A stretch of DNA of 41,149 bases from an uncultured Victivallales bacterium. Lineage in GTDB: Bacteria > Verrucomicrobiota > Kiritimatiellia > UBA8416 > CAYOBW01. Position numbers and translations under genes: made by a program. Location: assembly GCA_964402115.1 (NCBI GenBank), contig CAYOBW010000001.1:63645-104793 (forward strand). The letters are read 5' to 3'. Position 1 is the first letter of the stretch; every line of letters starts with the position of its first letter. The notes under the pieces are model-generated. The model was not told where the DNA came from, did not search any database, and worked only from the letters and a program-made list of their open reading frames with translations. Shown here piece after piece: positions 1-41,149 of the stretch.

Positions 1-231
1 TTGCACGATACGACCGGCGAGTACCGCTTCATGGCGTCGACCAACAGGATGGACGACGGCGACGGCTTCCTCGATCTCAGCGCGGCCGTGGCAACCTACC
101 TGGCCGCCCACGCACTCGGGGATGTGTTCGACGGCGGCGAAGTCGTGCAGGTGACGGGCATCGAGCTCTACAGCCGGCGCCGGACCGTGCCGGCGGCGGA
201 CCTGTTCGAAGTTTGGGCCAACGGCAATTAG
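1..231 (+). CDS. 3' end of an upstream gene (partial, hypothetical protein)
   Basis: Open frame entering the window and ending at the TAA at 229-231. No recognisable motifs in the 76 aa seen. Confidence 0.35.
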   Translation: MHDTTGEYRFMASTNRMDDGDGFLDLSAAVATYLAAHALGDVFDGGEVVQVTGIELYSRRRTVPAADLFEVWANGN

Positions 232-260
232 CAAGGACCGTAACGGGGGGAGCGCCAACC

Positions 261-1502
261 ATGCATACATCCACGCGAAGATCCGTCCTCGTTCTGCTGG
301 GCGCCACGCTGTGCGGCGCCGGCCCCACGGGCGCGCAGGCGCCCGTCGCGCCGCCGGCCCCGGCGGGCACGAACGTGGCAGCCATCGCGGCTGCCGCTGC
401 CGCCGCACCGGGCGCCGGGCGCATCGAGTTTGTGCCGCCCAGCCACCAATGGCGCGTGTCGGGCGGGGCGTTGTACCGCACTTTCGACCGCGTCGGCTTC
501 CGCAGCGGCGCCTACTCGACGGCCGGCGCGGTGCCGCGGCTCTTCCCGGGGGGGCACGGCGTGGACTACGGGCCGGTGGGGCCGGCCGACGCCTACGCCG
601 ACCGGCAGTACGACAATGGTTTCGTGCGGCTCGACTCCGGCACCACGCTCAACGGCGACACCTGGTACTGGGGCTACGATGCCGCCGCGCAGGTGGGCGG
701 CGGGTCGCTGACCTTCCAGCGCGCCATGGGGACCGAAGCGCGCAGCGACGCCCGCTCCCTGGCGGAGCCGTACGCGTGGGAGGACGACACGCTCGCGGCG
801 CCTGGCGTCTTCGTCGAGGCCGAACGCTGCTTCAGCCAGATCGGCGGCGTGGACCTTGGCCTGCTGTTGAACGGCGCCTGGAGCGCGTTCGACGCGGAAC
901 ATGCCGGAACGTCGTTCTCGGCCGAACAGCGCTACCATGAGGAAGCCGTCGCGCTGACGGACCGCTACGAGCTGCTGGGTGTCGTGCCGCCGGCCGCGCC
1001 TTACGGCACGGCCACGTACGACGGCCCGGGGCCGCTGCTGCCCAACCTCCCGGCGGCGCGCACATCGTCCGCCGCCACCGTGTCCGACGGCGCGGCGAGC
1101 TTCGTCAACCGTGTCAGCGAGGCGGTGGACCTGGACGTGCTGACCCTGGCCCTGGCCGCCTCGGCCTCGCGCGAGTTCGGACGCGTGGCGCTGGAGCTGG
1201 CCGCGGGACCGTCGCTGTCGCTCGTGCTGGCCGACGCGACGTTTCACGAGGTGCTCACCGGCACGCGCGGCGGACGGACGTTCACCGTGAACGAGTGGAC
1301 GGCGTCGGATTCACGCGAGGCGTGGCAGTGGGGCGTTTTCGGGCAGGCGGGCCTGAATGTCGCCGTCACCGGGCGTCTGCGCCTGGGGGTGTTCGGCCGC
1401 TACGATTGGGTGGAAGACGTCGAGGGCCGGGTGGGGCCGTCGTCTTACACGGCTGAACTGTCGGGTGTGTCCGGGGGCGTCGTTCTGGGCTGGGTGAATT
1501 GA
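261..1502 (+). CDS. Hypothetical secreted protein (414 aa), possibly outer-membrane/beta-rich; likely co-transcribed with the giant gene
   Basis: ATG at 261 gives MHTSTRRSVLVLLGATLCGAGPTGAQA, a Sec-type signal peptide. Ala/Gly-rich with alternating beta-like C-terminus (...AELSGVSGGVVLGWVN). Stop at 1500-1502, only 15 nt before the start of the 14 kb gene. Confidence 0.55.
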   Translation: MHTSTRRSVLVLLGATLCGAGPTGAQAPVAPPAPAGTNVAAIAAAAAAAPGAGRIEFVPPSHQWRVSGGALYRTFDRVGFRSGAYSTAGAVPRLFPGGHGVDYGPVGPADAYADRQYDNGFVRLDSGTTLNGDTWYWGYDAAAQVGGGSLTFQRAMGTEARSDARSLAEPYAWEDDTLAAPGVFVEAERCFSQIGGVDLGLLLNGAWSAFDAEHAGTSFSAEQRYHEEAVALTDRYELLGVVPPAAPYGTATYDGPGPLLPNLPAARTSSAATVSDGAASFVNRVSEAVDLDVLTLALAASASREFGRVALELAAGPSLSLVLADATFHEVLTGTRGGRTFTVNEWTASDSREAWQWGVFGQAGLNVAVTGRLRLGVFGRYDWVEDVEGRVGPSSYTAELSGVSGGVVLGWVN

Positions 1503-1517
1503 GCAAGAGGTGCAACC

Positions 1518-4500
1518 ATGAAACGGTGCGCATGCGGTAAATGGGTCCTGGCGGCTGCCTTGGCGGCAGGCGCGACAGCGGGGCAGGCGGCGACGCCTGC
1601 CGTGGGCGTGCTCGGGCAGGAGTCCGACGGCACCATCAAACTCAGGCTGCAGGGCGGCACGAACAGCGTGCACGCGATCCAGGCTGGCAGCAACCTGGTG
1701 GACTGGGCCACCATTCTCGCGGTGCGCCCGGAAAGCACGAACGGGATCACGTTCACCGACCCGGAGAGCGCGAAGCAGCCGCGCCGCTACTACCGCGTCG
1801 TGGAGCACAAAGGCCTGCGCGATACGACGGCGCCGGGCTGGAATGGCGACCTGGGCCTGCGGTTCAGCCGGAGCGGCACGAACGGGCTGAACCTCGCCTG
1901 GGCCGGCGCCCGCGACGCGATCGGCGTGGCTGCCTACCGCATCTACATCAACGGCCGCCCGGCCACGACGCTGCTGGGCAACGTGCACAGCCTGACGTTG
2001 ACGGGGCTGGACTTCACCGAGCGGCAGGACATCCGGATCGAGGCCGTGGATGCCTCCGGCAACGTCTCCGGGCGCGAGGCGCTGATCTACGTGCCCGGCG
2101 ACGCGCTCCTCGCCGCGACCGACGACAGCGGCAATCTCTACGTCTCGGCGTGGCAGACCAACGCGTTCGCCAACCTGCAGGTCGTGGCGAACCTCGGCGT
2201 GATGGCGCGCGGCGTGACCATGGGGGATTTCGATCGCGACGGCATCCAGGACCTGGTGTCGTGCTATCACACGAACTGGCGCCTGTATCCCCGCTTCTTC
2301 CGCGGGCGGGCCGACGGCACGTACGAACCGGCGCGCGAACTGCCCAGCTGCGCGGGCGGCACGTGGGTCGCCGGCATGGCCGCGGACGACTATGACGCCG
2401 ACGGCTTCCTCGACTTCATCGTGGGCAGCGGCGACTCCGGCTGGCTGGGTTTCTACTGGGGTAACGGCGACGGCACCTTCACGGTTACCGAGGGGCAGTA
2501 CGCGGCCAACGGCCGCGCCATGGACAGCGGCGACGTCAACGAGGACGGCCTGCCCGACTTCGTGCGCGCGGAGTACGGGGCCGGCTACCTGCGCTGCTAC
2601 CTCTCGCGCGGCGACCGCACCTTCGCGCAGACCAACCTGGTCGGCGATGTGGGCGACGACCCCTACGGCGTGGCGCTCGGCGACTTCGACGAGGACGGAC
2701 ACCTCGACGTGCTGGCGAACAGCGGCGGCAGCGGCGACGCCTACCTGTACAAGGGCTACGGCAACGGCCTGTTCTCGAACGGCGTGAACGTGGCCTCCGT
2801 GGACGCAAACGACTATGCCGCGTGGGACGCCTGGGACTACAACGGCGACGGGCACCTCGACATCGTGATGACCACCTACAACAACCAGAACGTCTACTAC
2901 TACCCCGGCCTGGGCGATGGCGCCTTTGCCGCGCGCACGGTGCTGCCCAACCGTCCGGGCAACCGCTCCCTCGGCATCGCCGCCCCGCTGCTCGCGCCGC
3001 GGGTGGACGTGCGCATCAGCCCCGAGCTGCCCGCCGTCCCGCTCAACCGTTTCCTCGCCCTGGCCGCCGCGGGCGGGGGTGTCCGGCCGACCGACGCGTT
3101 TGCCTGGCGGTTCGACGACGGCAGCGTGCTCCACGGCCAGATCGTGAGCAATCGCTGGGCGACCGAGGGGCGCCGCGTCGTGCGGCTGACGCACACCAAC
3201 GCCACGGGGGTCGCGAGCGTGCGCGGCACCTGGATCACCGTGACCGGCCTGCCGCCCAGCGCCAATGCCGGCGGCCCCTACACGTTCGGCGAAGACAAGG
3301 CCAGCCAGCTGCGCTGGACGGCCGAACTCGACGGCGGCGCCTCCACCGACGACTTCCCGCTCGTTGCGTTCATCTGGAACTTCGGCGACGGCACGGTGGC
3401 GACCAACGGCACGAACACGGTTGTCACCCACACCTGGACCAACACGGGACCGTGGGCCGTGACTCTGACCGTCGTGGACCGGGCGCGCCAGCTCGGCACG
3501 AACCTCACTACCGTGACCTTCGTGCCCGGCGCACCCCCCGTGGCTGCCATCAGCGCGCCCTCCCAGGTGGACGAAGCCGTCGCCAGCCAGGGGCGCTGGA
3601 CCGTTCCGCTTTCCGCCGCCGCCTCCACCGACGACAACGGCATCTGGAAATACGAGTGGCGCTTCGGCGACGGCAAGACCGGCTCAGGGCGCGACGTGAC
3701 CGCGGCCTTCGCGGCCACCAACCACTACACGGTCGAACTGACGGTCACGGACCATGCCGGCCAGACCAACCGCACCACGCACGCCCTCGCCGTGGCTGAC
3801 AACGACTCCCCCGTTGCCCGTATCCGGGCTGCCGCGGTCGTGGACGAGACGGCGGCGCGCAACGGCGTCTGGAACGCGAATTTCTCGGCCGAGGATTCCA
3901 CCGACGACTTCGGCCTCTGGAAGTACGACTGGGCCTTCGGCGACGGCAAGACGGGCGCGGGCCGCACGGTGGGGACGACCTACGGGGCCGCGAACGCCTA
4001 CACCGTGACCCTGACGGTCACGGACCACGCCGGCCAGCGCCACAGCAGCACGTTCAACGTGCGGATCAAGGCCAACTACTACCCCATGCCCATGATCTGG
4101 GGACCGACGCGCCTGGACGAAGCCGTGGCCACGAACGGGCTGTGGTTCGGCGCGTGGGATGGCTCCATCTCCTCGGACGACACCGGCATTTCCCGCCACG
4201 ACTGGCGCTTCGGCGATGGCGACACGGCCAGCGGCTCGCGGGTCACGCACCAGTACCGCCGGGCCGGCGTCTACCCGCTCAGCCTCACGGTCACCGACCA
4301 CGGCAACCAGGCCATGACCGTTACGCAGCGCGTCACCGTGGCCGCGAACGAGCCGCCCGTGGCCCGGCTGACGGCCAGCCCGCTGACGCCCGAGGGGGCG
4401 CAGCCCGTGGACTTCAGCGCCGCTGCCTCCACTGACGACTTCGGGATCATGCGCTACCGCTGGCTGCTGCCGCCGCGCGTCTTCGCGTTCGACGGCAACG

Positions 4501-7500
4501 CCGTCGACCACCTGCAGTGGGTCGCCACGGATGGCGTGACGCAGGGCGACCGGCTGGCGGTGGCGGGCGTAAGCACGTGGGACACCCGCTACGTTCTTGC
4601 GCGCGACACCCTGTTGCGCCGCGGTTCCGTCTTCGAGTGTCGCGTCGACACCGCCGCCGGCAGCGGCACGCACGCCATGGTTGGGTTCAAGAATTTGAAC
4701 GCGGCCAGCGGGCACTACAACCAATTTCCGTGCGCGCTGTACTTCAACAACGGCACCCTCGAGGTGTATGAGTACGGCAGCGGCCGGGGCAGCTTCGGCG
4801 GCTACACGCGCGGCACCTCCTACGACGTGCGCATCGAAACCAAGCCCGACGCCGGCGCTCGCTACTACCTGCGGGCCAGCGGCACGGGCGACGCCTTCCA
4901 GCTCGTCTACGACAGCCCGAACCAGGCGGACACCGCCTTTTCGTTCGGGATGGTCGTGTATGCCGGCACGTTCGGCCTGGACGACGTGCGCGTGACCGAA
5001 GTCTACCGCGACGCGCGCGCCCTGCGCGCGCCCGTGTGGCCCGCGGGTACGGTCACGCTGGAAGTGGTGGACCACGCGATGCAGACCGCCCGCACCAGCG
5101 TCGCGATCAATTCCTTCACCGGCGCGCCGCCTGCCGCGGTCATCAGCGGTCCCGCGGGCGGGGCCACCGGCGCCGAACTCGCGTTCGACGGCTCCGGATC
5201 GAGCGACGATCACGGCGTGGCCTCGTACATGTGGAGCTTCGGCGACGGCACGCCCGCTGCCTACACCGCGCTGGCGCCGCACTTCTTCGGGGCGGCCGGC
5301 GTTTACGAGGTCACGCTGGCTGTGCGCGACTTCGCGGGGCAGGCCAGCGTGGCCACGCAGCGGGTGACGATCGTGGGCGAGCCGCTCGTGGTAGCCGTGC
5401 CCTGGCGCATCGTGGGCGATGTGGAGTTGCCGCACGAAACCTGGACCAACCGGACGATTACGCTGAAGGCCGTGGCTGAGAACGTCGCGACGCCGTTCGA
5501 CTGGCGCTGGGATTTCGGCGACGGCTCGCCGGCGGTCACGGGCACGGCCGCGACCGTGGCGCAAGCGTTTGGACTCGAAGCGCGCCATGCCTACACGGGC
5601 TCCGAGGGCACGCCTTTCACGGCCACGATCACGATTACGACCACGAACGGCCTCTCCTCGTCCGACAGGTACTCCGTGTTGATCCGTCCGAAGACGCTGA
5701 AGGCGGAGATGAACGTAGCCATCGACGAGGGCTTGTGGTTCATGCACAAGAGCCAGGTGCGCAATTTCGCCAATCCCGCCAGGCCCGAAGGCTACTGGGA
5801 ATTCCGGGGCTACGGCTACTTCCTGGAGAACGTGACGGCGTCTGCCGTTCAGGGCTACGCGATCAACGGGCACCAGGAAGGGGGCGACGCCGCCCGCGAT
5901 CCTTATGTCAACACCGTCAGGCGGGCTGTCACGTTCCTGCTGAACCGCCTCCGCAGCGTCAGCATCGCGACGCAGACGTATGGCGACCCGGACAGCAACC
6001 GCAACGGCATCGGCCTGGTCGCCAGCGACGACCGGGGCCCCTACAATGTCGGGCCGATCATCGACGCCCTGGTGGCCAACGGTGACCCGGAACGGATTGC
6101 CCAAACGGGAGCCGCCAACGTGCGCGGGCGGTACTATCGCGACCTCGTGGCCGACATGGTTGACGCCTATGCCTGGGCGCAGTCGGATCAAACGTGGGGC
6201 GGCGGCTGGCAGTATGGCTGGAACGATCAGGCCGCCGACAACTCGGTCAGCCAGTGGGGCGCCATCGGCATGCTCGCCGCCGAGCACTACTGGCGCCTCG
6301 AAGCGCCCCGCTGGGCGAAAGAGCGCAACCTCGTGTGGCTGGAAAACACCCGCGGCGCGTCCGGCTGGGCTTACCAGAGTCGCGGGGACTCGCTCGTCCT
6401 CACGCCCTCGGCGCTGATTCAGGCGACGTGGGCCGGGCTGACGACCGGCAGCGGTTACTGGCGGCAAGGCGAGGACTACATTGCCAGGAACTGGGCGACG
6501 ATCATGAGCTGGTACGACATGTACGCCGAGTTCGGCATCGCCAAGGCCATGCGGCTGGCGCAGCCGCAACCCGTCACCCGGTTTGCGGCCACGGGCAAGG
6601 ACTGGTTCCTCGATCCCGTGGATGGCATGGCGCGGCTGACGATCGACCGCCAGGGCGGGGACGGCTCGTGGCTGGCTTCCTCGCGTTCCTACCTCGGCGA
6701 CCGGATGATGTCCAGCGCCTGGTCCATTCTCATCCTGTCCAGTTCGCTCTTCCAGCAGGGGCCGGTCGCCGTGGTCCATGTGCGGCCGAATCCCTGCAAG
6801 ATCGCCTGGCCCGTGCGCTTCGACGCCTCGGGTTCCTACCACCAGCACCCCTCCTTCCGCATCACCGAGTACCGCTGGGACTTCGACCAGGCTGACGGCG
6901 TGAACTTCGACACGCCCGACGCCGTCGGCCCCATTGTCCAGCACCCCTTTGGCAGCAACCGCACCTACACGGTGTCGCTGCAGGTGCGCGACAACAACAC
7001 GCCGCCCGCCTATGACGTGGCGCTGCTGACGGTCGCGATCAACGACCTGCCGCATCCGCCCGTGGCTGACGCCGGCGGGCCGTACGTGGCCGCCGTGGGC
7101 GAAGCGCTCCACCTCGACGGCACGGGCTCGTTCGACATCGACGTTTCCGACGGCGACGCCATCCGCGCCTACGACTGGGATGTGGACTTCGTGCAGCCGC
7201 TGGACTTCGCCGACGGCGTGACGGGGTCGCAGCCGCACGTCCTCCAGGGCTTCGCCGCGGCGGGCGTGCACAACGTCGGCCTGCGGGTCACGGACAGCAC
7301 GGCCAGCGTCTACCCGAACCAGCAAAGCGACTTGTCGAGCGACGCGTTCGCCACGGTCACGGTTTACGACGAGCTGGTGACCGATCTCCGCGCGCGCCCC
7401 AAGCGCAGCAAGATCCAGCTGACCTGGACGCAGGTCGGCGTCCGGGTCGACGTGCACCGGAGCACGGTTAGCGCCAGCACGGGCTTCGTGAAGATCGGCG

Positions 7501-10500
7501 AGACGACCTCGCCGTATGCGACCTACCTGGACAGCACGGTCGCAGAGGGCGCGGACTACTTCTACCGCATCTACGTGTTCGACCTCACCCATCCCGACCC
7601 CATCGGCGTTTCGCGCGCGGTTTACGCGAAGGCGCCGCGCGCGGGCGACGCCGCCGGCGCTGCCCCGTTCTTCACCTCCACCCCGCCGACGGGCGCGACG
7701 CTGGGGCGGACGTACGCCTACCAGGCGCGCGCCGTGGATCCCGGCGGCAGCGCGCTCGTGTACGAACTGCTGGCCGGACCCACCGGCATGGTGGTCAACG
7801 CCGCCGGCGGGTTCGTGACGCTGACGCCGACCGTGGCTCAACTGGGCCAGCACGACGTCTGGCTGCAGGCGCGCAATCCCGCCGGCCAGACCGCGCTGCA
7901 GGCCTACAAGCTGACAATCGACGCGACGGTGAACCAGCCGCCCGTGGCGGCGCTGCAGGGGCCGCGCACCGGCGTGCAGGGCGCGGCGCTGGCCTTCGCC
8001 TCGCTCGGCACGCAGGATCCTGACGGCGATGCGCTCGGCTATCTCTGGAGCTTCGGCGACGGGGCGACGGCGGCCACGCCCAACCCCGTGCATGTCTACC
8101 CGGCGGCCGGGCTGTACAGCGTGCAGCTCTTTGTCAACGATGGCCACGGCGGCACCGCCAGCGCCTCGCTGCTGGTCGGCATCACGCCGCCCAACCGCGC
8201 GCCGGTGGCTCTCGTCGATGGCGGGCCGGCCTTCGCCGTGCGCATGCGCCATCCCCTGGCGCTGAACGGCCGCCCGTCCTACGACTACGACGGCGATCCG
8301 CTGACTTTCGCCTGGAGCTGGGGCGATGGCGCGCCGGACGGCGCCGGCCTCGCCGCGAGCCACGCCTACGGCGCGCTGGGCACGTTCACCGGCCGCCTGG
8401 CCGTGACCGACGGCCGCGGCGGGCGCGGCGAGTACGCGTTCACCGTCGCGGTCTCCGCCTCCAACCGCTTCCCCGTCGCGGCACTTGACGTTCCGCAGCC
8501 GGGTACGAACGTCATGGACCGGTTCACCTTCGACGCGTCCGCCTCCACGGATCCTGACAACGATCCGCTGCTCTACTACTGGAACTTCGGCGACAACTCC
8601 GCGATCATGGGTCCCGTGGCCGCGCACTTCTACGCGCAGCCGGGCGATTACACCGTGCGCGTCGCCGTTGTGGACAACCACGCCGCGACGGGCATGGCGC
8701 TGCGCGTGGTCCACGTCAACGCGCCGCCCGTGTTCCAATCCACGCCGTCGCTCACCAACCGGCAGGGCGCCGCCTACACTTACCGGCCCGTGGTCACGGA
8801 CGCCGACGGCGACCCGCTCGCGTTCTCGCTGGCCACGGGGCCGGCGACGATGGGCCTGGAGAGCCCGACCAACGGCGTGCTGAACTGGACGACGAGCAAC
8901 GACGACGTTGGCGCCAACCGCGTCGCGCTGGTCGTTACCGACGGTCACGGCAGCGTGGTCACGCAGGCCTTCGTGGTCACCGTGGCGGATGTGAACGACC
9001 CGCCCGAGATCAGCTCGACCCCCGGCACCAATGCGACCGAGGAGGTGCTCTACACGTACCAGCTGCACGCCCGCGACGTGGACGACACGAACCTCCAGTT
9101 CAGTCTCGTGACCCGGCCGCCGAACATGGTGCTGAACCCGATCAGCGGGCTGCTGTGGTGGACGCCCGAGAACGTTCACACCGGCGCGAACCCGGTTGTC
9201 GTGACCGTGAGCGACCCGCGCGGCGGCGTGGCGACGCAGCGCTTCACGATCGTCGTGGCCGACGTGAACGATCCGCCCGTGATCACGACCACTCCGGTCG
9301 TCGCGGCGACGGAAGACACGCCTTACACGCATGACGTGGACGCGGCGGACCCGGACGATGCGGCCGGCACGCTGCGCTTTGCGCTGAACCTGGCCCCGCC
9401 GGGCATGGTCATCGACCATGTCACGGGCGTGATCGCCTGGACCCCGCTCGCGGCCTCGCCGGGCGAGCCGGTGCAGGTTGTCGCTTTCGACCCGCGCGGC
9501 GGGGTGGCGACCCAGGGCTTCACCGTGGTCGTGGCCAACGTGAACGATGCCCCGGTGATCGGCTCCCGGCCGGTCTACCAGGCGCTGGTCAACGTTGGCT
9601 ATCGCTACGACGTCAACGCCACGGACGAGGACGGTGACGCCCTCGCGTACGAGCTGGGCGCCGGCCCCGCGGGCCTGGCGATCGACCCGGCCAGCGGCCT
9701 CGTCACCTGGACCCCGGCGGCGGGGCAGGAGGGGACGGCCACCGTCACCGTCGTTGCGCGCGACGCCCCGGGCGCCACCGGCTCGCAGACGTACACGCTC
9801 GTGGTGCAGGCGGCCAACCGCGCTCCGTTCTTCACCAGCGTGGCGCCTGCCACGGCATCCGAGGACCGGCTCTACACGTACGACGCGAACGCCACCGACC
9901 CCGACGGCAACCCGCTGACGTACCAGCTCGCGGGCCTGCTGCCGGCGGACCTGACCTGCGACCCGGCCACGGGCCTCGTTCAGTGGACGCCGTCCGCCGC
10001 CTACAACGGGGACGTGGTGACCGTGCAGGTGTGGGCGGCCGATGCCTTCATCGGCACGAGCCAGACCTTTACCGTGACCGTGGCGCCCGTGAACGACGCG
10101 CCCGTCTTCACCTCCGCGCCCGTGACCAATGCCGAGGTGGGCATGGTGTACGGCTACACGGCGGAGGCCGTGGATGAAGAGGGCGACGCCATCGCGTACA
10201 GCCTGCCGACCGCTCCGGCCGGGCTCGCTCTGACCGCCGCCGGCGCGGGCGCGACAAACGTGCTGACCTGGCGGCCCGCGGCCGGGCAGGTCGGCGCGCG
10301 CGCGGTCGTCGTGCGGGCGCGCGATGCGGGCGGCGCCGTGACCGACCAGTCCTTCACCGTGCGGGTCGTGGACGGGCGGCACCCGCCCGTCGTGGCCGGC
10401 ATCGGCGACCAGGTCGTGCAGGATCCGAACGCCTTCCTGCAGGTCGCGCTCGATGACTTCGTGGCGGACCCCGACCACGCGGACGCCGAACTGGCGTGGA

Positions 10501-13500
10501 CCGTGCAGGGCCGGTCGCGGCTGACGGTGGCCATCACCAACCGCATCGCCACCATCGGCTACGCCCCCGGCACGCGCGTCACCGAGACGCTCACCTTCAC
10601 GGCCCGCGACCCCGACAACCTGACCGGCTTCGCGACGGCTACCTTCACCGTCGCGGAGCCATCGCAGGACAGCGTGCCGCCGGTGCTGTTCCTGGACATC
10701 CCCGAGGGCGGGGAGCGCAACACGCCCCTGGCCCTCGACGTTCTGGCCGAGGACAACGAGGGTGTGGCCAACGTGACGGTCAAGGTCGATGGCGTGGCGC
10801 GGCCCGTGCAGAACCTCGGCGGCGGCCGCTACCGGGTGATCTACACCACGCCCGCGGTCGGCTTGCACACCGTGCTGGCCACCGTGATCGACCGCGCCGG
10901 AAACGCCTTCAGCGACACGCGCACGACGCTGATCGTCGACCCGGCCGTGACAGCCGCCGGCCTGCAGGCGGCCATCACGGCGCCGGTCGAGGACGCGCTC
11001 CTGGGCGACGTGACCGAGGTGCAGGGCACGGCGCTCGGGCCGAACTTCGTCGACTACGTGCTGGAGTATGCGGAGAACGGCACGGCGGACTACGTGGAGT
11101 TCGCGCGCGGCGCGGCCCCGGTGGCCGACGGGCCGCTGGGCACGCTCGACCCGTCCACGCTGCCCGCCGGCGTTTACACGCTGCGGCTGACCGTGCGCAA
11201 CACCGGCGGCGCCAAGCGCAGCGCCAGCATCGTGGTGGAGCTGACCGGCAACGAGATCATCGGGCCGTTCGCCCTGCGCTTCAAGGACAAGACCCTGCAC
11301 GTGGGCGGCTTCCCGATCGGCATCGTGCGCACCTACGACAACCGCGCGCGCGGCGTGCCCGGCGACTTCGGCTACGGCTGGGACCTGGCCTTCTCCGACG
11401 TGAAGCTGGTGAGCCGCTACGTGCCGGGCGACCACTGGGTCATGGATACGGAGCGGGGCTTCTTCCCGGTCTACACGCTGCGGGCGACGAAACAGCAGAC
11501 GCTCACCGTGTACTTCGGCGACCGCGACAAGCACACCTTCCGCATGCAGCCGTCGCCGCGATCCTCGATCCTGTACCCGATCAGCTTCCTGGAAGGCATG
11601 GAGTATGACGCGGTGAGCGGGGCGAAGGGCAGCATCGCTCCGGACAGCGGCGCCTCCTACTTCGACGGCGGCGTGATCCTGGACGCGGGGTTCGAGATCT
11701 TCGACCCGCAGGTCTACCACTACACGGCGGCCAACGGCTACCGCTACACCTTCCGCAAGCCGCCGTCGGGCACCCTGCGGTACGAGCTCGAGCGCATCAC
11801 CGATCCCGATGGCAACAGCCTGACCATGTCCGATGCCGGCATCGTGCGCTCCGACGGCACGACGCTGCGCTTCGTGCGCGACGCGGCCAACCGCGTCATG
11901 CGCATTGAGGATCCGCTCGGCGCCACCATCCACTACGAGTACAGCGTGCGCGGCGACCTCGCGGCGGTGGTGGACGAGCTCGGCAACCGCACGACGTTCA
12001 TCTACAACCGCGACCACAACCTGCGGGAAATCCGCGACCCGCTCAACCGGCCGCTCCAGAAGCAGGAGTTCGACACGAACGGGCGCCTGGTGGCCCTCAC
12101 CGACGCCAACGGCAGCCGGCTGACGCTCGAGCACGACCTGGACGCCAACACGGAGATCCTCCGCGACCGGCGCGGCAACGCGAAGATCTTCCAGTACAAC
12201 GACGCCGGCTACGTGCTCAAGCAGACCGAGTTCCCGACCGTGCACGGCGTGGTCATGCCCGTCACGACCACGAACGAGTACGCCGCCGAGAACCGGCTTG
12301 CGGCCGACAACCTCGGCGGGCGGCGGCGCGCGTACACGTACGACGCCACCGGCAAGCTGCTGAGCGAGATCGTCGACGTGGGCGGGCTCAACCTCGCCAC
12401 CCGCTACACCTACTCGGCCGCCGGCAAGCTGGAGAGCGTGCTCGACGCCAACGGCCATGTGGCCACGAACCTCTACAACGCCAGCAGGCAGCGCACGCAG
12501 CGCGTGGACCGGGCCGGCGCCGTGACCACCTACACCTACGGCGCCCAGGGGCGGCGCGTGCGCGAGACGGACGCCCTCGGCAACTACACGGAGTACGACT
12601 ACGACGGGCGCAGCAACAAGATCCGCAGCGAGCGCTTCAGCGCCGACGGCGTGAGCCTGCGCAAGCAAACCTACACCTACGACGCCAACGGCAACAAGCT
12701 CACGGAGACCCTGCACCTGACCGTCGACGGCGTCGCGCAGCCGGTGACCACGAGCTACCGCCATGACGCGAAGGGCCGCGTGGTGGCCGTGACGGACGCG
12801 CTTGGGCACACCGCCAGCAATGTCTACGACAGCCTCGGGCAGGTGATCGAGACGGTGGACAAGCTCGGCGGGCGCACGCGCTACACCTACGACATGATGC
12901 GGCAGCTCGTGCGCACCGACCACCCGGACGGCACCTTCGAGACGCGCGCCTACGATCCGGACGGCAACGCCACGTCGCGCACGGACCGGGCGGGGGTGAC
13001 CCGGGTCTATGCCTACGATGCGGTCAAGCGCATCACGCAGGTCACGTCGCCCGGCGGCGCGGCGCGGCGCTTCGAGTACGATGTCTTCGGCAACCGCACG
13101 GCGGAGATCGACGAGTTCGGGCAGCGCACCGACTACGTCTTCGACAAGGCCGGCCGCCAGCTGGCCGTGCTGCTGCCGTCGGTCGTGGACGCCCGCAGCG
13201 GCGCAGCCGGGCGGCCGGTCATCGGGCACGCGTACGATCCCAACGGCAATCTCACGGCCCTGGTGGATGCGAACAGCAACCGCACGGCGTACGTTTTCGA
13301 CGCCGAGAACCGCCTGCTGGCGACGCGCCTCGCGGACGGGCACGTGCTGACCAACCGCTACGACGCGCTGGGCCGTCTCGTGGCCAAGAGCGATGCCGCG
13401 GGGAATACGGTGACGTACGCGTTCGACGCCCTCGACCGCGTCGTCTCCGTCACCCAGCCCGCCGTGGCCGGGCAGCCCGCGGCGGTGACCCGCTACGCGT

Positions 13501-15548
13501 ACGACGAGGCGGGCAACCTGCTCACCGCCACGGACGCGCGCGGCCGCGTGACGCAGTTCGCGTACGACCTGGCCGGCCGGCGCACGGCGCGCACCCTCCC
13601 GGGGGGGCAGCGCGAAACCTTCGCCTATGACGCTATGGGGCAGGTCGTGGCACACACCGACTTCAACGGGCGGCTCACGCGCTACAGCTTCGACGCGGGC
13701 GGCCGCCTGACGGGCAAGGATCTGCCGGCGGGTCCCGACGTGCAACTCAGCTACGACGCGGGCGGCCGCCTGCAGCGCGTGGTGGACGGCCTGGGTACGA
13801 CGTCCTACGGCTACGACGCGCTCGGCCGCACCGCCGCGGTGACGAACCCGACCGGGAGCACCGTCACGTACAGCTACGATGCGGCGGGCAATATCCTGAC
13901 CGTCGCGAGCGCCGGCGGCGCCACGGCCTACACGTACGACGCGCTCAAGCGCGTAACCGCCGTGCGTGACAGCCGCGGTCTGACCACCACCATGGGCTAC
14001 GATCCGGCCGGCAACCTGGTGAGGCAGGCGCTGCCCAACGGCGTGGGCATGGTGCGTTCCTTCAATACGCGCGACCAGCTCGTGGGCGTGGTCAACCGGC
14101 GCAGCGACAACACGCTCCTCAGCTCGTTCGCCTACACGCTCGACGCCAACGGGCTGCGCACCGGCGTCATGGAAGCGGACGGCTCGGCCGTGACGTATGT
14201 CTACGATGCCCGCTACCGGCTCACGTCCGAGACCCGCACGGGCGCGGGCGCCTACGTCACCACGTACGCGTACGACCTGGTGGGCAACCGTACCGCCGCC
14301 AGCCTGGGCGGGACGGCGGTGGCCTACACGTACGACGCGAACGACCGCCTGACCGGAACCGGCACGGAAACGTATTACTACGACGCCAGCGGCAACATGA
14401 CCGGCCGCACGGATGCCGCCGGCTTCACGGCGCTGGGCTACGACGAGGAGAACCGGCTGACGCGCGTCACGGCGCCGGGCGGCGCCGTCACCACCTACGC
14501 GTACGACCTCTACGGCAACCGCGTGCGCCGGACCGACGGCGGCGGCACGCGGGAGTTCGTCGTGGACCCGCGCAACCTCAGCGGCCAGGCGCAGGTCGTG
14601 GACGAGCTCGACGGCGCGGGCGGGGTCGTGACGCACTACACGCGGGGCGCCTCGCTGCTGGCCGAGGACGAGGGCGCCACCCGGCTCTATTACGTGGCCG
14701 ACGGCCAGGGCAGCACGCGGCAGCTCGTGAACGGCGCCCAGGCGGTGACCGACACGTTCCGCTACGATGGCTACGGGCGGCTGCTCGACCGCACCGGCGC
14801 GCACGACACGCCGTTCCAGTTCACGGGCGAGGCTTACGACCCGGCCGTGGGCGCGTACTACCTGCGCGCGCGCTACTACGACCCGCGCACCGGGCGCTTC
14901 CTCGGCATGGACCCGGACCTGGGCGGGCTCAAGGATCCGACCAGCCTGCACCGCTATCTCTACGCGCACAACAACCCCGTGAACCTGCTCGACCCGAGCG
15001 GCCGGTTCTCGCTGTGCGAGGTGAGTATCAGCATCAACATCCAGGCCTCGCTCCAGTCCGCCTACGTGAAGAGCGTGATCACGACGGGGCTGGACCTCGT
15101 CGAGATCATCTTCTGCATGCTCGAGCCGGCGTGGGATATGGTCTGGATGGGCCTCGACATGATCGTCAACGACGTGCCCGGCGGCGAGGCGATGTTCTCC
15201 GAGGGCAAGCGCCTGGAGGCCGGCGCGTTCCAGGCCATGCAGCAGCGGATCGCGGACCACTTCCAGGAACTGGCCGACGAACTGAATCCCGTGAAGATCG
15301 AGATCGAGAGCGACCTGCTGGATTACTACGAGCAGGCCAAGGAGGCCTGGGAATCCCTGCAGAACGGCGACCTGCCCATGCCGCCGCTGCCGGAGAAGAT
15401 CCAGAACATCCTCGACTTCAAGGACAAGGTCACCGAGTACTTGGGCGCCTTCACCGACGCGCTCGATGACGAGAAGAGCAACTGCGAAAGGTTCAAAGGC
15501 ATTTCCACGCTGGCCAAGGGCGCCCTGGAGTACCTGCCGGAATTCTAA
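1518..15548 (+). CDS. Giant (4676 aa) secreted multidomain surface protein: adhesin-like array fused to a complete Rhs/YD-repeat shell plus an unknown C-terminal domain
   Basis: RBS agagg upstream of ATG 1518. Signal peptide MKRCACGKWVLAAALAAGATAGQA. FN3-like (aa~100-190). FG-GAP/VCBS repeats (GDFDRDGIQDLV, DYDADGFLDFIVGSGDSGW, LGDFDEDGHLDVL, WDYNGDGHLDIV). Multiple PKD domains (WRFGDGKTG, WAFGDGKTG, WNFGDGTV, WSFGDGTP...). ConA-like segment. Alpha/alpha-toroid segment (GGGWQYGWNDQAADNSVSQWGAIGM). Repeated cadherin-like/putative-Ig modules (APVFTSAPVTNAEVGMVYGYTAEAVDEEGDAIAYSL). Rhs shell start (GIVRTYDNRARGVPGDFGYGWDL), dozens of YD repeats (YTYDANGNKLTE, YAYDAVKRIT...). Rhs core RARYYDPRTGRFLGMDPDLGG...NPVNLLDPSGRF, then a ~180 aa tail. 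The uninterrupted 14 kb frame in high-GC DNA is itself strong evidence. Confidence 0.93.
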   Translation: MKRCACGKWVLAAALAAGATAGQAATPAVGVLGQESDGTIKLRLQGGTNSVHAIQAGSNLVDWATILAVRPESTNGITFTDPESAKQPRRYYRVVEHKGLRDTTAPGWNGDLGLRFSRSGTNGLNLAWAGARDAIGVAAYRIYINGRPATTLLGNVHSLTLTGLDFTERQDIRIEAVDASGNVSGREALIYVPGDALLAATDDSGNLYVSAWQTNAFANLQVVANLGVMARGVTMGDFDRDGIQDLVSCYHTNWRLYPRFFRGRADGTYEPARELPSCAGGTWVAGMAADDYDADGFLDFIVGSGDSGWLGFYWGNGDGTFTVTEGQYAANGRAMDSGDVNEDGLPDFVRAEYGAGYLRCYLSRGDRTFAQTNLVGDVGDDPYGVALGDFDEDGHLDVLANSGGSGDAYLYKGYGNGLFSNGVNVASVDANDYAAWDAWDYNGDGHLDIVMTTYNNQNVYYYPGLGDGAFAARTVLPNRPGNRSLGIAAPLLAPRVDVRISPELPAVPLNRFLALAAAGGGVRPTDAFAWRFDDGSVLHGQIVSNRWATEGRRVVRLTHTNATGVASVRGTWITVTGLPPSANAGGPYTFGEDKASQLRWTAELDGGASTDDFPLVAFIWNFGDGTVATNGTNTVVTHTWTNTGPWAVTLTVVDRARQLGTNLTTVTFVPGAPPVAAISAPSQVDEAVASQGRWTVPLSAAASTDDNGIWKYEWRFGDGKTGSGRDVTAAFAATNHYTVELTVTDHAGQTNRTTHALAVADNDSPVARIRAAAVVDETAARNGVWNANFSAEDSTDDFGLWKYDWAFGDGKTGAGRTVGTTYGAANAYTVTLTVTDHAGQRHSSTFNVRIKANYYPMPMIWGPTRLDEAVATNGLWFGAWDGSISSDDTGISRHDWRFGDGDTASGSRVTHQYRRAGVYPLSLTVTDHGNQAMTVTQRVTVAANEPPVARLTASPLTPEGAQPVDFSAAASTDDFGIMRYRWLLPPRVFAFDGNAVDHLQWVATDGVTQGDRLAVAGVSTWDTRYVLARDTLLRRGSVFECRVDTAAGSGTHAMVGFKNLNAASGHYNQFPCALYFNNGTLEVYEYGSGRGSFGGYTRGTSYDVRIETKPDAGARYYLRASGTGDAFQLVYDSPNQADTAFSFGMVVYAGTFGLDDVRVTEVYRDARALRAPVWPAGTVTLEVVDHAMQTARTSVAINSFTGAPPAAVISGPAGGATGAELAFDGSGSSDDHGVASYMWSFGDGTPAAYTALAPHFFGAAGVYEVTLAVRDFAGQASVATQRVTIVGEPLVVAVPWRIVGDVELPHETWTNRTITLKAVAENVATPFDWRWDFGDGSPAVTGTAATVAQAFGLEARHAYTGSEGTPFTATITITTTNGLSSSDRYSVLIRPKTLKAEMNVAIDEGLWFMHKSQVRNFANPARPEGYWEFRGYGYFLENVTASAVQGYAINGHQEGGDAARDPYVNTVRRAVTFLLNRLRSVSIATQTYGDPDSNRNGIGLVASDDRGPYNVGPIIDALVANGDPERIAQTGAANVRGRYYRDLVADMVDAYAWAQSDQTWGGGWQYGWNDQAADNSVSQWGAIGMLAAEHYWRLEAPRWAKERNLVWLENTRGASGWAYQSRGDSLVLTPSALIQATWAGLTTGSGYWRQGEDYIARNWATIMSWYDMYAEFGIAKAMRLAQPQPVTRFAATGKDWFLDPVDGMARLTIDRQGGDGSWLASSRSYLGDRMMSSAWSILILSSSLFQQGPVAVVHVRPNPCKIAWPVRFDASGSYHQHPSFRITEYRWDFDQADGVNFDTPDAVGPIVQHPFGSNRTYTVSLQVRDNNTPPAYDVALLTVAINDLPHPPVADAGGPYVAAVGEALHLDGTGSFDIDVSDGDAIRAYDWDVDFVQPLDFADGVTGSQPHVLQGFAAAGVHNVGLRVTDSTASVYPNQQSDLSSDAFATVTVYDELVTDLRARPKRSKIQLTWTQVGVRVDVHRSTVSASTGFVKIGETTSPYATYLDSTVAEGADYFYRIYVFDLTHPDPIGVSRAVYAKAPRAGDAAGAAPFFTSTPPTGATLGRTYAYQARAVDPGGSALVYELLAGPTGMVVNAAGGFVTLTPTVAQLGQHDVWLQARNPAGQTALQAYKLTIDATVNQPPVAALQGPRTGVQGAALAFASLGTQDPDGDALGYLWSFGDGATAATPNPVHVYPAAGLYSVQLFVNDGHGGTASASLLVGITPPNRAPVALVDGGPAFAVRMRHPLALNGRPSYDYDGDPLTFAWSWGDGAPDGAGLAASHAYGALGTFTGRLAVTDGRGGRGEYAFTVAVSASNRFPVAALDVPQPGTNVMDRFTFDASASTDPDNDPLLYYWNFGDNSAIMGPVAAHFYAQPGDYTVRVAVVDNHAATGMALRVVHVNAPPVFQSTPSLTNRQGAAYTYRPVVTDADGDPLAFSLATGPATMGLESPTNGVLNWTTSNDDVGANRVALVVTDGHGSVVTQAFVVTVADVNDPPEISSTPGTNATEEVLYTYQLHARDVDDTNLQFSLVTRPPNMVLNPISGLLWWTPENVHTGANPVVVTVSDPRGGVATQRFTIVVADVNDPPVITTTPVVAATEDTPYTHDVDAADPDDAAGTLRFALNLAPPGMVIDHVTGVIAWTPLAASPGEPVQVVAFDPRGGVATQGFTVVVANVNDAPVIGSRPVYQALVNVGYRYDVNATDEDGDALAYELGAGPAGLAIDPASGLVTWTPAAGQEGTATVTVVARDAPGATGSQTYTLVVQAANRAPFFTSVAPATASEDRLYTYDANATDPDGNPLTYQLAGLLPADLTCDPATGLVQWTPSAAYNGDVVTVQVWAADAFIGTSQTFTVTVAPVNDAPVFTSAPVTNAEVGMVYGYTAEAVDEEGDAIAYSLPTAPAGLALTAAGAGATNVLTWRPAAGQVGARAVVVRARDAGGAVTDQSFTVRVVDGRHPPVVAGIGDQVVQDPNAFLQVALDDFVADPDHADAELAWTVQGRSRLTVAITNRIATIGYAPGTRVTETLTFTARDPDNLTGFATATFTVAEPSQDSVPPVLFLDIPEGGERNTPLALDVLAEDNEGVANVTVKVDGVARPVQNLGGGRYRVIYTTPAVGLHTVLATVIDRAGNAFSDTRTTLIVDPAVTAAGLQAAITAPVEDALLGDVTEVQGTALGPNFVDYVLEYAENGTADYVEFARGAAPVADGPLGTLDPSTLPAGVYTLRLTVRNTGGAKRSASIVVELTGNEIIGPFALRFKDKTLHVGGFPIGIVRTYDNRARGVPGDFGYGWDLAFSDVKLVSRYVPGDHWVMDTERGFFPVYTLRATKQQTLTVYFGDRDKHTFRMQPSPRSSILYPISFLEGMEYDAVSGAKGSIAPDSGASYFDGGVILDAGFEIFDPQVYHYTAANGYRYTFRKPPSGTLRYELERITDPDGNSLTMSDAGIVRSDGTTLRFVRDAANRVMRIEDPLGATIHYEYSVRGDLAAVVDELGNRTTFIYNRDHNLREIRDPLNRPLQKQEFDTNGRLVALTDANGSRLTLEHDLDANTEILRDRRGNAKIFQYNDAGYVLKQTEFPTVHGVVMPVTTTNEYAAENRLAADNLGGRRRAYTYDATGKLLSEIVDVGGLNLATRYTYSAAGKLESVLDANGHVATNLYNASRQRTQRVDRAGAVTTYTYGAQGRRVRETDALGNYTEYDYDGRSNKIRSERFSADGVSLRKQTYTYDANGNKLTETLHLTVDGVAQPVTTSYRHDAKGRVVAVTDALGHTASNVYDSLGQVIETVDKLGGRTRYTYDMMRQLVRTDHPDGTFETRAYDPDGNATSRTDRAGVTRVYAYDAVKRITQVTSPGGAARRFEYDVFGNRTAEIDEFGQRTDYVFDKAGRQLAVLLPSVVDARSGAAGRPVIGHAYDPNGNLTALVDANSNRTAYVFDAENRLLATRLADGHVLTNRYDALGRLVAKSDAAGNTVTYAFDALDRVVSVTQPAVAGQPAAVTRYAYDEAGNLLTATDARGRVTQFAYDLAGRRTARTLPGGQRETFAYDAMGQVVAHTDFNGRLTRYSFDAGGRLTGKDLPAGPDVQLSYDAGGRLQRVVDGLGTTSYGYDALGRTAAVTNPTGSTVTYSYDAAGNILTVASAGGATAYTYDALKRVTAVRDSRGLTTTMGYDPAGNLVRQALPNGVGMVRSFNTRDQLVGVVNRRSDNTLLSSFAYTLDANGLRTGVMEADGSAVTYVYDARYRLTSETRTGAGAYVTTYAYDLVGNRTAASLGGTAVAYTYDANDRLTGTGTETYYYDASGNMTGRTDAAGFTALGYDEENRLTRVTAPGGAVTTYAYDLYGNRVRRTDGGGTREFVVDPRNLSGQAQVVDELDGAGGVVTHYTRGASLLAEDEGATRLYYVADGQGSTRQLVNGAQAVTDTFRYDGYGRLLDRTGAHDTPFQFTGEAYDPAVGAYYLRARYYDPRTGRFLGMDPDLGGLKDPTSLHRYLYAHNNPVNLLDPSGRFSLCEVSISINIQASLQSAYVKSVITTGLDLVEIIFCMLEPAWDMVWMGLDMIVNDVPGGEAMFSEGKRLEAGAFQAMQQRIADHFQELADELNPVKIEIESDLLDYYEQAKEAWESLQNGDLPMPPLPEKIQNILDFKDKVTEYLGAFTDALDDEKSNCERFKGISTLAKGALEYLPEF

Positions 15549-15560
15549 GGTGAAGGGGCG

Positions 15561-18500
15561 TCACCAGGGTTGGACGGCGCGAACCCGGAAGCAGGCGCTG
15601 GTGCGCCACGCGGGGGGCAGGCGCAGCCACGCCGACTCCAGCGCCGGGTCGGTGTGCGGCGTGAGCGTTGGCGTCGGCGTGGTGAGGGACTGCCAGAGCG
15701 GCAGCCGCGGCGCATACTCCGTGGTGTAAACCAGCGCGTGCAGGCCGGCGGCACGGCGGACGTAGCCGAATTCGACCGCTTCTCCCGCTTGCTGGATCCG
15801 CAGGCGCGCGCCGCGGGGGTCGGCGATCAACGGCTGGCTGCCGAAGGCGTACTCGGCCAGGTTCACGACCCCGTCGCCGTCCGGATCGTCCTGCCACGCC
15901 GCAAGGGTGGCCCCGAAGTGGCGGCGCTGCCAGGCCCCGGCGCAGGGTTCGGGTTGCGCGGCGGCCAGCGCGGCGATTTCGGCGGGGGCCAGGGCGCGCG
16001 GGTAGATGCGCACCTCGTCGAGCACCCCGCTGAAATAGCGGTTCTGCACGTCGCTGCCAACCTTGACCGGAGCCGTCGAGGTCGTATGGATCGCCTGCGG
16101 ATCCTGCAGGCTGAGCACGGTCTCGCGCGCGCCGTCCACGAAGAGCAGCACGTTGGTCACATCGGCGGAGGGCTGGTTGGTGAAGGTGCAGGCGATGTGG
16201 TGCCACTGCCCGTCGTTGACCAGCCGGCTGCCCTGGACCCAGCCTTGCGTAACCTCCAGCCGCGCGTTGCCGTCCTTGATGAGGAACGTCCATTTGTCGC
16301 CGGCCGTGTTGGGGCCCCAGGCGATGACGGGCATCTGCCCCGTGCCGGTGGTCTGGATCCAGGCCGCGCAGGTACGCGCGTCGGCGCCGCGGATGCCGAG
16401 GAAACCCGTCAGGCTGACGTAGTCATTCGTGCCGTCGAACCGGAGCCCGTAGCCGCAGCGGCCCGGAACCCATGCTGCGGCTTCATCCGCCACATTGACC
16501 AGGGCCGCAGGCCACCCGCCGCCGGCCTCGCGCGTGGTCAGTCCGCTGTTCTGGTTGAGCGGGTACCAGAACTCGCCGTTATGGAAATAGACCGCAACGG
16601 TGACCGTGGCCGTCGCGCTGAAGGCGCTGTCGGTGACGCTGTAGGTGAAGCGATCTTCGCCGAGAAACCCGGGGTTGGGCGTATAGAGGATGCGGCCATC
16701 CGCCTCCACTGCGCTGCCGGCGGCAGGGTGGCCGACGGAGGCGAGCGCGAGGGCGGACGGCAGGTCGTCGTCCGTGTCGTTGGCGAGCACGTCGATGTAC
16801 ACGGCGCTGTCCTGGGGCGTGGCGGCGGCATCGGCCGCGGGCTGCGGGGGGGCGTTCGCCGCGGCTCCGTCGCGCCGGAAGGCCGTATCCGGGATGGCCT
16901 GCCGGGCGAACCCCGGCCCGCTCCACTGCAGCGCGAGCGCGGGCGTACCGCCCGTACCCCGTGCGTAGTAAAGCCGGAACGGGTGCAGGCCGGCGGTCAA
17001 GGTGGCGCTGGCGGAGCGCTCGGTTCCGCCCGTGTAGGCGAAGTCCGCGTCGAGCACGGTGGCCTCGTGCAGGCGCAGCAGCGCCCGGGCGTCGGTGGTG
17101 AGGAAGAAGGTGTACGAGCCGGTGGCCGGCACGCGCAGGTAGCCGGAGAAGAGGAGTCCGATGTCGGTGTCGCGCGGCCGGATGCCGAGGTCGGGTCGCG
17201 CCACGGTGCCGGTGCTCGAAGGGGGCAGGGCGGTGAGTTCCGGCACCCAGGGGAAGGCCGCGCTGCAGGCGCGCCAGACCACGCCGCTGACCGTTGCCAC
17301 GGAGGCGAGCGCCGGCACGGGTTCGGCGTCGTAGGGCCGCGGCGCTGCGCCGTCAGGGCGGCGCAGGCGCAAGACGCGGTCCTTCAGCTGCAGTTGCAGC
17401 GCGGCGTTGGCGGACGCCAGGTTGACCGTCTCCCGCGGGTCGTTGACGACGTCGTAGATCTCGAAGTCATCCGCGTGCGACTGGATGTCGTAGCGCACGC
17501 CCAGGTAGTCGCCGTGGCGGATGGCCTGCATCTGGTTGCGCGCGCGTCCGCGCTTCGCGGCCTGGAACTCCGCGTACGCAGGGGTCGTGCCGCTGTAGGC
17601 ATACTCGACGTAGACCGTGGGCGTGCGCTGCGTCCCGCTGCCGGTCAGCGTGGGCGCCAGCGACACGCCGTCGCTGCGGGCGGGTGCCGGCACGCCGGCC
17701 AGGTCGGCGAAGGTGGGCAGCCAGTCAGGGAAGCTGCAGGGCAGGTTGCTGACCCGGTTGGTCCCGATGTTGCCAGGCCAGCACGCCAGCGCGCCGACGC
17801 GGATGCCGCCCTCCCAGCAGTCGCGCTTCATGCCGTCGAAGGGGCCGAAGCTGTTGAAGAAATCCGGCCTGTAGTTGACCGTGAAGTTCAGGTAGTCCTC
17901 GTTGCTCGGCCCGTTGTCCGAGGTGAAGACGATGAGCGTGTTGTCGGCGATGCCGAGATCGCCCAGCAGCTTCCGCAGGTCGCCGACGGCGTCGTCGATG
18001 CGCCGCACGCTGGTGGCGTAGCGCTTGTAGACGGCCGGCCAGGCCACTTCGGCGGTGTCGCCGTTGCCGTCGTCGTCATAGGTGGCGCCGCTGTAGTCGG
18101 GGTGCACGTAGCTGTCCACGGCGCCGGTGGCGGTGTTGATCATCTGCCCGGGCGTGCCCAGCCACTGCAGCCCGCCGCCCAGCCCGCCGCCCGCGGGATA
18201 GGCCATGGTCGGCAGTTCCAGCACGGCGTGGGGCGTGTCGTAGGCGAGAAACAGGAAGAAGGGGCGGGCGGGGTCGTCCGCGTGCCGCTCGACGATCCAC
18301 TGCTTGGCGCGCGCCGTGAACAGGTCGGTGGTGTAGCACGCGTCGAGGTCGGCGGAGACTTCGCGGCCGTTGTCCCAGACCTCCTTCGCGCCGCCGTAGG
18401 TGCCCTCCTTGGGGTAATGCTCGTGGCCGTCGCCGTGGCGCACGTAGCCGAAGTAGTCGTCGAACCCGCAGCGGGTGGGATAGCTGGACCACGTCGCGGC

Positions 18501-18947
18501 GTTGGCGCCGGCGCCCTGCAGGCCCCACTTGCCGATGCAGCCGGTGGCGTAGCCGGCCTGCCGGAGCACGGTGGCGACGGTGTGGTTGGTCTCGAGCGCC
18601 TTGTCGAACTGGTTGTCGCGCACGTTGGCGTGCCCCTGGTGCACGCCGAGCAGGAACGAGGCGCGCGAGGGGGCGCACACCGGCGCGGGGCTGTAGTGCT
18701 GGCGGAGCTGCAGGCCTTGCGCCGCAAGCGTGTCGAGCCGCGGCGTCAGATGGCACGGCTCGCGGCGGTCGTTGGCGGCGCGGCGCTGGTTCTGGAAGAA
18801 GACGCCGAGGTCGCCGTAGCCCAGGTCGTCGCAGAGGATGAAGACGATGTTCGGCCGCGCCGCCGCGGCGGCGTCCGCGCCCCCGGCCAACGCCAGCAGG
18901 AGGGGCAGCAGGGAAAGGGTCCTGTGCACGGCGGTGTTCCCACTCAC
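15561..18947 (-). CDS. Multidomain sulfatase (1128 aa): arylsulfatase-type catalytic domain + PA14-like + cadherin-like/Big + LamG/ConA-like lectin + dockerin-like C-terminal motif
   Basis: Signal peptide MSGNTAVHRTLSLLPLLLALAGGADA. Sulfatase N-terminus PNIVFILCDDLGYGDLG and formylglycine motif PVCAPSRASFLLG. PA14-like GYLRVPATGSYTFFLTTDARALLRL...LHPFRLYYARG...LQWSGPGFARQAIP. LamG-like block (RFDGTNDYVSL...WHHIACTF...LLFVDG...DEVRIYPRAL). DPDGDGVVNLAEYAFG Ca-binding dockerin/TSP3-like motif near the C-terminus. Confidence 0.9.
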   Translation of the reverse strand: MSGNTAVHRTLSLLPLLLALAGGADAAAAARPNIVFILCDDLGYGDLGVFFQNQRRAANDRREPCHLTPRLDTLAAQGLQLRQHYSPAPVCAPSRASFLLGVHQGHANVRDNQFDKALETNHTVATVLRQAGYATGCIGKWGLQGAGANAATWSSYPTRCGFDDYFGYVRHGDGHEHYPKEGTYGGAKEVWDNGREVSADLDACYTTDLFTARAKQWIVERHADDPARPFFLFLAYDTPHAVLELPTMAYPAGGGLGGGLQWLGTPGQMINTATGAVDSYVHPDYSGATYDDDGNGDTAEVAWPAVYKRYATSVRRIDDAVGDLRKLLGDLGIADNTLIVFTSDNGPSNEDYLNFTVNYRPDFFNSFGPFDGMKRDCWEGGIRVGALACWPGNIGTNRVSNLPCSFPDWLPTFADLAGVPAPARSDGVSLAPTLTGSGTQRTPTVYVEYAYSGTTPAYAEFQAAKRGRARNQMQAIRHGDYLGVRYDIQSHADDFEIYDVVNDPRETVNLASANAALQLQLKDRVLRLRRPDGAAPRPYDAEPVPALASVATVSGVVWRACSAAFPWVPELTALPPSSTGTVARPDLGIRPRDTDIGLLFSGYLRVPATGSYTFFLTTDARALLRLHEATVLDADFAYTGGTERSASATLTAGLHPFRLYYARGTGGTPALALQWSGPGFARQAIPDTAFRRDGAAANAPPQPAADAAATPQDSAVYIDVLANDTDDDLPSALALASVGHPAAGSAVEADGRILYTPNPGFLGEDRFTYSVTDSAFSATATVTVAVYFHNGEFWYPLNQNSGLTTREAGGGWPAALVNVADEAAAWVPGRCGYGLRFDGTNDYVSLTGFLGIRGADARTCAAWIQTTGTGQMPVIAWGPNTAGDKWTFLIKDGNARLEVTQGWVQGSRLVNDGQWHHIACTFTNQPSADVTNVLLFVDGARETVLSLQDPQAIHTTSTAPVKVGSDVQNRYFSGVLDEVRIYPRALAPAEIAALAAAQPEPCAGAWQRRHFGATLAAWQDDPDGDGVVNLAEYAFGSQPLIADPRGARLRIQQAGEAVEFGYVRRAAGLHALVYTTEYAPRLPLWQSLTTPTPTLTPHTDPALESAWLRLPPAWRTSACFRVRAVQPW

Positions 18948-19052
18948 GCGATACTACTCCTTCCGGCTCGCGCGCTCGCAGCCCGCGCCTTGTCACGTTG
19001 CGCCGCACCGTCGCGCCGGCCAGCCCCTGGGGGCGCCGTCTCCGCCGCCCGG

Positions 19053-21440
19053 CTATTTTGTCTGGAGGCGCAGGACGGTCACCGAGTACGCCGGGAAAGT
19101 GTGGCGAAAGGCGGGGCCCGCGTTGGCGATGGTCTCCTCCCGCGGCGCCACCTTCTGCGGCTCGGCGAAGGAGTTCTCGTCGTCCGGCGAGGCTGAAGTC
19201 AGCACCACGGCCCGGGCCTTGCGGGCGACGCTGGTCGCGCCGCCCAGCTCGATTTCGGTTTCCGCCGGCGCGCCGGCCGCATTCACGACTTTCAAGATCA
19301 CCTCGCCGGTGGCCTGGCTGAGGCCGGCGACGGCATACATGCTCCTGAGGCCTTGGCCGGCGAGGTCGTGGATGAGCTTGCCGTCGAGATAGCAGCGGAC
19401 CCTGCCGCCCGCGAGTTCGACCTTGATGTCGTACCAGCGGTTGACTTCGATGGCGCCCGGGACGCGTGCGCAGTCCAGGCCGCGCATTTCGACCGCGTGG
19501 GCGCTGTTGCCCCAGCCGCCGATGTTCCACCAGGACTTGCTCTTCTCGTCCGGGGCGGCGAAGGTGACGAGAAACCCTTCCGCGCCGCCGAGCTTGCGGG
19601 CCTTGAGCGAGAGGGTGTAGTCCTTCCAATCCTTCTTGCCGGCGTAGGCTCGCGGATCCTGCCCCTTGCCGCTCTGGCGCAGGACGTCGCCATCCCACTT
19701 CCAGTCGCCGCCGGCGAACTTCCAGCCTTTGGTGCCTTCAAACAGCACCTTGCCGTCCTGCGTGACCCGGATGTCCTTGAATTCCGCCTGCGTGCGCCAG
19801 GTGCCGACGCCGACCAGGCCGGCGCGCGTTTCGGTCGATTCCATCGGCGGGGCGGTGACGGTCGCGGGCAGCACCACGTCGCCGCGGTTGCGGCCAAACA
19901 GCGTCTGGACCAGCCAAGAGGGCGTCGCGTAGCTGCGCGCGGCATCGAAGAGAATGGCATTCGGGTTCCAGTGCTTCCAGCCGACGTGCTCGAACAGCGG
20001 CGCGTACGAACACAGGGTCACCACGTCGCCGTTGCGCTCGAGCCCGGTCATGAACGCCGCCTCGCCCAGCGCCGCCTTGAGGTTGCCCCGGCCCGCGCCG
20101 CGCGTCACCGCGTACTCGCCGACGTAGACCTTGTGCGCGGCGCGGTCGTAGGTGTCGTACTTGTCGGCGTTGCGCATGAAGAACTCCGGCGTGTTGTAGT
20201 AGTGCTCGTCGACGATCTCCGATGGGCGGGCGGTGGACGGCACGTAGTCGAGGATCAGGTGCATCTCGGGGTAGCGCTGCTTGATGGCGTCGTGAAACAG
20301 CACGTAGCGCTCCTGGTAGGCCTCGCCGCGGTTCTCGTTGCCGATCTCCAGGTACTTCAGGTTGAACGGCGCCGGGTGGCCGGCCGCGGCGCGGCGGGCG
20401 CCCCACGGCGAGTCGGCCGGCCCGTTGCAGTACTCGATCGCGTCCAAGGCGTCCTGCACGAACTCGCCCATCCGGTCGAGCGGCACGTTCTCCTTGTGCG
20501 ACATGCCGCAGTTGATGACGAACAGCGGCTCGGCGTGCAGCGTCTCGCACAGCAGCAGGTACTCGTGGAAGCCGAGCCCGTCGTTCGAGTAGTAGCCCCA
20601 GCGGTTCCACAGCCCCGGCCGCTCCGCCGCGTCGCCAATCGTGGTCTTCCAGCGGTAGGCGAAGCGCATCTCGTCGCCCTCGACCCAGCAGCCCCCGGGG
20701 AAGCGCACGAAGGCCGGTTGCATGTCGGCCAGGTGCTGCAACAGGTCGGCGCGGAAAAGCTGTCCCTGCGGCATCAGCGATACCATGTCCAGCCAGACCG
20801 TGCCCGCCGTCGCGAGGACCAGCCGCGCGTTCGGCTCCGTGGCCGACGCCTTCAACTCCGCCTGGTAGCGCTTCCAGTCGGCCCCGATGCCGGTCACCTC
20901 GTGCGCGGCCAGCACGCTGCCGTCGGGCCGCTCCAGCGTGACCTGCACCGGCCCCTCGCCGCGCGCAGACAGGGAGAGCTGGTACACTTGCCGCTTCTGC
21001 ACGGCGATGCCGTTGGTCATCTCGCGGACGCCTTTCTCGAAGTCCGGCAGCCATTGCGCCGGATCCACGCCCTGGCGGTAGGGCGCGCCCTTGAAGCCGT
21101 AGCTGGCCGCGCTGGCGCCCGCTTCGAGGCGCAGGCTGGTGGGGTTGCGCGCATGCAGCGGCCTGCTCTTGTCGAGGGCCAGCGGGCCCTCGCCCTTGAC
21201 GCGCACCCAACCCAGCGGCGCCGCCGCATCCTCGAAGGAGCGGTTCTGCACCATTTCGGCATAGAGGCCGCCGTCGCCGGCGCGGTTGATCTCCTCGAAG
21301 AAGATCCCGTAGAGCAGGGGACTGACCCGCACCCCCGGCTTGTCGAACTGAACACGGATGGAGGCTGGCGCGGCAAACGCCAGGCCTGTCAGGCTCATCA
21401 GGCAGACCAGCGCCAACGCGCTGCGGGAACGCTGCTTCAT
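19053..21440 (-). CDS. GH51-like alpha-L-arabinofuranosidase (795 aa) with an inserted DUF1080/LamG-like jelly-roll domain
   Basis: Signal peptide MKQRSRSALALVCLMSLTGLAFA. N-terminal LYGIFFEEINRAGDGGLYAEMVQNRSFE resembles Bacteroidetes-type GH51 enzymes. Catalytic acid/base-type motif LEIGNEN. C-terminal beta-sandwich (GEVILKVVN...FPAYSVTVLRL) is interrupted at aa~540-695 by a DUF1080-like block (TKGWKFAGGDWKWDGDVLRQSG...GFLVTF...WYDIKVELAGGRVRCYLDGKLI). Confidence 0.75.
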   Translation of the reverse strand: MKQRSRSALALVCLMSLTGLAFAAPASIRVQFDKPGVRVSPLLYGIFFEEINRAGDGGLYAEMVQNRSFEDAAAPLGWVRVKGEGPLALDKSRPLHARNPTSLRLEAGASAASYGFKGAPYRQGVDPAQWLPDFEKGVREMTNGIAVQKRQVYQLSLSARGEGPVQVTLERPDGSVLAAHEVTGIGADWKRYQAELKASATEPNARLVLATAGTVWLDMVSLMPQGQLFRADLLQHLADMQPAFVRFPGGCWVEGDEMRFAYRWKTTIGDAAERPGLWNRWGYYSNDGLGFHEYLLLCETLHAEPLFVINCGMSHKENVPLDRMGEFVQDALDAIEYCNGPADSPWGARRAAAGHPAPFNLKYLEIGNENRGEAYQERYVLFHDAIKQRYPEMHLILDYVPSTARPSEIVDEHYYNTPEFFMRNADKYDTYDRAAHKVYVGEYAVTRGAGRGNLKAALGEAAFMTGLERNGDVVTLCSYAPLFEHVGWKHWNPNAILFDAARSYATPSWLVQTLFGRNRGDVVLPATVTAPPMESTETRAGLVGVGTWRTQAEFKDIRVTQDGKVLFEGTKGWKFAGGDWKWDGDVLRQSGKGQDPRAYAGKKDWKDYTLSLKARKLGGAEGFLVTFAAPDEKSKSWWNIGGWGNSAHAVEMRGLDCARVPGAIEVNRWYDIKVELAGGRVRCYLDGKLIHDLAGQGLRSMYAVAGLSQATGEVILKVVNAAGAPAETEIELGGATSVARKARAVVLTSASPDDENSFAEPQKVAPREETIANAGPAFRHTFPAYSVTVLRLQTK

Positions 21441-21550
21441 CGGAGTACTCCTGGGTTATGCGAACCGGTCAATGCACCTGGATGTCCAAATGTGAAATGC
21501 TTCTGTGAAACGGGGCCTTGGTCGTGTAGGTTGTGAGGGGGACGTCGTTG

Positions 21551-23032
21551 TCATGGCCCAGGCAGAAGTCTTCCTGCGGACGGCTTCCCGTTCCGTTTCG
21601 TCTTCGCGCGTGGCGCGTCGTCGCCCGAGACATAGAGCAACGTCGGTTCGGCCACCTGGCCCGCGGGTCGGCGGGCCGCCGGGTTGTTTCCGCCGATCTC
21701 GGCATTCAGCTTATCCGCCAGCGCCTGGAGCTTCGCGACAATGTCCGGATGCTGGCCGGCCACGTTCGTCTTCTCGCCGATCTCCGCAGCGAGGTTGTAG
21801 AGGCGCAGCGCACTGCCGGCCGCGTCCCCGTCCGCGCCTTTGCCCATCGTCTCCTTCTGCGCGGCGACGGCGAGTTTCCAGGGCCCTTGCCGCACGGCTT
21901 GCAGGTGATAGCCGCTGAAGTAGTAGTGCGCCTCGCGCGGCGATTCCCGCGACTTGCCGAACAGCAGCGGCGAGAGGTCCCGGCCATCGATCACCGGCTC
22001 GGCGGGCACCGTTCCGCCGGCGAGCGCAACCGCCGTCGGCAGCAGATCGATCGTGCCGGCGACCGCGTCGCACACGCTGCCGGGGGCGATGCGCCCGGGC
22101 CACCACGCGATGGTGGGTTCGCGCATGCCGCCTTCCCACGTGCTGCCTTTGCCTCCGCGCAGGGGGCCCGCGCTGCCGGCATCGGCGCCTTTGACCAGCC
22201 ACGGTCCGTTGTCGCTGGTGAACACGACGAGCGTGGACCGGTCCAGCTTCAGTTCGCGCAGGGTGTCGAGCACGCGGCCCACGCTCCAGTCCAGTTCCTC
22301 GACCCAGTCGCCGAAGCGCCCGTTGGCGGATTTGCCGGCGAACGCCGCGCCGGGATGAATGGGCGTGTGAACGGCCGTGTGCGGCAGGTAGAGCAGGAAC
22401 GGCCGGCCCGCGCTCTGGCGGATGAAACGCACGGCCTCGTCCGTGTAGCGCTCCACGATGCGGCTCTGATCCTCGTCGGAGAGCAGTTCCTGCACCTTGT
22501 CATCGCGCACGAGCGGAACCACCGGCACGCCCTTCTCGCGCGACTTGCGCTGCATGTCGTTCGAATACGGAATGCCGAAGTAGTGATCGAAGCCCTGCTT
22601 CGTCGGCAGGAAGTCCGGCTGATCGCCGACGTGCCACTTGCCGATGCACATCGTCGCGTAGCCGTGCTCTTTCAGCCGCTCCGCGATCGTGTGCTCCTGC
22701 GGATGCAGCCCGTTGCGGTTGGCGGGACCGAACACGCCCGGCACCGAAACGCGCGCGCCATAGCACCCCGTCAGCAGCTGTGCGCGGGACACCGAACAGA
22801 CCGGTGCGGCGTAGAAGCTCGTCAGCCGCATACCCTCGCTCGCCATCCGGTCAAGGCGGGGTGTCCTCTGCTTCGTGGCGCCGTACGGCCCGATGTCGCC
22901 GTAGCCCATGTCGTCTATGAAGATGATCACGATATTCGGCTTGTCCGCCGGCCCTGGCGCATCGGCGGCCCGCGGCGAGGCCGGCGGAACCAGGAGCAGG
23001 GCGGCGAGGGTCAGGAGGCTGCTGTTTTTCAT
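21551..23032 (-). CDS. Sulfatase (493 aa) with a non-canonical C-S-V-S-R active-site signature
   Basis: Signal peptide MKNSSLLTLAALLLVPPASPRAADA. KPNIVIIFIDDMGYGDIGPYG; signature SFYAAPVCSVSRAQLLTG (codons checked on the minus strand at 22784-22798). Canonical metal/substrate-binding blocks present (GKWHVG, sulfatase C-terminal region). Confidence 0.9.
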   Translation of the reverse strand: MKNSSLLTLAALLLVPPASPRAADAPGPADKPNIVIIFIDDMGYGDIGPYGATKQRTPRLDRMASEGMRLTSFYAAPVCSVSRAQLLTGCYGARVSVPGVFGPANRNGLHPQEHTIAERLKEHGYATMCIGKWHVGDQPDFLPTKQGFDHYFGIPYSNDMQRKSREKGVPVVPLVRDDKVQELLSDEDQSRIVERYTDEAVRFIRQSAGRPFLLYLPHTAVHTPIHPGAAFAGKSANGRFGDWVEELDWSVGRVLDTLRELKLDRSTLVVFTSDNGPWLVKGADAGSAGPLRGGKGSTWEGGMREPTIAWWPGRIAPGSVCDAVAGTIDLLPTAVALAGGTVPAEPVIDGRDLSPLLFGKSRESPREAHYYFSGYHLQAVRQGPWKLAVAAQKETMGKGADGDAAGSALRLYNLAAEIGEKTNVAGQHPDIVAKLQALADKLNAEIGGNNPAARRPAGQVAEPTLLYVSGDDAPRAKTKRNGKPSAGRLLPGP

Positions 23033-23039
23033 TTGCGTG

Positions 23040-23393
23040 CTACTTGACTGTCGGGACCGTGTAGTCGGTCACGGGCGTGCTGTAGTTCGTAAGCGGAATG
23101 CCGTAGTTCTGCTGGGCTGTCCGCTTGTACCGCTCGTGCAGTTCCCGGATCATGCTCTGGCGTTCCTCGAACCACCTGGGATCGCCGATGCGCTTGATCA
23201 CGCCCGTGTGGCTGACGGTATGGCTGCGCGGGCGATAGCCCCCGCGACCGCGCCGGCCGGAGCCGCCCCTGCCACGGCCGCGCGCACTGCGCCTGCCGCC
23301 CTTCCCCTTGGCCTGCGCGGGGGGCGCCAGCGCGAACACAATGGCGCCCACCATGGCGGTCAGGAGAGACCTCAACAGCTGTCTTCTCTTCAC
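23040..23393 (-). CDS. Small secreted Arg/Gly-rich protein (117 aa), hypothetical
   Basis: MKRRQLLRSLLTAMVGAIVFALAPPAQA signal peptide followed by KGKGGRRSARGRGRGGSGRRGRGGYRPR low-complexity basic tract. Begins 8 nt downstream of the sulfatase gene on the same strand, so plausibly co-transcribed. Confidence 0.5.
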   Translation of the reverse strand: MKRRQLLRSLLTAMVGAIVFALAPPAQAKGKGGRRSARGRGRGGSGRRGRGGYRPRSHTVSHTGVIKRIGDPRWFEERQSMIRELHERYKRTAQQNYGIPLTNYSTPVTDYTVPTVK

Positions 23394-23404
23394 GACGACC
23401 TCCT

Positions 23405-23917
23405 CTACGGCTTCTTCTCGAGCCTGTCGTACTGCGTGTCTATCTTGTTATCGAGGTCCGCTATCTCGCGCTGCTTGGCTTCGATGTCGGCCGGTTTGCC
23501 AGCCTTCCCCTCCAGGCGGACGAGGTCCATCTCCGCCAGGACCTTCATATCCTCCAAGGCAAAGATCTGCAGGCACGTTGCGGCTTTGTCGGCGGACGCC
23601 CGCTGCCGATAGTCCTCGTAATCGCGGTACAGGTACACGCGGTCCGAAACAAGGTCGGCAATCTCCGCGCGGAGGTCCTCCTGCTCGGCGGCTTTCGCAC
23701 GCGACAACTTGTCGCCCAGCGCCGTGATCAGCAGCAGAGTGGCGGGACAGCGCTTTTCCATGAACGACTCCAAGGCGCCCGCGTCGAGGCCCTCAAGCCA
23801 CTTCAACTCCTCGCGAACATCCTGCCTGATCGCCTCGAGCCCTTCGCGGACGAAGGGGCCACGGGGAACCAATGGCGCTGCTGCCGCCGCCACGGCGAGA
23901 TTCATCCTTGTCAGCAT
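23405..23917 (-). CDS. Hypothetical protein (~171 aa; helical, charged), possible N-terminal signal/anchor
   Basis: ATG at 23917 (MLTRMNLAVAAAAAPLVP...) with AAGGTGG Shine-Dalgarno 7 nt upstream. The track ORF starts further upstream at a GTG (23941). No recognisable family. Directly upstream (11 nt) of the RG-rich small gene. Confidence 0.5.
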   Translation of the reverse strand: MLTRMNLAVAAAAAPLVPRGPFVREGLEAIRQDVREELKWLEGLDAGALESFMEKRCPATLLLITALGDKLSRAKAAEQEDLRAEIADLVSDRVYLYRDYEDYRQRASADKAATCLQIFALEDMKVLAEMDLVRLEGKAGKPADIEAKQREIADLDNKIDTQYDRLEKKP

Positions 23918-24094
23918 GGCCAGTCCACCTTTCGGTTGCACGATGCTGCGTCGTACTCTGCTCGCTTGCGGACGCCACGCAGCCTTGCACAGATGAGGTT
24001 GTCGTGGTCATTCCAAGCAACGTGTGTATCATTATGGCACCGAGCCGACTGTGTCAACGCACTCGTGTCAGGGAGTTCGGAGAGGAGACATCGG

Positions 24095-25927
24095 ATGAAA
24101 CGAGGTGTGTGGCTGACTCTTTGTGCCCTGCTGCTTTTCCCGCAGGCTGCGCTGCACGCCGACGCTGACCCGGCCAGGAAACCCAACGTCATCGTTGTCC
24201 TTACCGACGACCAGGGGTACGGCGATCTGTCCTGCACAGGCAACCCGGTCCTGCAGACGCCCAACATGGACCGGCTCGCCCGTGAAGGCGCGCGGTTCAG
24301 CAACTTCCACGTGGACAGCTATTGCTCACCAACACGCTCGGCGCTGATGACGGGACGCTACTCCCATCGTGTCGGGGTGTGGGGCACCGTCTGCGGGCGC
24401 AACATGCTACGCGACGACGAGGTGACCATGGCGGATGTTTTCCGCCAAAACGGCTACCGCACCGGCCATTTCGGGAAATGGCACCTCGGCACCAGCTACC
24501 CCTACCGGCCCACGGATCGCGGTTTCGACGAATGGCTTGGGCACGGCGACGGCGGCACCGGTTGCACCACCGACTACTGGGGCAACGACCGCGTCAACGA
24601 CCACTACCTCCATAACGGCGCCTGGGAGGCCGCGCCCCGCACGGGCTACGAAACCGACGTGTTCTTCGAGGCGGCCACCCAGTTCATACGGAACAACAGG
24701 CAACAGCCGTTCTTCGTCTATCTCGCCACGTACAATCCGCACAGCCCGTGCAGCCTTCCCGACCCGCAATGGTCCGCGCCCTACCGGGGCACGGGGGGGC
24801 CGGCGGATTTCTACGCGGCCATCGCCCGGGTGGACGAGAACCTTGGGCGTCTGCGGGCCTTTCTCAAGGCCGAAGGACTCAGCGAGAACACGCTGTTGCT
24901 CTTTCTCAGCGACAACGGCACGGCGGAGGGTGAAAAGGCGTTCAACGCCGGCATGCGCGGCAAGAAGGGTTCGCCTTACGATGGCGGACATCGTGTGCCG
25001 CTTTTCATCCATTGGCCAGCCGGCGGGCTCGACAAGCCGGTGACTGTGGACCGCCTCGCCGCGCACATCGACCTGCTGCCGACTCTGGTGGATCTCTGCG
25101 CCTTGCAGATGTCGAAGCCCGTCCGCTTCGATGGCGTGAGCCTCAGGCCGCTGCTCGCCAATCCCCCGGCAGCTTGGCCGGAACGAACCGTCGTGTTGGG
25201 CACGGTGCCGAACTGCGGCAGCCAAGCCAATCCGCCGCTGCCGCCGTTCGGCCGAAATTGCGCGGTCATGACCGAACGCTGGCGGCTGGTGGAGGATCGG
25301 GAACTCTACGACCTCACGAAAGACCCCGGCCAACGGCACGATGTGGCCGCAGAACATGCCGAAGTGGTCAGCGCGTTGCGCAACGCCTACAAACAGTACT
25401 GGGACAGCGTCAGTGCGGCAGACAAAGGCTGGCGCGGCCGGCCGATCATTGGCTCCTCCAGAGCAGTGGAAACCGAGCTCTGCGCGGAGGATTGGTATCC
25501 CACGCAGGGATCGTGCCCCTGGAATCAGGCCGCCGTGGCTGGCGGCGCAGCCGCCTTCGGCCACTGGACCGTGCGTTTCGCCGAAGCCGGCGCCTATCGC
25601 GTGGAAGTTCGCCGCTGGCCGCGCGAGGCGGAAGCACCGATCTCGGGCATACCCGCCGGAACCAAGACGGTGGACGCCTGTCTCCGCGGCCAGCCCGTGC
25701 GCGGTCTGCTGTACGGCGGATCCCCACGGGCCTTGCCGGTCGCCCGCGCCCGGCTCAAGATCGGTACAAGCGTCCAGGAGGCGGAGGTGGCGGCCCAGGA
25801 CCAGGCAAAAGCCTTCACCGTCACTGTTGACGCTGGGCCCGCGGACGTGGAGGCCTCGCTGCTCGACGGGAATGGTAAACCGCTCTGCGGCGCTTACTAC
25901 GTCAGCATTCGGAGGCACGGCTCGTGA
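24095..25927 (+). CDS. Sulfatase (610 aa), canonical C-S-P-T-R formylglycine motif
   Basis: RBS agaggaga then ATG 24095. Signal peptide MKRGVWLTLCALLLFPQAALHA. PNVIVVLTDDQGYGDLSCTG; motif DSYCSPTRSALMTGRY; GKWHLG; C-terminal sulfatase beta-sandwich. Divergent from the 23405-23917 gene. Confidence 0.9.
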   Translation: MKRGVWLTLCALLLFPQAALHADADPARKPNVIVVLTDDQGYGDLSCTGNPVLQTPNMDRLAREGARFSNFHVDSYCSPTRSALMTGRYSHRVGVWGTVCGRNMLRDDEVTMADVFRQNGYRTGHFGKWHLGTSYPYRPTDRGFDEWLGHGDGGTGCTTDYWGNDRVNDHYLHNGAWEAAPRTGYETDVFFEAATQFIRNNRQQPFFVYLATYNPHSPCSLPDPQWSAPYRGTGGPADFYAAIARVDENLGRLRAFLKAEGLSENTLLLFLSDNGTAEGEKAFNAGMRGKKGSPYDGGHRVPLFIHWPAGGLDKPVTVDRLAAHIDLLPTLVDLCALQMSKPVRFDGVSLRPLLANPPAAWPERTVVLGTVPNCGSQANPPLPPFGRNCAVMTERWRLVEDRELYDLTKDPGQRHDVAAEHAEVVSALRNAYKQYWDSVSAADKGWRGRPIIGSSRAVETELCAEDWYPTQGSCPWNQAAVAGGAAAFGHWTVRFAEAGAYRVEVRRWPREAEAPISGIPAGTKTVDACLRGQPVRGLLYGGSPRALPVARARLKIGTSVQEAEVAAQDQAKAFTVTVDAGPADVEASLLDGNGKPLCGAYYVSIRRHGS

Positions 25928-25991
25928 AAGGCCGCGCCTCCGTTTCTGCCGCCCACCTCGCGATACGCTTCGGCGCCGCAAGGGCGGAGCG

Positions 25992-26903
25992 CTATTTTCC
26001 CATGTCCTTCAGGATCGCCTTCAAACCCAGGAACGAAAGCTCGCTGGCCTTCATGGGCGTCACGTCCTTGGGGTACCACTCCTGCTCGATGGTGATCCAC
26101 TCCGTGCCGCCAACCGTGTAGCACGCGTCGATGACCCCCTTCCAATTCACCGAGTCCTTGCCCAGGATGGGCTCCTTGCCCGCCTCGCCCTGCTTGGCAT
26201 CCGGCTTGAAATGGACGGACTTGGTCCGGCCGGGGTAGCGCTTGATCAGTTCCACGGGGTCGAGTCCCGCGTGGGTGGTCCAGCCGACGTCCTGCTGCAG
26301 CACGACGTCCGCGGGCGTGCGCTCGGCGAAGAGATCCCAGTAGGTCTTGTCCCCGTCCTTGGAGAACTCCTTCGTGTGATTGTGGTAGCCGCAGTAGAGA
26401 CCCTCCGGCTTCAGGGCTGCCGCGGCCTGCGAGAAGGTCTCGGCCAGGGCCTTGCTCTTCTCCGGGTCCGTGAAGGCGCCGTCGCCGGGCACGACGAGGA
26501 ACTTGCAGCCGATCGTCTTATGAAAGGCAATCGTCTTCTGGAGGTTGTCGCCGACTAGGGAGCCGGTGCCAATATGCGTCGCCGCCACTTTCAGTCCCAG
26601 GTCGTCGAGGCGCTTGCGCAAACCCGCCGCGTCGCCGCCGTACTTGTGATAGCCGGCGAACTCGACACCCTCGAAGCCCATCCTGGCCACCTGTTCCATG
26701 GCCGCGTCGAAATCCTTGCCGCAGTCGCCCCGGACCGAATAAAGCTGCAGAGCGATGGGGATGCGCTTGGCCGTGGCCTGGCTGAAGACGCGAACCGGCG
26801 CTGCAAGCGCGGCGGCGCCCAGGGCAGCGAGTTTCAACACATTGCGGCGCGACAGCGCCGAGTTGTCCAAGCTTGACGCCAGATTGCTGATCATGGTGTT
26901 CAT
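25992..26903 (-). CDS. Sugar phosphate isomerase/epimerase (xylose-isomerase-like TIM barrel), Tat-exported
   Basis: GGAGG RBS then ATG at 26903 (MNTMISNLASSLDNSALSRRNVLKLAALGAAALAAPV, twin-arginine motif SRRNVLK). TIM-barrel family blocks (IALQLYSVRGD, GFEGVEF, YCGYHNH). The track ORF's upstream 71 codons are a spurious extension. Confidence 0.8.
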   Translation of the reverse strand: MNTMISNLASSLDNSALSRRNVLKLAALGAAALAAPVRVFSQATAKRIPIALQLYSVRGDCGKDFDAAMEQVARMGFEGVEFAGYHKYGGDAAGLRKRLDDLGLKVAATHIGTGSLVGDNLQKTIAFHKTIGCKFLVVPGDGAFTDPEKSKALAETFSQAAAALKPEGLYCGYHNHTKEFSKDGDKTYWDLFAERTPADVVLQQDVGWTTHAGLDPVELIKRYPGRTKSVHFKPDAKQGEAGKEPILGKDSVNWKGVIDACYTVGGTEWITIEQEWYPKDVTPMKASELSFLGLKAILKDMGK

Positions 26904-27236
26904 ACCCTCCTGTTGTCGTTCATCCTTCCCCGACCGTCCACATGGATGCAAAGCGGGGAGTCTAGTCCGAATGACGAGCCTTGCAAGGCAAGAACGCGAC
27001 AGGCAAGAACACGGTTCGGAGTAACGCAAGGGGGGCGCTAACGGCGGGGACCGCCGTCTCCACGCCCCGTCGCCTGCCCACGCGATGGAGACGGCCGTCC
27101 CGGCCGTTAGTTGCACGGTGAGCCCCCTGCGTCACAGAGGCGTTACGGTTCGGGTAGCGTCGTGAGAAAGACTCTTCGGGGGAAGGCGTGTGGGCGGTAG
27201 CGTGCTGACCCACGGCGTTGGCCAGCCGCGGGCACG

Positions 27237-27268
27237 AAAAAAGGCGGCCCCGCGTGAGCGGGGCCGCC
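27237..27268 (-). terminator. Rho-independent terminator downstream of the RRM gene
   Basis: Perfect 11-bp GC stem ggcggccccgc/gcggggccgcc with 4-nt loop (27243-27268). On the minus strand it is followed immediately by TTTTTT (the A6 run at 27237-27242 on the plus strand). About 47 nt after the stop of the 27315..27614 gene. Confidence 0.85.
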
Positions 27269-27314
27269 TGAGTGTGCTCACCTTAGTCCTTGCGGACCGG
27301 TGTGCGCCGTACGA

Positions 27315-27614
27315 TCAACGACGATCGTGACGGCCGCCGCCACCCGCGCCGTCGCGGGGACGATCCTCGCGGGGCTTGGCTTCGTTGACCGTCAACTTAC
27401 GGCCATCGCAATCCTTGCCGTTCATCTCGGAGACGGCCTTCGTGGCTTCCGCCTGGTTGCCCATCTCGACGAACGCGAAACCGCGGGACTTGCCCGTGAA
27501 CTTGTCCATGATCACGTTGCAGCTTGTGACCGTGCCACAACCTGCGAACAGCGTGCGCAGATCGTCTTCAGTGGTGCTGAATGAGAGGTTTCCTACGAAC
27601 AGTTTAGTCGCCAT
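27315..27614 (-). CDS. RRM-type RNA-binding protein (glycine/arginine-rich tail), 99 aa
   Basis: RNP2 KLFVGNLSF and RNP1 SRGFAFVEM motifs. C-terminal RPRDGAGGGGRHDRR tail. Long (~180 nt) 5' leader upstream. Confidence 0.9.
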   Translation of the reverse strand: MATKLFVGNLSFSTTEDDLRTLFAGCGTVTSCNVIMDKFTGKSRGFAFVEMGNQAEATKAVSEMNGKDCDGRKLTVNEAKPREDRPRDGAGGGGRHDRR

Positions 27615-27795
27615 TGCTTTCCTACCTTGCTGTCTTGGAGGACGAGTTGGGTGAGTGTTTCCGAGTAGCTCGGAATTCGGATCGCACCAACCTGCAACCT
27701 GCGGGCGATGGACTACCTACATCATCACGGACTGTCTAGCTCTAAGAACGAATGGCACGATAGCGCGGCGGCATGGGCAATGCAAGGACAATTTT

Positions 27796-28776
27796 TCAAG
27801 GCTTGGCCGGCGCGGGTTGTGCCGCCGGTTGCGGCGCCGGCGGTGTGGCGGCTTGTTTCTGACGGCGCTCCATGAGCTGCACGATCCGTTCACCCTCGGC
27901 GCGATCGGCGTCGGTCTTGGCGTTTGCCGCGTTCTTGCGCGCCAGGGCCAGGCCCTCTTCCGGCTTGCCGCCCTCGAAAGCCAGCACGCTGCGCACCAGC
28001 ACGATGCGGAAATGGTCGGCGCCCACGCTCTTCGCGGCCTGGGTCAGGGCCTGCTCGGCCAGCGCCGGGTCGCGCTTCGGGTTGCGGGGGTTGCCGGCCA
28101 CGGTCATGGCGAGGTCGCACAGCAGTTCCACGTCGTCACCCGCGTCCTTGATTAGCTGCGCGGCGAGTTCCGGCACGGTCGCGTCGTTCGCGAAGGACTT
28201 GCGGGCGAGGTCGGTGACCCGGTCGCGCAGCGCCATCCGCGTCCGTTCCCTGGCCAGGTCGTAGGTGCCGGCGAGGATGGCATCCAGAGCGCCTTCCAGC
28301 CCGGCCATGGGGTGCCCGTGCCAGAGGATCCGCTTGTCCTTGCCCACGATGTAGGCGTGCGGAATGCCGCCAATGCCGAAGGCCTTCTGATACGCCGTGG
28401 CGGAGAGGTTGTTGCTGTCGCATGCCACAACGTAGTCCATCTGCGCACCCATGCCGGCCAGGAAATTGGTGACCGTGGCCAGGGGTTCGCCGCTGATGCC
28501 GACGATCGTCACGCCGCGTTCCCTGTACTTCTGCTGCACCGCCGTCAGGTGCGGAATGCTCTTGCGGCAGGGGGGGCACCACGTCGCCCAGAACTCGACG
28601 ACGTAGACCTGCTTCCCGTCCGTCACGTCAACCGGCCCGCCCTTGACCCACGTGCCGATGTTCAGCGGGGTGGCCGCCTCGCCAAGTTCGGCGGCCCGGA
28701 CAGATCCGACCAGCAACAGCCCCGCCACCAGGGCGGCGTTACACGGCAGCATGCGTGACATTGAATGACTCCTCAT
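27796..28776 (-). CDS. TlpA/ResA-family thiol-disulfide oxidoreductase (thioredoxin fold, WCPPC) with C-terminal TPR-like helical extension and Pro/Ala/Gln tail
   Basis: Signal/anchor MRSHSMSRMLPCNAALVAGLLLVGSVRA. VVEFWATWCPPCRKSIPHL active site. C-terminal ~150 aa helical region and PAPQPAAQPAPAKP tail. Start ATG overlaps the flotillin stop (ATGA at 28773-28776). Confidence 0.8.
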   Translation of the reverse strand: MRSHSMSRMLPCNAALVAGLLLVGSVRAAELGEAATPLNIGTWVKGGPVDVTDGKQVYVVEFWATWCPPCRKSIPHLTAVQQKYRERGVTIVGISGEPLATVTNFLAGMGAQMDYVVACDSNNLSATAYQKAFGIGGIPHAYIVGKDKRILWHGHPMAGLEGALDAILAGTYDLARERTRMALRDRVTDLARKSFANDATVPELAAQLIKDAGDDVELLCDLAMTVAGNPRNPKRDPALAEQALTQAAKSVGADHFRIVLVRSVLAFEGGKPEEGLALARKNAANAKTDADRAEGERIVQLMERRQKQAATPPAPQPAAQPAPAKP

Positions 28777-30338
28777 GTTGTTTGCTCATCCCCCGCGGCG
28801 GCGGGCTTCGCCGCCGCCGTCCCCGGCTTCTCCGGCTGCGCGGTCAGGCGGCCAAGGAATTCGGGCAGATCCAGCCCCACCTGGCGCGCCAGCTCGTGCA
28901 TGGGGGGCAGGGCGCCCATGAGCTTCTTACCCAGTCCGGAGAGGCCGCCATTTTCGCCGCCGCCATCCCAGACGATCACCTTCTGCAACGGCAGGTTGGA
29001 GATCGCCTTGGCCTGCACCGTGGCAATCTCCGTCAGCTTTTCGATCATCAGCAGCGTGGTAGCCAACTGCGGGTCGCCAGCCGCCTGGACCAGGTTGTGA
29101 TACCCGGTGGCCTTGCCGTCGAGCACGGCCTGGGTGCCCTGGCCTTCGGCCGTCATTCTCGCCAGGGTCGCTTCGGCCTGTCCCTTGGCCAGCAGCACCG
29201 TTTGCTCCTTCTGCGCTTCGGCCGCGATCACGACGCGCTGACGCTCGGCCGCGGCGGGCACGACGACCTCGGCGTTCAGCCGCGACTGCTCGCGCATGGC
29301 GCGCGCATCCTCGGCCTTCTTCTGGGCCGTTTCCTGGGCGACGCGGATGGCGCCATCCGCCTCGCGCGAGGCGGTTTCACCGCGGTTACGCGCCTCTTCC
29401 TCGGCCACTTTCTGGTTTGCGCGGTAGCTGGCCTTCCTGGCGCCGGCATCGGTTTCGGCGTTGACCGCCTCCGCGTCCAGCTTGGCGGTCTGCTGCCGGC
29501 GGCTGCGGTCGGCGTTGGCTTCGCCCACCTGCGCCTCGGCGTTGGCCGCCGCCACGAGCTGGCGCTTCTTGCGGTTCGCGTCCGCCTCGCCGATTTCCGC
29601 GTCCGCGTTGGCCGCCGCCACGGCCACGCGCTGATCGCGCTCGCGCTCGGCGACGCCCATGGCGCCCAGCTTCTCCTGCTCGGCCACGTCGATGTTGGCC
29701 TGGTTGATGGCTTCGGCCGCCGCCTTGCGGCCGATGGCCTTGATGTAGCCGGACTCGTCGTCGATGTCGCGGATGTTGACGTTGATCACCGCCAGGCCGA
29801 TCTTCTCGAGCTCGACGGCCACGGCCTCGTTCACCTTCGCCATGAACGCCTGCCGGTCACGGTTGATGTCCTCGATCTTCATCGTGGCGATGACCGCGCG
29901 CATCTGGCCGATGATAATGTCCTGCGCCTGCGTCCGAATCTGTTCGCTGCCCTGTCCCAGGAGGCGCACGGCCGCGTTCTCCATGATGCCCGGCTGGTTG
30001 GAGACGGCCGCGGTTACGGTCGTGGGCACGGTGACGCGGATGTTCTCCTGCGAGAGGGCGTTCGCCAGGTCGATGGGCACGACGAAAGGCTCCAGGTCGA
30101 GGTAATCATAGGCCTGGAACAGGGGCCAGACGAAGGCCGCCCCGCCGTGGACGCACTTGGCCGCCCCGCTGCCGGTGCGGCCGTAGATGACGAGGATCTT
30201 GTTCGACGGACAGCGCCGGTAGCGCCTGGCGAAGACCATGAAAAGCACGACGACGGTCACGCCCAGCAGCAACGCCATGCCCACCCCGGCTAAGCCCGTC
30301 CCGCCGTCCCGCCCGCTGCCGATGGCCGCCATGGTCAT
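28773..30338 (-). CDS. Flotillin / SPFH (band 7) family protein (~522 aa)
   Basis: Start MTMAAIGSGRDGGTGLAGVGMALLLGVTVVVLFMVFARRYRRCPSNKILVIYGRTGSG (membrane anchor + SPFH start). Long Ala/Glu/Gln-rich coiled-coil flotillin repeats (AEAQVGEANADR, AEIGEADANRKKRQ). C-terminal LMIEKLTEIA...VIVWDGG. The track ORF's upstream 231 codons overlap nfeD in another frame and are not coding. Confidence 0.85.
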   Translation of the reverse strand: MTMAAIGSGRDGGTGLAGVGMALLLGVTVVVLFMVFARRYRRCPSNKILVIYGRTGSGAAKCVHGGAAFVWPLFQAYDYLDLEPFVVPIDLANALSQENIRVTVPTTVTAAVSNQPGIMENAAVRLLGQGSEQIRTQAQDIIIGQMRAVIATMKIEDINRDRQAFMAKVNEAVAVELEKIGLAVINVNIRDIDDESGYIKAIGRKAAAEAINQANIDVAEQEKLGAMGVAERERDQRVAVAAANADAEIGEADANRKKRQLVAAANAEAQVGEANADRSRRQQTAKLDAEAVNAETDAGARKASYRANQKVAEEEARNRGETASREADGAIRVAQETAQKKAEDARAMREQSRLNAEVVVPAAAERQRVVIAAEAQKEQTVLLAKGQAEATLARMTAEGQGTQAVLDGKATGYHNLVQAAGDPQLATTLLMIEKLTEIATVQAKAISNLPLQKVIVWDGGGENGGLSGLGKKLMGALPPMHELARQVGLDLPEFLGRLTAQPEKPGTAAAKPAAAGDEQTT

Positions 30339-30355
30339 GAGACCCAGTAGACCGC

Positions 30356-30994
30356 TCACTGTGCACCCCCTGTCTGGCTGCTGTCCGCCGTTTCCGGCCG
30401 CACCTCGATCATGTCCGCGCCGATCAGCCGTTCGACGCGTACCCTTGTCCCGGCCTTGAGCCCACCGCTGCCGGCCGCGCGCGCCTTCAGGTGGGTCATG
30501 ACGCCACTGCACAACATGCGCACCTCGCCCTGGCCGCCGGTGGGAATATCGAGATAGACCGTGCCCACGGCCCCCACGCAGGTGGCGAGCTTGAGGTTGC
30601 CCGTCTCGGTCATGCGCCGCATGCCGTGCACGATCCCCGCCACGGCCAGCATGCCGGCCAGGCCCCAGAGCAGGCCGTAGAGCGTGGCCCGGAGCGGGGC
30701 CGTGCCGCTGCTCATGTAAAGCGCGCCGGCCCAGGAGAAGAGCGTGAAGAAGGCGACCACGGAGCGGATGCTGATGAGCTTGAAGGCCATCACGGAGTCC
30801 TGGGCGTCGTCGGGCGTGTGGTGCGCGGCGCTGGGGTCCACGTGGGTGTCCACATCGAGGTCGTCCTGGCTGCCGAGGCCCATGAAGGCGCCAATCATCT
30901 GCCAGATGAAGAAGACGCCGAAGAAGGTCGCCGCGATGTAGAACCATTGATTGACGGGCGCCAGAGTCTGCCACCACTGCGTGATCGCTGTCAT
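30356..30994 (-). CDS. NfeD/YqiJ-like membrane protein (flotillin partner), 212 aa
   Basis: Strong SD AAGGGAGGGGAG before ATG 30994. Multiple TM helices followed by a C-terminal OB-fold-like soluble domain (GEVRMLCSGVMTHLKA...GTRVRVERLIGADMIEVRP). Stop 18 nt before the flotillin start: the classic nfeD-flotillin pair. Confidence 0.8.
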   Translation of the reverse strand: MTAITQWWQTLAPVNQWFYIAATFFGVFFIWQMIGAFMGLGSQDDLDVDTHVDPSAAHHTPDDAQDSVMAFKLISIRSVVAFFTLFSWAGALYMSSGTAPLRATLYGLLWGLAGMLAVAGIVHGMRRMTETGNLKLATCVGAVGTVYLDIPTGGQGEVRMLCSGVMTHLKARAAGSGGLKAGTRVRVERLIGADMIEVRPETADSSQTGGAQ

Positions 30995-31082
30995 AGCCGC
31001 TCCCCTCCCTTGGCGCGAAGCCTGCCTGCAACCGCCGTCAGTTTCGCATGCCGCCGCGAAAACGCAAGTCAGATCCCGACAC

Positions 31083-32048
31083 TCAGATCCCGGCGCTGGG
31101 CTTGTTCTCCAGGCCGTCGGCCTTATGTCCGGCGCCAGCCTGCTCCCGGATCAGCGGGTCGGGCTGCTGGTTGAGCACCTTCGAGCCCGCCGGGACCGAG
31201 TGGGTCAGCCATACGTTGCCGCCGATCACTGACCCGGCGCCGATGGACGTCTGGCCGCCGAGGATGGTTGCCCCGGCGTAGATCACGACGTTGTCCCCCA
31301 CGTTCGGGTGGCGCTTCGTGCCTTTGATCAGGCGCCCCTGGGCGTCCTTCTCGAAGCTCAGCGCTCCCAGCGTGACGCCCTGGTAGAGCTTCACGTTACG
31401 GCCGATCTCGCAGGTCTCGCCGATCACGACGCCCGTGCCGTGGTCGATGAAGAATCCCGGTCCGATCTGGGCGCCCGGGTGGATGTCGATGCCGGTCTGC
31501 GAGTGGGCGTACTCGGACATGACGCGCGGCACGAGCGGCGTGCCCTTCTCGTAGAGCAGGTGGGCGATGCGGTGCACGGAGATGGCCAGCAGGCCCGGGT
31601 AGCACATCACCACTTCCATGGTGGACTGCGCGGCGGGATCGCCCTCGAAGGCGGCCACGATGTCGGCCTGCAGGGTCTCCTGCACGCGCGGCAACGATTG
31701 CAGGACGTGCGCCACGACGGCGTCGGCCTTCTCCCCGCACTTGTCGCAGTCGGCGCACGGGGTAACCGTGCACTGGTACTCGATGGCGTGGCGGACGATG
31801 CCGCCCAGCTCGTAGGCGATGTGGTGCAGCCGGCTCTTGACGTGCCGCACGAGCTCCTCGCCGCGCGCCGGGTCGGAGCCGTGGCAGCCGGGGAACAGGA
31901 CGGCGATCAGCTCCTTGAGGATCCGGATGGCTGTCTGCTGGCCGCTGAGGTTCAGGGCCTGCTCGCTATCGGCCTTGATCGGGCAGTGGCCGCACGCCGT
32001 GAGATGTCGCACGGCTTCGGCAATCAGCTGGTCGGTTGGTGTGGGCAT
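31083..32048 (-). CDS. cysE: Serine O-acetyltransferase (hexapeptide-repeat left-handed beta-helix) with N-terminal extension
   Basis: AAGGAG SD 10 nt before ATG 32048. SAT blocks: GIDIHPGAQIGPGFFIDHGTGVVIGETCEIGRNVKLYQGVTLG, then hexapeptide repeats PNVGDNVVIYAGATILGGQTSIGAGSVIGGNVWL. Cys-rich N-terminal ~130 aa extension (CGHCP...CADCDKCGE). Confidence 0.85.
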   Translation of the reverse strand: MPTPTDQLIAEAVRHLTACGHCPIKADSEQALNLSGQQTAIRILKELIAVLFPGCHGSDPARGEELVRHVKSRLHHIAYELGGIVRHAIEYQCTVTPCADCDKCGEKADAVVAHVLQSLPRVQETLQADIVAAFEGDPAAQSTMEVVMCYPGLLAISVHRIAHLLYEKGTPLVPRVMSEYAHSQTGIDIHPGAQIGPGFFIDHGTGVVIGETCEIGRNVKLYQGVTLGALSFEKDAQGRLIKGTKRHPNVGDNVVIYAGATILGGQTSIGAGSVIGGNVWLTHSVPAGSKVLNQQPDPLIREQAGAGHKADGLENKPSAGI

Positions 32049-32054
32049 GGGTTG

Positions 32055-33935
32055 CTACTCCTTCGCCACGCGCGCCAGGACCCGGTCCGCTCCCAGGTTC
32101 GTGGCGCCCAGGCGCACGAGCAGGTTGCTGACGGGCCCGGAGGGGAGGCAGCGCAGCTCGAGAATGCGGATGCGCTCCTCCCGGCACAGGGCGATGAAAT
32201 CCTTGAGGGTGAAGAGATGGATGTTCGGCGTGTCGTACCACTCGAACGGCAGCAGCCGGTCCTTCGGCATCCGTCCATGGGCGAGGAGCGCCAGCCGCCG
32301 CGACCACTTGGCGAAATTGGGGAAGCTGACGATGCCCTCGCGCGCCACGCGCAGCAGCTCGCCCAGCACGAATCGGGGCTGGCGGACGACCTGCATGGTT
32401 TCGCTCAGGACGGCGTAGTCGTACGCGCCGTCCGGCAGCATCTGGAGCCCCGCTTCCATGTCCTCCTGGAAGACGGCATGGCCGCGGTCCAGCGCGTCAA
32501 TGGCCTGGTTGAGGTCGATCTCGATGCCGATGCCGCGCACCTGGCGCCGGCGCGCAAGGTGCGTGAGCAGGGTGCCGTTGCCGCAGCCGAGGTCCAGGAC
32601 GCGCGAGCCCGGCTTGACCCAGTCCACGATCAGGTCGTATTCGCGCGGGTAGGCGTTGCCGACCCGCACGGGCGCCGACGGTGGCGTATCCGCCGTGGGC
32701 ATGCCCGGGTGCCAGAGGCGGAACCGCCGGCGGGGCGGATGCGCCGGCGCGCCGCCCTCGGGCGCGGCGTCGGCCGCGCCGTCGGGGCGCGTCCCCACCC
32801 ACGGCAGGAAGGCCCGGACGACTTCGGTCAGATGGGCGATGTCCACGAGGAACGCGTCGTGGCCGTGCGGCGCGTAGAGCTTGCAGTAGGAAACGTGTTT
32901 GTCCGCGCGCAGCAGGGCGTTGGCCAGGTCGATCGACTGCTCGGGCGGGAATAGCCAGTCGGCGCTGAGCGCGACGATCAGCACCTTGGCCTGCACGGTC
33001 GCGAAGGCCTTCTCGAGCGTGCCGGCGCGCTCGGCAAGGTCGAACTCGTCCATGGCCCGCGTGATCGCCAGGTAGGAATTGGCGTCGAAGCGCTTGATGA
33101 ACTTCGCACCCTGGTGGTCGAGGTAGCTCTCGACCTGGAAGCCCGTGCGCTGCGTCTGGCGCTCGCGGCCGAACTTGCGCGCCATGATCTCGGGGGAGAG
33201 GTATGTGATGTGCCCGATCATGCGGGCGTGGGCCAGCCCCCGCACCGGGCCCGGGCCTTCGGTGTAGTAATCGCCCTGCCGCCAGCCCGGGTCTTCGGTG
33301 ATGGCCTTGCGGCCGACCACGTCGAAGGCGAGGGCCTGCGTGGAGAGGCTGGCGCCCGAGGCGATGCAGATGCAGTGCTCGACGCTCTCCGGAAACCGCA
33401 CCGTCCACTCCAGCGCCTGCATGCCGCCCAGCGAGCCGCCGATGACCGCGGCCACGCGCGCGATGCCGAGGTGGCCGAGCAGGAGGCGGTGGACGTTCAC
33501 GATGTCGCCCACCGTGATTTCCGGGAACGCCGCCCCGTAGGGCTGCCCCGTCGCCGGGTTCATCGAGGAGGGGCCCGTCGTGCCCTTGCAGCCGCCGAGG
33601 ATGTTCGCGCAGACCACGAAGTAGACGTTCGTGTCCACGCCCTTGCCGGGCCCCACCATCTCCTCCCACCAGCCGCGCGAGGCGTCGCTCTCCGTGTGGT
33701 AGCCGGCCACATGCGCGTCGCCGGTGAGGGCGTGGCAGATGAAAACGGCGTTGTCGCGGCCGGGGCGCAGCGTGCCGTACGTCTCGTAGGCGACCTCCAC
33801 CCCGGGCAGCACGCCGCCGCCTTCGAGGCGCAACCCCTCCGGCAGGTCGAGGCGCGCGATCTGCGTCTGCACGCGGCCCACGCTTTCGGGCGGCGGGAAG
33901 GGCGCGGCTGCCGGCGCTGTGGCGGCGGCGCTCAT
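32055..33935 (-). CDS. metXW: Homoserine O-acetyltransferase fused to MetW methyltransferase-like domain (MetX::MetW, 626 aa)
   Basis: MetX alpha/beta-hydrolase N-terminus (FICHALTGDAHVAG, AVIGGSLGGMQALEW, nucleophile GxSxG). After a Pro/Ala linker, a MetW-type SAM-MT domain (WVKPGSRVLDLGCGNGTLLTHLARRRQVRGIGIEID...PNFAKW...). Stop at 32055-57 sits inside the cysE SD; start overlaps the cutA stop (ATGA). Confidence 0.85.
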   Translation of the reverse strand: MSAAATAPAAAPFPPPESVGRVQTQIARLDLPEGLRLEGGGVLPGVEVAYETYGTLRPGRDNAVFICHALTGDAHVAGYHTESDASRGWWEEMVGPGKGVDTNVYFVVCANILGGCKGTTGPSSMNPATGQPYGAAFPEITVGDIVNVHRLLLGHLGIARVAAVIGGSLGGMQALEWTVRFPESVEHCICIASGASLSTQALAFDVVGRKAITEDPGWRQGDYYTEGPGPVRGLAHARMIGHITYLSPEIMARKFGRERQTQRTGFQVESYLDHQGAKFIKRFDANSYLAITRAMDEFDLAERAGTLEKAFATVQAKVLIVALSADWLFPPEQSIDLANALLRADKHVSYCKLYAPHGHDAFLVDIAHLTEVVRAFLPWVGTRPDGAADAAPEGGAPAHPPRRRFRLWHPGMPTADTPPSAPVRVGNAYPREYDLIVDWVKPGSRVLDLGCGNGTLLTHLARRRQVRGIGIEIDLNQAIDALDRGHAVFQEDMEAGLQMLPDGAYDYAVLSETMQVVRQPRFVLGELLRVAREGIVSFPNFAKWSRRLALLAHGRMPKDRLLPFEWYDTPNIHLFTLKDFIALCREERIRILELRCLPSGPVSNLLVRLGATNLGADRVLARVAKE

Positions 33936-34288
33936 GCTGGCTCCCCCGCCGCCGCGTCCGCGGTCTCCCGCTCGATCCAGGCCAGGTAGGGGGCGTGGCC
34001 CGCCGTCACCGGCAGCACGAGGATCTCGGGCACCTCGTAAGGGTGGTTGGCCTTGATGAAGGCCAGCAGCGCGGCGACCCGCGCCTGCTGCGTCTTGGCG
34101 GTCAGGCGGAACTCGGCGGCGGTTTCGATCCGTCCCTGCCAGTGGTACACGCTCCGGATGGGGGTGGTCTGGACGCAGGCCGCCAGCCGCGCCGTGACGA
34201 TGCGCCGGGCCAGCTCCTCCGCCCGATCCGCCCCGTCCAGCGTGGTTTCCACCACCGCGCAGCCACTCGTTGTGCGTTTGTCAGCCAT
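33932..34288 (-). CDS. cutA: Divalent-cation tolerance protein CutA (118 aa)
   Basis: CutA1 family blocks: CAVVETTLDGADRAEELARRIVTARLAACVQ...RSVYHWQGRIE...HPYEVPEILVLPV. 4-nt overlap with the metXW start. Confidence 0.8.
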   Translation of the reverse strand: MADKRTTSGCAVVETTLDGADRAEELARRIVTARLAACVQTTPIRSVYHWQGRIETAAEFRLTAKTQQARVAALLAFIKANHPYEVPEILVLPVTAGHAPYLAWIERETADAAAGEPA

Positions 34289-34460
34289 GGGTCCCCATCA
34301 ACACCGAAGCATACGGCATCGTGAGCGGGTTGTCAGCATTTTGAATCCGCTTGACCATTTGCCGGGCGGGGGTGTTGACTGTGATGGGAAAATTCGAGGC
34401 AGGAGCAAGCTGCATGGCTTCCCCTGCCGCCTTCCGGTCGCTGCGGAACAAGGAGATCAC

Positions 34461-36464
34461 ATGGGGGCGAAACGCGAGACCGTCAGACGTGCGCCAGCGG
34501 CGCCCGCCGCCGACACCTTGCCACCGTGCGCGTTTCAGGACCTGCTGCTGCGGCTGTCCACGCGCATGATCAACCTGCCCGTGGCGGAAACCGATGCTGC
34601 CATCCTGGAAACCCTCGCAGCCATGGGGCAGTTCGTGGCGGCCGACCGGGCCTACCTCATCACCTTCACGCCTGAGCGCGAGCATTGGATGCTCACCCAC
34701 AAATGGACCGGACCCGGCGCCCCGGCGGGGCTGCCGATGTGTACACCCGTGCCGCTGAAAGCGTTCCCCTGGTCCGCCGGACTGATGGCGCAGGGGTTGC
34801 CCCTCGTGGTGAGCGGCCCCGCCGACTACCCGCCGGAAGGCGCCCCCGAGCAGGCCCTCTGTGCGCGGGAGGGGGTGCAGGCGTATCTCCAGGTGCCGCT
34901 TTCCGTCGCCGGACGCAGCCAGGGGTGCGCCGGCCTCTCGTGTCTGCGTCCCCGCCCGTGGCGCCCGTCCGAGGTGGCCTTGCTGCAACTCGGCGCCAAC
35001 ATGCTGGCTGGCCTGCTGGAGCGCGCCCGCGTCGCCCGCGAGCTGGCGGAGCGCGATGCCCGCCAGCGCGCGATCTTCCAGGCCGCCGACCAGGTGGGTT
35101 TTATCGTCACCGATACAGGCAAACCGGAGGCGCGCGTGGTGGAGTTCAGCCCCGGCGCCGAACGCCTGTTCGGTTTCACGTCCGCCGAGGTTGTCGGCCA
35201 ATCGTTCCTGGGCCTGATTCCCGCCGATGGCCAGGATACGGCGCGGCGCATCGCTGCCGCCATGCTGGACGGCGCACAGGGGTACCGGGGTCAGATCACG
35301 CTGGCGCGCAAGGATGGCACGCTGTTCCCGGCCCTGCTGGCCACCTACCTGCTGCACGACGGCGGCGGTTCCGTCACCGGGTTGCTGGGCGTTTGTCTCG
35401 ACCTCTCCCGCGAGCAGCGGGAGCGCGCGCTGATGCAGACGCTGGTGGACTCGGCCAGCGATCCCGCCCTGCTGCTCGATCGCGAGGGCCGGGTGCTGGC
35501 GGCCAACGAGACGCTGGCGCGGCGCATGGGGCGTGTGACCGCCGACCTCGTGGGCGTGCCGATCTTCGACACGTTTCCGCCCGAAGTGGCAGCCTGCCGC
35601 CACGCGGCGTTCGCACGCGTGCTGTCAACCGGCGAACCGCTCCGCCACCAGGATGCCAGCGGCAAACGGCACTACGATGTGCTGCTGACGCCGGTCAAGG
35701 GGCCGGACGGGCGCGTGAACGCCGTGGCTGTCTACGCCCGTGACATCAGCAGCCTCGTGCGCGCGGAGCAGGAGCTGCTGAACGTGCTCCAGCATGAGCG
35801 CCACCGTGTCGTGCACACGCTGCACGACTCCGTCGGCCAGCAGCTGGCCGGCACGCGGTTTCTCTGCGACGCGCTGGCGGCTCGCACGCGGACCGTGGCG
35901 CCGGACGTGGCCGAACAGGCGACCACGATCGCCGCGCTGATTACCGAGGCGATCCAGCAGGTGCGCGCCATCAACCGCGGGCTGTGCCCGGTGAGCCTTG
36001 ACGAGCAGGGTCTGGCGGTGGCCTTGCAGAAGCTGGCCGAGGACGTGCAGCAGGTTTTCCATGTGCCGTGCCTGGTCCATACCGGAGCGCGCGAGACACC
36101 GGTGCGCGACGAGCGCATCGCCACGCAGCTCTACTTCATTGCCCACGAGCTGGTGCTGAACGCCGTCAGGCACGGCAAGCCCAAAGGGATTATCGTGGAT
36201 GTGCGCGTTTACGCCGACAGTGGCGAGTTGCGGGTCACCGACGACGGCACGGGGCTGCCGCCCGACTGGGATCAGCGCGACGGACTCGGCCTGCGGCTCG
36301 CCTTCCATCGGGCCGGCTTGATCTGCGCCCGCCTGAGCATTGTGCCGGGGCAGCCGCGGGGCACGGTTGCCACCTGCCGGTTTCCCCTCGACCTGCCGCT
36401 CTCGACGGAAACGCCCTGGGGGGTGCCCCTGGCGCTCTGGTTCGAAGCCGGGAAAGAGCGCTAA
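34461..36464 (+). CDS. Sensor histidine kinase (GAF + 2x PAS + HisKA_3 + HATPase_c), cytoplasmic, no adjacent response regulator
   Basis: AAGGAG SD then ATG 34461. GAF-like N-terminus. PAS blocks (AIFQAADQVGFIVTD..., LVDSASDPALLLDREGRVLAANE). H-box HERHRVVHTLHDSVGQQLAGTRF (NarX/LiaS-type HisKA_3). ATPase VLNAVRHGKP...VTDDGTGLP...GLGLR. The track ORF's 138 upstream codons overlap cutA antisense. Confidence 0.85.
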   Translation: MGAKRETVRRAPAAPAADTLPPCAFQDLLLRLSTRMINLPVAETDAAILETLAAMGQFVAADRAYLITFTPEREHWMLTHKWTGPGAPAGLPMCTPVPLKAFPWSAGLMAQGLPLVVSGPADYPPEGAPEQALCAREGVQAYLQVPLSVAGRSQGCAGLSCLRPRPWRPSEVALLQLGANMLAGLLERARVARELAERDARQRAIFQAADQVGFIVTDTGKPEARVVEFSPGAERLFGFTSAEVVGQSFLGLIPADGQDTARRIAAAMLDGAQGYRGQITLARKDGTLFPALLATYLLHDGGGSVTGLLGVCLDLSREQRERALMQTLVDSASDPALLLDREGRVLAANETLARRMGRVTADLVGVPIFDTFPPEVAACRHAAFARVLSTGEPLRHQDASGKRHYDVLLTPVKGPDGRVNAVAVYARDISSLVRAEQELLNVLQHERHRVVHTLHDSVGQQLAGTRFLCDALAARTRTVAPDVAEQATTIAALITEAIQQVRAINRGLCPVSLDEQGLAVALQKLAEDVQQVFHVPCLVHTGARETPVRDERIATQLYFIAHELVLNAVRHGKPKGIIVDVRVYADSGELRVTDDGTGLPPDWDQRDGLGLRLAFHRAGLICARLSIVPGQPRGTVATCRFPLDLPLSTETPWGVPLALWFEAGKER

Positions 36465-36495
36465 GGCCCGCACGTTTCGCGTGGGAGGAGGTCAG

Positions 36496-39063
36496 ATGCG
36501 GCGAGCTGGATGGCGAAATGCGCTCGGGTGCCGGACTGTCCTGCTGGCGGCCTGGGGCCTGGGCGCCGCGCCGGCCGGCGCGGCGGTGCTGCGCTTCGAG
36601 GCCGAAACCTGCAGCGAACCCGCGGCGGCCTGGCAGGCCGATCGCGGCACACCCACGCACTGGAACCTGTGGAGCAAGGATACCGATGCGGCGACCAAGT
36701 GGTCGGGCGGCGTGGTCCTGCAGAGTCCCGTCGTGGCTGCCGATCGCGGCACGCCCGAGGAGGGCGCGCCGCCGCTGCACACCCGCGTCACCGGACTTTC
36801 CAACGGCGTTTACGACGTGTCCCTGCGCGTGGGGCGTACGGTCGCGGTGTCGCTGGATGGCCGCACCTGGCGCCGCTTCACGGGCGGCGTGCTGGTCGCT
36901 GAGGCCCGCATCACGAACGGCGTGTTCTCCTGCTGGGTGGACGACGCCTGCGCGCACACGGGCAATCCCGGTCACGCCTACTACGACTACATCGAGTTCA
37001 CGACCGTGCCAGTCGTCGTCCCCAAGCCGCGGGTGGCAGGGGGGGCGCGGGAACGCGTGGTCGAGAAGCTGGACCGCGGGCTCGTCGCCTACCCGTCCGC
37101 CGCCGGCGTCTACGTCGGCTGGCGGCTGCTCGCCGCGGATCCGCCTGACGTGGCTTTTCACGTCTACCGCGCGGACGGCGGGGCCGCGCCGCGGCGCCTC
37201 ACGCCGGAGCCCGTGCGCCGGACCACGGACTTCCTCGATTCGACCCCGCCGGCGGCGGGCGCGACGTCGCGGGTCTACCGCGTCCGGCGCGTGGCTGCCG
37301 CCGGGCGCGAGAGTGCGGACGAGGGGGTCGCCGCCGTGCGGGCGGACGAGCTGGCGGCTCCCGCCGAGCCCGCCGGGCGGCGGCTTGCGCTCGCCGGGGC
37401 GCACACCTTCCAGAAGTGCGGCCTCGGCGATCTCGACGGCGATGGCCGCTACGACTTCGTGCTCAAGCAGCCCCGCGAGAACATCGACCCGTACGAAAGC
37501 TACTGGCAGCGGTCGCCCGCGCCCTACACGCTCGAGGCGTACCGCCACGACGGCACGCCGCTCTGGCAGCTCAGCCTGGGCTGGGCCATCGAGCGCGGCA
37601 TCTGGTACTCGCCCTGCCTCGTGTACGACTTCGACGGCGACGGCCGCGCGGAGGTCGCGGTCAAGACCGGCGACGGCGACCCGCGCGATCCCGACGGCCG
37701 CGTGCGCGGCGGGGCAGAGTGGCTCAGCATCCGGGAGGGCGCCACCGGCCGGGAGCGGGTGCGCGTGCCCTGGCCCGACCGCACCGGCTTCGGCGAGGGG
37801 CTGCGCGGGTACAACTACGCCAGCCGCAACCAGCTCGCCGTCGCCTACCTCGACGGCCGCACGCCCTGCCTGCTGGCCTTGCGCGGCACGTACACGATCA
37901 TGAAGGTCGAGGCCTACGCCCTGCGCGGCGACACGCTGCAGCCGCTCTGGTCCTATCGCGACAGCGAAGGCGGGCGCGGCTACCACGGTCAGGGCTGCCA
38001 CTTCACGCACGCCGCCGACGTGGATGGCGATGGCCGCGACGAGGTCGTGCTGGGCAGCGCCGTGCTGGACGACAACGGCAGCCCGCTCTGGTCCACCGGC
38101 CTCGGCCATCCCGATCACTGCTACGTGGGCGATATCGCGCCCGGCCGCCCCGGGCTCGAAATCTATTACGGGATCGAGCCGGCCCGCGCCGCCGACACCA
38201 TGTGCCTCGTCGAGGCTGCCACCGGCCGGCGCCTGTGGGGGTGGAACCAGCCGACCCGGCATATCCACTCGCAGGGCCTCTGCGCCGATATCGACCCCGT
38301 TCACGCGGGCGCGGAGTGCTATGCGGCCGACTCGAACGATCACAAGCCGACCGGCGACCGCTGGCTGTGGAGCGCCGCCGGGGCGGTGCTCAGCCGCGAG
38401 GTGGACTTCAAGTTCGGCCGGCTGCCGGTGTACTGGGACGCGGACCTGCAGCGCGAGATCCTGGAGGGCGGGAATGTCGTGACCGATTACGAGGGCGGCG
38501 CCCTCACCCCCCGCCTGCGCGGCGATGCCATTCTCGCGGCAGACATCGAGGGCGACTGGCGCGAGGAGCTGATCGTCAGCGAGCAGGGGGCGCTGCGGGT
38601 ATACGCCACCACCACGCCGGCGCTGGACCGGCGCGTGACGCTGATGCAGGACCCGCTGTACCGCCTCGACGTGGCGATGAACGCCCTGGGCTACGGGCTG
38701 GCGCCGATGACCTCCTACGCGCTCGAGGCGTGCGCGCCGAACCTCAACCTCACCGCCCTCGCGCGCCAGCCCGGCGCGGTCCGTGTCGTGGTGAGCGCCC
38801 CGCTGCAGGCCCCGCTGCGGGGCGCGCTGCGCCTGGCGAGCGCCGGCGCGACCGTCGCGCCCGACACGCTGGCCGTGGATTTGGCGCCGGGCGAGCGGCT
38901 CGTGCAGACGGTCCTCGTGGCGCGCGCGTCTTCCCCGACTCCCGCCGACATCTCCGTGCGCGCCGAGTTGGCCGGTGACGCCGTCCTCCTGCGCACGGCG
39001 GTAAGCGTGCCGGGGGTTGGTCGCGCTGGAGGGGGGACGGACAGCACATCCCGCTCCCGGTAG
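36496..39063 (+). CDS. Secreted beta-propeller polysaccharide lyase, PL11 (rhamnogalacturonan endolyase YesW/YesX-like) with N-terminal CBM-like domain
   Basis: GGAGG SD then ATG 36496. Signal peptide MRRAGWRNALGCRTVLLAAWGLGAAPAGAAV. N-terminal ~170 aa beta-sandwich (LRFEAETC...YDYIEF). Ca-binding propeller blades (LGDLDGDGRYDFVLKQ, VYDFDGDGRAEVAVKTGDGD, ADVDGDGRDEVVLGS, ILAADIEGDWREELIVSEQGALRVYATT). C-terminal RVTLMQDPLYRLDVAMNALGYGLAPMTSY resembles the PL11 C-terminus, from my recollection of the family. Confidence 0.65.
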   Translation: MRRAGWRNALGCRTVLLAAWGLGAAPAGAAVLRFEAETCSEPAAAWQADRGTPTHWNLWSKDTDAATKWSGGVVLQSPVVAADRGTPEEGAPPLHTRVTGLSNGVYDVSLRVGRTVAVSLDGRTWRRFTGGVLVAEARITNGVFSCWVDDACAHTGNPGHAYYDYIEFTTVPVVVPKPRVAGGARERVVEKLDRGLVAYPSAAGVYVGWRLLAADPPDVAFHVYRADGGAAPRRLTPEPVRRTTDFLDSTPPAAGATSRVYRVRRVAAAGRESADEGVAAVRADELAAPAEPAGRRLALAGAHTFQKCGLGDLDGDGRYDFVLKQPRENIDPYESYWQRSPAPYTLEAYRHDGTPLWQLSLGWAIERGIWYSPCLVYDFDGDGRAEVAVKTGDGDPRDPDGRVRGGAEWLSIREGATGRERVRVPWPDRTGFGEGLRGYNYASRNQLAVAYLDGRTPCLLALRGTYTIMKVEAYALRGDTLQPLWSYRDSEGGRGYHGQGCHFTHAADVDGDGRDEVVLGSAVLDDNGSPLWSTGLGHPDHCYVGDIAPGRPGLEIYYGIEPARAADTMCLVEAATGRRLWGWNQPTRHIHSQGLCADIDPVHAGAECYAADSNDHKPTGDRWLWSAAGAVLSREVDFKFGRLPVYWDADLQREILEGGNVVTDYEGGALTPRLRGDAILAADIEGDWREELIVSEQGALRVYATTTPALDRRVTLMQDPLYRLDVAMNALGYGLAPMTSYALEACAPNLNLTALARQPGAVRVVVSAPLQAPLRGALRLASAGATVAPDTLAVDLAPGERLVQTVLVARASSPTPADISVRAELAGDAVLLRTAVSVPGVGRAGGGTDSTSRSR

Positions 39064-39071
39064 ATGCCCCG

Positions 39072-39123
39072 GGAAGTCACCAACTCCTGGTCGGGCCCGT
39101 GACTTCCGACGTGGACGTCCACG
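39072..39123 (+). terminator. Two hairpins immediately after the PL11-like gene stop (possible terminator/processing structure; no U-tract)
   Basis: ggaagtcac (39072-80) / gtgacttcc (39099-107) 9-bp stem, then perfect 14-bp palindrome cgtggacgtccacg (39110-39123). Confidence 0.35.
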
Positions 39124-39170
39124 GGACAGATGTTCTGAGGGAAATGATGAAGGAATGTCGGAACGAAATC

Positions 39171-39264
39171 GTCCTCGTCCTCAGTGAGCGAAGCGAACGG
39201 TCCTCGTCCTCGTACTCGAAGAAGCGGGGATCGAGGACGAGAACGAGGACGACGACGAGGACGG
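39171..39264. repeat. GAGGACGA/GTCCTC simple-repeat block forming an imperfect ~19-bp hairpin
   Basis: gtcctcgtcctcgtactcg (39200-39218) / loop aagaagcgggga / tcgaggacgagaacgaggac (39231-39250). Extra GTCCTCGTCC (39171-39180) and GACGACGAGGACGG (39251-39264) copies. Confidence 0.45.
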
Positions 39265-39311
39265 TTATCAGCGGCAGAGCTGGCGCTCGGGTGACCGACG
39301 GGTTTTGATGG

Positions 39312-39707
39312 GTGCGGAAACAAGCGCAGAACCTGCGCAGGCAGAGTACGCTCGCAAGCTCGCGCCCCTGCTACGCAACGTTGGCCAAGGAGGCGCTGGG
39401 CCACGACAGCATCAAGACCACCCTGCTCTACGGTCGTTGCATCCTGCCTGCCGCCGTCGTCAGCCCGCTGGACCGGCTCCGGCAGCGCCAGCGCGAAGCG
39501 GAGGTGCAGGCACCGGAAACGACCACGCTCACGGCCCAGGCCGAAGCGGACAAGCAACTCTTTGAGCAGCCCCTCTCAGTTCAGGCGATCGAACTACCCT
39601 TCCGTGACCCTTCGGACGACACAGCCGGCGGATTCTACCGGCTGCTCAAGACGCTCATCACCGGCCGGTTTCTGGCCTGGAGCCGCCTGATCAAACGCTC
39701 CGGTTGA
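39312..39707 (+). pseudogene. Tyrosine recombinase/integrase C-terminal remnant (truncated)
   Basis: Translation QNLRRQSTLASSRPCYATLAKEALGHDSIKTTLLYGR matches the integrase catalytic tail pattern LRH(T/S)xAS...LGHxSIxTTxxY. No upstream catalytic domain is present. It lies at the boundary where GC content falls. Confidence 0.45.
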
Positions 39708-39989
39708 ATTGGCCCGACCCCGGCAACCACGGCAAGAAGCCGACCCTCTCACCTCCGGGGTCTGCCCCGACCCCGCGTCGAACGACGTAACCAGGCAGCA
39801 AGGCCCGTAATCAGAACGCTTGTGCACGTCGCATATTGCTTGCGACCGCACCGTTGCAAGGTTACATTCCCCATAGGTTCCGGTCGGCTCCGTTGTCGCC
39901 CGGGCAAAGTAGAGCGGAAAATGGCGGCTAGCAGTATTTGCGACATCGAGCCGTCTAATACAGACGTTGTGAGATGGAGGAAAAAAAAG

Positions 39990-40391
39990 ATGATCAAGAA
40001 CTCGATGCTCAAGCTCACCTTGATGGCAATAGCACTCCTGACAATGACATCGTGTGCTACACGAAAGGTTGTCTCTATACCTGATGACCTGAACGCCGTT
40101 CTCAAGAGTATTTCGGTAGGCCAGAGCCGTTATGTAACACTCAGTGGAGAATTGAGGCCTTACAGTGGCACGTTCCCCAAAGGAAGTGGACTATCAGAGA
40201 TAGCGGTGGGGTCGAAGACTATCCTCATCCGAAATGGTGCAATCCACAAGGATCGAGAAGCTTCATATCTCAATAAGACAGTGACAGCACGGGTCAAGAT
40301 TTCGCACTTCCCGCTGCCTGACAGTAATCCGGCCTCCCAGATCGCGGGGCCTTGGATCACCGAGATCAGTGAGTTGAAATTGAAAGAGTGA
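39990..40391 (+). CDS. Small lipoprotein (133 aa), low-GC, hypothetical
   Basis: GGAGG(A)8 RBS then ATG 39990. MIKNSMLKLTLMAIALLTMTSCATRK has a lipobox (LTMTSC). About 45% GC against ~68% elsewhere. Confidence 0.55.
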   Translation: MIKNSMLKLTLMAIALLTMTSCATRKVVSIPDDLNAVLKSISVGQSRYVTLSGELRPYSGTFPKGSGLSEIAVGSKTILIRNGAIHKDREASYLNKTVTARVKISHFPLPDSNPASQIAGPWITEISELKLKE

Positions 40392-40460
40392 ACTCACAAC
40401 CATGAGGCTGGTGCGTACGGCGTACCGCCGCCGCACAGCCTACACGTTCTGCGTGAGAAG

Positions 40461-40808
40461 ATGAAGCCATTTGCGATAATGATTCTGGCAATTCTCGGCG
40501 CCTTTGGGTGTGCCCACAGCGGTGCGATTCAGATCAGCAGGCTGCAGGCGCGCTTTGATCACCTCGACTCACAGCTTCGTGCCGCCGAGGATGACCTCAT
40601 TGAGCATCATCGCAACGTCTGCGCGCCCCGTCTGCACTCAGGAGGACCGTGCATTGGGTGCCTCGCAGCGCAGAGCCCAACATGGATATCAGAGGAGAAC
40701 ACCCTTTCAAACCGCGTTTCCCGACTGGAAGTGCATGTGCGGACGGCTCACCAAGAACTTGAGAAAGCAAGAAGGGCGCAGAACCAGCCAGTCGAAGGTA
40801 CGCGCTAG
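40461..40808 (+). CDS. Small lipoprotein (115 aa), hypothetical
   Basis: MKPFAIMILAILGAFGCAHSG has a lipobox (LGAFGC). Helical charged remainder with a CxxC-like pair (CIGC). Confidence 0.45.
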   Translation: MKPFAIMILAILGAFGCAHSGAIQISRLQARFDHLDSQLRAAEDDLIEHHRNVCAPRLHSGGPCIGCLAAQSPTWISEENTLSNRVSRLEVHVRTAHQELEKARRAQNQPVEGTR

Positions 40809-40847
40809 CGCGCCCTTCACCGGCATCGTTGGCCGGGAAGATGAGAT

Positions 40848-40954
40848 CGAGTAAGTGTAACCGAGTAAGTGTGGGGACGAAGTGGAGCGATGAAGTGTGA
40901 AACTGCACTTACTCGACACACTTACTCCCACTCTTAGTCGGTTACACTTACTCC
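40848..40954. repeat. Array of five copies of a 10-bp motif GAGTAAGTGT (2 direct + 3 inverted) forming a 15-bp terminal-inverted-repeat-like pair
   Basis: cGAGTAAGTGTaacc (40848-40862) and GAGTAAGTGTgggg (40863-40876) on the left. cACTTACTCg (40907-40916), ACACTTACTCc (40918-40928) and ggttACACTTACTCc (40940-40954) on the right. The outer pair is a 14/15 inverted repeat separated by ~77 bp. Confidence 0.6.
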
Positions 40955-41149
40955 ATCCGCTTGGTCGAATTCGGAAGAAGCGTGGCTCCGGAAGAGCGCG
41001 GATCGGAAGACTGATTTGCCAGTGCAACCTTGCATCGCCGTGCGGCATGCTCAATGATCGGCGGGAAGAAGAAAGCAAGGCCAACACGCCGCGGACGGTA
41101 GCCTCGCAAGCTCGGCACCGTGACGGCGGGCGTTGGCGCCTGGGGATGA

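Follow-up and report, generated by a model that had tools for sequence, protein, structure and literature searches.

WapA-type Rhs toxins that depend on Sec were reportedly described by Koskiniemi in 2013. A 2012 catalogue lists RHS toxins that have a propeller or an adhesin at the N-terminus as a "T2SS/Sec-dependent" class (Zhang et al., PMC3482391), WapA-type toxins are found in Bacillus and Streptococcus (PMC12704120), and contact-dependent action has been proposed for the class (PMC12704120, PMC3482391). Bacterial teneurin-like proteins (TLPs) with N-terminal adhesin modules form a related set, represented by BiTLP (PDB 9pt5/9ifo; Raoelijaona et al., Nat Commun 2026, PMC13018210). TLPs have been reported from six phyla, Verrucomicrobiota not included; 96% of them contain a TIP domain, and how cages that lack a T6SS or a Tc machinery reach and act on their targets was explicitly left open (PMC13018210). 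Within the Verrucomicrobiota, YD-repeat proteins are part of the outer-membrane proteome of Akkermansia (PMC4960237).

Here we describe a giant gene in a window of 41,149 nucleotides (the whole stretch of DNA that was analysed). Its product fits the same Sec-dependent, non-T6SS Rhs class as WapA and the bacterial TLPs, a class that is already known and has been published on in 2012, 2013 and 2026. What is new is a rare family of helical C-terminal tails and the pairing of a barrel gene with large secreted propeller/Ig proteins. With moderate confidence, we favor a model in which the giant gene, in a diderm bacterium that is probably a member of the Verrucomicrobiota, encodes an Rhs/YD-repeat protein of polymorphic-toxin type that is exported by Sec and does not depend on a T6SS. 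The gene leaves the picture of Rhs biology unchanged and extends it to another phylum, and it provides three handles on cages that have neither a T6SS nor a Tc machinery: a small outer-membrane barrel gene whose pairing is conserved and open to experiment, a rare family of helical 20-kDa cargo in which a cysteine pair is invariant and no immunity gene is adjacent, and a stalk-plus-cage architecture conserved across organisms of distant GC content. The non-proteobacterial lineage put forward in the original prediction is supported by PSCyt/DUF1501 contexts. The features of the locus are collected in Table 1.

Table 1. Features of the giant gene and its neighbours (positions in the window; aa, residues of the giant protein)
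Feature	Position	Strand	Remarks
Upstream gene, 413 aa	261..1502	+	Signal peptide; predicted 8-stranded outer-membrane beta-barrel
Giant gene	1518..15548	+	4676 codons + stop, ATG start, product ~500 kDa
Sec-type signal peptide MKRCACGKWVLAAALAAGATAGQA	1518..1589	+	Read directly from the sequence; no lipobox
Small N-terminal domain, aa 26-98, ends RRYYRVVEH	1593..1811	+	No Pfam/NCBIfam match
FN3-like module, aa 113-182	1854..2063	+	Weak match, E 0.004-0.02, under Pfam cut-off
FG-GAP/VCBS-type beta-propeller, aa ~198-490	2109..2987	+	FG-GAP_3 E 1.2e-37, 6 stretches
Six PKD domains in tandem, aa 491-1015	2988..4562	+	Pfam/NCBIfam and self-profile map
Insert, aa 1016-1201	4563..5120	+	No Pfam or PDB match; conserved and duplicated in P0024
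Two PKD domains, aa 1202-1362	5121..5603	+	Pfam/NCBIfam and self-profile map
Insert of ~350 aa, aa 1397-1745, repeated GGW/DGSW motifs	5706..6752	+	No Pfam or PDB match
Two PKD domains, aa 1746-1932	6753..7313	+	Pfam/NCBIfam and self-profile map
Three PKD and seven He_PIG/Big_9/cadherin-like Ig modules, aa 2047-2950	7656..10367	+	Pfam/NCBIfam and self-profile map
Further Ig-like modules (Big_13, aa 3078-3141) and pre-cage Ig domain (aa ~3150-3240)	10368..11237	+	
Rhs/YD-repeat cage, aa 3241-4415, begins DKTLHVGGFPIGIVRTYDNRARGVPGDFGYGWDL	11238..14762	+	RHS_repeat E 1.7e-108; 21 YD units
Rhs-associated core/aspartyl autoprotease, aa 4416-4496	14763..15005	+	TIGR03696 E 1.5e-19
Cargo tail, aa 4497-4676	15006..15545	+	180 aa, 20.2 kDa, pI 4.2, all-helical
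Convergent neighbour	15561..18947	-	Sulfatase + PA14 + Big_9 + LamG; stop 12 nt from giant-gene stop

The N-terminal part of the protein largely has the composition that had been predicted for it. The Sec signal peptide is present, and Pfam and NCBIfam scans returned five to six FG-GAP, 12 PKD_4, six to seven He_PIG, Big_9, cadherin-like and Big_13 matches, confirming the propeller and the cadherin-like modules. A self-profile map distinguished 13 PKD-type, 7 He_PIG-type and 21 YD units, which raises the PKD array from the predicted minimum of eight to about 13; the proposed FN3 module was also matched, but weakly. Two labels could not be verified. The region at aa ~1016-1201, called ConA-like, and that at aa ~1397-1745, called an alpha/alpha toroid, gave no Pfam match at E<=1 and no credible sequence or profile match in the PDB, although the toroid is plausible by eye. 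Both inserts are kept at 38-44% identity (44% for the second) in P0024, the closest full-length relative discussed below. In relatives that belong to other phyla, the Ig domain directly before the cage is found together with it as well.

The C-terminal part contains a full Rhs shell with its core, as had been proposed. RHS/YD repeats were matched by PF05593 in 17 stretches and by TIGR01643 (E 5.7e-90), and the Rhs-associated core profile TIGR03696 exceeds its cut-off at aa 4416-4495. From chain residue ~311 onwards, the solved closed cage 8h8a matches this region collinearly until the chain ends at 1151 (E 1.8e-52), the start motif of the cage aligns with residues 262-298 of 7q97 only ~180 aa ahead of the first YD units, and collinearity with solved Rhs cocoons reaches their cleavage site. 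By homology to these structures, the ~1250 residues before the tail are predicted to fold into a closed Rhs cocoon. The aspartyl-protease residues, whose loss would have pointed to an open solenoid, are kept: R4452, D4465 and D4492 align with R2103, D2116 and D2140 of BiTLP 9pt5, and the core is predicted to cut at DPSGR↓F, after R4496.

The original prediction described this architecture as teneurin-like rather than T6SS-like. The second half of that statement stands; the first does not under a strict definition. The giant protein resembles TLPs in its Sec signal, its variable N-terminal adhesion domains, its YD shell that terminates in a DPxG...DPxG autoprotease core containing a conserved arginine, the small polymorphic C-terminal domain that it is predicted to hold inside the shell, and the absence of a known delivery machinery. 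However, BiTLP aligns only over its residues 1578-2143, which comprise the core and the C-terminal half of the shell (E 5e-45), and no NHL or propeller match was found in aa 3080-3450 at E<=1. Because the NHL propeller and the FN-plug next to the shell were not detected, we reject strict TLP membership. The giant protein further differs from TLPs in its 20-kDa cargo (the TLP mean is ~15 kDa), its far larger N-terminal array and its lack of a downstream immunity gene. WapA and the other Sec-dependent RHS toxins share with it a signal peptide, N-terminal surface-binding modules, RHS repeats, a core and a variable C-terminal domain. Unlike the giant gene, those toxin genes are directly followed by a cognate immunity gene. 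Moreover, WapA is about half as large and sits on a Gram-positive wall, whereas the giant protein has an outer membrane to cross or to sit on.

The tail that follows the core is one of a rare family that neither Pfam nor NCBIfam describes. An exhaustive HMMER search recovered 24 relatives among 1.84 billion protein representatives; a word-based search with the tail gave none, and the family is absent from 37 distant Rhs loci. All 24 lie directly behind a DPxG(K/R/E)F Rhs core, in hosts that span 39-74% GC. The family has an invariant cysteine pair (C4533 and C4656 here), and the tail carries a C-terminal PxF. The N-terminal arrays of these relatives differ (FG-GAP/PKD, MopE repeats or He_PIG), a modularity like that of polymorphic toxins. 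The structure model of the tail is of moderate confidence (pLDDT 72.8), and its fold matches are generic helical hairpins, none of them enzyme-like. The tail is acidic, and its maximal hydropathy of 1.37 is under the transmembrane level. Since conservation is highest in a long helical hairpin of amphipathic/hydrophobic character with a conserved disulfide-type cysteine pair, we judge a membrane-active, permeabilising role to be the likeliest for the cargo, with low confidence.

Polymorphic toxins of this class would be expected to carry an immunity gene, as the WapA comparison illustrates. None lies directly downstream of the giant gene, where the stop codon of the convergent neighbour leaves no space for one. 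Three related tail-family loci with downstream sequence (L039, L040 and L041) likewise have no small gene right after the tail; L041 has an unrelated 258-aa ORF 454 nt past the tail gene, and the contig of a fourth, L038, stops 280 nt past the gene. No immunity candidate is shared across the tail-family loci, which have nothing downstream in common with the window. These findings speak against a kin-directed antibacterial toxin, and a rare tail family with no adjacent immunity gene suggests that the producer's own kind is not the target or that the tail is not toxic. The toxin role suggested in the original prediction is at most putative: the cargo is not recognisable by fold or by family, and no immunity gene stands behind it.

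We envision a scenario in which, after removal of the signal peptide, a long stalk is built from the ~3200 N-terminal residues, with one FG-GAP propeller, ~23 Ig-like modules of PKD, He_PIG and cadherin type and two globular inserts. The ~1250 residues before the tail would close into the cocoon, inside which the aspartyl protease could cut after R4496 and leave the 180-aa acidic helical tail free within the cage. The stalk would keep the cage off the cell and bind the target surface, and some trigger would then free the cargo.

The data on the tail also bear on a somewhat unlikely alternative, that the protein serves adhesion or recognition, in the manner of teneurin signalling, with the cage and its helical cargo acting as a structural or ligand module. 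The missing immunity genes, here and in the three related loci, are consistent with it, as is an acidic, helical cargo with no enzyme-like fold. The GC3 of the tail is native and thus gives no sign of a recent exchange of toxin cassettes, and the TLP study left roles in cell-cell communication open (PMC13018210). On the other hand, the autoprotease triad is intact, whereas metazoan teneurins, which no longer release toxins, have lost the motif (PMC13018210), and the same tail recurs on cages whose N-terminal arrays are unrelated, as toxin modules typically do.

We regard as improbable a cage that delivers its toxin to eukaryotes (protists, algae or a host) in the manner of a Tc payload. A producer whose target is eukaryotic needs no immunity protein, in keeping with the absence of an immunity gene, and the wide GC range of the tail-family hosts points the same way. 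The 41-kb window is rich in sulfatases and also encodes an arabinofuranosidase and an RG-lyase, a gene content that points to a bacterium living on the polysaccharide surfaces of algae or plants. Against this reading, no TcA-like translocator, SpvB or TcB mid domain was found. The TcB-TcC cocoon (TcdB2-TccC3, 6h6e) does share the aspartyl-protease core (aligned at E ~1e-7 to 1e-11), and an integrin-like (FG-GAP) propeller occurs in the giant protein too. However, this propeller lies ~2700 residues from the cage and therefore cannot be a TcB gate. With no SpvB or TcdB mid domains in the protein and no TcA partner gene among its neighbours, we reject its identification as a Tc toxin subunit.

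The solved cages nearest in sequence are T6SS Rhs proteins (8h8a, 8qja and 7q97), and the T6SS effectors RhsP (8h8a), Rhs1 (7q97), Tse5 (8cp6) and Tse15 (8uxt), matched at E 1e-52 to 1e-33, have the same cage fold and C-terminal autoprotease. A T6SS-delivered effector whose machinery is encoded outside the window is nevertheless very improbable, and on the content of the protein and the 41-kb window we reject it. The protein has no PAAR, VgrG-binding or clade domain like those effectors and begins instead with a Sec signal peptide, followed by 3200 aa of extracellular-type Ig/propeller modules. In agreement with the original prediction, domain scans found no PAAR, DUF4150, VgrG, SpvB or TcA signatures in the giant protein or the 41-kb window, and the window contains no T6SS core, Eag or VgrG genes; nor does it contain tRNA genes.

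An assembly or sequencing artefact that joined separate adhesin and Rhs genes has a negligible probability and is refuted by the single frame, its uniform GC3 and its collinear homologues. The frame runs unbroken through all 4676 codons, as had been claimed, with a coding-type GC3 of 0.86-0.99 in every 100-codon block, tail included. Its ATG is the first start codon downstream of the preceding stop and has an AAGAGG ribosome-binding site 7 nt on its 5' side; an antisense ORF of 3858 aa over the gene failed a coding-composition filter, and promoter and terminator scans at both ends gave no match. P0024 (4612 aa), from a host of 39% GC, is 37% identical and collinear over 4027 residues, through the adhesin/Rhs junction, which indicates that the fusion is natural, and in P0018, P0004 and P0003 Ig modules are joined to the same cage and tail. 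Two organisms as far apart in GC as 70% and 39% thus share a conserved stalk-plus-cage architecture of ~4000 residues, with 37% identity. The architecture is not without precedent: comparable giants of 3475 and 4030 aa occur in Trichormus and a Polyangiaceae MAG, respectively, alongside the Sec-dependent RHS toxins (PMC3482391) and the adhesin-bearing bacterial TLPs (PMC13018210).

The gene upstream of the giant gene ends 15 nt before its ATG, and the two are probably co-transcribed. The upstream product has an OmpW/NspA/OmpA-like fold. In each of seven independent loci, 18-60 nt separate a homologous barrel gene from a gene of the same orientation for a secreted propeller/Ig protein of 830 to >2600 aa, and in Verrucomicrobia-type loci the barrel is always found with large secreted propeller/Ig proteins. 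This constant pairing makes the barrel a candidate anchor, and an 8-stranded barrel is too small for a translocon. As a last element of the favored Sec-exported cage model, we tentatively suggest from this synteny that the barrel may tether the fibre to the outer membrane.

The arrangement is reminiscent of type-B cargo of the T9SS, such as the giant adhesin SprB, alongside which a cognate PorP/SprF-like outer-membrane barrel (SprF) is encoded. The likeness concerns the upstream gene only: in both cases a giant adhesin gene adjoins a small dedicated outer-membrane barrel gene, and the partners of the barrel in related loci have a common conserved C-terminal domain (~100-220 aa, "RFYRV"). However, the barrel here is of a different class (8-stranded, OmpW/NspA-like), no T9SS genes were seen, and the link to the giant protein is purely syntenic, since the whole protein contains no significant copy of the partners' C-terminal domain (-1.4 bits). 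When aa 26-98 were compared with that domain, a score of 7.6 bits was obtained, equalled in one of 500 shuffles, with only the RRYYRVVE strand aligned, a weak resemblance.

We speculate, although we think it unlikely, that the barrel and its large secreted propeller/Ig neighbour form an undescribed Verrucomicrobial surface-display cassette, with an Rhs cage protein here in the cargo slot and a distant "RFYRV" domain moved to the N-terminus, since the C-terminal end has to be the cargo held in the cage. Were this the case, it would offer a first genetic handle on the display of Rhs/teneurin-type cages in diderms that lack a T6SS, along with a new family of cargo for which no immunity protein is required. 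Homologues of the barrel end in the beta-signal-like motifs GVGFRF, GRRW or GKEF; the copy in the window ends in LGWVN, whose last residue is not aromatic.

The 4676-codon ORF at 1518-15548 (plus strand) most likely encodes an Rhs cage protein that depends on Sec, is displayed on the cell surface and carries a 20-kDa helical cargo which it cleaves off itself, and we have very high confidence in the architecture of this 500-kDa protein as mapped. The original prediction of one uninterrupted frame is borne out by a single ATG ORF, uniform GC3 and a collinear homologue. The 41,149-nt window has a GC content of about 70%. The ORF opens at the first start codon past the upstream stop, an ATG with AAGAGG 7 nt before it, and the plus-strand frame is the only one with coding composition (GC1/2/3 of 0.66/0.51/0.93), GC3 staying at 0.86-0.99 in each 100-codon block, the last 180 codons included. 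Long ORFs occur by chance at 70% GC, an example being the 3858-aa antisense ORF within the giant gene (3684-15260, minus strand), which fails the codon-position GC test and was rejected as a high-GC shadow ORF.

The fusion of adhesin array and cage is natural. Among the hits of an exhaustive HMMER search with the C-terminal tail is P0024 (4612 aa, encoded on a 14.4-kb contig with 39% GC). One HSP aligns it with the giant protein over 4027 residues at 37% identity; its N-terminus gives a separate FG-GAP match, and its Pfam repertoire is identical. This collinearity, together with an Ig-cage-tail part common to the giant and three further homologues (P0018, P0004 and P0003), excludes an assembly chimera. 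A split into separate adhesin and Rhs genes was not found; the fusion recurs in homologues.

Domain order N-terminal to the Rhs region, from Pfam and NCBIfam scans of the whole giant protein and ten overlapping pieces, plus a self-profile map
Feature	Position (aa)
Signal peptide	1-24
Small domain ending RRYYRVVEH, no family assigned	26-98
FN3, weak	113-182
FG-GAP propeller	~198-490
PKD x6	491-1015
Insert without family assignment	1016-1201
PKD x2	between the 1016-1201 and 1397-1745 inserts
~350-aa insert without family assignment	1397-1745
PKD x2	after the 1397-1745 insert
PKD x3 and He_PIG/Big_9/cadherin-like x7	2047-2950
Further Ig modules (Big_13)	to ~3240, then Rhs region

Two of the domain labels proposed originally, ConA-like for the first insert and alpha/alpha toroid for the second, are unconfirmed: neither insert has a Pfam match at E<=1 or a match in PDB sequence or profile searches. 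Both are 38-44% identical in P0024 and, judged by this conservation, are real conserved modules.

The Rhs region was predicted to form a complete shell with its core protease residues, and at the sequence level this holds; an open solenoid lacking those residues was not found. RHS_repeat (E 1.7e-108) and YD_repeat_2x (E 5.7e-90) are matched, and the Rhs-associated core TIGR03696 passes its cut-off at aa 4416-4495 (E 1.5e-19). Residues 3240-4496 are collinear with the solved closed cage 8h8a (E 1.8e-52; query 256-329, 508-927 and 1023-1256 to chain 311-385, 503-932 and 929-1151), whose chain ends at its cleavage site, and from this homology we infer that the cage would be closed. The cage start (…GIVRTYDNRARGVPGDFGYGWDL) aligned with that of the Photorhabdus Rhs1 cage, a match that is weak by itself, and the C-terminal half of the cage is matched by BiTLP (9pt5; E 5e-45), a bacterial teneurin-like protein (TLP). 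When the two are aligned, the catalytic R2103, D2116 and D2140 of BiTLP correspond to R4452, D4465 and D4492, and its cut point (DPSGL|) falls on DPSGR|F, which places the predicted cleavage after R4496. Autoproteolysis with encapsulation of the tail is probable.

The 180 residues past the predicted cut (20.2 kDa, pI 4.2) have no Pfam or NCBIfam match and no homologue by word-based search. HMMER found only 24 relatives among 1.84 billion representatives, all at the extreme C-terminus immediately after a DPxG(K/R/E)F Rhs core, with two invariant cysteines (C4533 and C4656 here) and usually a PxF end. Because the carriers differ in their N-terminal arrays (FG-GAP/PKD, MopE repeats or He_PIG), the tail behaves as a polymorphic-toxin module, and we put the chances that the cargo is a toxin at about even. 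Membrane activity of the cargo is a low-confidence reading. The hydropathy maximum of 1.37 is that of an amphipathic rather than a transmembrane segment.

A kin-directed antibacterial toxin is disfavored, chiefly because no immunity gene adjoins the tail, and in this the giant differs from the WapA, TLP and T6SS Rhs systems. The next gene (15561-18947, minus strand) is convergent, its stop codon and that of the giant gene being 12 nt apart, and encodes an 1128-aa fusion of sulfatase, PA14, Big_9/cadherin-like and laminin-G (LamG) domains. Among four related tail-bearing loci, the next gene is a short-chain dehydrogenase 200 nt on in L039 and an unrelated 258-aa ORF 454 nt away in L041, and L038 has no gene in 280 nt of downstream sequence. 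In L040, the tail family is carried by a 2298-aa FG-GAP-Rhs protein (665-7561), whose gene is followed 14 nt past its stop by a second giant ORF (7575-13561; >1995 aa in the sequence examined, 3132 aa called) with a signal peptide and PKD-like repeats. No immunity candidate is common to the window and these loci.

Koskiniemi reportedly described WapA-type toxins as Sec-exported Rhs proteins in 2013. Published classes and other giants already establish the design of a secreted adhesin array joined to an Rhs cage. Zhang et al. 2012 (PMC3482391) catalogued polymorphic toxins that depend on Sec/T2SS and carry RHS and beta-propeller repeats, a class they place "in all bacteria", and mentioned an RHS toxin in Pedosphaera, a verrucomicrobium; Sec export is also described for the WapA-type Rhs toxins (PMC12704120); and YD-repeat proteins were detected in the Akkermansia outer-membrane proteome (PMC4960237). 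TLPs combine a Sec signal with varied adhesin modules at the N-terminus and a YD shell that cleaves itself and encloses a toxin of ~15 kDa; an immunity gene lies downstream, their mode of delivery is unknown, and they are reported from six phyla, Verrucomicrobiota not among them (Raoelijaona et al. 2026, PMC13018210). Searching aa 3001-3600 against one genome per species gave 37 loci at <=33% identity in Clostridia, cyanobacteria, Actinomycetota, Polyangiaceae and one planctomycete, including giants of the same design in Trichormus (3475 aa; DUF4114, Big_9, He_PIG, VWA and cadherin-like modules, RHS) and a Polyangiaceae MAG (4030 aa; signal peptide, TSP3, fibrinogen-C, RHS). The giant does not qualify as a T6SS or Tc protein. 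As first noted for PAAR and T6SS genes, PAAR, VgrG, Hcp, TssB/C, Eag, SpvB and TcA are absent from the 41-kb window. The proposal that the protein is teneurin-like rather than T6SS-like stands in its second half, but strict TLP membership fails, as no NHL or FN-plug was detected. The observation is confirmed and its interpretation supported only in part; the giant stands out for its size and phylum, for an orphan cargo family that lacks an immunity gene, and for its conserved barrel partner.

That partner, ORF 261-1502, encodes a 413-aa protein with a signal peptide and no Pfam or NCBIfam match, and ends 15 nt ahead of the giant ATG. A profile search gave a family of 15 proteins, one labelled "Verrucomicrobiales bacterium", whose homologues end in …GAGVGFRF, GRRW or GKEF, resembling the OMP beta-signal. 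AF2 modeling from a 14-sequence alignment gave long beta-hairpins with pLDDT >85 across the C-terminal two thirds. A gene for a secreted protein of 830-1360 aa lies 24-60 nt past the barrel gene, on the same strand, in L042, L043, L044/45, L052 (two copies), L053 and L054/55; these proteins have DUF1573/HYDIN-type Ig domains and, at the N-terminus, an NHL or DUF5122 beta-propeller. In L046 the order is reversed, a >2600-aa ORF preceding the barrel gene by 18 nt. This synteny implies that the giant fills a slot usually held by a propeller/Ig surface protein. That the barrel is its anchor is a tentative idea, somewhat against the odds. The loci also contain DUF1501 and PSCyt/PSD genes, which are typical of Planctomycetota and Verrucomicrobiota. 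The two L052 copies (8001-9161 and 15646-16806), each with its own large propeller/Ig partner, form a tandem cassette. In the window, the 3' end of a co-oriented gene (1-231, plus strand; 77 codons, GC3 0.88) stops 30 nt ahead of the barrel gene, and the barrel and giant genes may be part of a longer operon.

Otherwise unrelated barrel-linked secreted proteins (830-1600 aa; L042:13062-13721, L043, L044, L052 and L054, in genes flanking barrel genes) share a C-terminal domain of ~100-220 aa that is 77-90% identical, ends in …SRFYRVAEL and matches nothing in Pfam or NCBIfam. It resembles a sorting or anchoring domain that goes with this small outer-membrane barrel family. A profile search found no significant copy in the giant, picking only aa 75-96 (…RRYYRVVE) at -1.4 bits; the isolated N-terminus scored 7.6 bits, equalled by 1 of 500 shuffles, a weak lead that the N-terminal domain may be related.

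Neighboring genes in the window encode four sulfatase-domain proteins in all. At 21551-27116 and 36340-39063, sulfatases cluster with a GH51-type arabinofuranosidase, a xylose-isomerase-like TIM barrel protein and a PL11 rhamnogalacturonan lyase that carries FG-GAP repeats, in what looks like a sulfated-polysaccharide utilisation neighborhood. Others encode an SPFH protein, a thioredoxin-like protein, a hexapeptide-repeat (serine acetyltransferase-like) transferase, CutA and a PAS/GAF histidine kinase; the window has no tRNA. Positions 39000-41149, with a GC content of ~0.58 against ~0.70 in the rest of the window and two small ORFs without a Pfam match (39822-40391 and 40461-40808), may be foreign or intergenic DNA. 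A single 626-aa ORF at 32055-33935 (minus strand) fuses a MetX-type alpha/beta hydrolase to MetW.

Follow-up and report, generated by a model that had tools for sequence, protein, structure and literature searches.

A conserved all-helical C-terminal tail of Rhs proteins: a possible non-catalytic cargo with no adjacent immunity gene

The window analysed here, a stretch of 41,149 nucleotides from an uncultured Victivallales bacterium, encodes a giant Rhs protein whose C-terminal tail is shared with other Rhs proteins. We propose, with the chances about evenly balanced for the explanation as a whole, that the tail represents a rare, previously uncurated, all-alpha family of about 180 amino acids found at Rhs C termini and that, as far as its residues can tell, it would be a non-catalytic, non-self-toxic cargo that acts by binding. 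A sequence-only reading of this DNA had left two branches, namely, that the domain is not a self-toxic effector or that its immunity is encoded elsewhere. The first is favored by the lack of any conserved catalytic-type residue, the lack of an adjacent immunity gene, and two control loci that do have a same-strand neighbor.

The features are collected in the table below. Pfam assigns PKD_4 (11 stretches), RHS_repeat (14 stretches), FG-GAP, He_PIG, and Big_9 to the 4676-amino-acid protein, which clusters with no other protein of the collection; its N terminus, MKRCACGKWVLAAALAAGATAGQA..., reads as a probable signal peptide. The tail after DPSGRF comprises 179 amino acids (15009-15545; TAA stop at 15546-15548), in agreement with the domain of about 180 residues first described, although the range given then (15005-15560) began one base before the Phe codon and took in the spacer. 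The tail is real coding sequence with native codon usage: its in-frame GC3 is 0.933 against a gene mean of 0.93, and open reading frames overlapping it in other frames have GC3 values of 0.31 to 0.77 and are noncoding. Could the tail instead be an artefact, either noncoding read-through or an extension of the Rhs gene by a frameshift? Its total GC (0.616) is the lowest among 537-nucleotide windows of the ORF, but the GC3 values, homologues at a constant position, and strong constraint in a close pair of loci (described below) refute this reading, to which we give next to no credence.

Features of the Rhs gene, its tail, and the adjoining region (window coordinates)
Feature	Position	Strand	Basis
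ORF, 4676 aa: signal peptide (probable)-FG-GAP-PKD-He_PIG/Big_9/cadherin-like-Rhs shell-tail	1518..15548	+	ORF list, translation, Pfam
Rhs/YD-repeat shell cassette, aa 3251-4497, N-terminal plug (FALRFKDKTL...GDFGYGW) to DPSGRF	11268..15008	+	RHS_repeat
Rhs-core aspartyl-protease motif, upstream half, RARYYDPRTGRFLGMD	14865..14912	+	Inside TIGR03696 match
DPSGRF; Rhs core domain ends at DPSG	14991..15008	+	TIGR03696 end
Leader FSLCEVSISINIQAS, alternating polar/hydrophobic, directly 3' of cleavage motif	15006..15050	+	Clade comparison
Long helical hairpin: H1 (tail 4-53), PGG turn (15177-15185), H2 (59-92)	15018..15284	+	AF2
Invariant Cys36 (tail numbering)	15114..15116	+	24/24 members
Acidic C-terminal helices H3-H5 (tail 103-117, 129-152, 158-173)	15315..15527	+	AF2
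Invariant Cys159 (tail numbering)	15483..15485	+	24/24 members
Extreme C terminus LPEF + stop; family motif (I/L/M)-P-x-F-COOH	15534..15548	+	Pro 83%, Phe 75%
Spacer between convergent stop codons, 12 bp	15549..15560	.	Sequence
Sulfatase gene, 1128 aa: Sulfatase, SGSH_C, PA14, Big_9, LamG	15561..18947	-	Pfam

The shell has a conserved plug region homologous to those of P0003 and P0004, and the NCBIfam model TIGR03696 (Rhs_assc_core) matches it (E = 6e-20) with the G of DPSG (15000-15002) as the final residue. Across the family (20 of 20 members), the protease motif has its upstream half intact at a constant 31 residues from the predicted P1, and the D, P, G, and +2 Phe of DPSGRF are 96 to 100% conserved. 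The predicted autoproteolysis site, DPSGR|F, is placed by analogy with the canonical DPxGL|x. Directly behind it, the leader, modeled by AF2 with low confidence, is of a type (x-F-S/T-L-x-E-V/I-S...) that opens many unrelated tails of the same shell clade, P0063 with its DNase tail among them. Other members of the clade carry DNase, REase, WHH, lysozyme, and peptidase tails; the median tail length in the clade is 189 amino acids versus 179 here, and half of the unrelated tails carry a transmembrane-like segment. Because slot and leader are common to bona fide toxins of the clade, a toxic role is the prior expectation.

An exhaustive HMMER search found the tail in 22 representative proteins (best E = 1.9e-22), in every case at the extreme C terminus of an Rhs protein, and additional searches found further members; the family spans genomes of 38 to 74% GC. 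Thus, the tail is conserved in orthologues, and "unrecognisable," as the domain was first called, holds for curated libraries (no match in Pfam, NCBIfam, PHROGs, or PDB, and no Pfam family common to members) but not for a search among homologues. Columns with at least 70% conservation hold F, L, I, A, S, Y, N, G, or P plus two invariant Cys, whereas the alignment of about 24 sequences contains no conserved D, E, H, K, or R. The preference for binding over catalysis is thus an argument from absence: polar residues are not conserved among these sequences.

What lies beside these genes? The Rhs gene stops at 15548, 12 bp short of the convergent sulfatase gene at 15561 (Sulfatase domain, E = 8.5e-47), exactly as had been claimed; a consensus scan of the spacer gave no terminator-like site, and no ORF across it is coding by GC3. 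The sulfatase is context only, outside the Rhs system. No adjacent immunity gene is present in the window (41 kb of a 104.8-kb contig), and none adjoins the tail in about 10 homologous loci, several contigs of the family being short, which upholds the earlier statement on the window. A giant secreted gene begins 14 to 105 bp downstream of the Rhs gene in five loci (L001, L002, L005, L006, and L010), metabolic genes follow in L004, and a convergent gene follows in L007 (glutamine synthetase) and on the P0018 contig; no adjacent immunity ORF was found in L008 and L009. In L003, an unannotated 258-amino-acid gene lies 454 bp downstream of the tail and might encode immunity. The flanks of the tail loci have no small ORF family in common, and the proposed check for orphan Rhs C-terminal cassettes returned none in the window. 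Both enzymatic-tail controls (n = 2, from the same shell clade) look different: behind a NucA/NucB DNase tail comes an overlapping same-strand SMI1_KNR4 gene, and a GIY-YIG tail has a downstream same-strand gene for an LRR protein.

Given no enzyme-like residues and no adjacent immunity gene in about 11 loci, the tail is unlikely to be a bacterial toxin of the classical, self-toxic kind. It is conceivable that immunity is encoded elsewhere, but this would need to hold in every family locus. An antibacterial polymorphic toxin of an unrecognized enzymatic class, with its immunity gene elsewhere on the chromosome, would fit the slot that the tail occupies among enzymatic tails, its typical length, and the fact that the inspected part of the source genome is only 41 kb. 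We nonetheless consider such a toxin very unlikely: acidic, basic, and His residues are not conserved, fold searches give no enzyme fold, the window has no orphan cassette, the tail co-diverges with its shell without swapping, and unlinked immunity would be required at all of these loci when both controls have a downstream same-strand gene.

Structure prediction, one of the checks suggested at the outset, yields five helices bundled about a hairpin that is modeled with confidence when AF2 is given the family alignment (pLDDT above 90 at about tail residues 30 to 80), and fold searches return generic helical matches only. The hairpin holds most of the conserved columns and is the family's conserved core; the divergent relatives P0061, P0102, and P0138 keep this half only, and the H3-H5 half varies more in sequence and length. 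We propose that Cys36 and Cys159 pair in a disulfide, although the invariant pair could instead be a catalytic or metal site. The highly acidic character described earlier is borne out (net charge, -20).

The hydrophobic stretch of about 30 residues described with it is there in part, but its best 19-residue Kyte-Doolittle window reaches only 1.64 with 3 charged residues. This bears on whether the tail is a pore former like Tse5-CT, a non-enzymatic, Rhs-encapsulated cargo of 149 amino acids from Pseudomonas aeruginosa (PMC10684867), in which released amphipathic helices would enter the target membrane and dissipate its potential; immunity would be unneeded, with target lipids or receptors absent from kin, or encoded elsewhere. 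That precedent, the all-helical amphipathic fold with its long hairpin, an H1 that here exceeds that of every other member in hydrophobicity, weak profile matches of a compositional kind to apolipoprotein A-I (E about 0.1), and insignificant Foldseek matches to the alpha-pore-forming toxins AhlB and SmhB (E of 3 or more) all speak for it. Yet transmembrane-grade segments are absent from the family (best 19-mers have a median score of 1.19 and contain 0 to 4, mostly 1 to 4, charged residues), net charge across the family (-22 to +10) is mostly strongly negative, a search of PDB sequences with the family profile brings up no Tse5 chain at any E up to 10, and a disulfide-locked bundle is atypical of spontaneously inserting toxins. 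Moreover, Tse5 is paired with a cognate immunity protein, Tsi5 (PMC10684867), and none is linked to the tail here. We therefore hold a pore former to be distinctly unlikely, and the earlier suggestion of a membrane-inserting or pore/anchor module is unsupported by these hydropathies.

The tail is under purifying selection and co-diverges with its shell (Pearson r = 0.72, 55 pairs), unlike swapped toxin cassettes; between L005 and L006, dN/dS is 0.076 for the tail and 0.158 for the shell. Does the tail leave the shell at all? The cocoon may have taken on a new role, that of a structural or adhesive module within a giant surface protein, much like the YD shell of teneurins, with the tail a permanent, undelivered filler or plug that stabilizes it. 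Co-divergence, stronger selection on tail than on shell, retention across so wide a GC range, the lack of immunity genes, an adhesin-like domain context among housekeeping and polysaccharide-degradation genes with no conflict island, and matches of PF25023 (TEN_YD-shell) to homologues are all consistent with this idea. The strictly kept autoproteolysis motif is not, since teneurins are not known to cleave; real toxins have this leader as well, and the conserved free C terminus, (I/L)PxF, suggests recognition by something. Nor would a filler need a conserved fold, because cargo in solved Rhs cocoons is largely disordered (PMC10684867). A resident plug is thus possible but unlikely.

For the non-catalytic cargo that we favor, neither branch is as unusual as first stated: immunity-less and noncatalytic toxins with polymorphic-toxin architecture are known (PMC3482391), Tse5-CT is a further precedent, and Pfam finds no domain besides Rhs repeats in about 97 of the 120 nearest shell relatives. 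We posit that the precursor would be exported via its signal peptide, as read from the sequence, and that the intact Rhs-core aspartyl protease, by homology, would cut at the predicted site, leaving the 20-kDa tail within the YD-repeat cocoon of roughly 1250 amino acids, as in solved Rhs proteins. The cargo, a predicted helical-hairpin bundle probably stabilized by its disulfide, would then act outside the cytoplasm of its producer by binding a protein, a surface, or a lipid. Adhesion or targeting may come from the FG-GAP/PKD/Ig part, which is an N-terminal fusion here and is encoded in five other loci by a conserved giant gene lying downstream. Such a cargo would be harmless to producer and kin, so no immunity gene would be needed, which may be why none lies beside any member. 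Retention of the cleavage motif and of the clade-wide leader makes us lean slightly toward release of the cargo onto a foreign target (a eukaryotic grazer, for instance, or a prey cell) rather than its being kept in the cocoon.

The 4676-aa product of the giant gene, a single ORF in a window of ~70% GC, qualifies as a true Rhs cocoon protein by its defining sequence features. PF05593 (RHS_repeat) matches it in 14 stretches (E=1.7e-108), the cassette of RHS/YD repeats spans aa 3251-4497, and the NCBIfam model of the Rhs-associated core (TIGR03696) matches at E=6e-20 up to the G of DPSG, in a core ending PxxxxDPxG. Pfam also finds FG-GAP repeats, 11 PKD_4 stretches, and He_PIG, Big_9 and cadherin-like domains, and the N terminus, as read from the sequence, resembles a Sec signal peptide. 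The upstream half of the protease motif (RxRxYDPxxGRFxxxD type) is RARYYDPRTGRFLGMD, 31 residues before the predicted P1. This R-x-R...GRF...D half-motif, at the same distance, and DP(S/T)G are intact in 20/20 members of the tail family, and on that account autoproteolytic cleavage is presumably retained. We posit that the window protein would be cleaved at DPSGR|F and that the tail would be encapsulated. The site departs from the usual DPxGL/W of Rhs proteins in that P1 can be K, R, E, L, N or Q and the residue after it is almost always Phe.

The sequence-only reading placed a domain of ~180 aa after DPSGRF, and the tail that follows this motif is indeed 179 aa long. The DNA of the tail is truly coding: in frame, its GC3 (0.933) equals the gene mean, and ORFs in the other frames across the same DNA are non-genes, with GC3 of 0.31-0.77. 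The total GC of the tail (0.616) is the lowest in the ORF because its composition is rich in Glu, Asp, Lys, Ile and Leu; recent horizontal acquisition is ruled out by the native GC3. A drop in GC might raise the suspicion of an artefact; with a native GC3 and with homologues elsewhere, we regard that explanation as vanishingly improbable. The acidic character claimed for the tail holds, at a net charge of -20, and values across the family run from -22 to +10 and are mostly negative.

The tail had also been called unrecognisable, which is accurate for curated libraries but not in the sense of an orphan. Searches of the PDB and of Pfam, NCBIfam and PHROGs with the tail returned nothing significant, and Pfam scans of all tail-family members were negative; the matches to Pfam DUF6985 (E=0.016) and NCBIfam sll0565 (E=0.13) were rejected as sub-threshold and absent from other members. 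Exhaustive phmmer over 1.84 billion cluster representatives, by contrast, found 22 proteins at E<=0.001, the best at E=1.9e-22 and 36% identity, and wherever N-terminal context exists the match is the extreme C terminus of an Rhs protein, straight after DP(S/T)G-x-F. With the tail alone, a word-indexed search across 5.8 billion proteins gave no homologue, and such a search with the family profile found one protein only (P0023); a genome-contig scan using the single tail gave no match. Metagenome and genome scans with patterns back-translated from a closer alignment subset, A2 (A1 being too diverse), gave 3 loci, L005, L006 and L007 (a Desulfobacterales MAG), and the shell search added P0025 and P0039 as family members. 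A plasmid collection held no match for the two members queried. Host DNA of the family spans 38-74% GC, and where the source of a member is known, it is an environmental metagenome or a MAG (a sediment metagenome and the Desulfobacterales MAG). Some members have Cys-rich MopE-like N termini, which we take to be associated with Myxococcota. Within their C-terminal ~100-190 residues, three divergent relatives (P0061, P0102 and P0138) keep just the N-terminal hairpin half of the tail domain, and their C-terminal halves differ and are helical.

What is conserved in this family does not resemble an active site. Columns conserved in at least 70% of the 24-member alignment are F, L, S, I, Y, T, N, A, G or P, none of them being D, E, H, K or R, and the tail has neither a recognisable toxin domain nor conserved catalytic residues. 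Two Cys are invariant among the 24 members, at tail positions 36 and 159, and the family C terminus reads (I/L/M)-P-x-F-COOH. We infer that the Cys pair is more likely to form a disulfide than to supply a catalytic thiol, because P0061 and P0102 have CxxC at the first Cys site, P0138 is without any Cys, and the protein carries a probable signal peptide. AlphaFold2 with the family alignment predicts five helices at a mean pLDDT of 76.5, with a hairpin (H1, a PGG turn, H2) above 90 over residues ~30-80; the single-sequence model was poor (pLDDT 48) and was set aside. A Foldseek search of the family-based model against the PDB and BFVD returned nothing at E<=0.001 and no enzyme fold. The family profile, run against all PDB sequences, drew designed helical proteins and repeats and apolipoprotein A-I at marginal E-values, which reflect helical composition and were rejected as homologues.

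The start of the tail requires separate comment. In the window, the 12-15 residues that come directly after DPxG fit x-F-(S/T)-L-x-E-(V/I)-S, a pattern with which many unrelated tails of the shell clade also begin (the relatives of the shell; the first 30 residues after DPxG were compared among P0026-P0141), the NucA/NucB DNase tail of P0063 among them. This leader may be a post-cleavage or translocation element common to the clade. Some shell-clade leaders carry SISISI runs. Half (50%) of 78 non-family tails, that of P0063 among them, have a transmembrane-grade segment (hydropathy of at least 1.6 and at most one charge) that follows within 80 residues; tail-family tails do not, and an amphipathic bundle helix stands where the others have a transmembrane-like segment. 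Since the leader is clade-wide and the family lacks a transmembrane segment, part of the ~30-aa hydrophobic stretch described earlier is leader. That description survives in part for a hydrophobic segment but not for a transmembrane one, and the stretch is less hydrophobic than had been claimed: its best 19-residue Kyte-Doolittle window scores 1.64 and includes 3 charged residues (family median of the best 19-mer, 1.19). A transmembrane anchor is ruled out on hydropathy.

These values bear on the possibility that the tail is a membrane-active toxin like Tse5-CT of Pseudomonas aeruginosa. Tse5-CT is a 149-aa, non-enzymatic, predicted-helical, cocoon-held pore former, freed as a fragment by the Rhs aspartyl protease; Tse5 itself is a PAAR/T6SS effector whose cognate immunity protein is Tsi5 and whose CT acts as a toxin integrated into the membrane (PMC10684867). 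By analogy, Tse5-CT is the closest functional analogue of the tail, likewise a non-enzymatic, predicted-helical C-terminal fragment of similar size (149 versus 179 aa). The tail, however, is acidic, has no linked immunity gene and has no transmembrane-grade segment, and a family-profile search (profile search only) of all PDB chains with E up to 10 retrieved no Tse5 chain. Weighing both sides, we hold a toxin of this type to be quite unlikely. Nor does the setting resemble that of a T6SS Rhs effector, with its N-terminal PAAR or prePAAR and its VgrG or chaperone neighbours: Pfam finds no PAAR, VgrG or T6SS genes or domains in the giant protein or the window neighbours.

Polymorphic-toxin logic predicts that a small gene for cognate immunity lies immediately downstream in the same orientation, and its reported absence from the window is borne out: the tail stop is followed by 12 bp and then by a convergent sulfatase, with no terminator-like site in the spacer by consensus scan. 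A tblastn of the window (41 kb of a 104.8-kb contig) found no orphan cassette and no second Rhs core or tail copy, and three hidden overlapping ORFs were ruled out on GC3 (see table). The absence is family-wide. No short, tightly coupled same-strand downstream gene is present at the window, at the ten homologous loci with tail-family Rhs genes (L001-L010) or on the P0018 contig, and a 258-aa gene at L003 is the sole conceivable candidate. An all-versus-all comparison of flanking ORFs of 50-420 aa across the loci found no common family; every match came from shadow frames of the giant downstream gene. Two enzymatic-tail controls from the shell clade behave canonically, albeit in a small number (n=2): an SMI1_KNR4 gene overlaps the P0063 gene (DNase tail) downstream on the same strand, and an LRR protein gene lies 121 bp downstream of P0092 (GIY-YIG tail), also on the same strand.

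Features of the window and of the loci with tail-family Rhs genes
Sequence	Position	Strand	Feature
Window	3-1502	+	Open frame, 499 codons, ending 16 bp upstream of the giant-gene start (1518); runs off the window start; no Pfam match; GC3 0.82, somewhat below neighbours
Window	1518-15548	+	Giant Rhs gene
Window	~5835-6760 (aa ~1440-1750)	+	~300 aa between PKD domains without a Pfam match; alpha-helical by eye, unlike the Ig-like repeats around it
Window	aa 3251-4497	+	Rhs cassette
Window	15000-15002	+	G of DPSG
Window	15006-15050	+	Leader, FSLCEVSISINI
Window	15009-15545	+	Tail
Window	15546-15548	+	Tail stop codon
Window	15466-15729	+	Hidden overlapping ORF
Window	15014-15469	+	Hidden overlapping ORF
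Window	15493-16293	-	Hidden overlapping ORF
Window	15561 (stop)	convergent	Sulfatase, 1128 aa
Window	15561-25927; 36340-39063		Dense polysaccharide-degradation genes, three sulfatases among them
Window	23000-27800		Lower GC (0.63-0.64)
Window	39000-41149		Lower GC (0.55-0.62)
Window	39.3-40.8 kb		ORFs without a Pfam match
L001	7575-13561		Giant downstream gene
L002	10760-16704		Giant downstream gene
L005	6606-12546		Giant downstream gene
L006	6606-12546		Giant downstream gene
L010	5027-9922		Giant downstream gene
L003			258-aa protein without a Pfam match, after a 454-bp gap
L004			Downstream SDR, RidA and enoyl-CoA hydratase genes
L007		convergent	Glutamine synthetase
L008		convergent	Small genes after a 790-bp gap
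L009			No gene called within the remaining 489 bp
P0018 contig		convergent	Gene 21 bp away

The tail has also evolved with its shell. Across 55 family pairs, which are not independent, tail identity correlates with identity over the last 600 shell residues at a Pearson r of 0.72 (shell/tail examples being 66%/58%, 61%/54.5% and 53%/57%), and for L005 and L006, the only close pair (dS ~0.25-0.27), dN/dS is 0.076 for the tail and 0.158 for the shell. Within the family, such co-divergence under purifying selection runs counter to cassette swapping. Deeper in the clade the usual Rhs pattern returns: shells 39-45% identical carry unrelated tails, and the 120 best shell relatives (35-50% identity) bear many different ones, including NucA/NucB DNase, Tox-REase, WHH/colicin-DNase, lysozyme, peptidase and HINT; in ~97 of these 120, Pfam recognises no domain other than the Rhs repeats, so tails without annotation are usual in the shell clade. 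The L005 and L006 loci, ~90% identical, lose colinearity in codons 1-1000 of the Rhs gene and in the downstream gene beyond codon ~1000; shell and tail stay colinear, which points to indels or repeat-number changes in Ig-like regions.

In its RHS repeats, its core ending PxxxxDPxG with RxR...GRF...D and its ~180-aa tail in the cargo slot, the window protein matches Rhs/YD polymorphic toxins (Sec-exported WapA-like and T6SS Rhs proteins), and shell relatives at 39-45% identity bear known toxin domains. Its conserved, non-catalytic tail, which co-diverges with the shell, sets it apart from them, as does the lack of an adjoining immunity gene at the family loci. A classical toxin whose immunity is encoded at an unlinked site would share the likenesses; in view of the differences, we think it improbable. 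A tail that diverges with its shell could also be a purely structural cargo that stays resident in the protein. Set beside the protease motif intact in 20/20 members, this strikes us as unlikely.

Five of the loci (L001, L002, L005, L006 and L010) carry a giant secreted gene (>1800 to 3132 aa), which we call the partner, 14-105 bp downstream of the Rhs gene. The partners of L001, L002, L005 and L006 are orthologous (52-56% identity over ~1960 aa, in genomes of 38-56% GC), with those of L005 and L006 88% identical, and the L010 gene is probably an orthologue too, because it shares their shadow-frame matches. The product has a signal peptide and an N-terminal domain with the motif DASTLRLDYNFLTDE; the L002 partner contains He_PIG, FG-GAP, PKD, LamG-like and Big_13 domains. 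Over 420-700 aa, partners are 32-37% identical to the aa 331-1245 region of the window protein, which hints that a partner-like part may be fused N-terminally there. Besides housekeeping genes, the giant gene has as its neighbours in the window three sulfatases, an arabinofuranosidase and a rhamnogalacturonan lyase. The alpha-L-arabinofuranosidase has a 3-keto-disaccharide-hydrolase-like insert, the lyase is of family 11 with FG-GAP repeats, and tRNA and Rfam scans of the whole window gave no match.

In total, a conserved family with no catalytic-type conservation, a predicted helical fold, no transmembrane segment, co-divergence under purifying selection, an intact cleavage motif and no adjoining immunity gene are consistent with a tail that is a non-catalytic, non-self-toxic cargo, a reading to which we give roughly an even chance. 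Such a cargo would act by binding outside the producer and would not be toxic to the producer itself. There is precedent for parts of this picture. Zhang et al. 2012 (PMC3482391) describe non-catalytic toxin domains and polymorphic-toxin architectures without immunity genes (Ntox43/RhsT, latrotoxin-CTD, W-TIP and Ntox38 are examples from these two groups), which were read as acting non-catalytically or on non-kin targets; the immunity-less proteins they interpret as directed at eukaryotes. Like these, the tail is a C-terminal domain in the toxin position without enzymatic residues and/or neighbouring immunity; unlike them, the family members of known source come from the environment and not from known host-associated or intracellular bacteria, and Pfam detected no sequence relationship.

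Teneurins and TcB-TcC offer another comparison, sharing the YD-repeat cocoon (PF25023, TEN_YD-shell, hits homologues of the window protein), the large extracellular multidomain setting and FG-GAP repeats, which the window protein also has. In teneurins the Tox-GHH domain sits outside the shell, and they are not known to undergo C-terminal autoproteolysis, whereas the protease motif of the window protein is intact. SpvB, TcdB and TcA-type domains and a TcA partner are absent from the window protein and from the conserved downstream partner. We speculate, in a proposal that we advance tentatively and as less probable than not by a good distance, that this Rhs cocoon has shifted from toxin delivery: a conserved, non-toxic helical cargo, co-evolving with its shell and needing no immunity, would work in adhesion, matrix assembly or contact signalling together with a giant FG-GAP/PKD surface protein, which would be fused in the window and has a downstream gene of its own at five other loci.

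An Rhs protein is almost automatically taken to be the container of a polymorphic toxin that is paired with an immunity gene. The impact of an exception is limited: toxin domains that are non-catalytic or lack immunity genes were already known, the majority of Rhs tails in metagenomes have no annotation, and the function here is inferred. Nonetheless, the tail is a small (20 kDa), concrete domain that comes with predictions on the cleavage site, the disulfide and toxicity, and the candidate alternative roles of a cocoon cargo are those of an immunity-independent effector against non-kin targets or a non-toxic one. If the shift away from toxin delivery is real, it would be a bacterial counterpart of the use that teneurins make of the same scaffold. 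A cross-phylum, non-catalytic cargo on which purifying selection acts and which in no case has linked immunity would demonstrate that the Rhs cocoon also serves ends beyond kin-level warfare.
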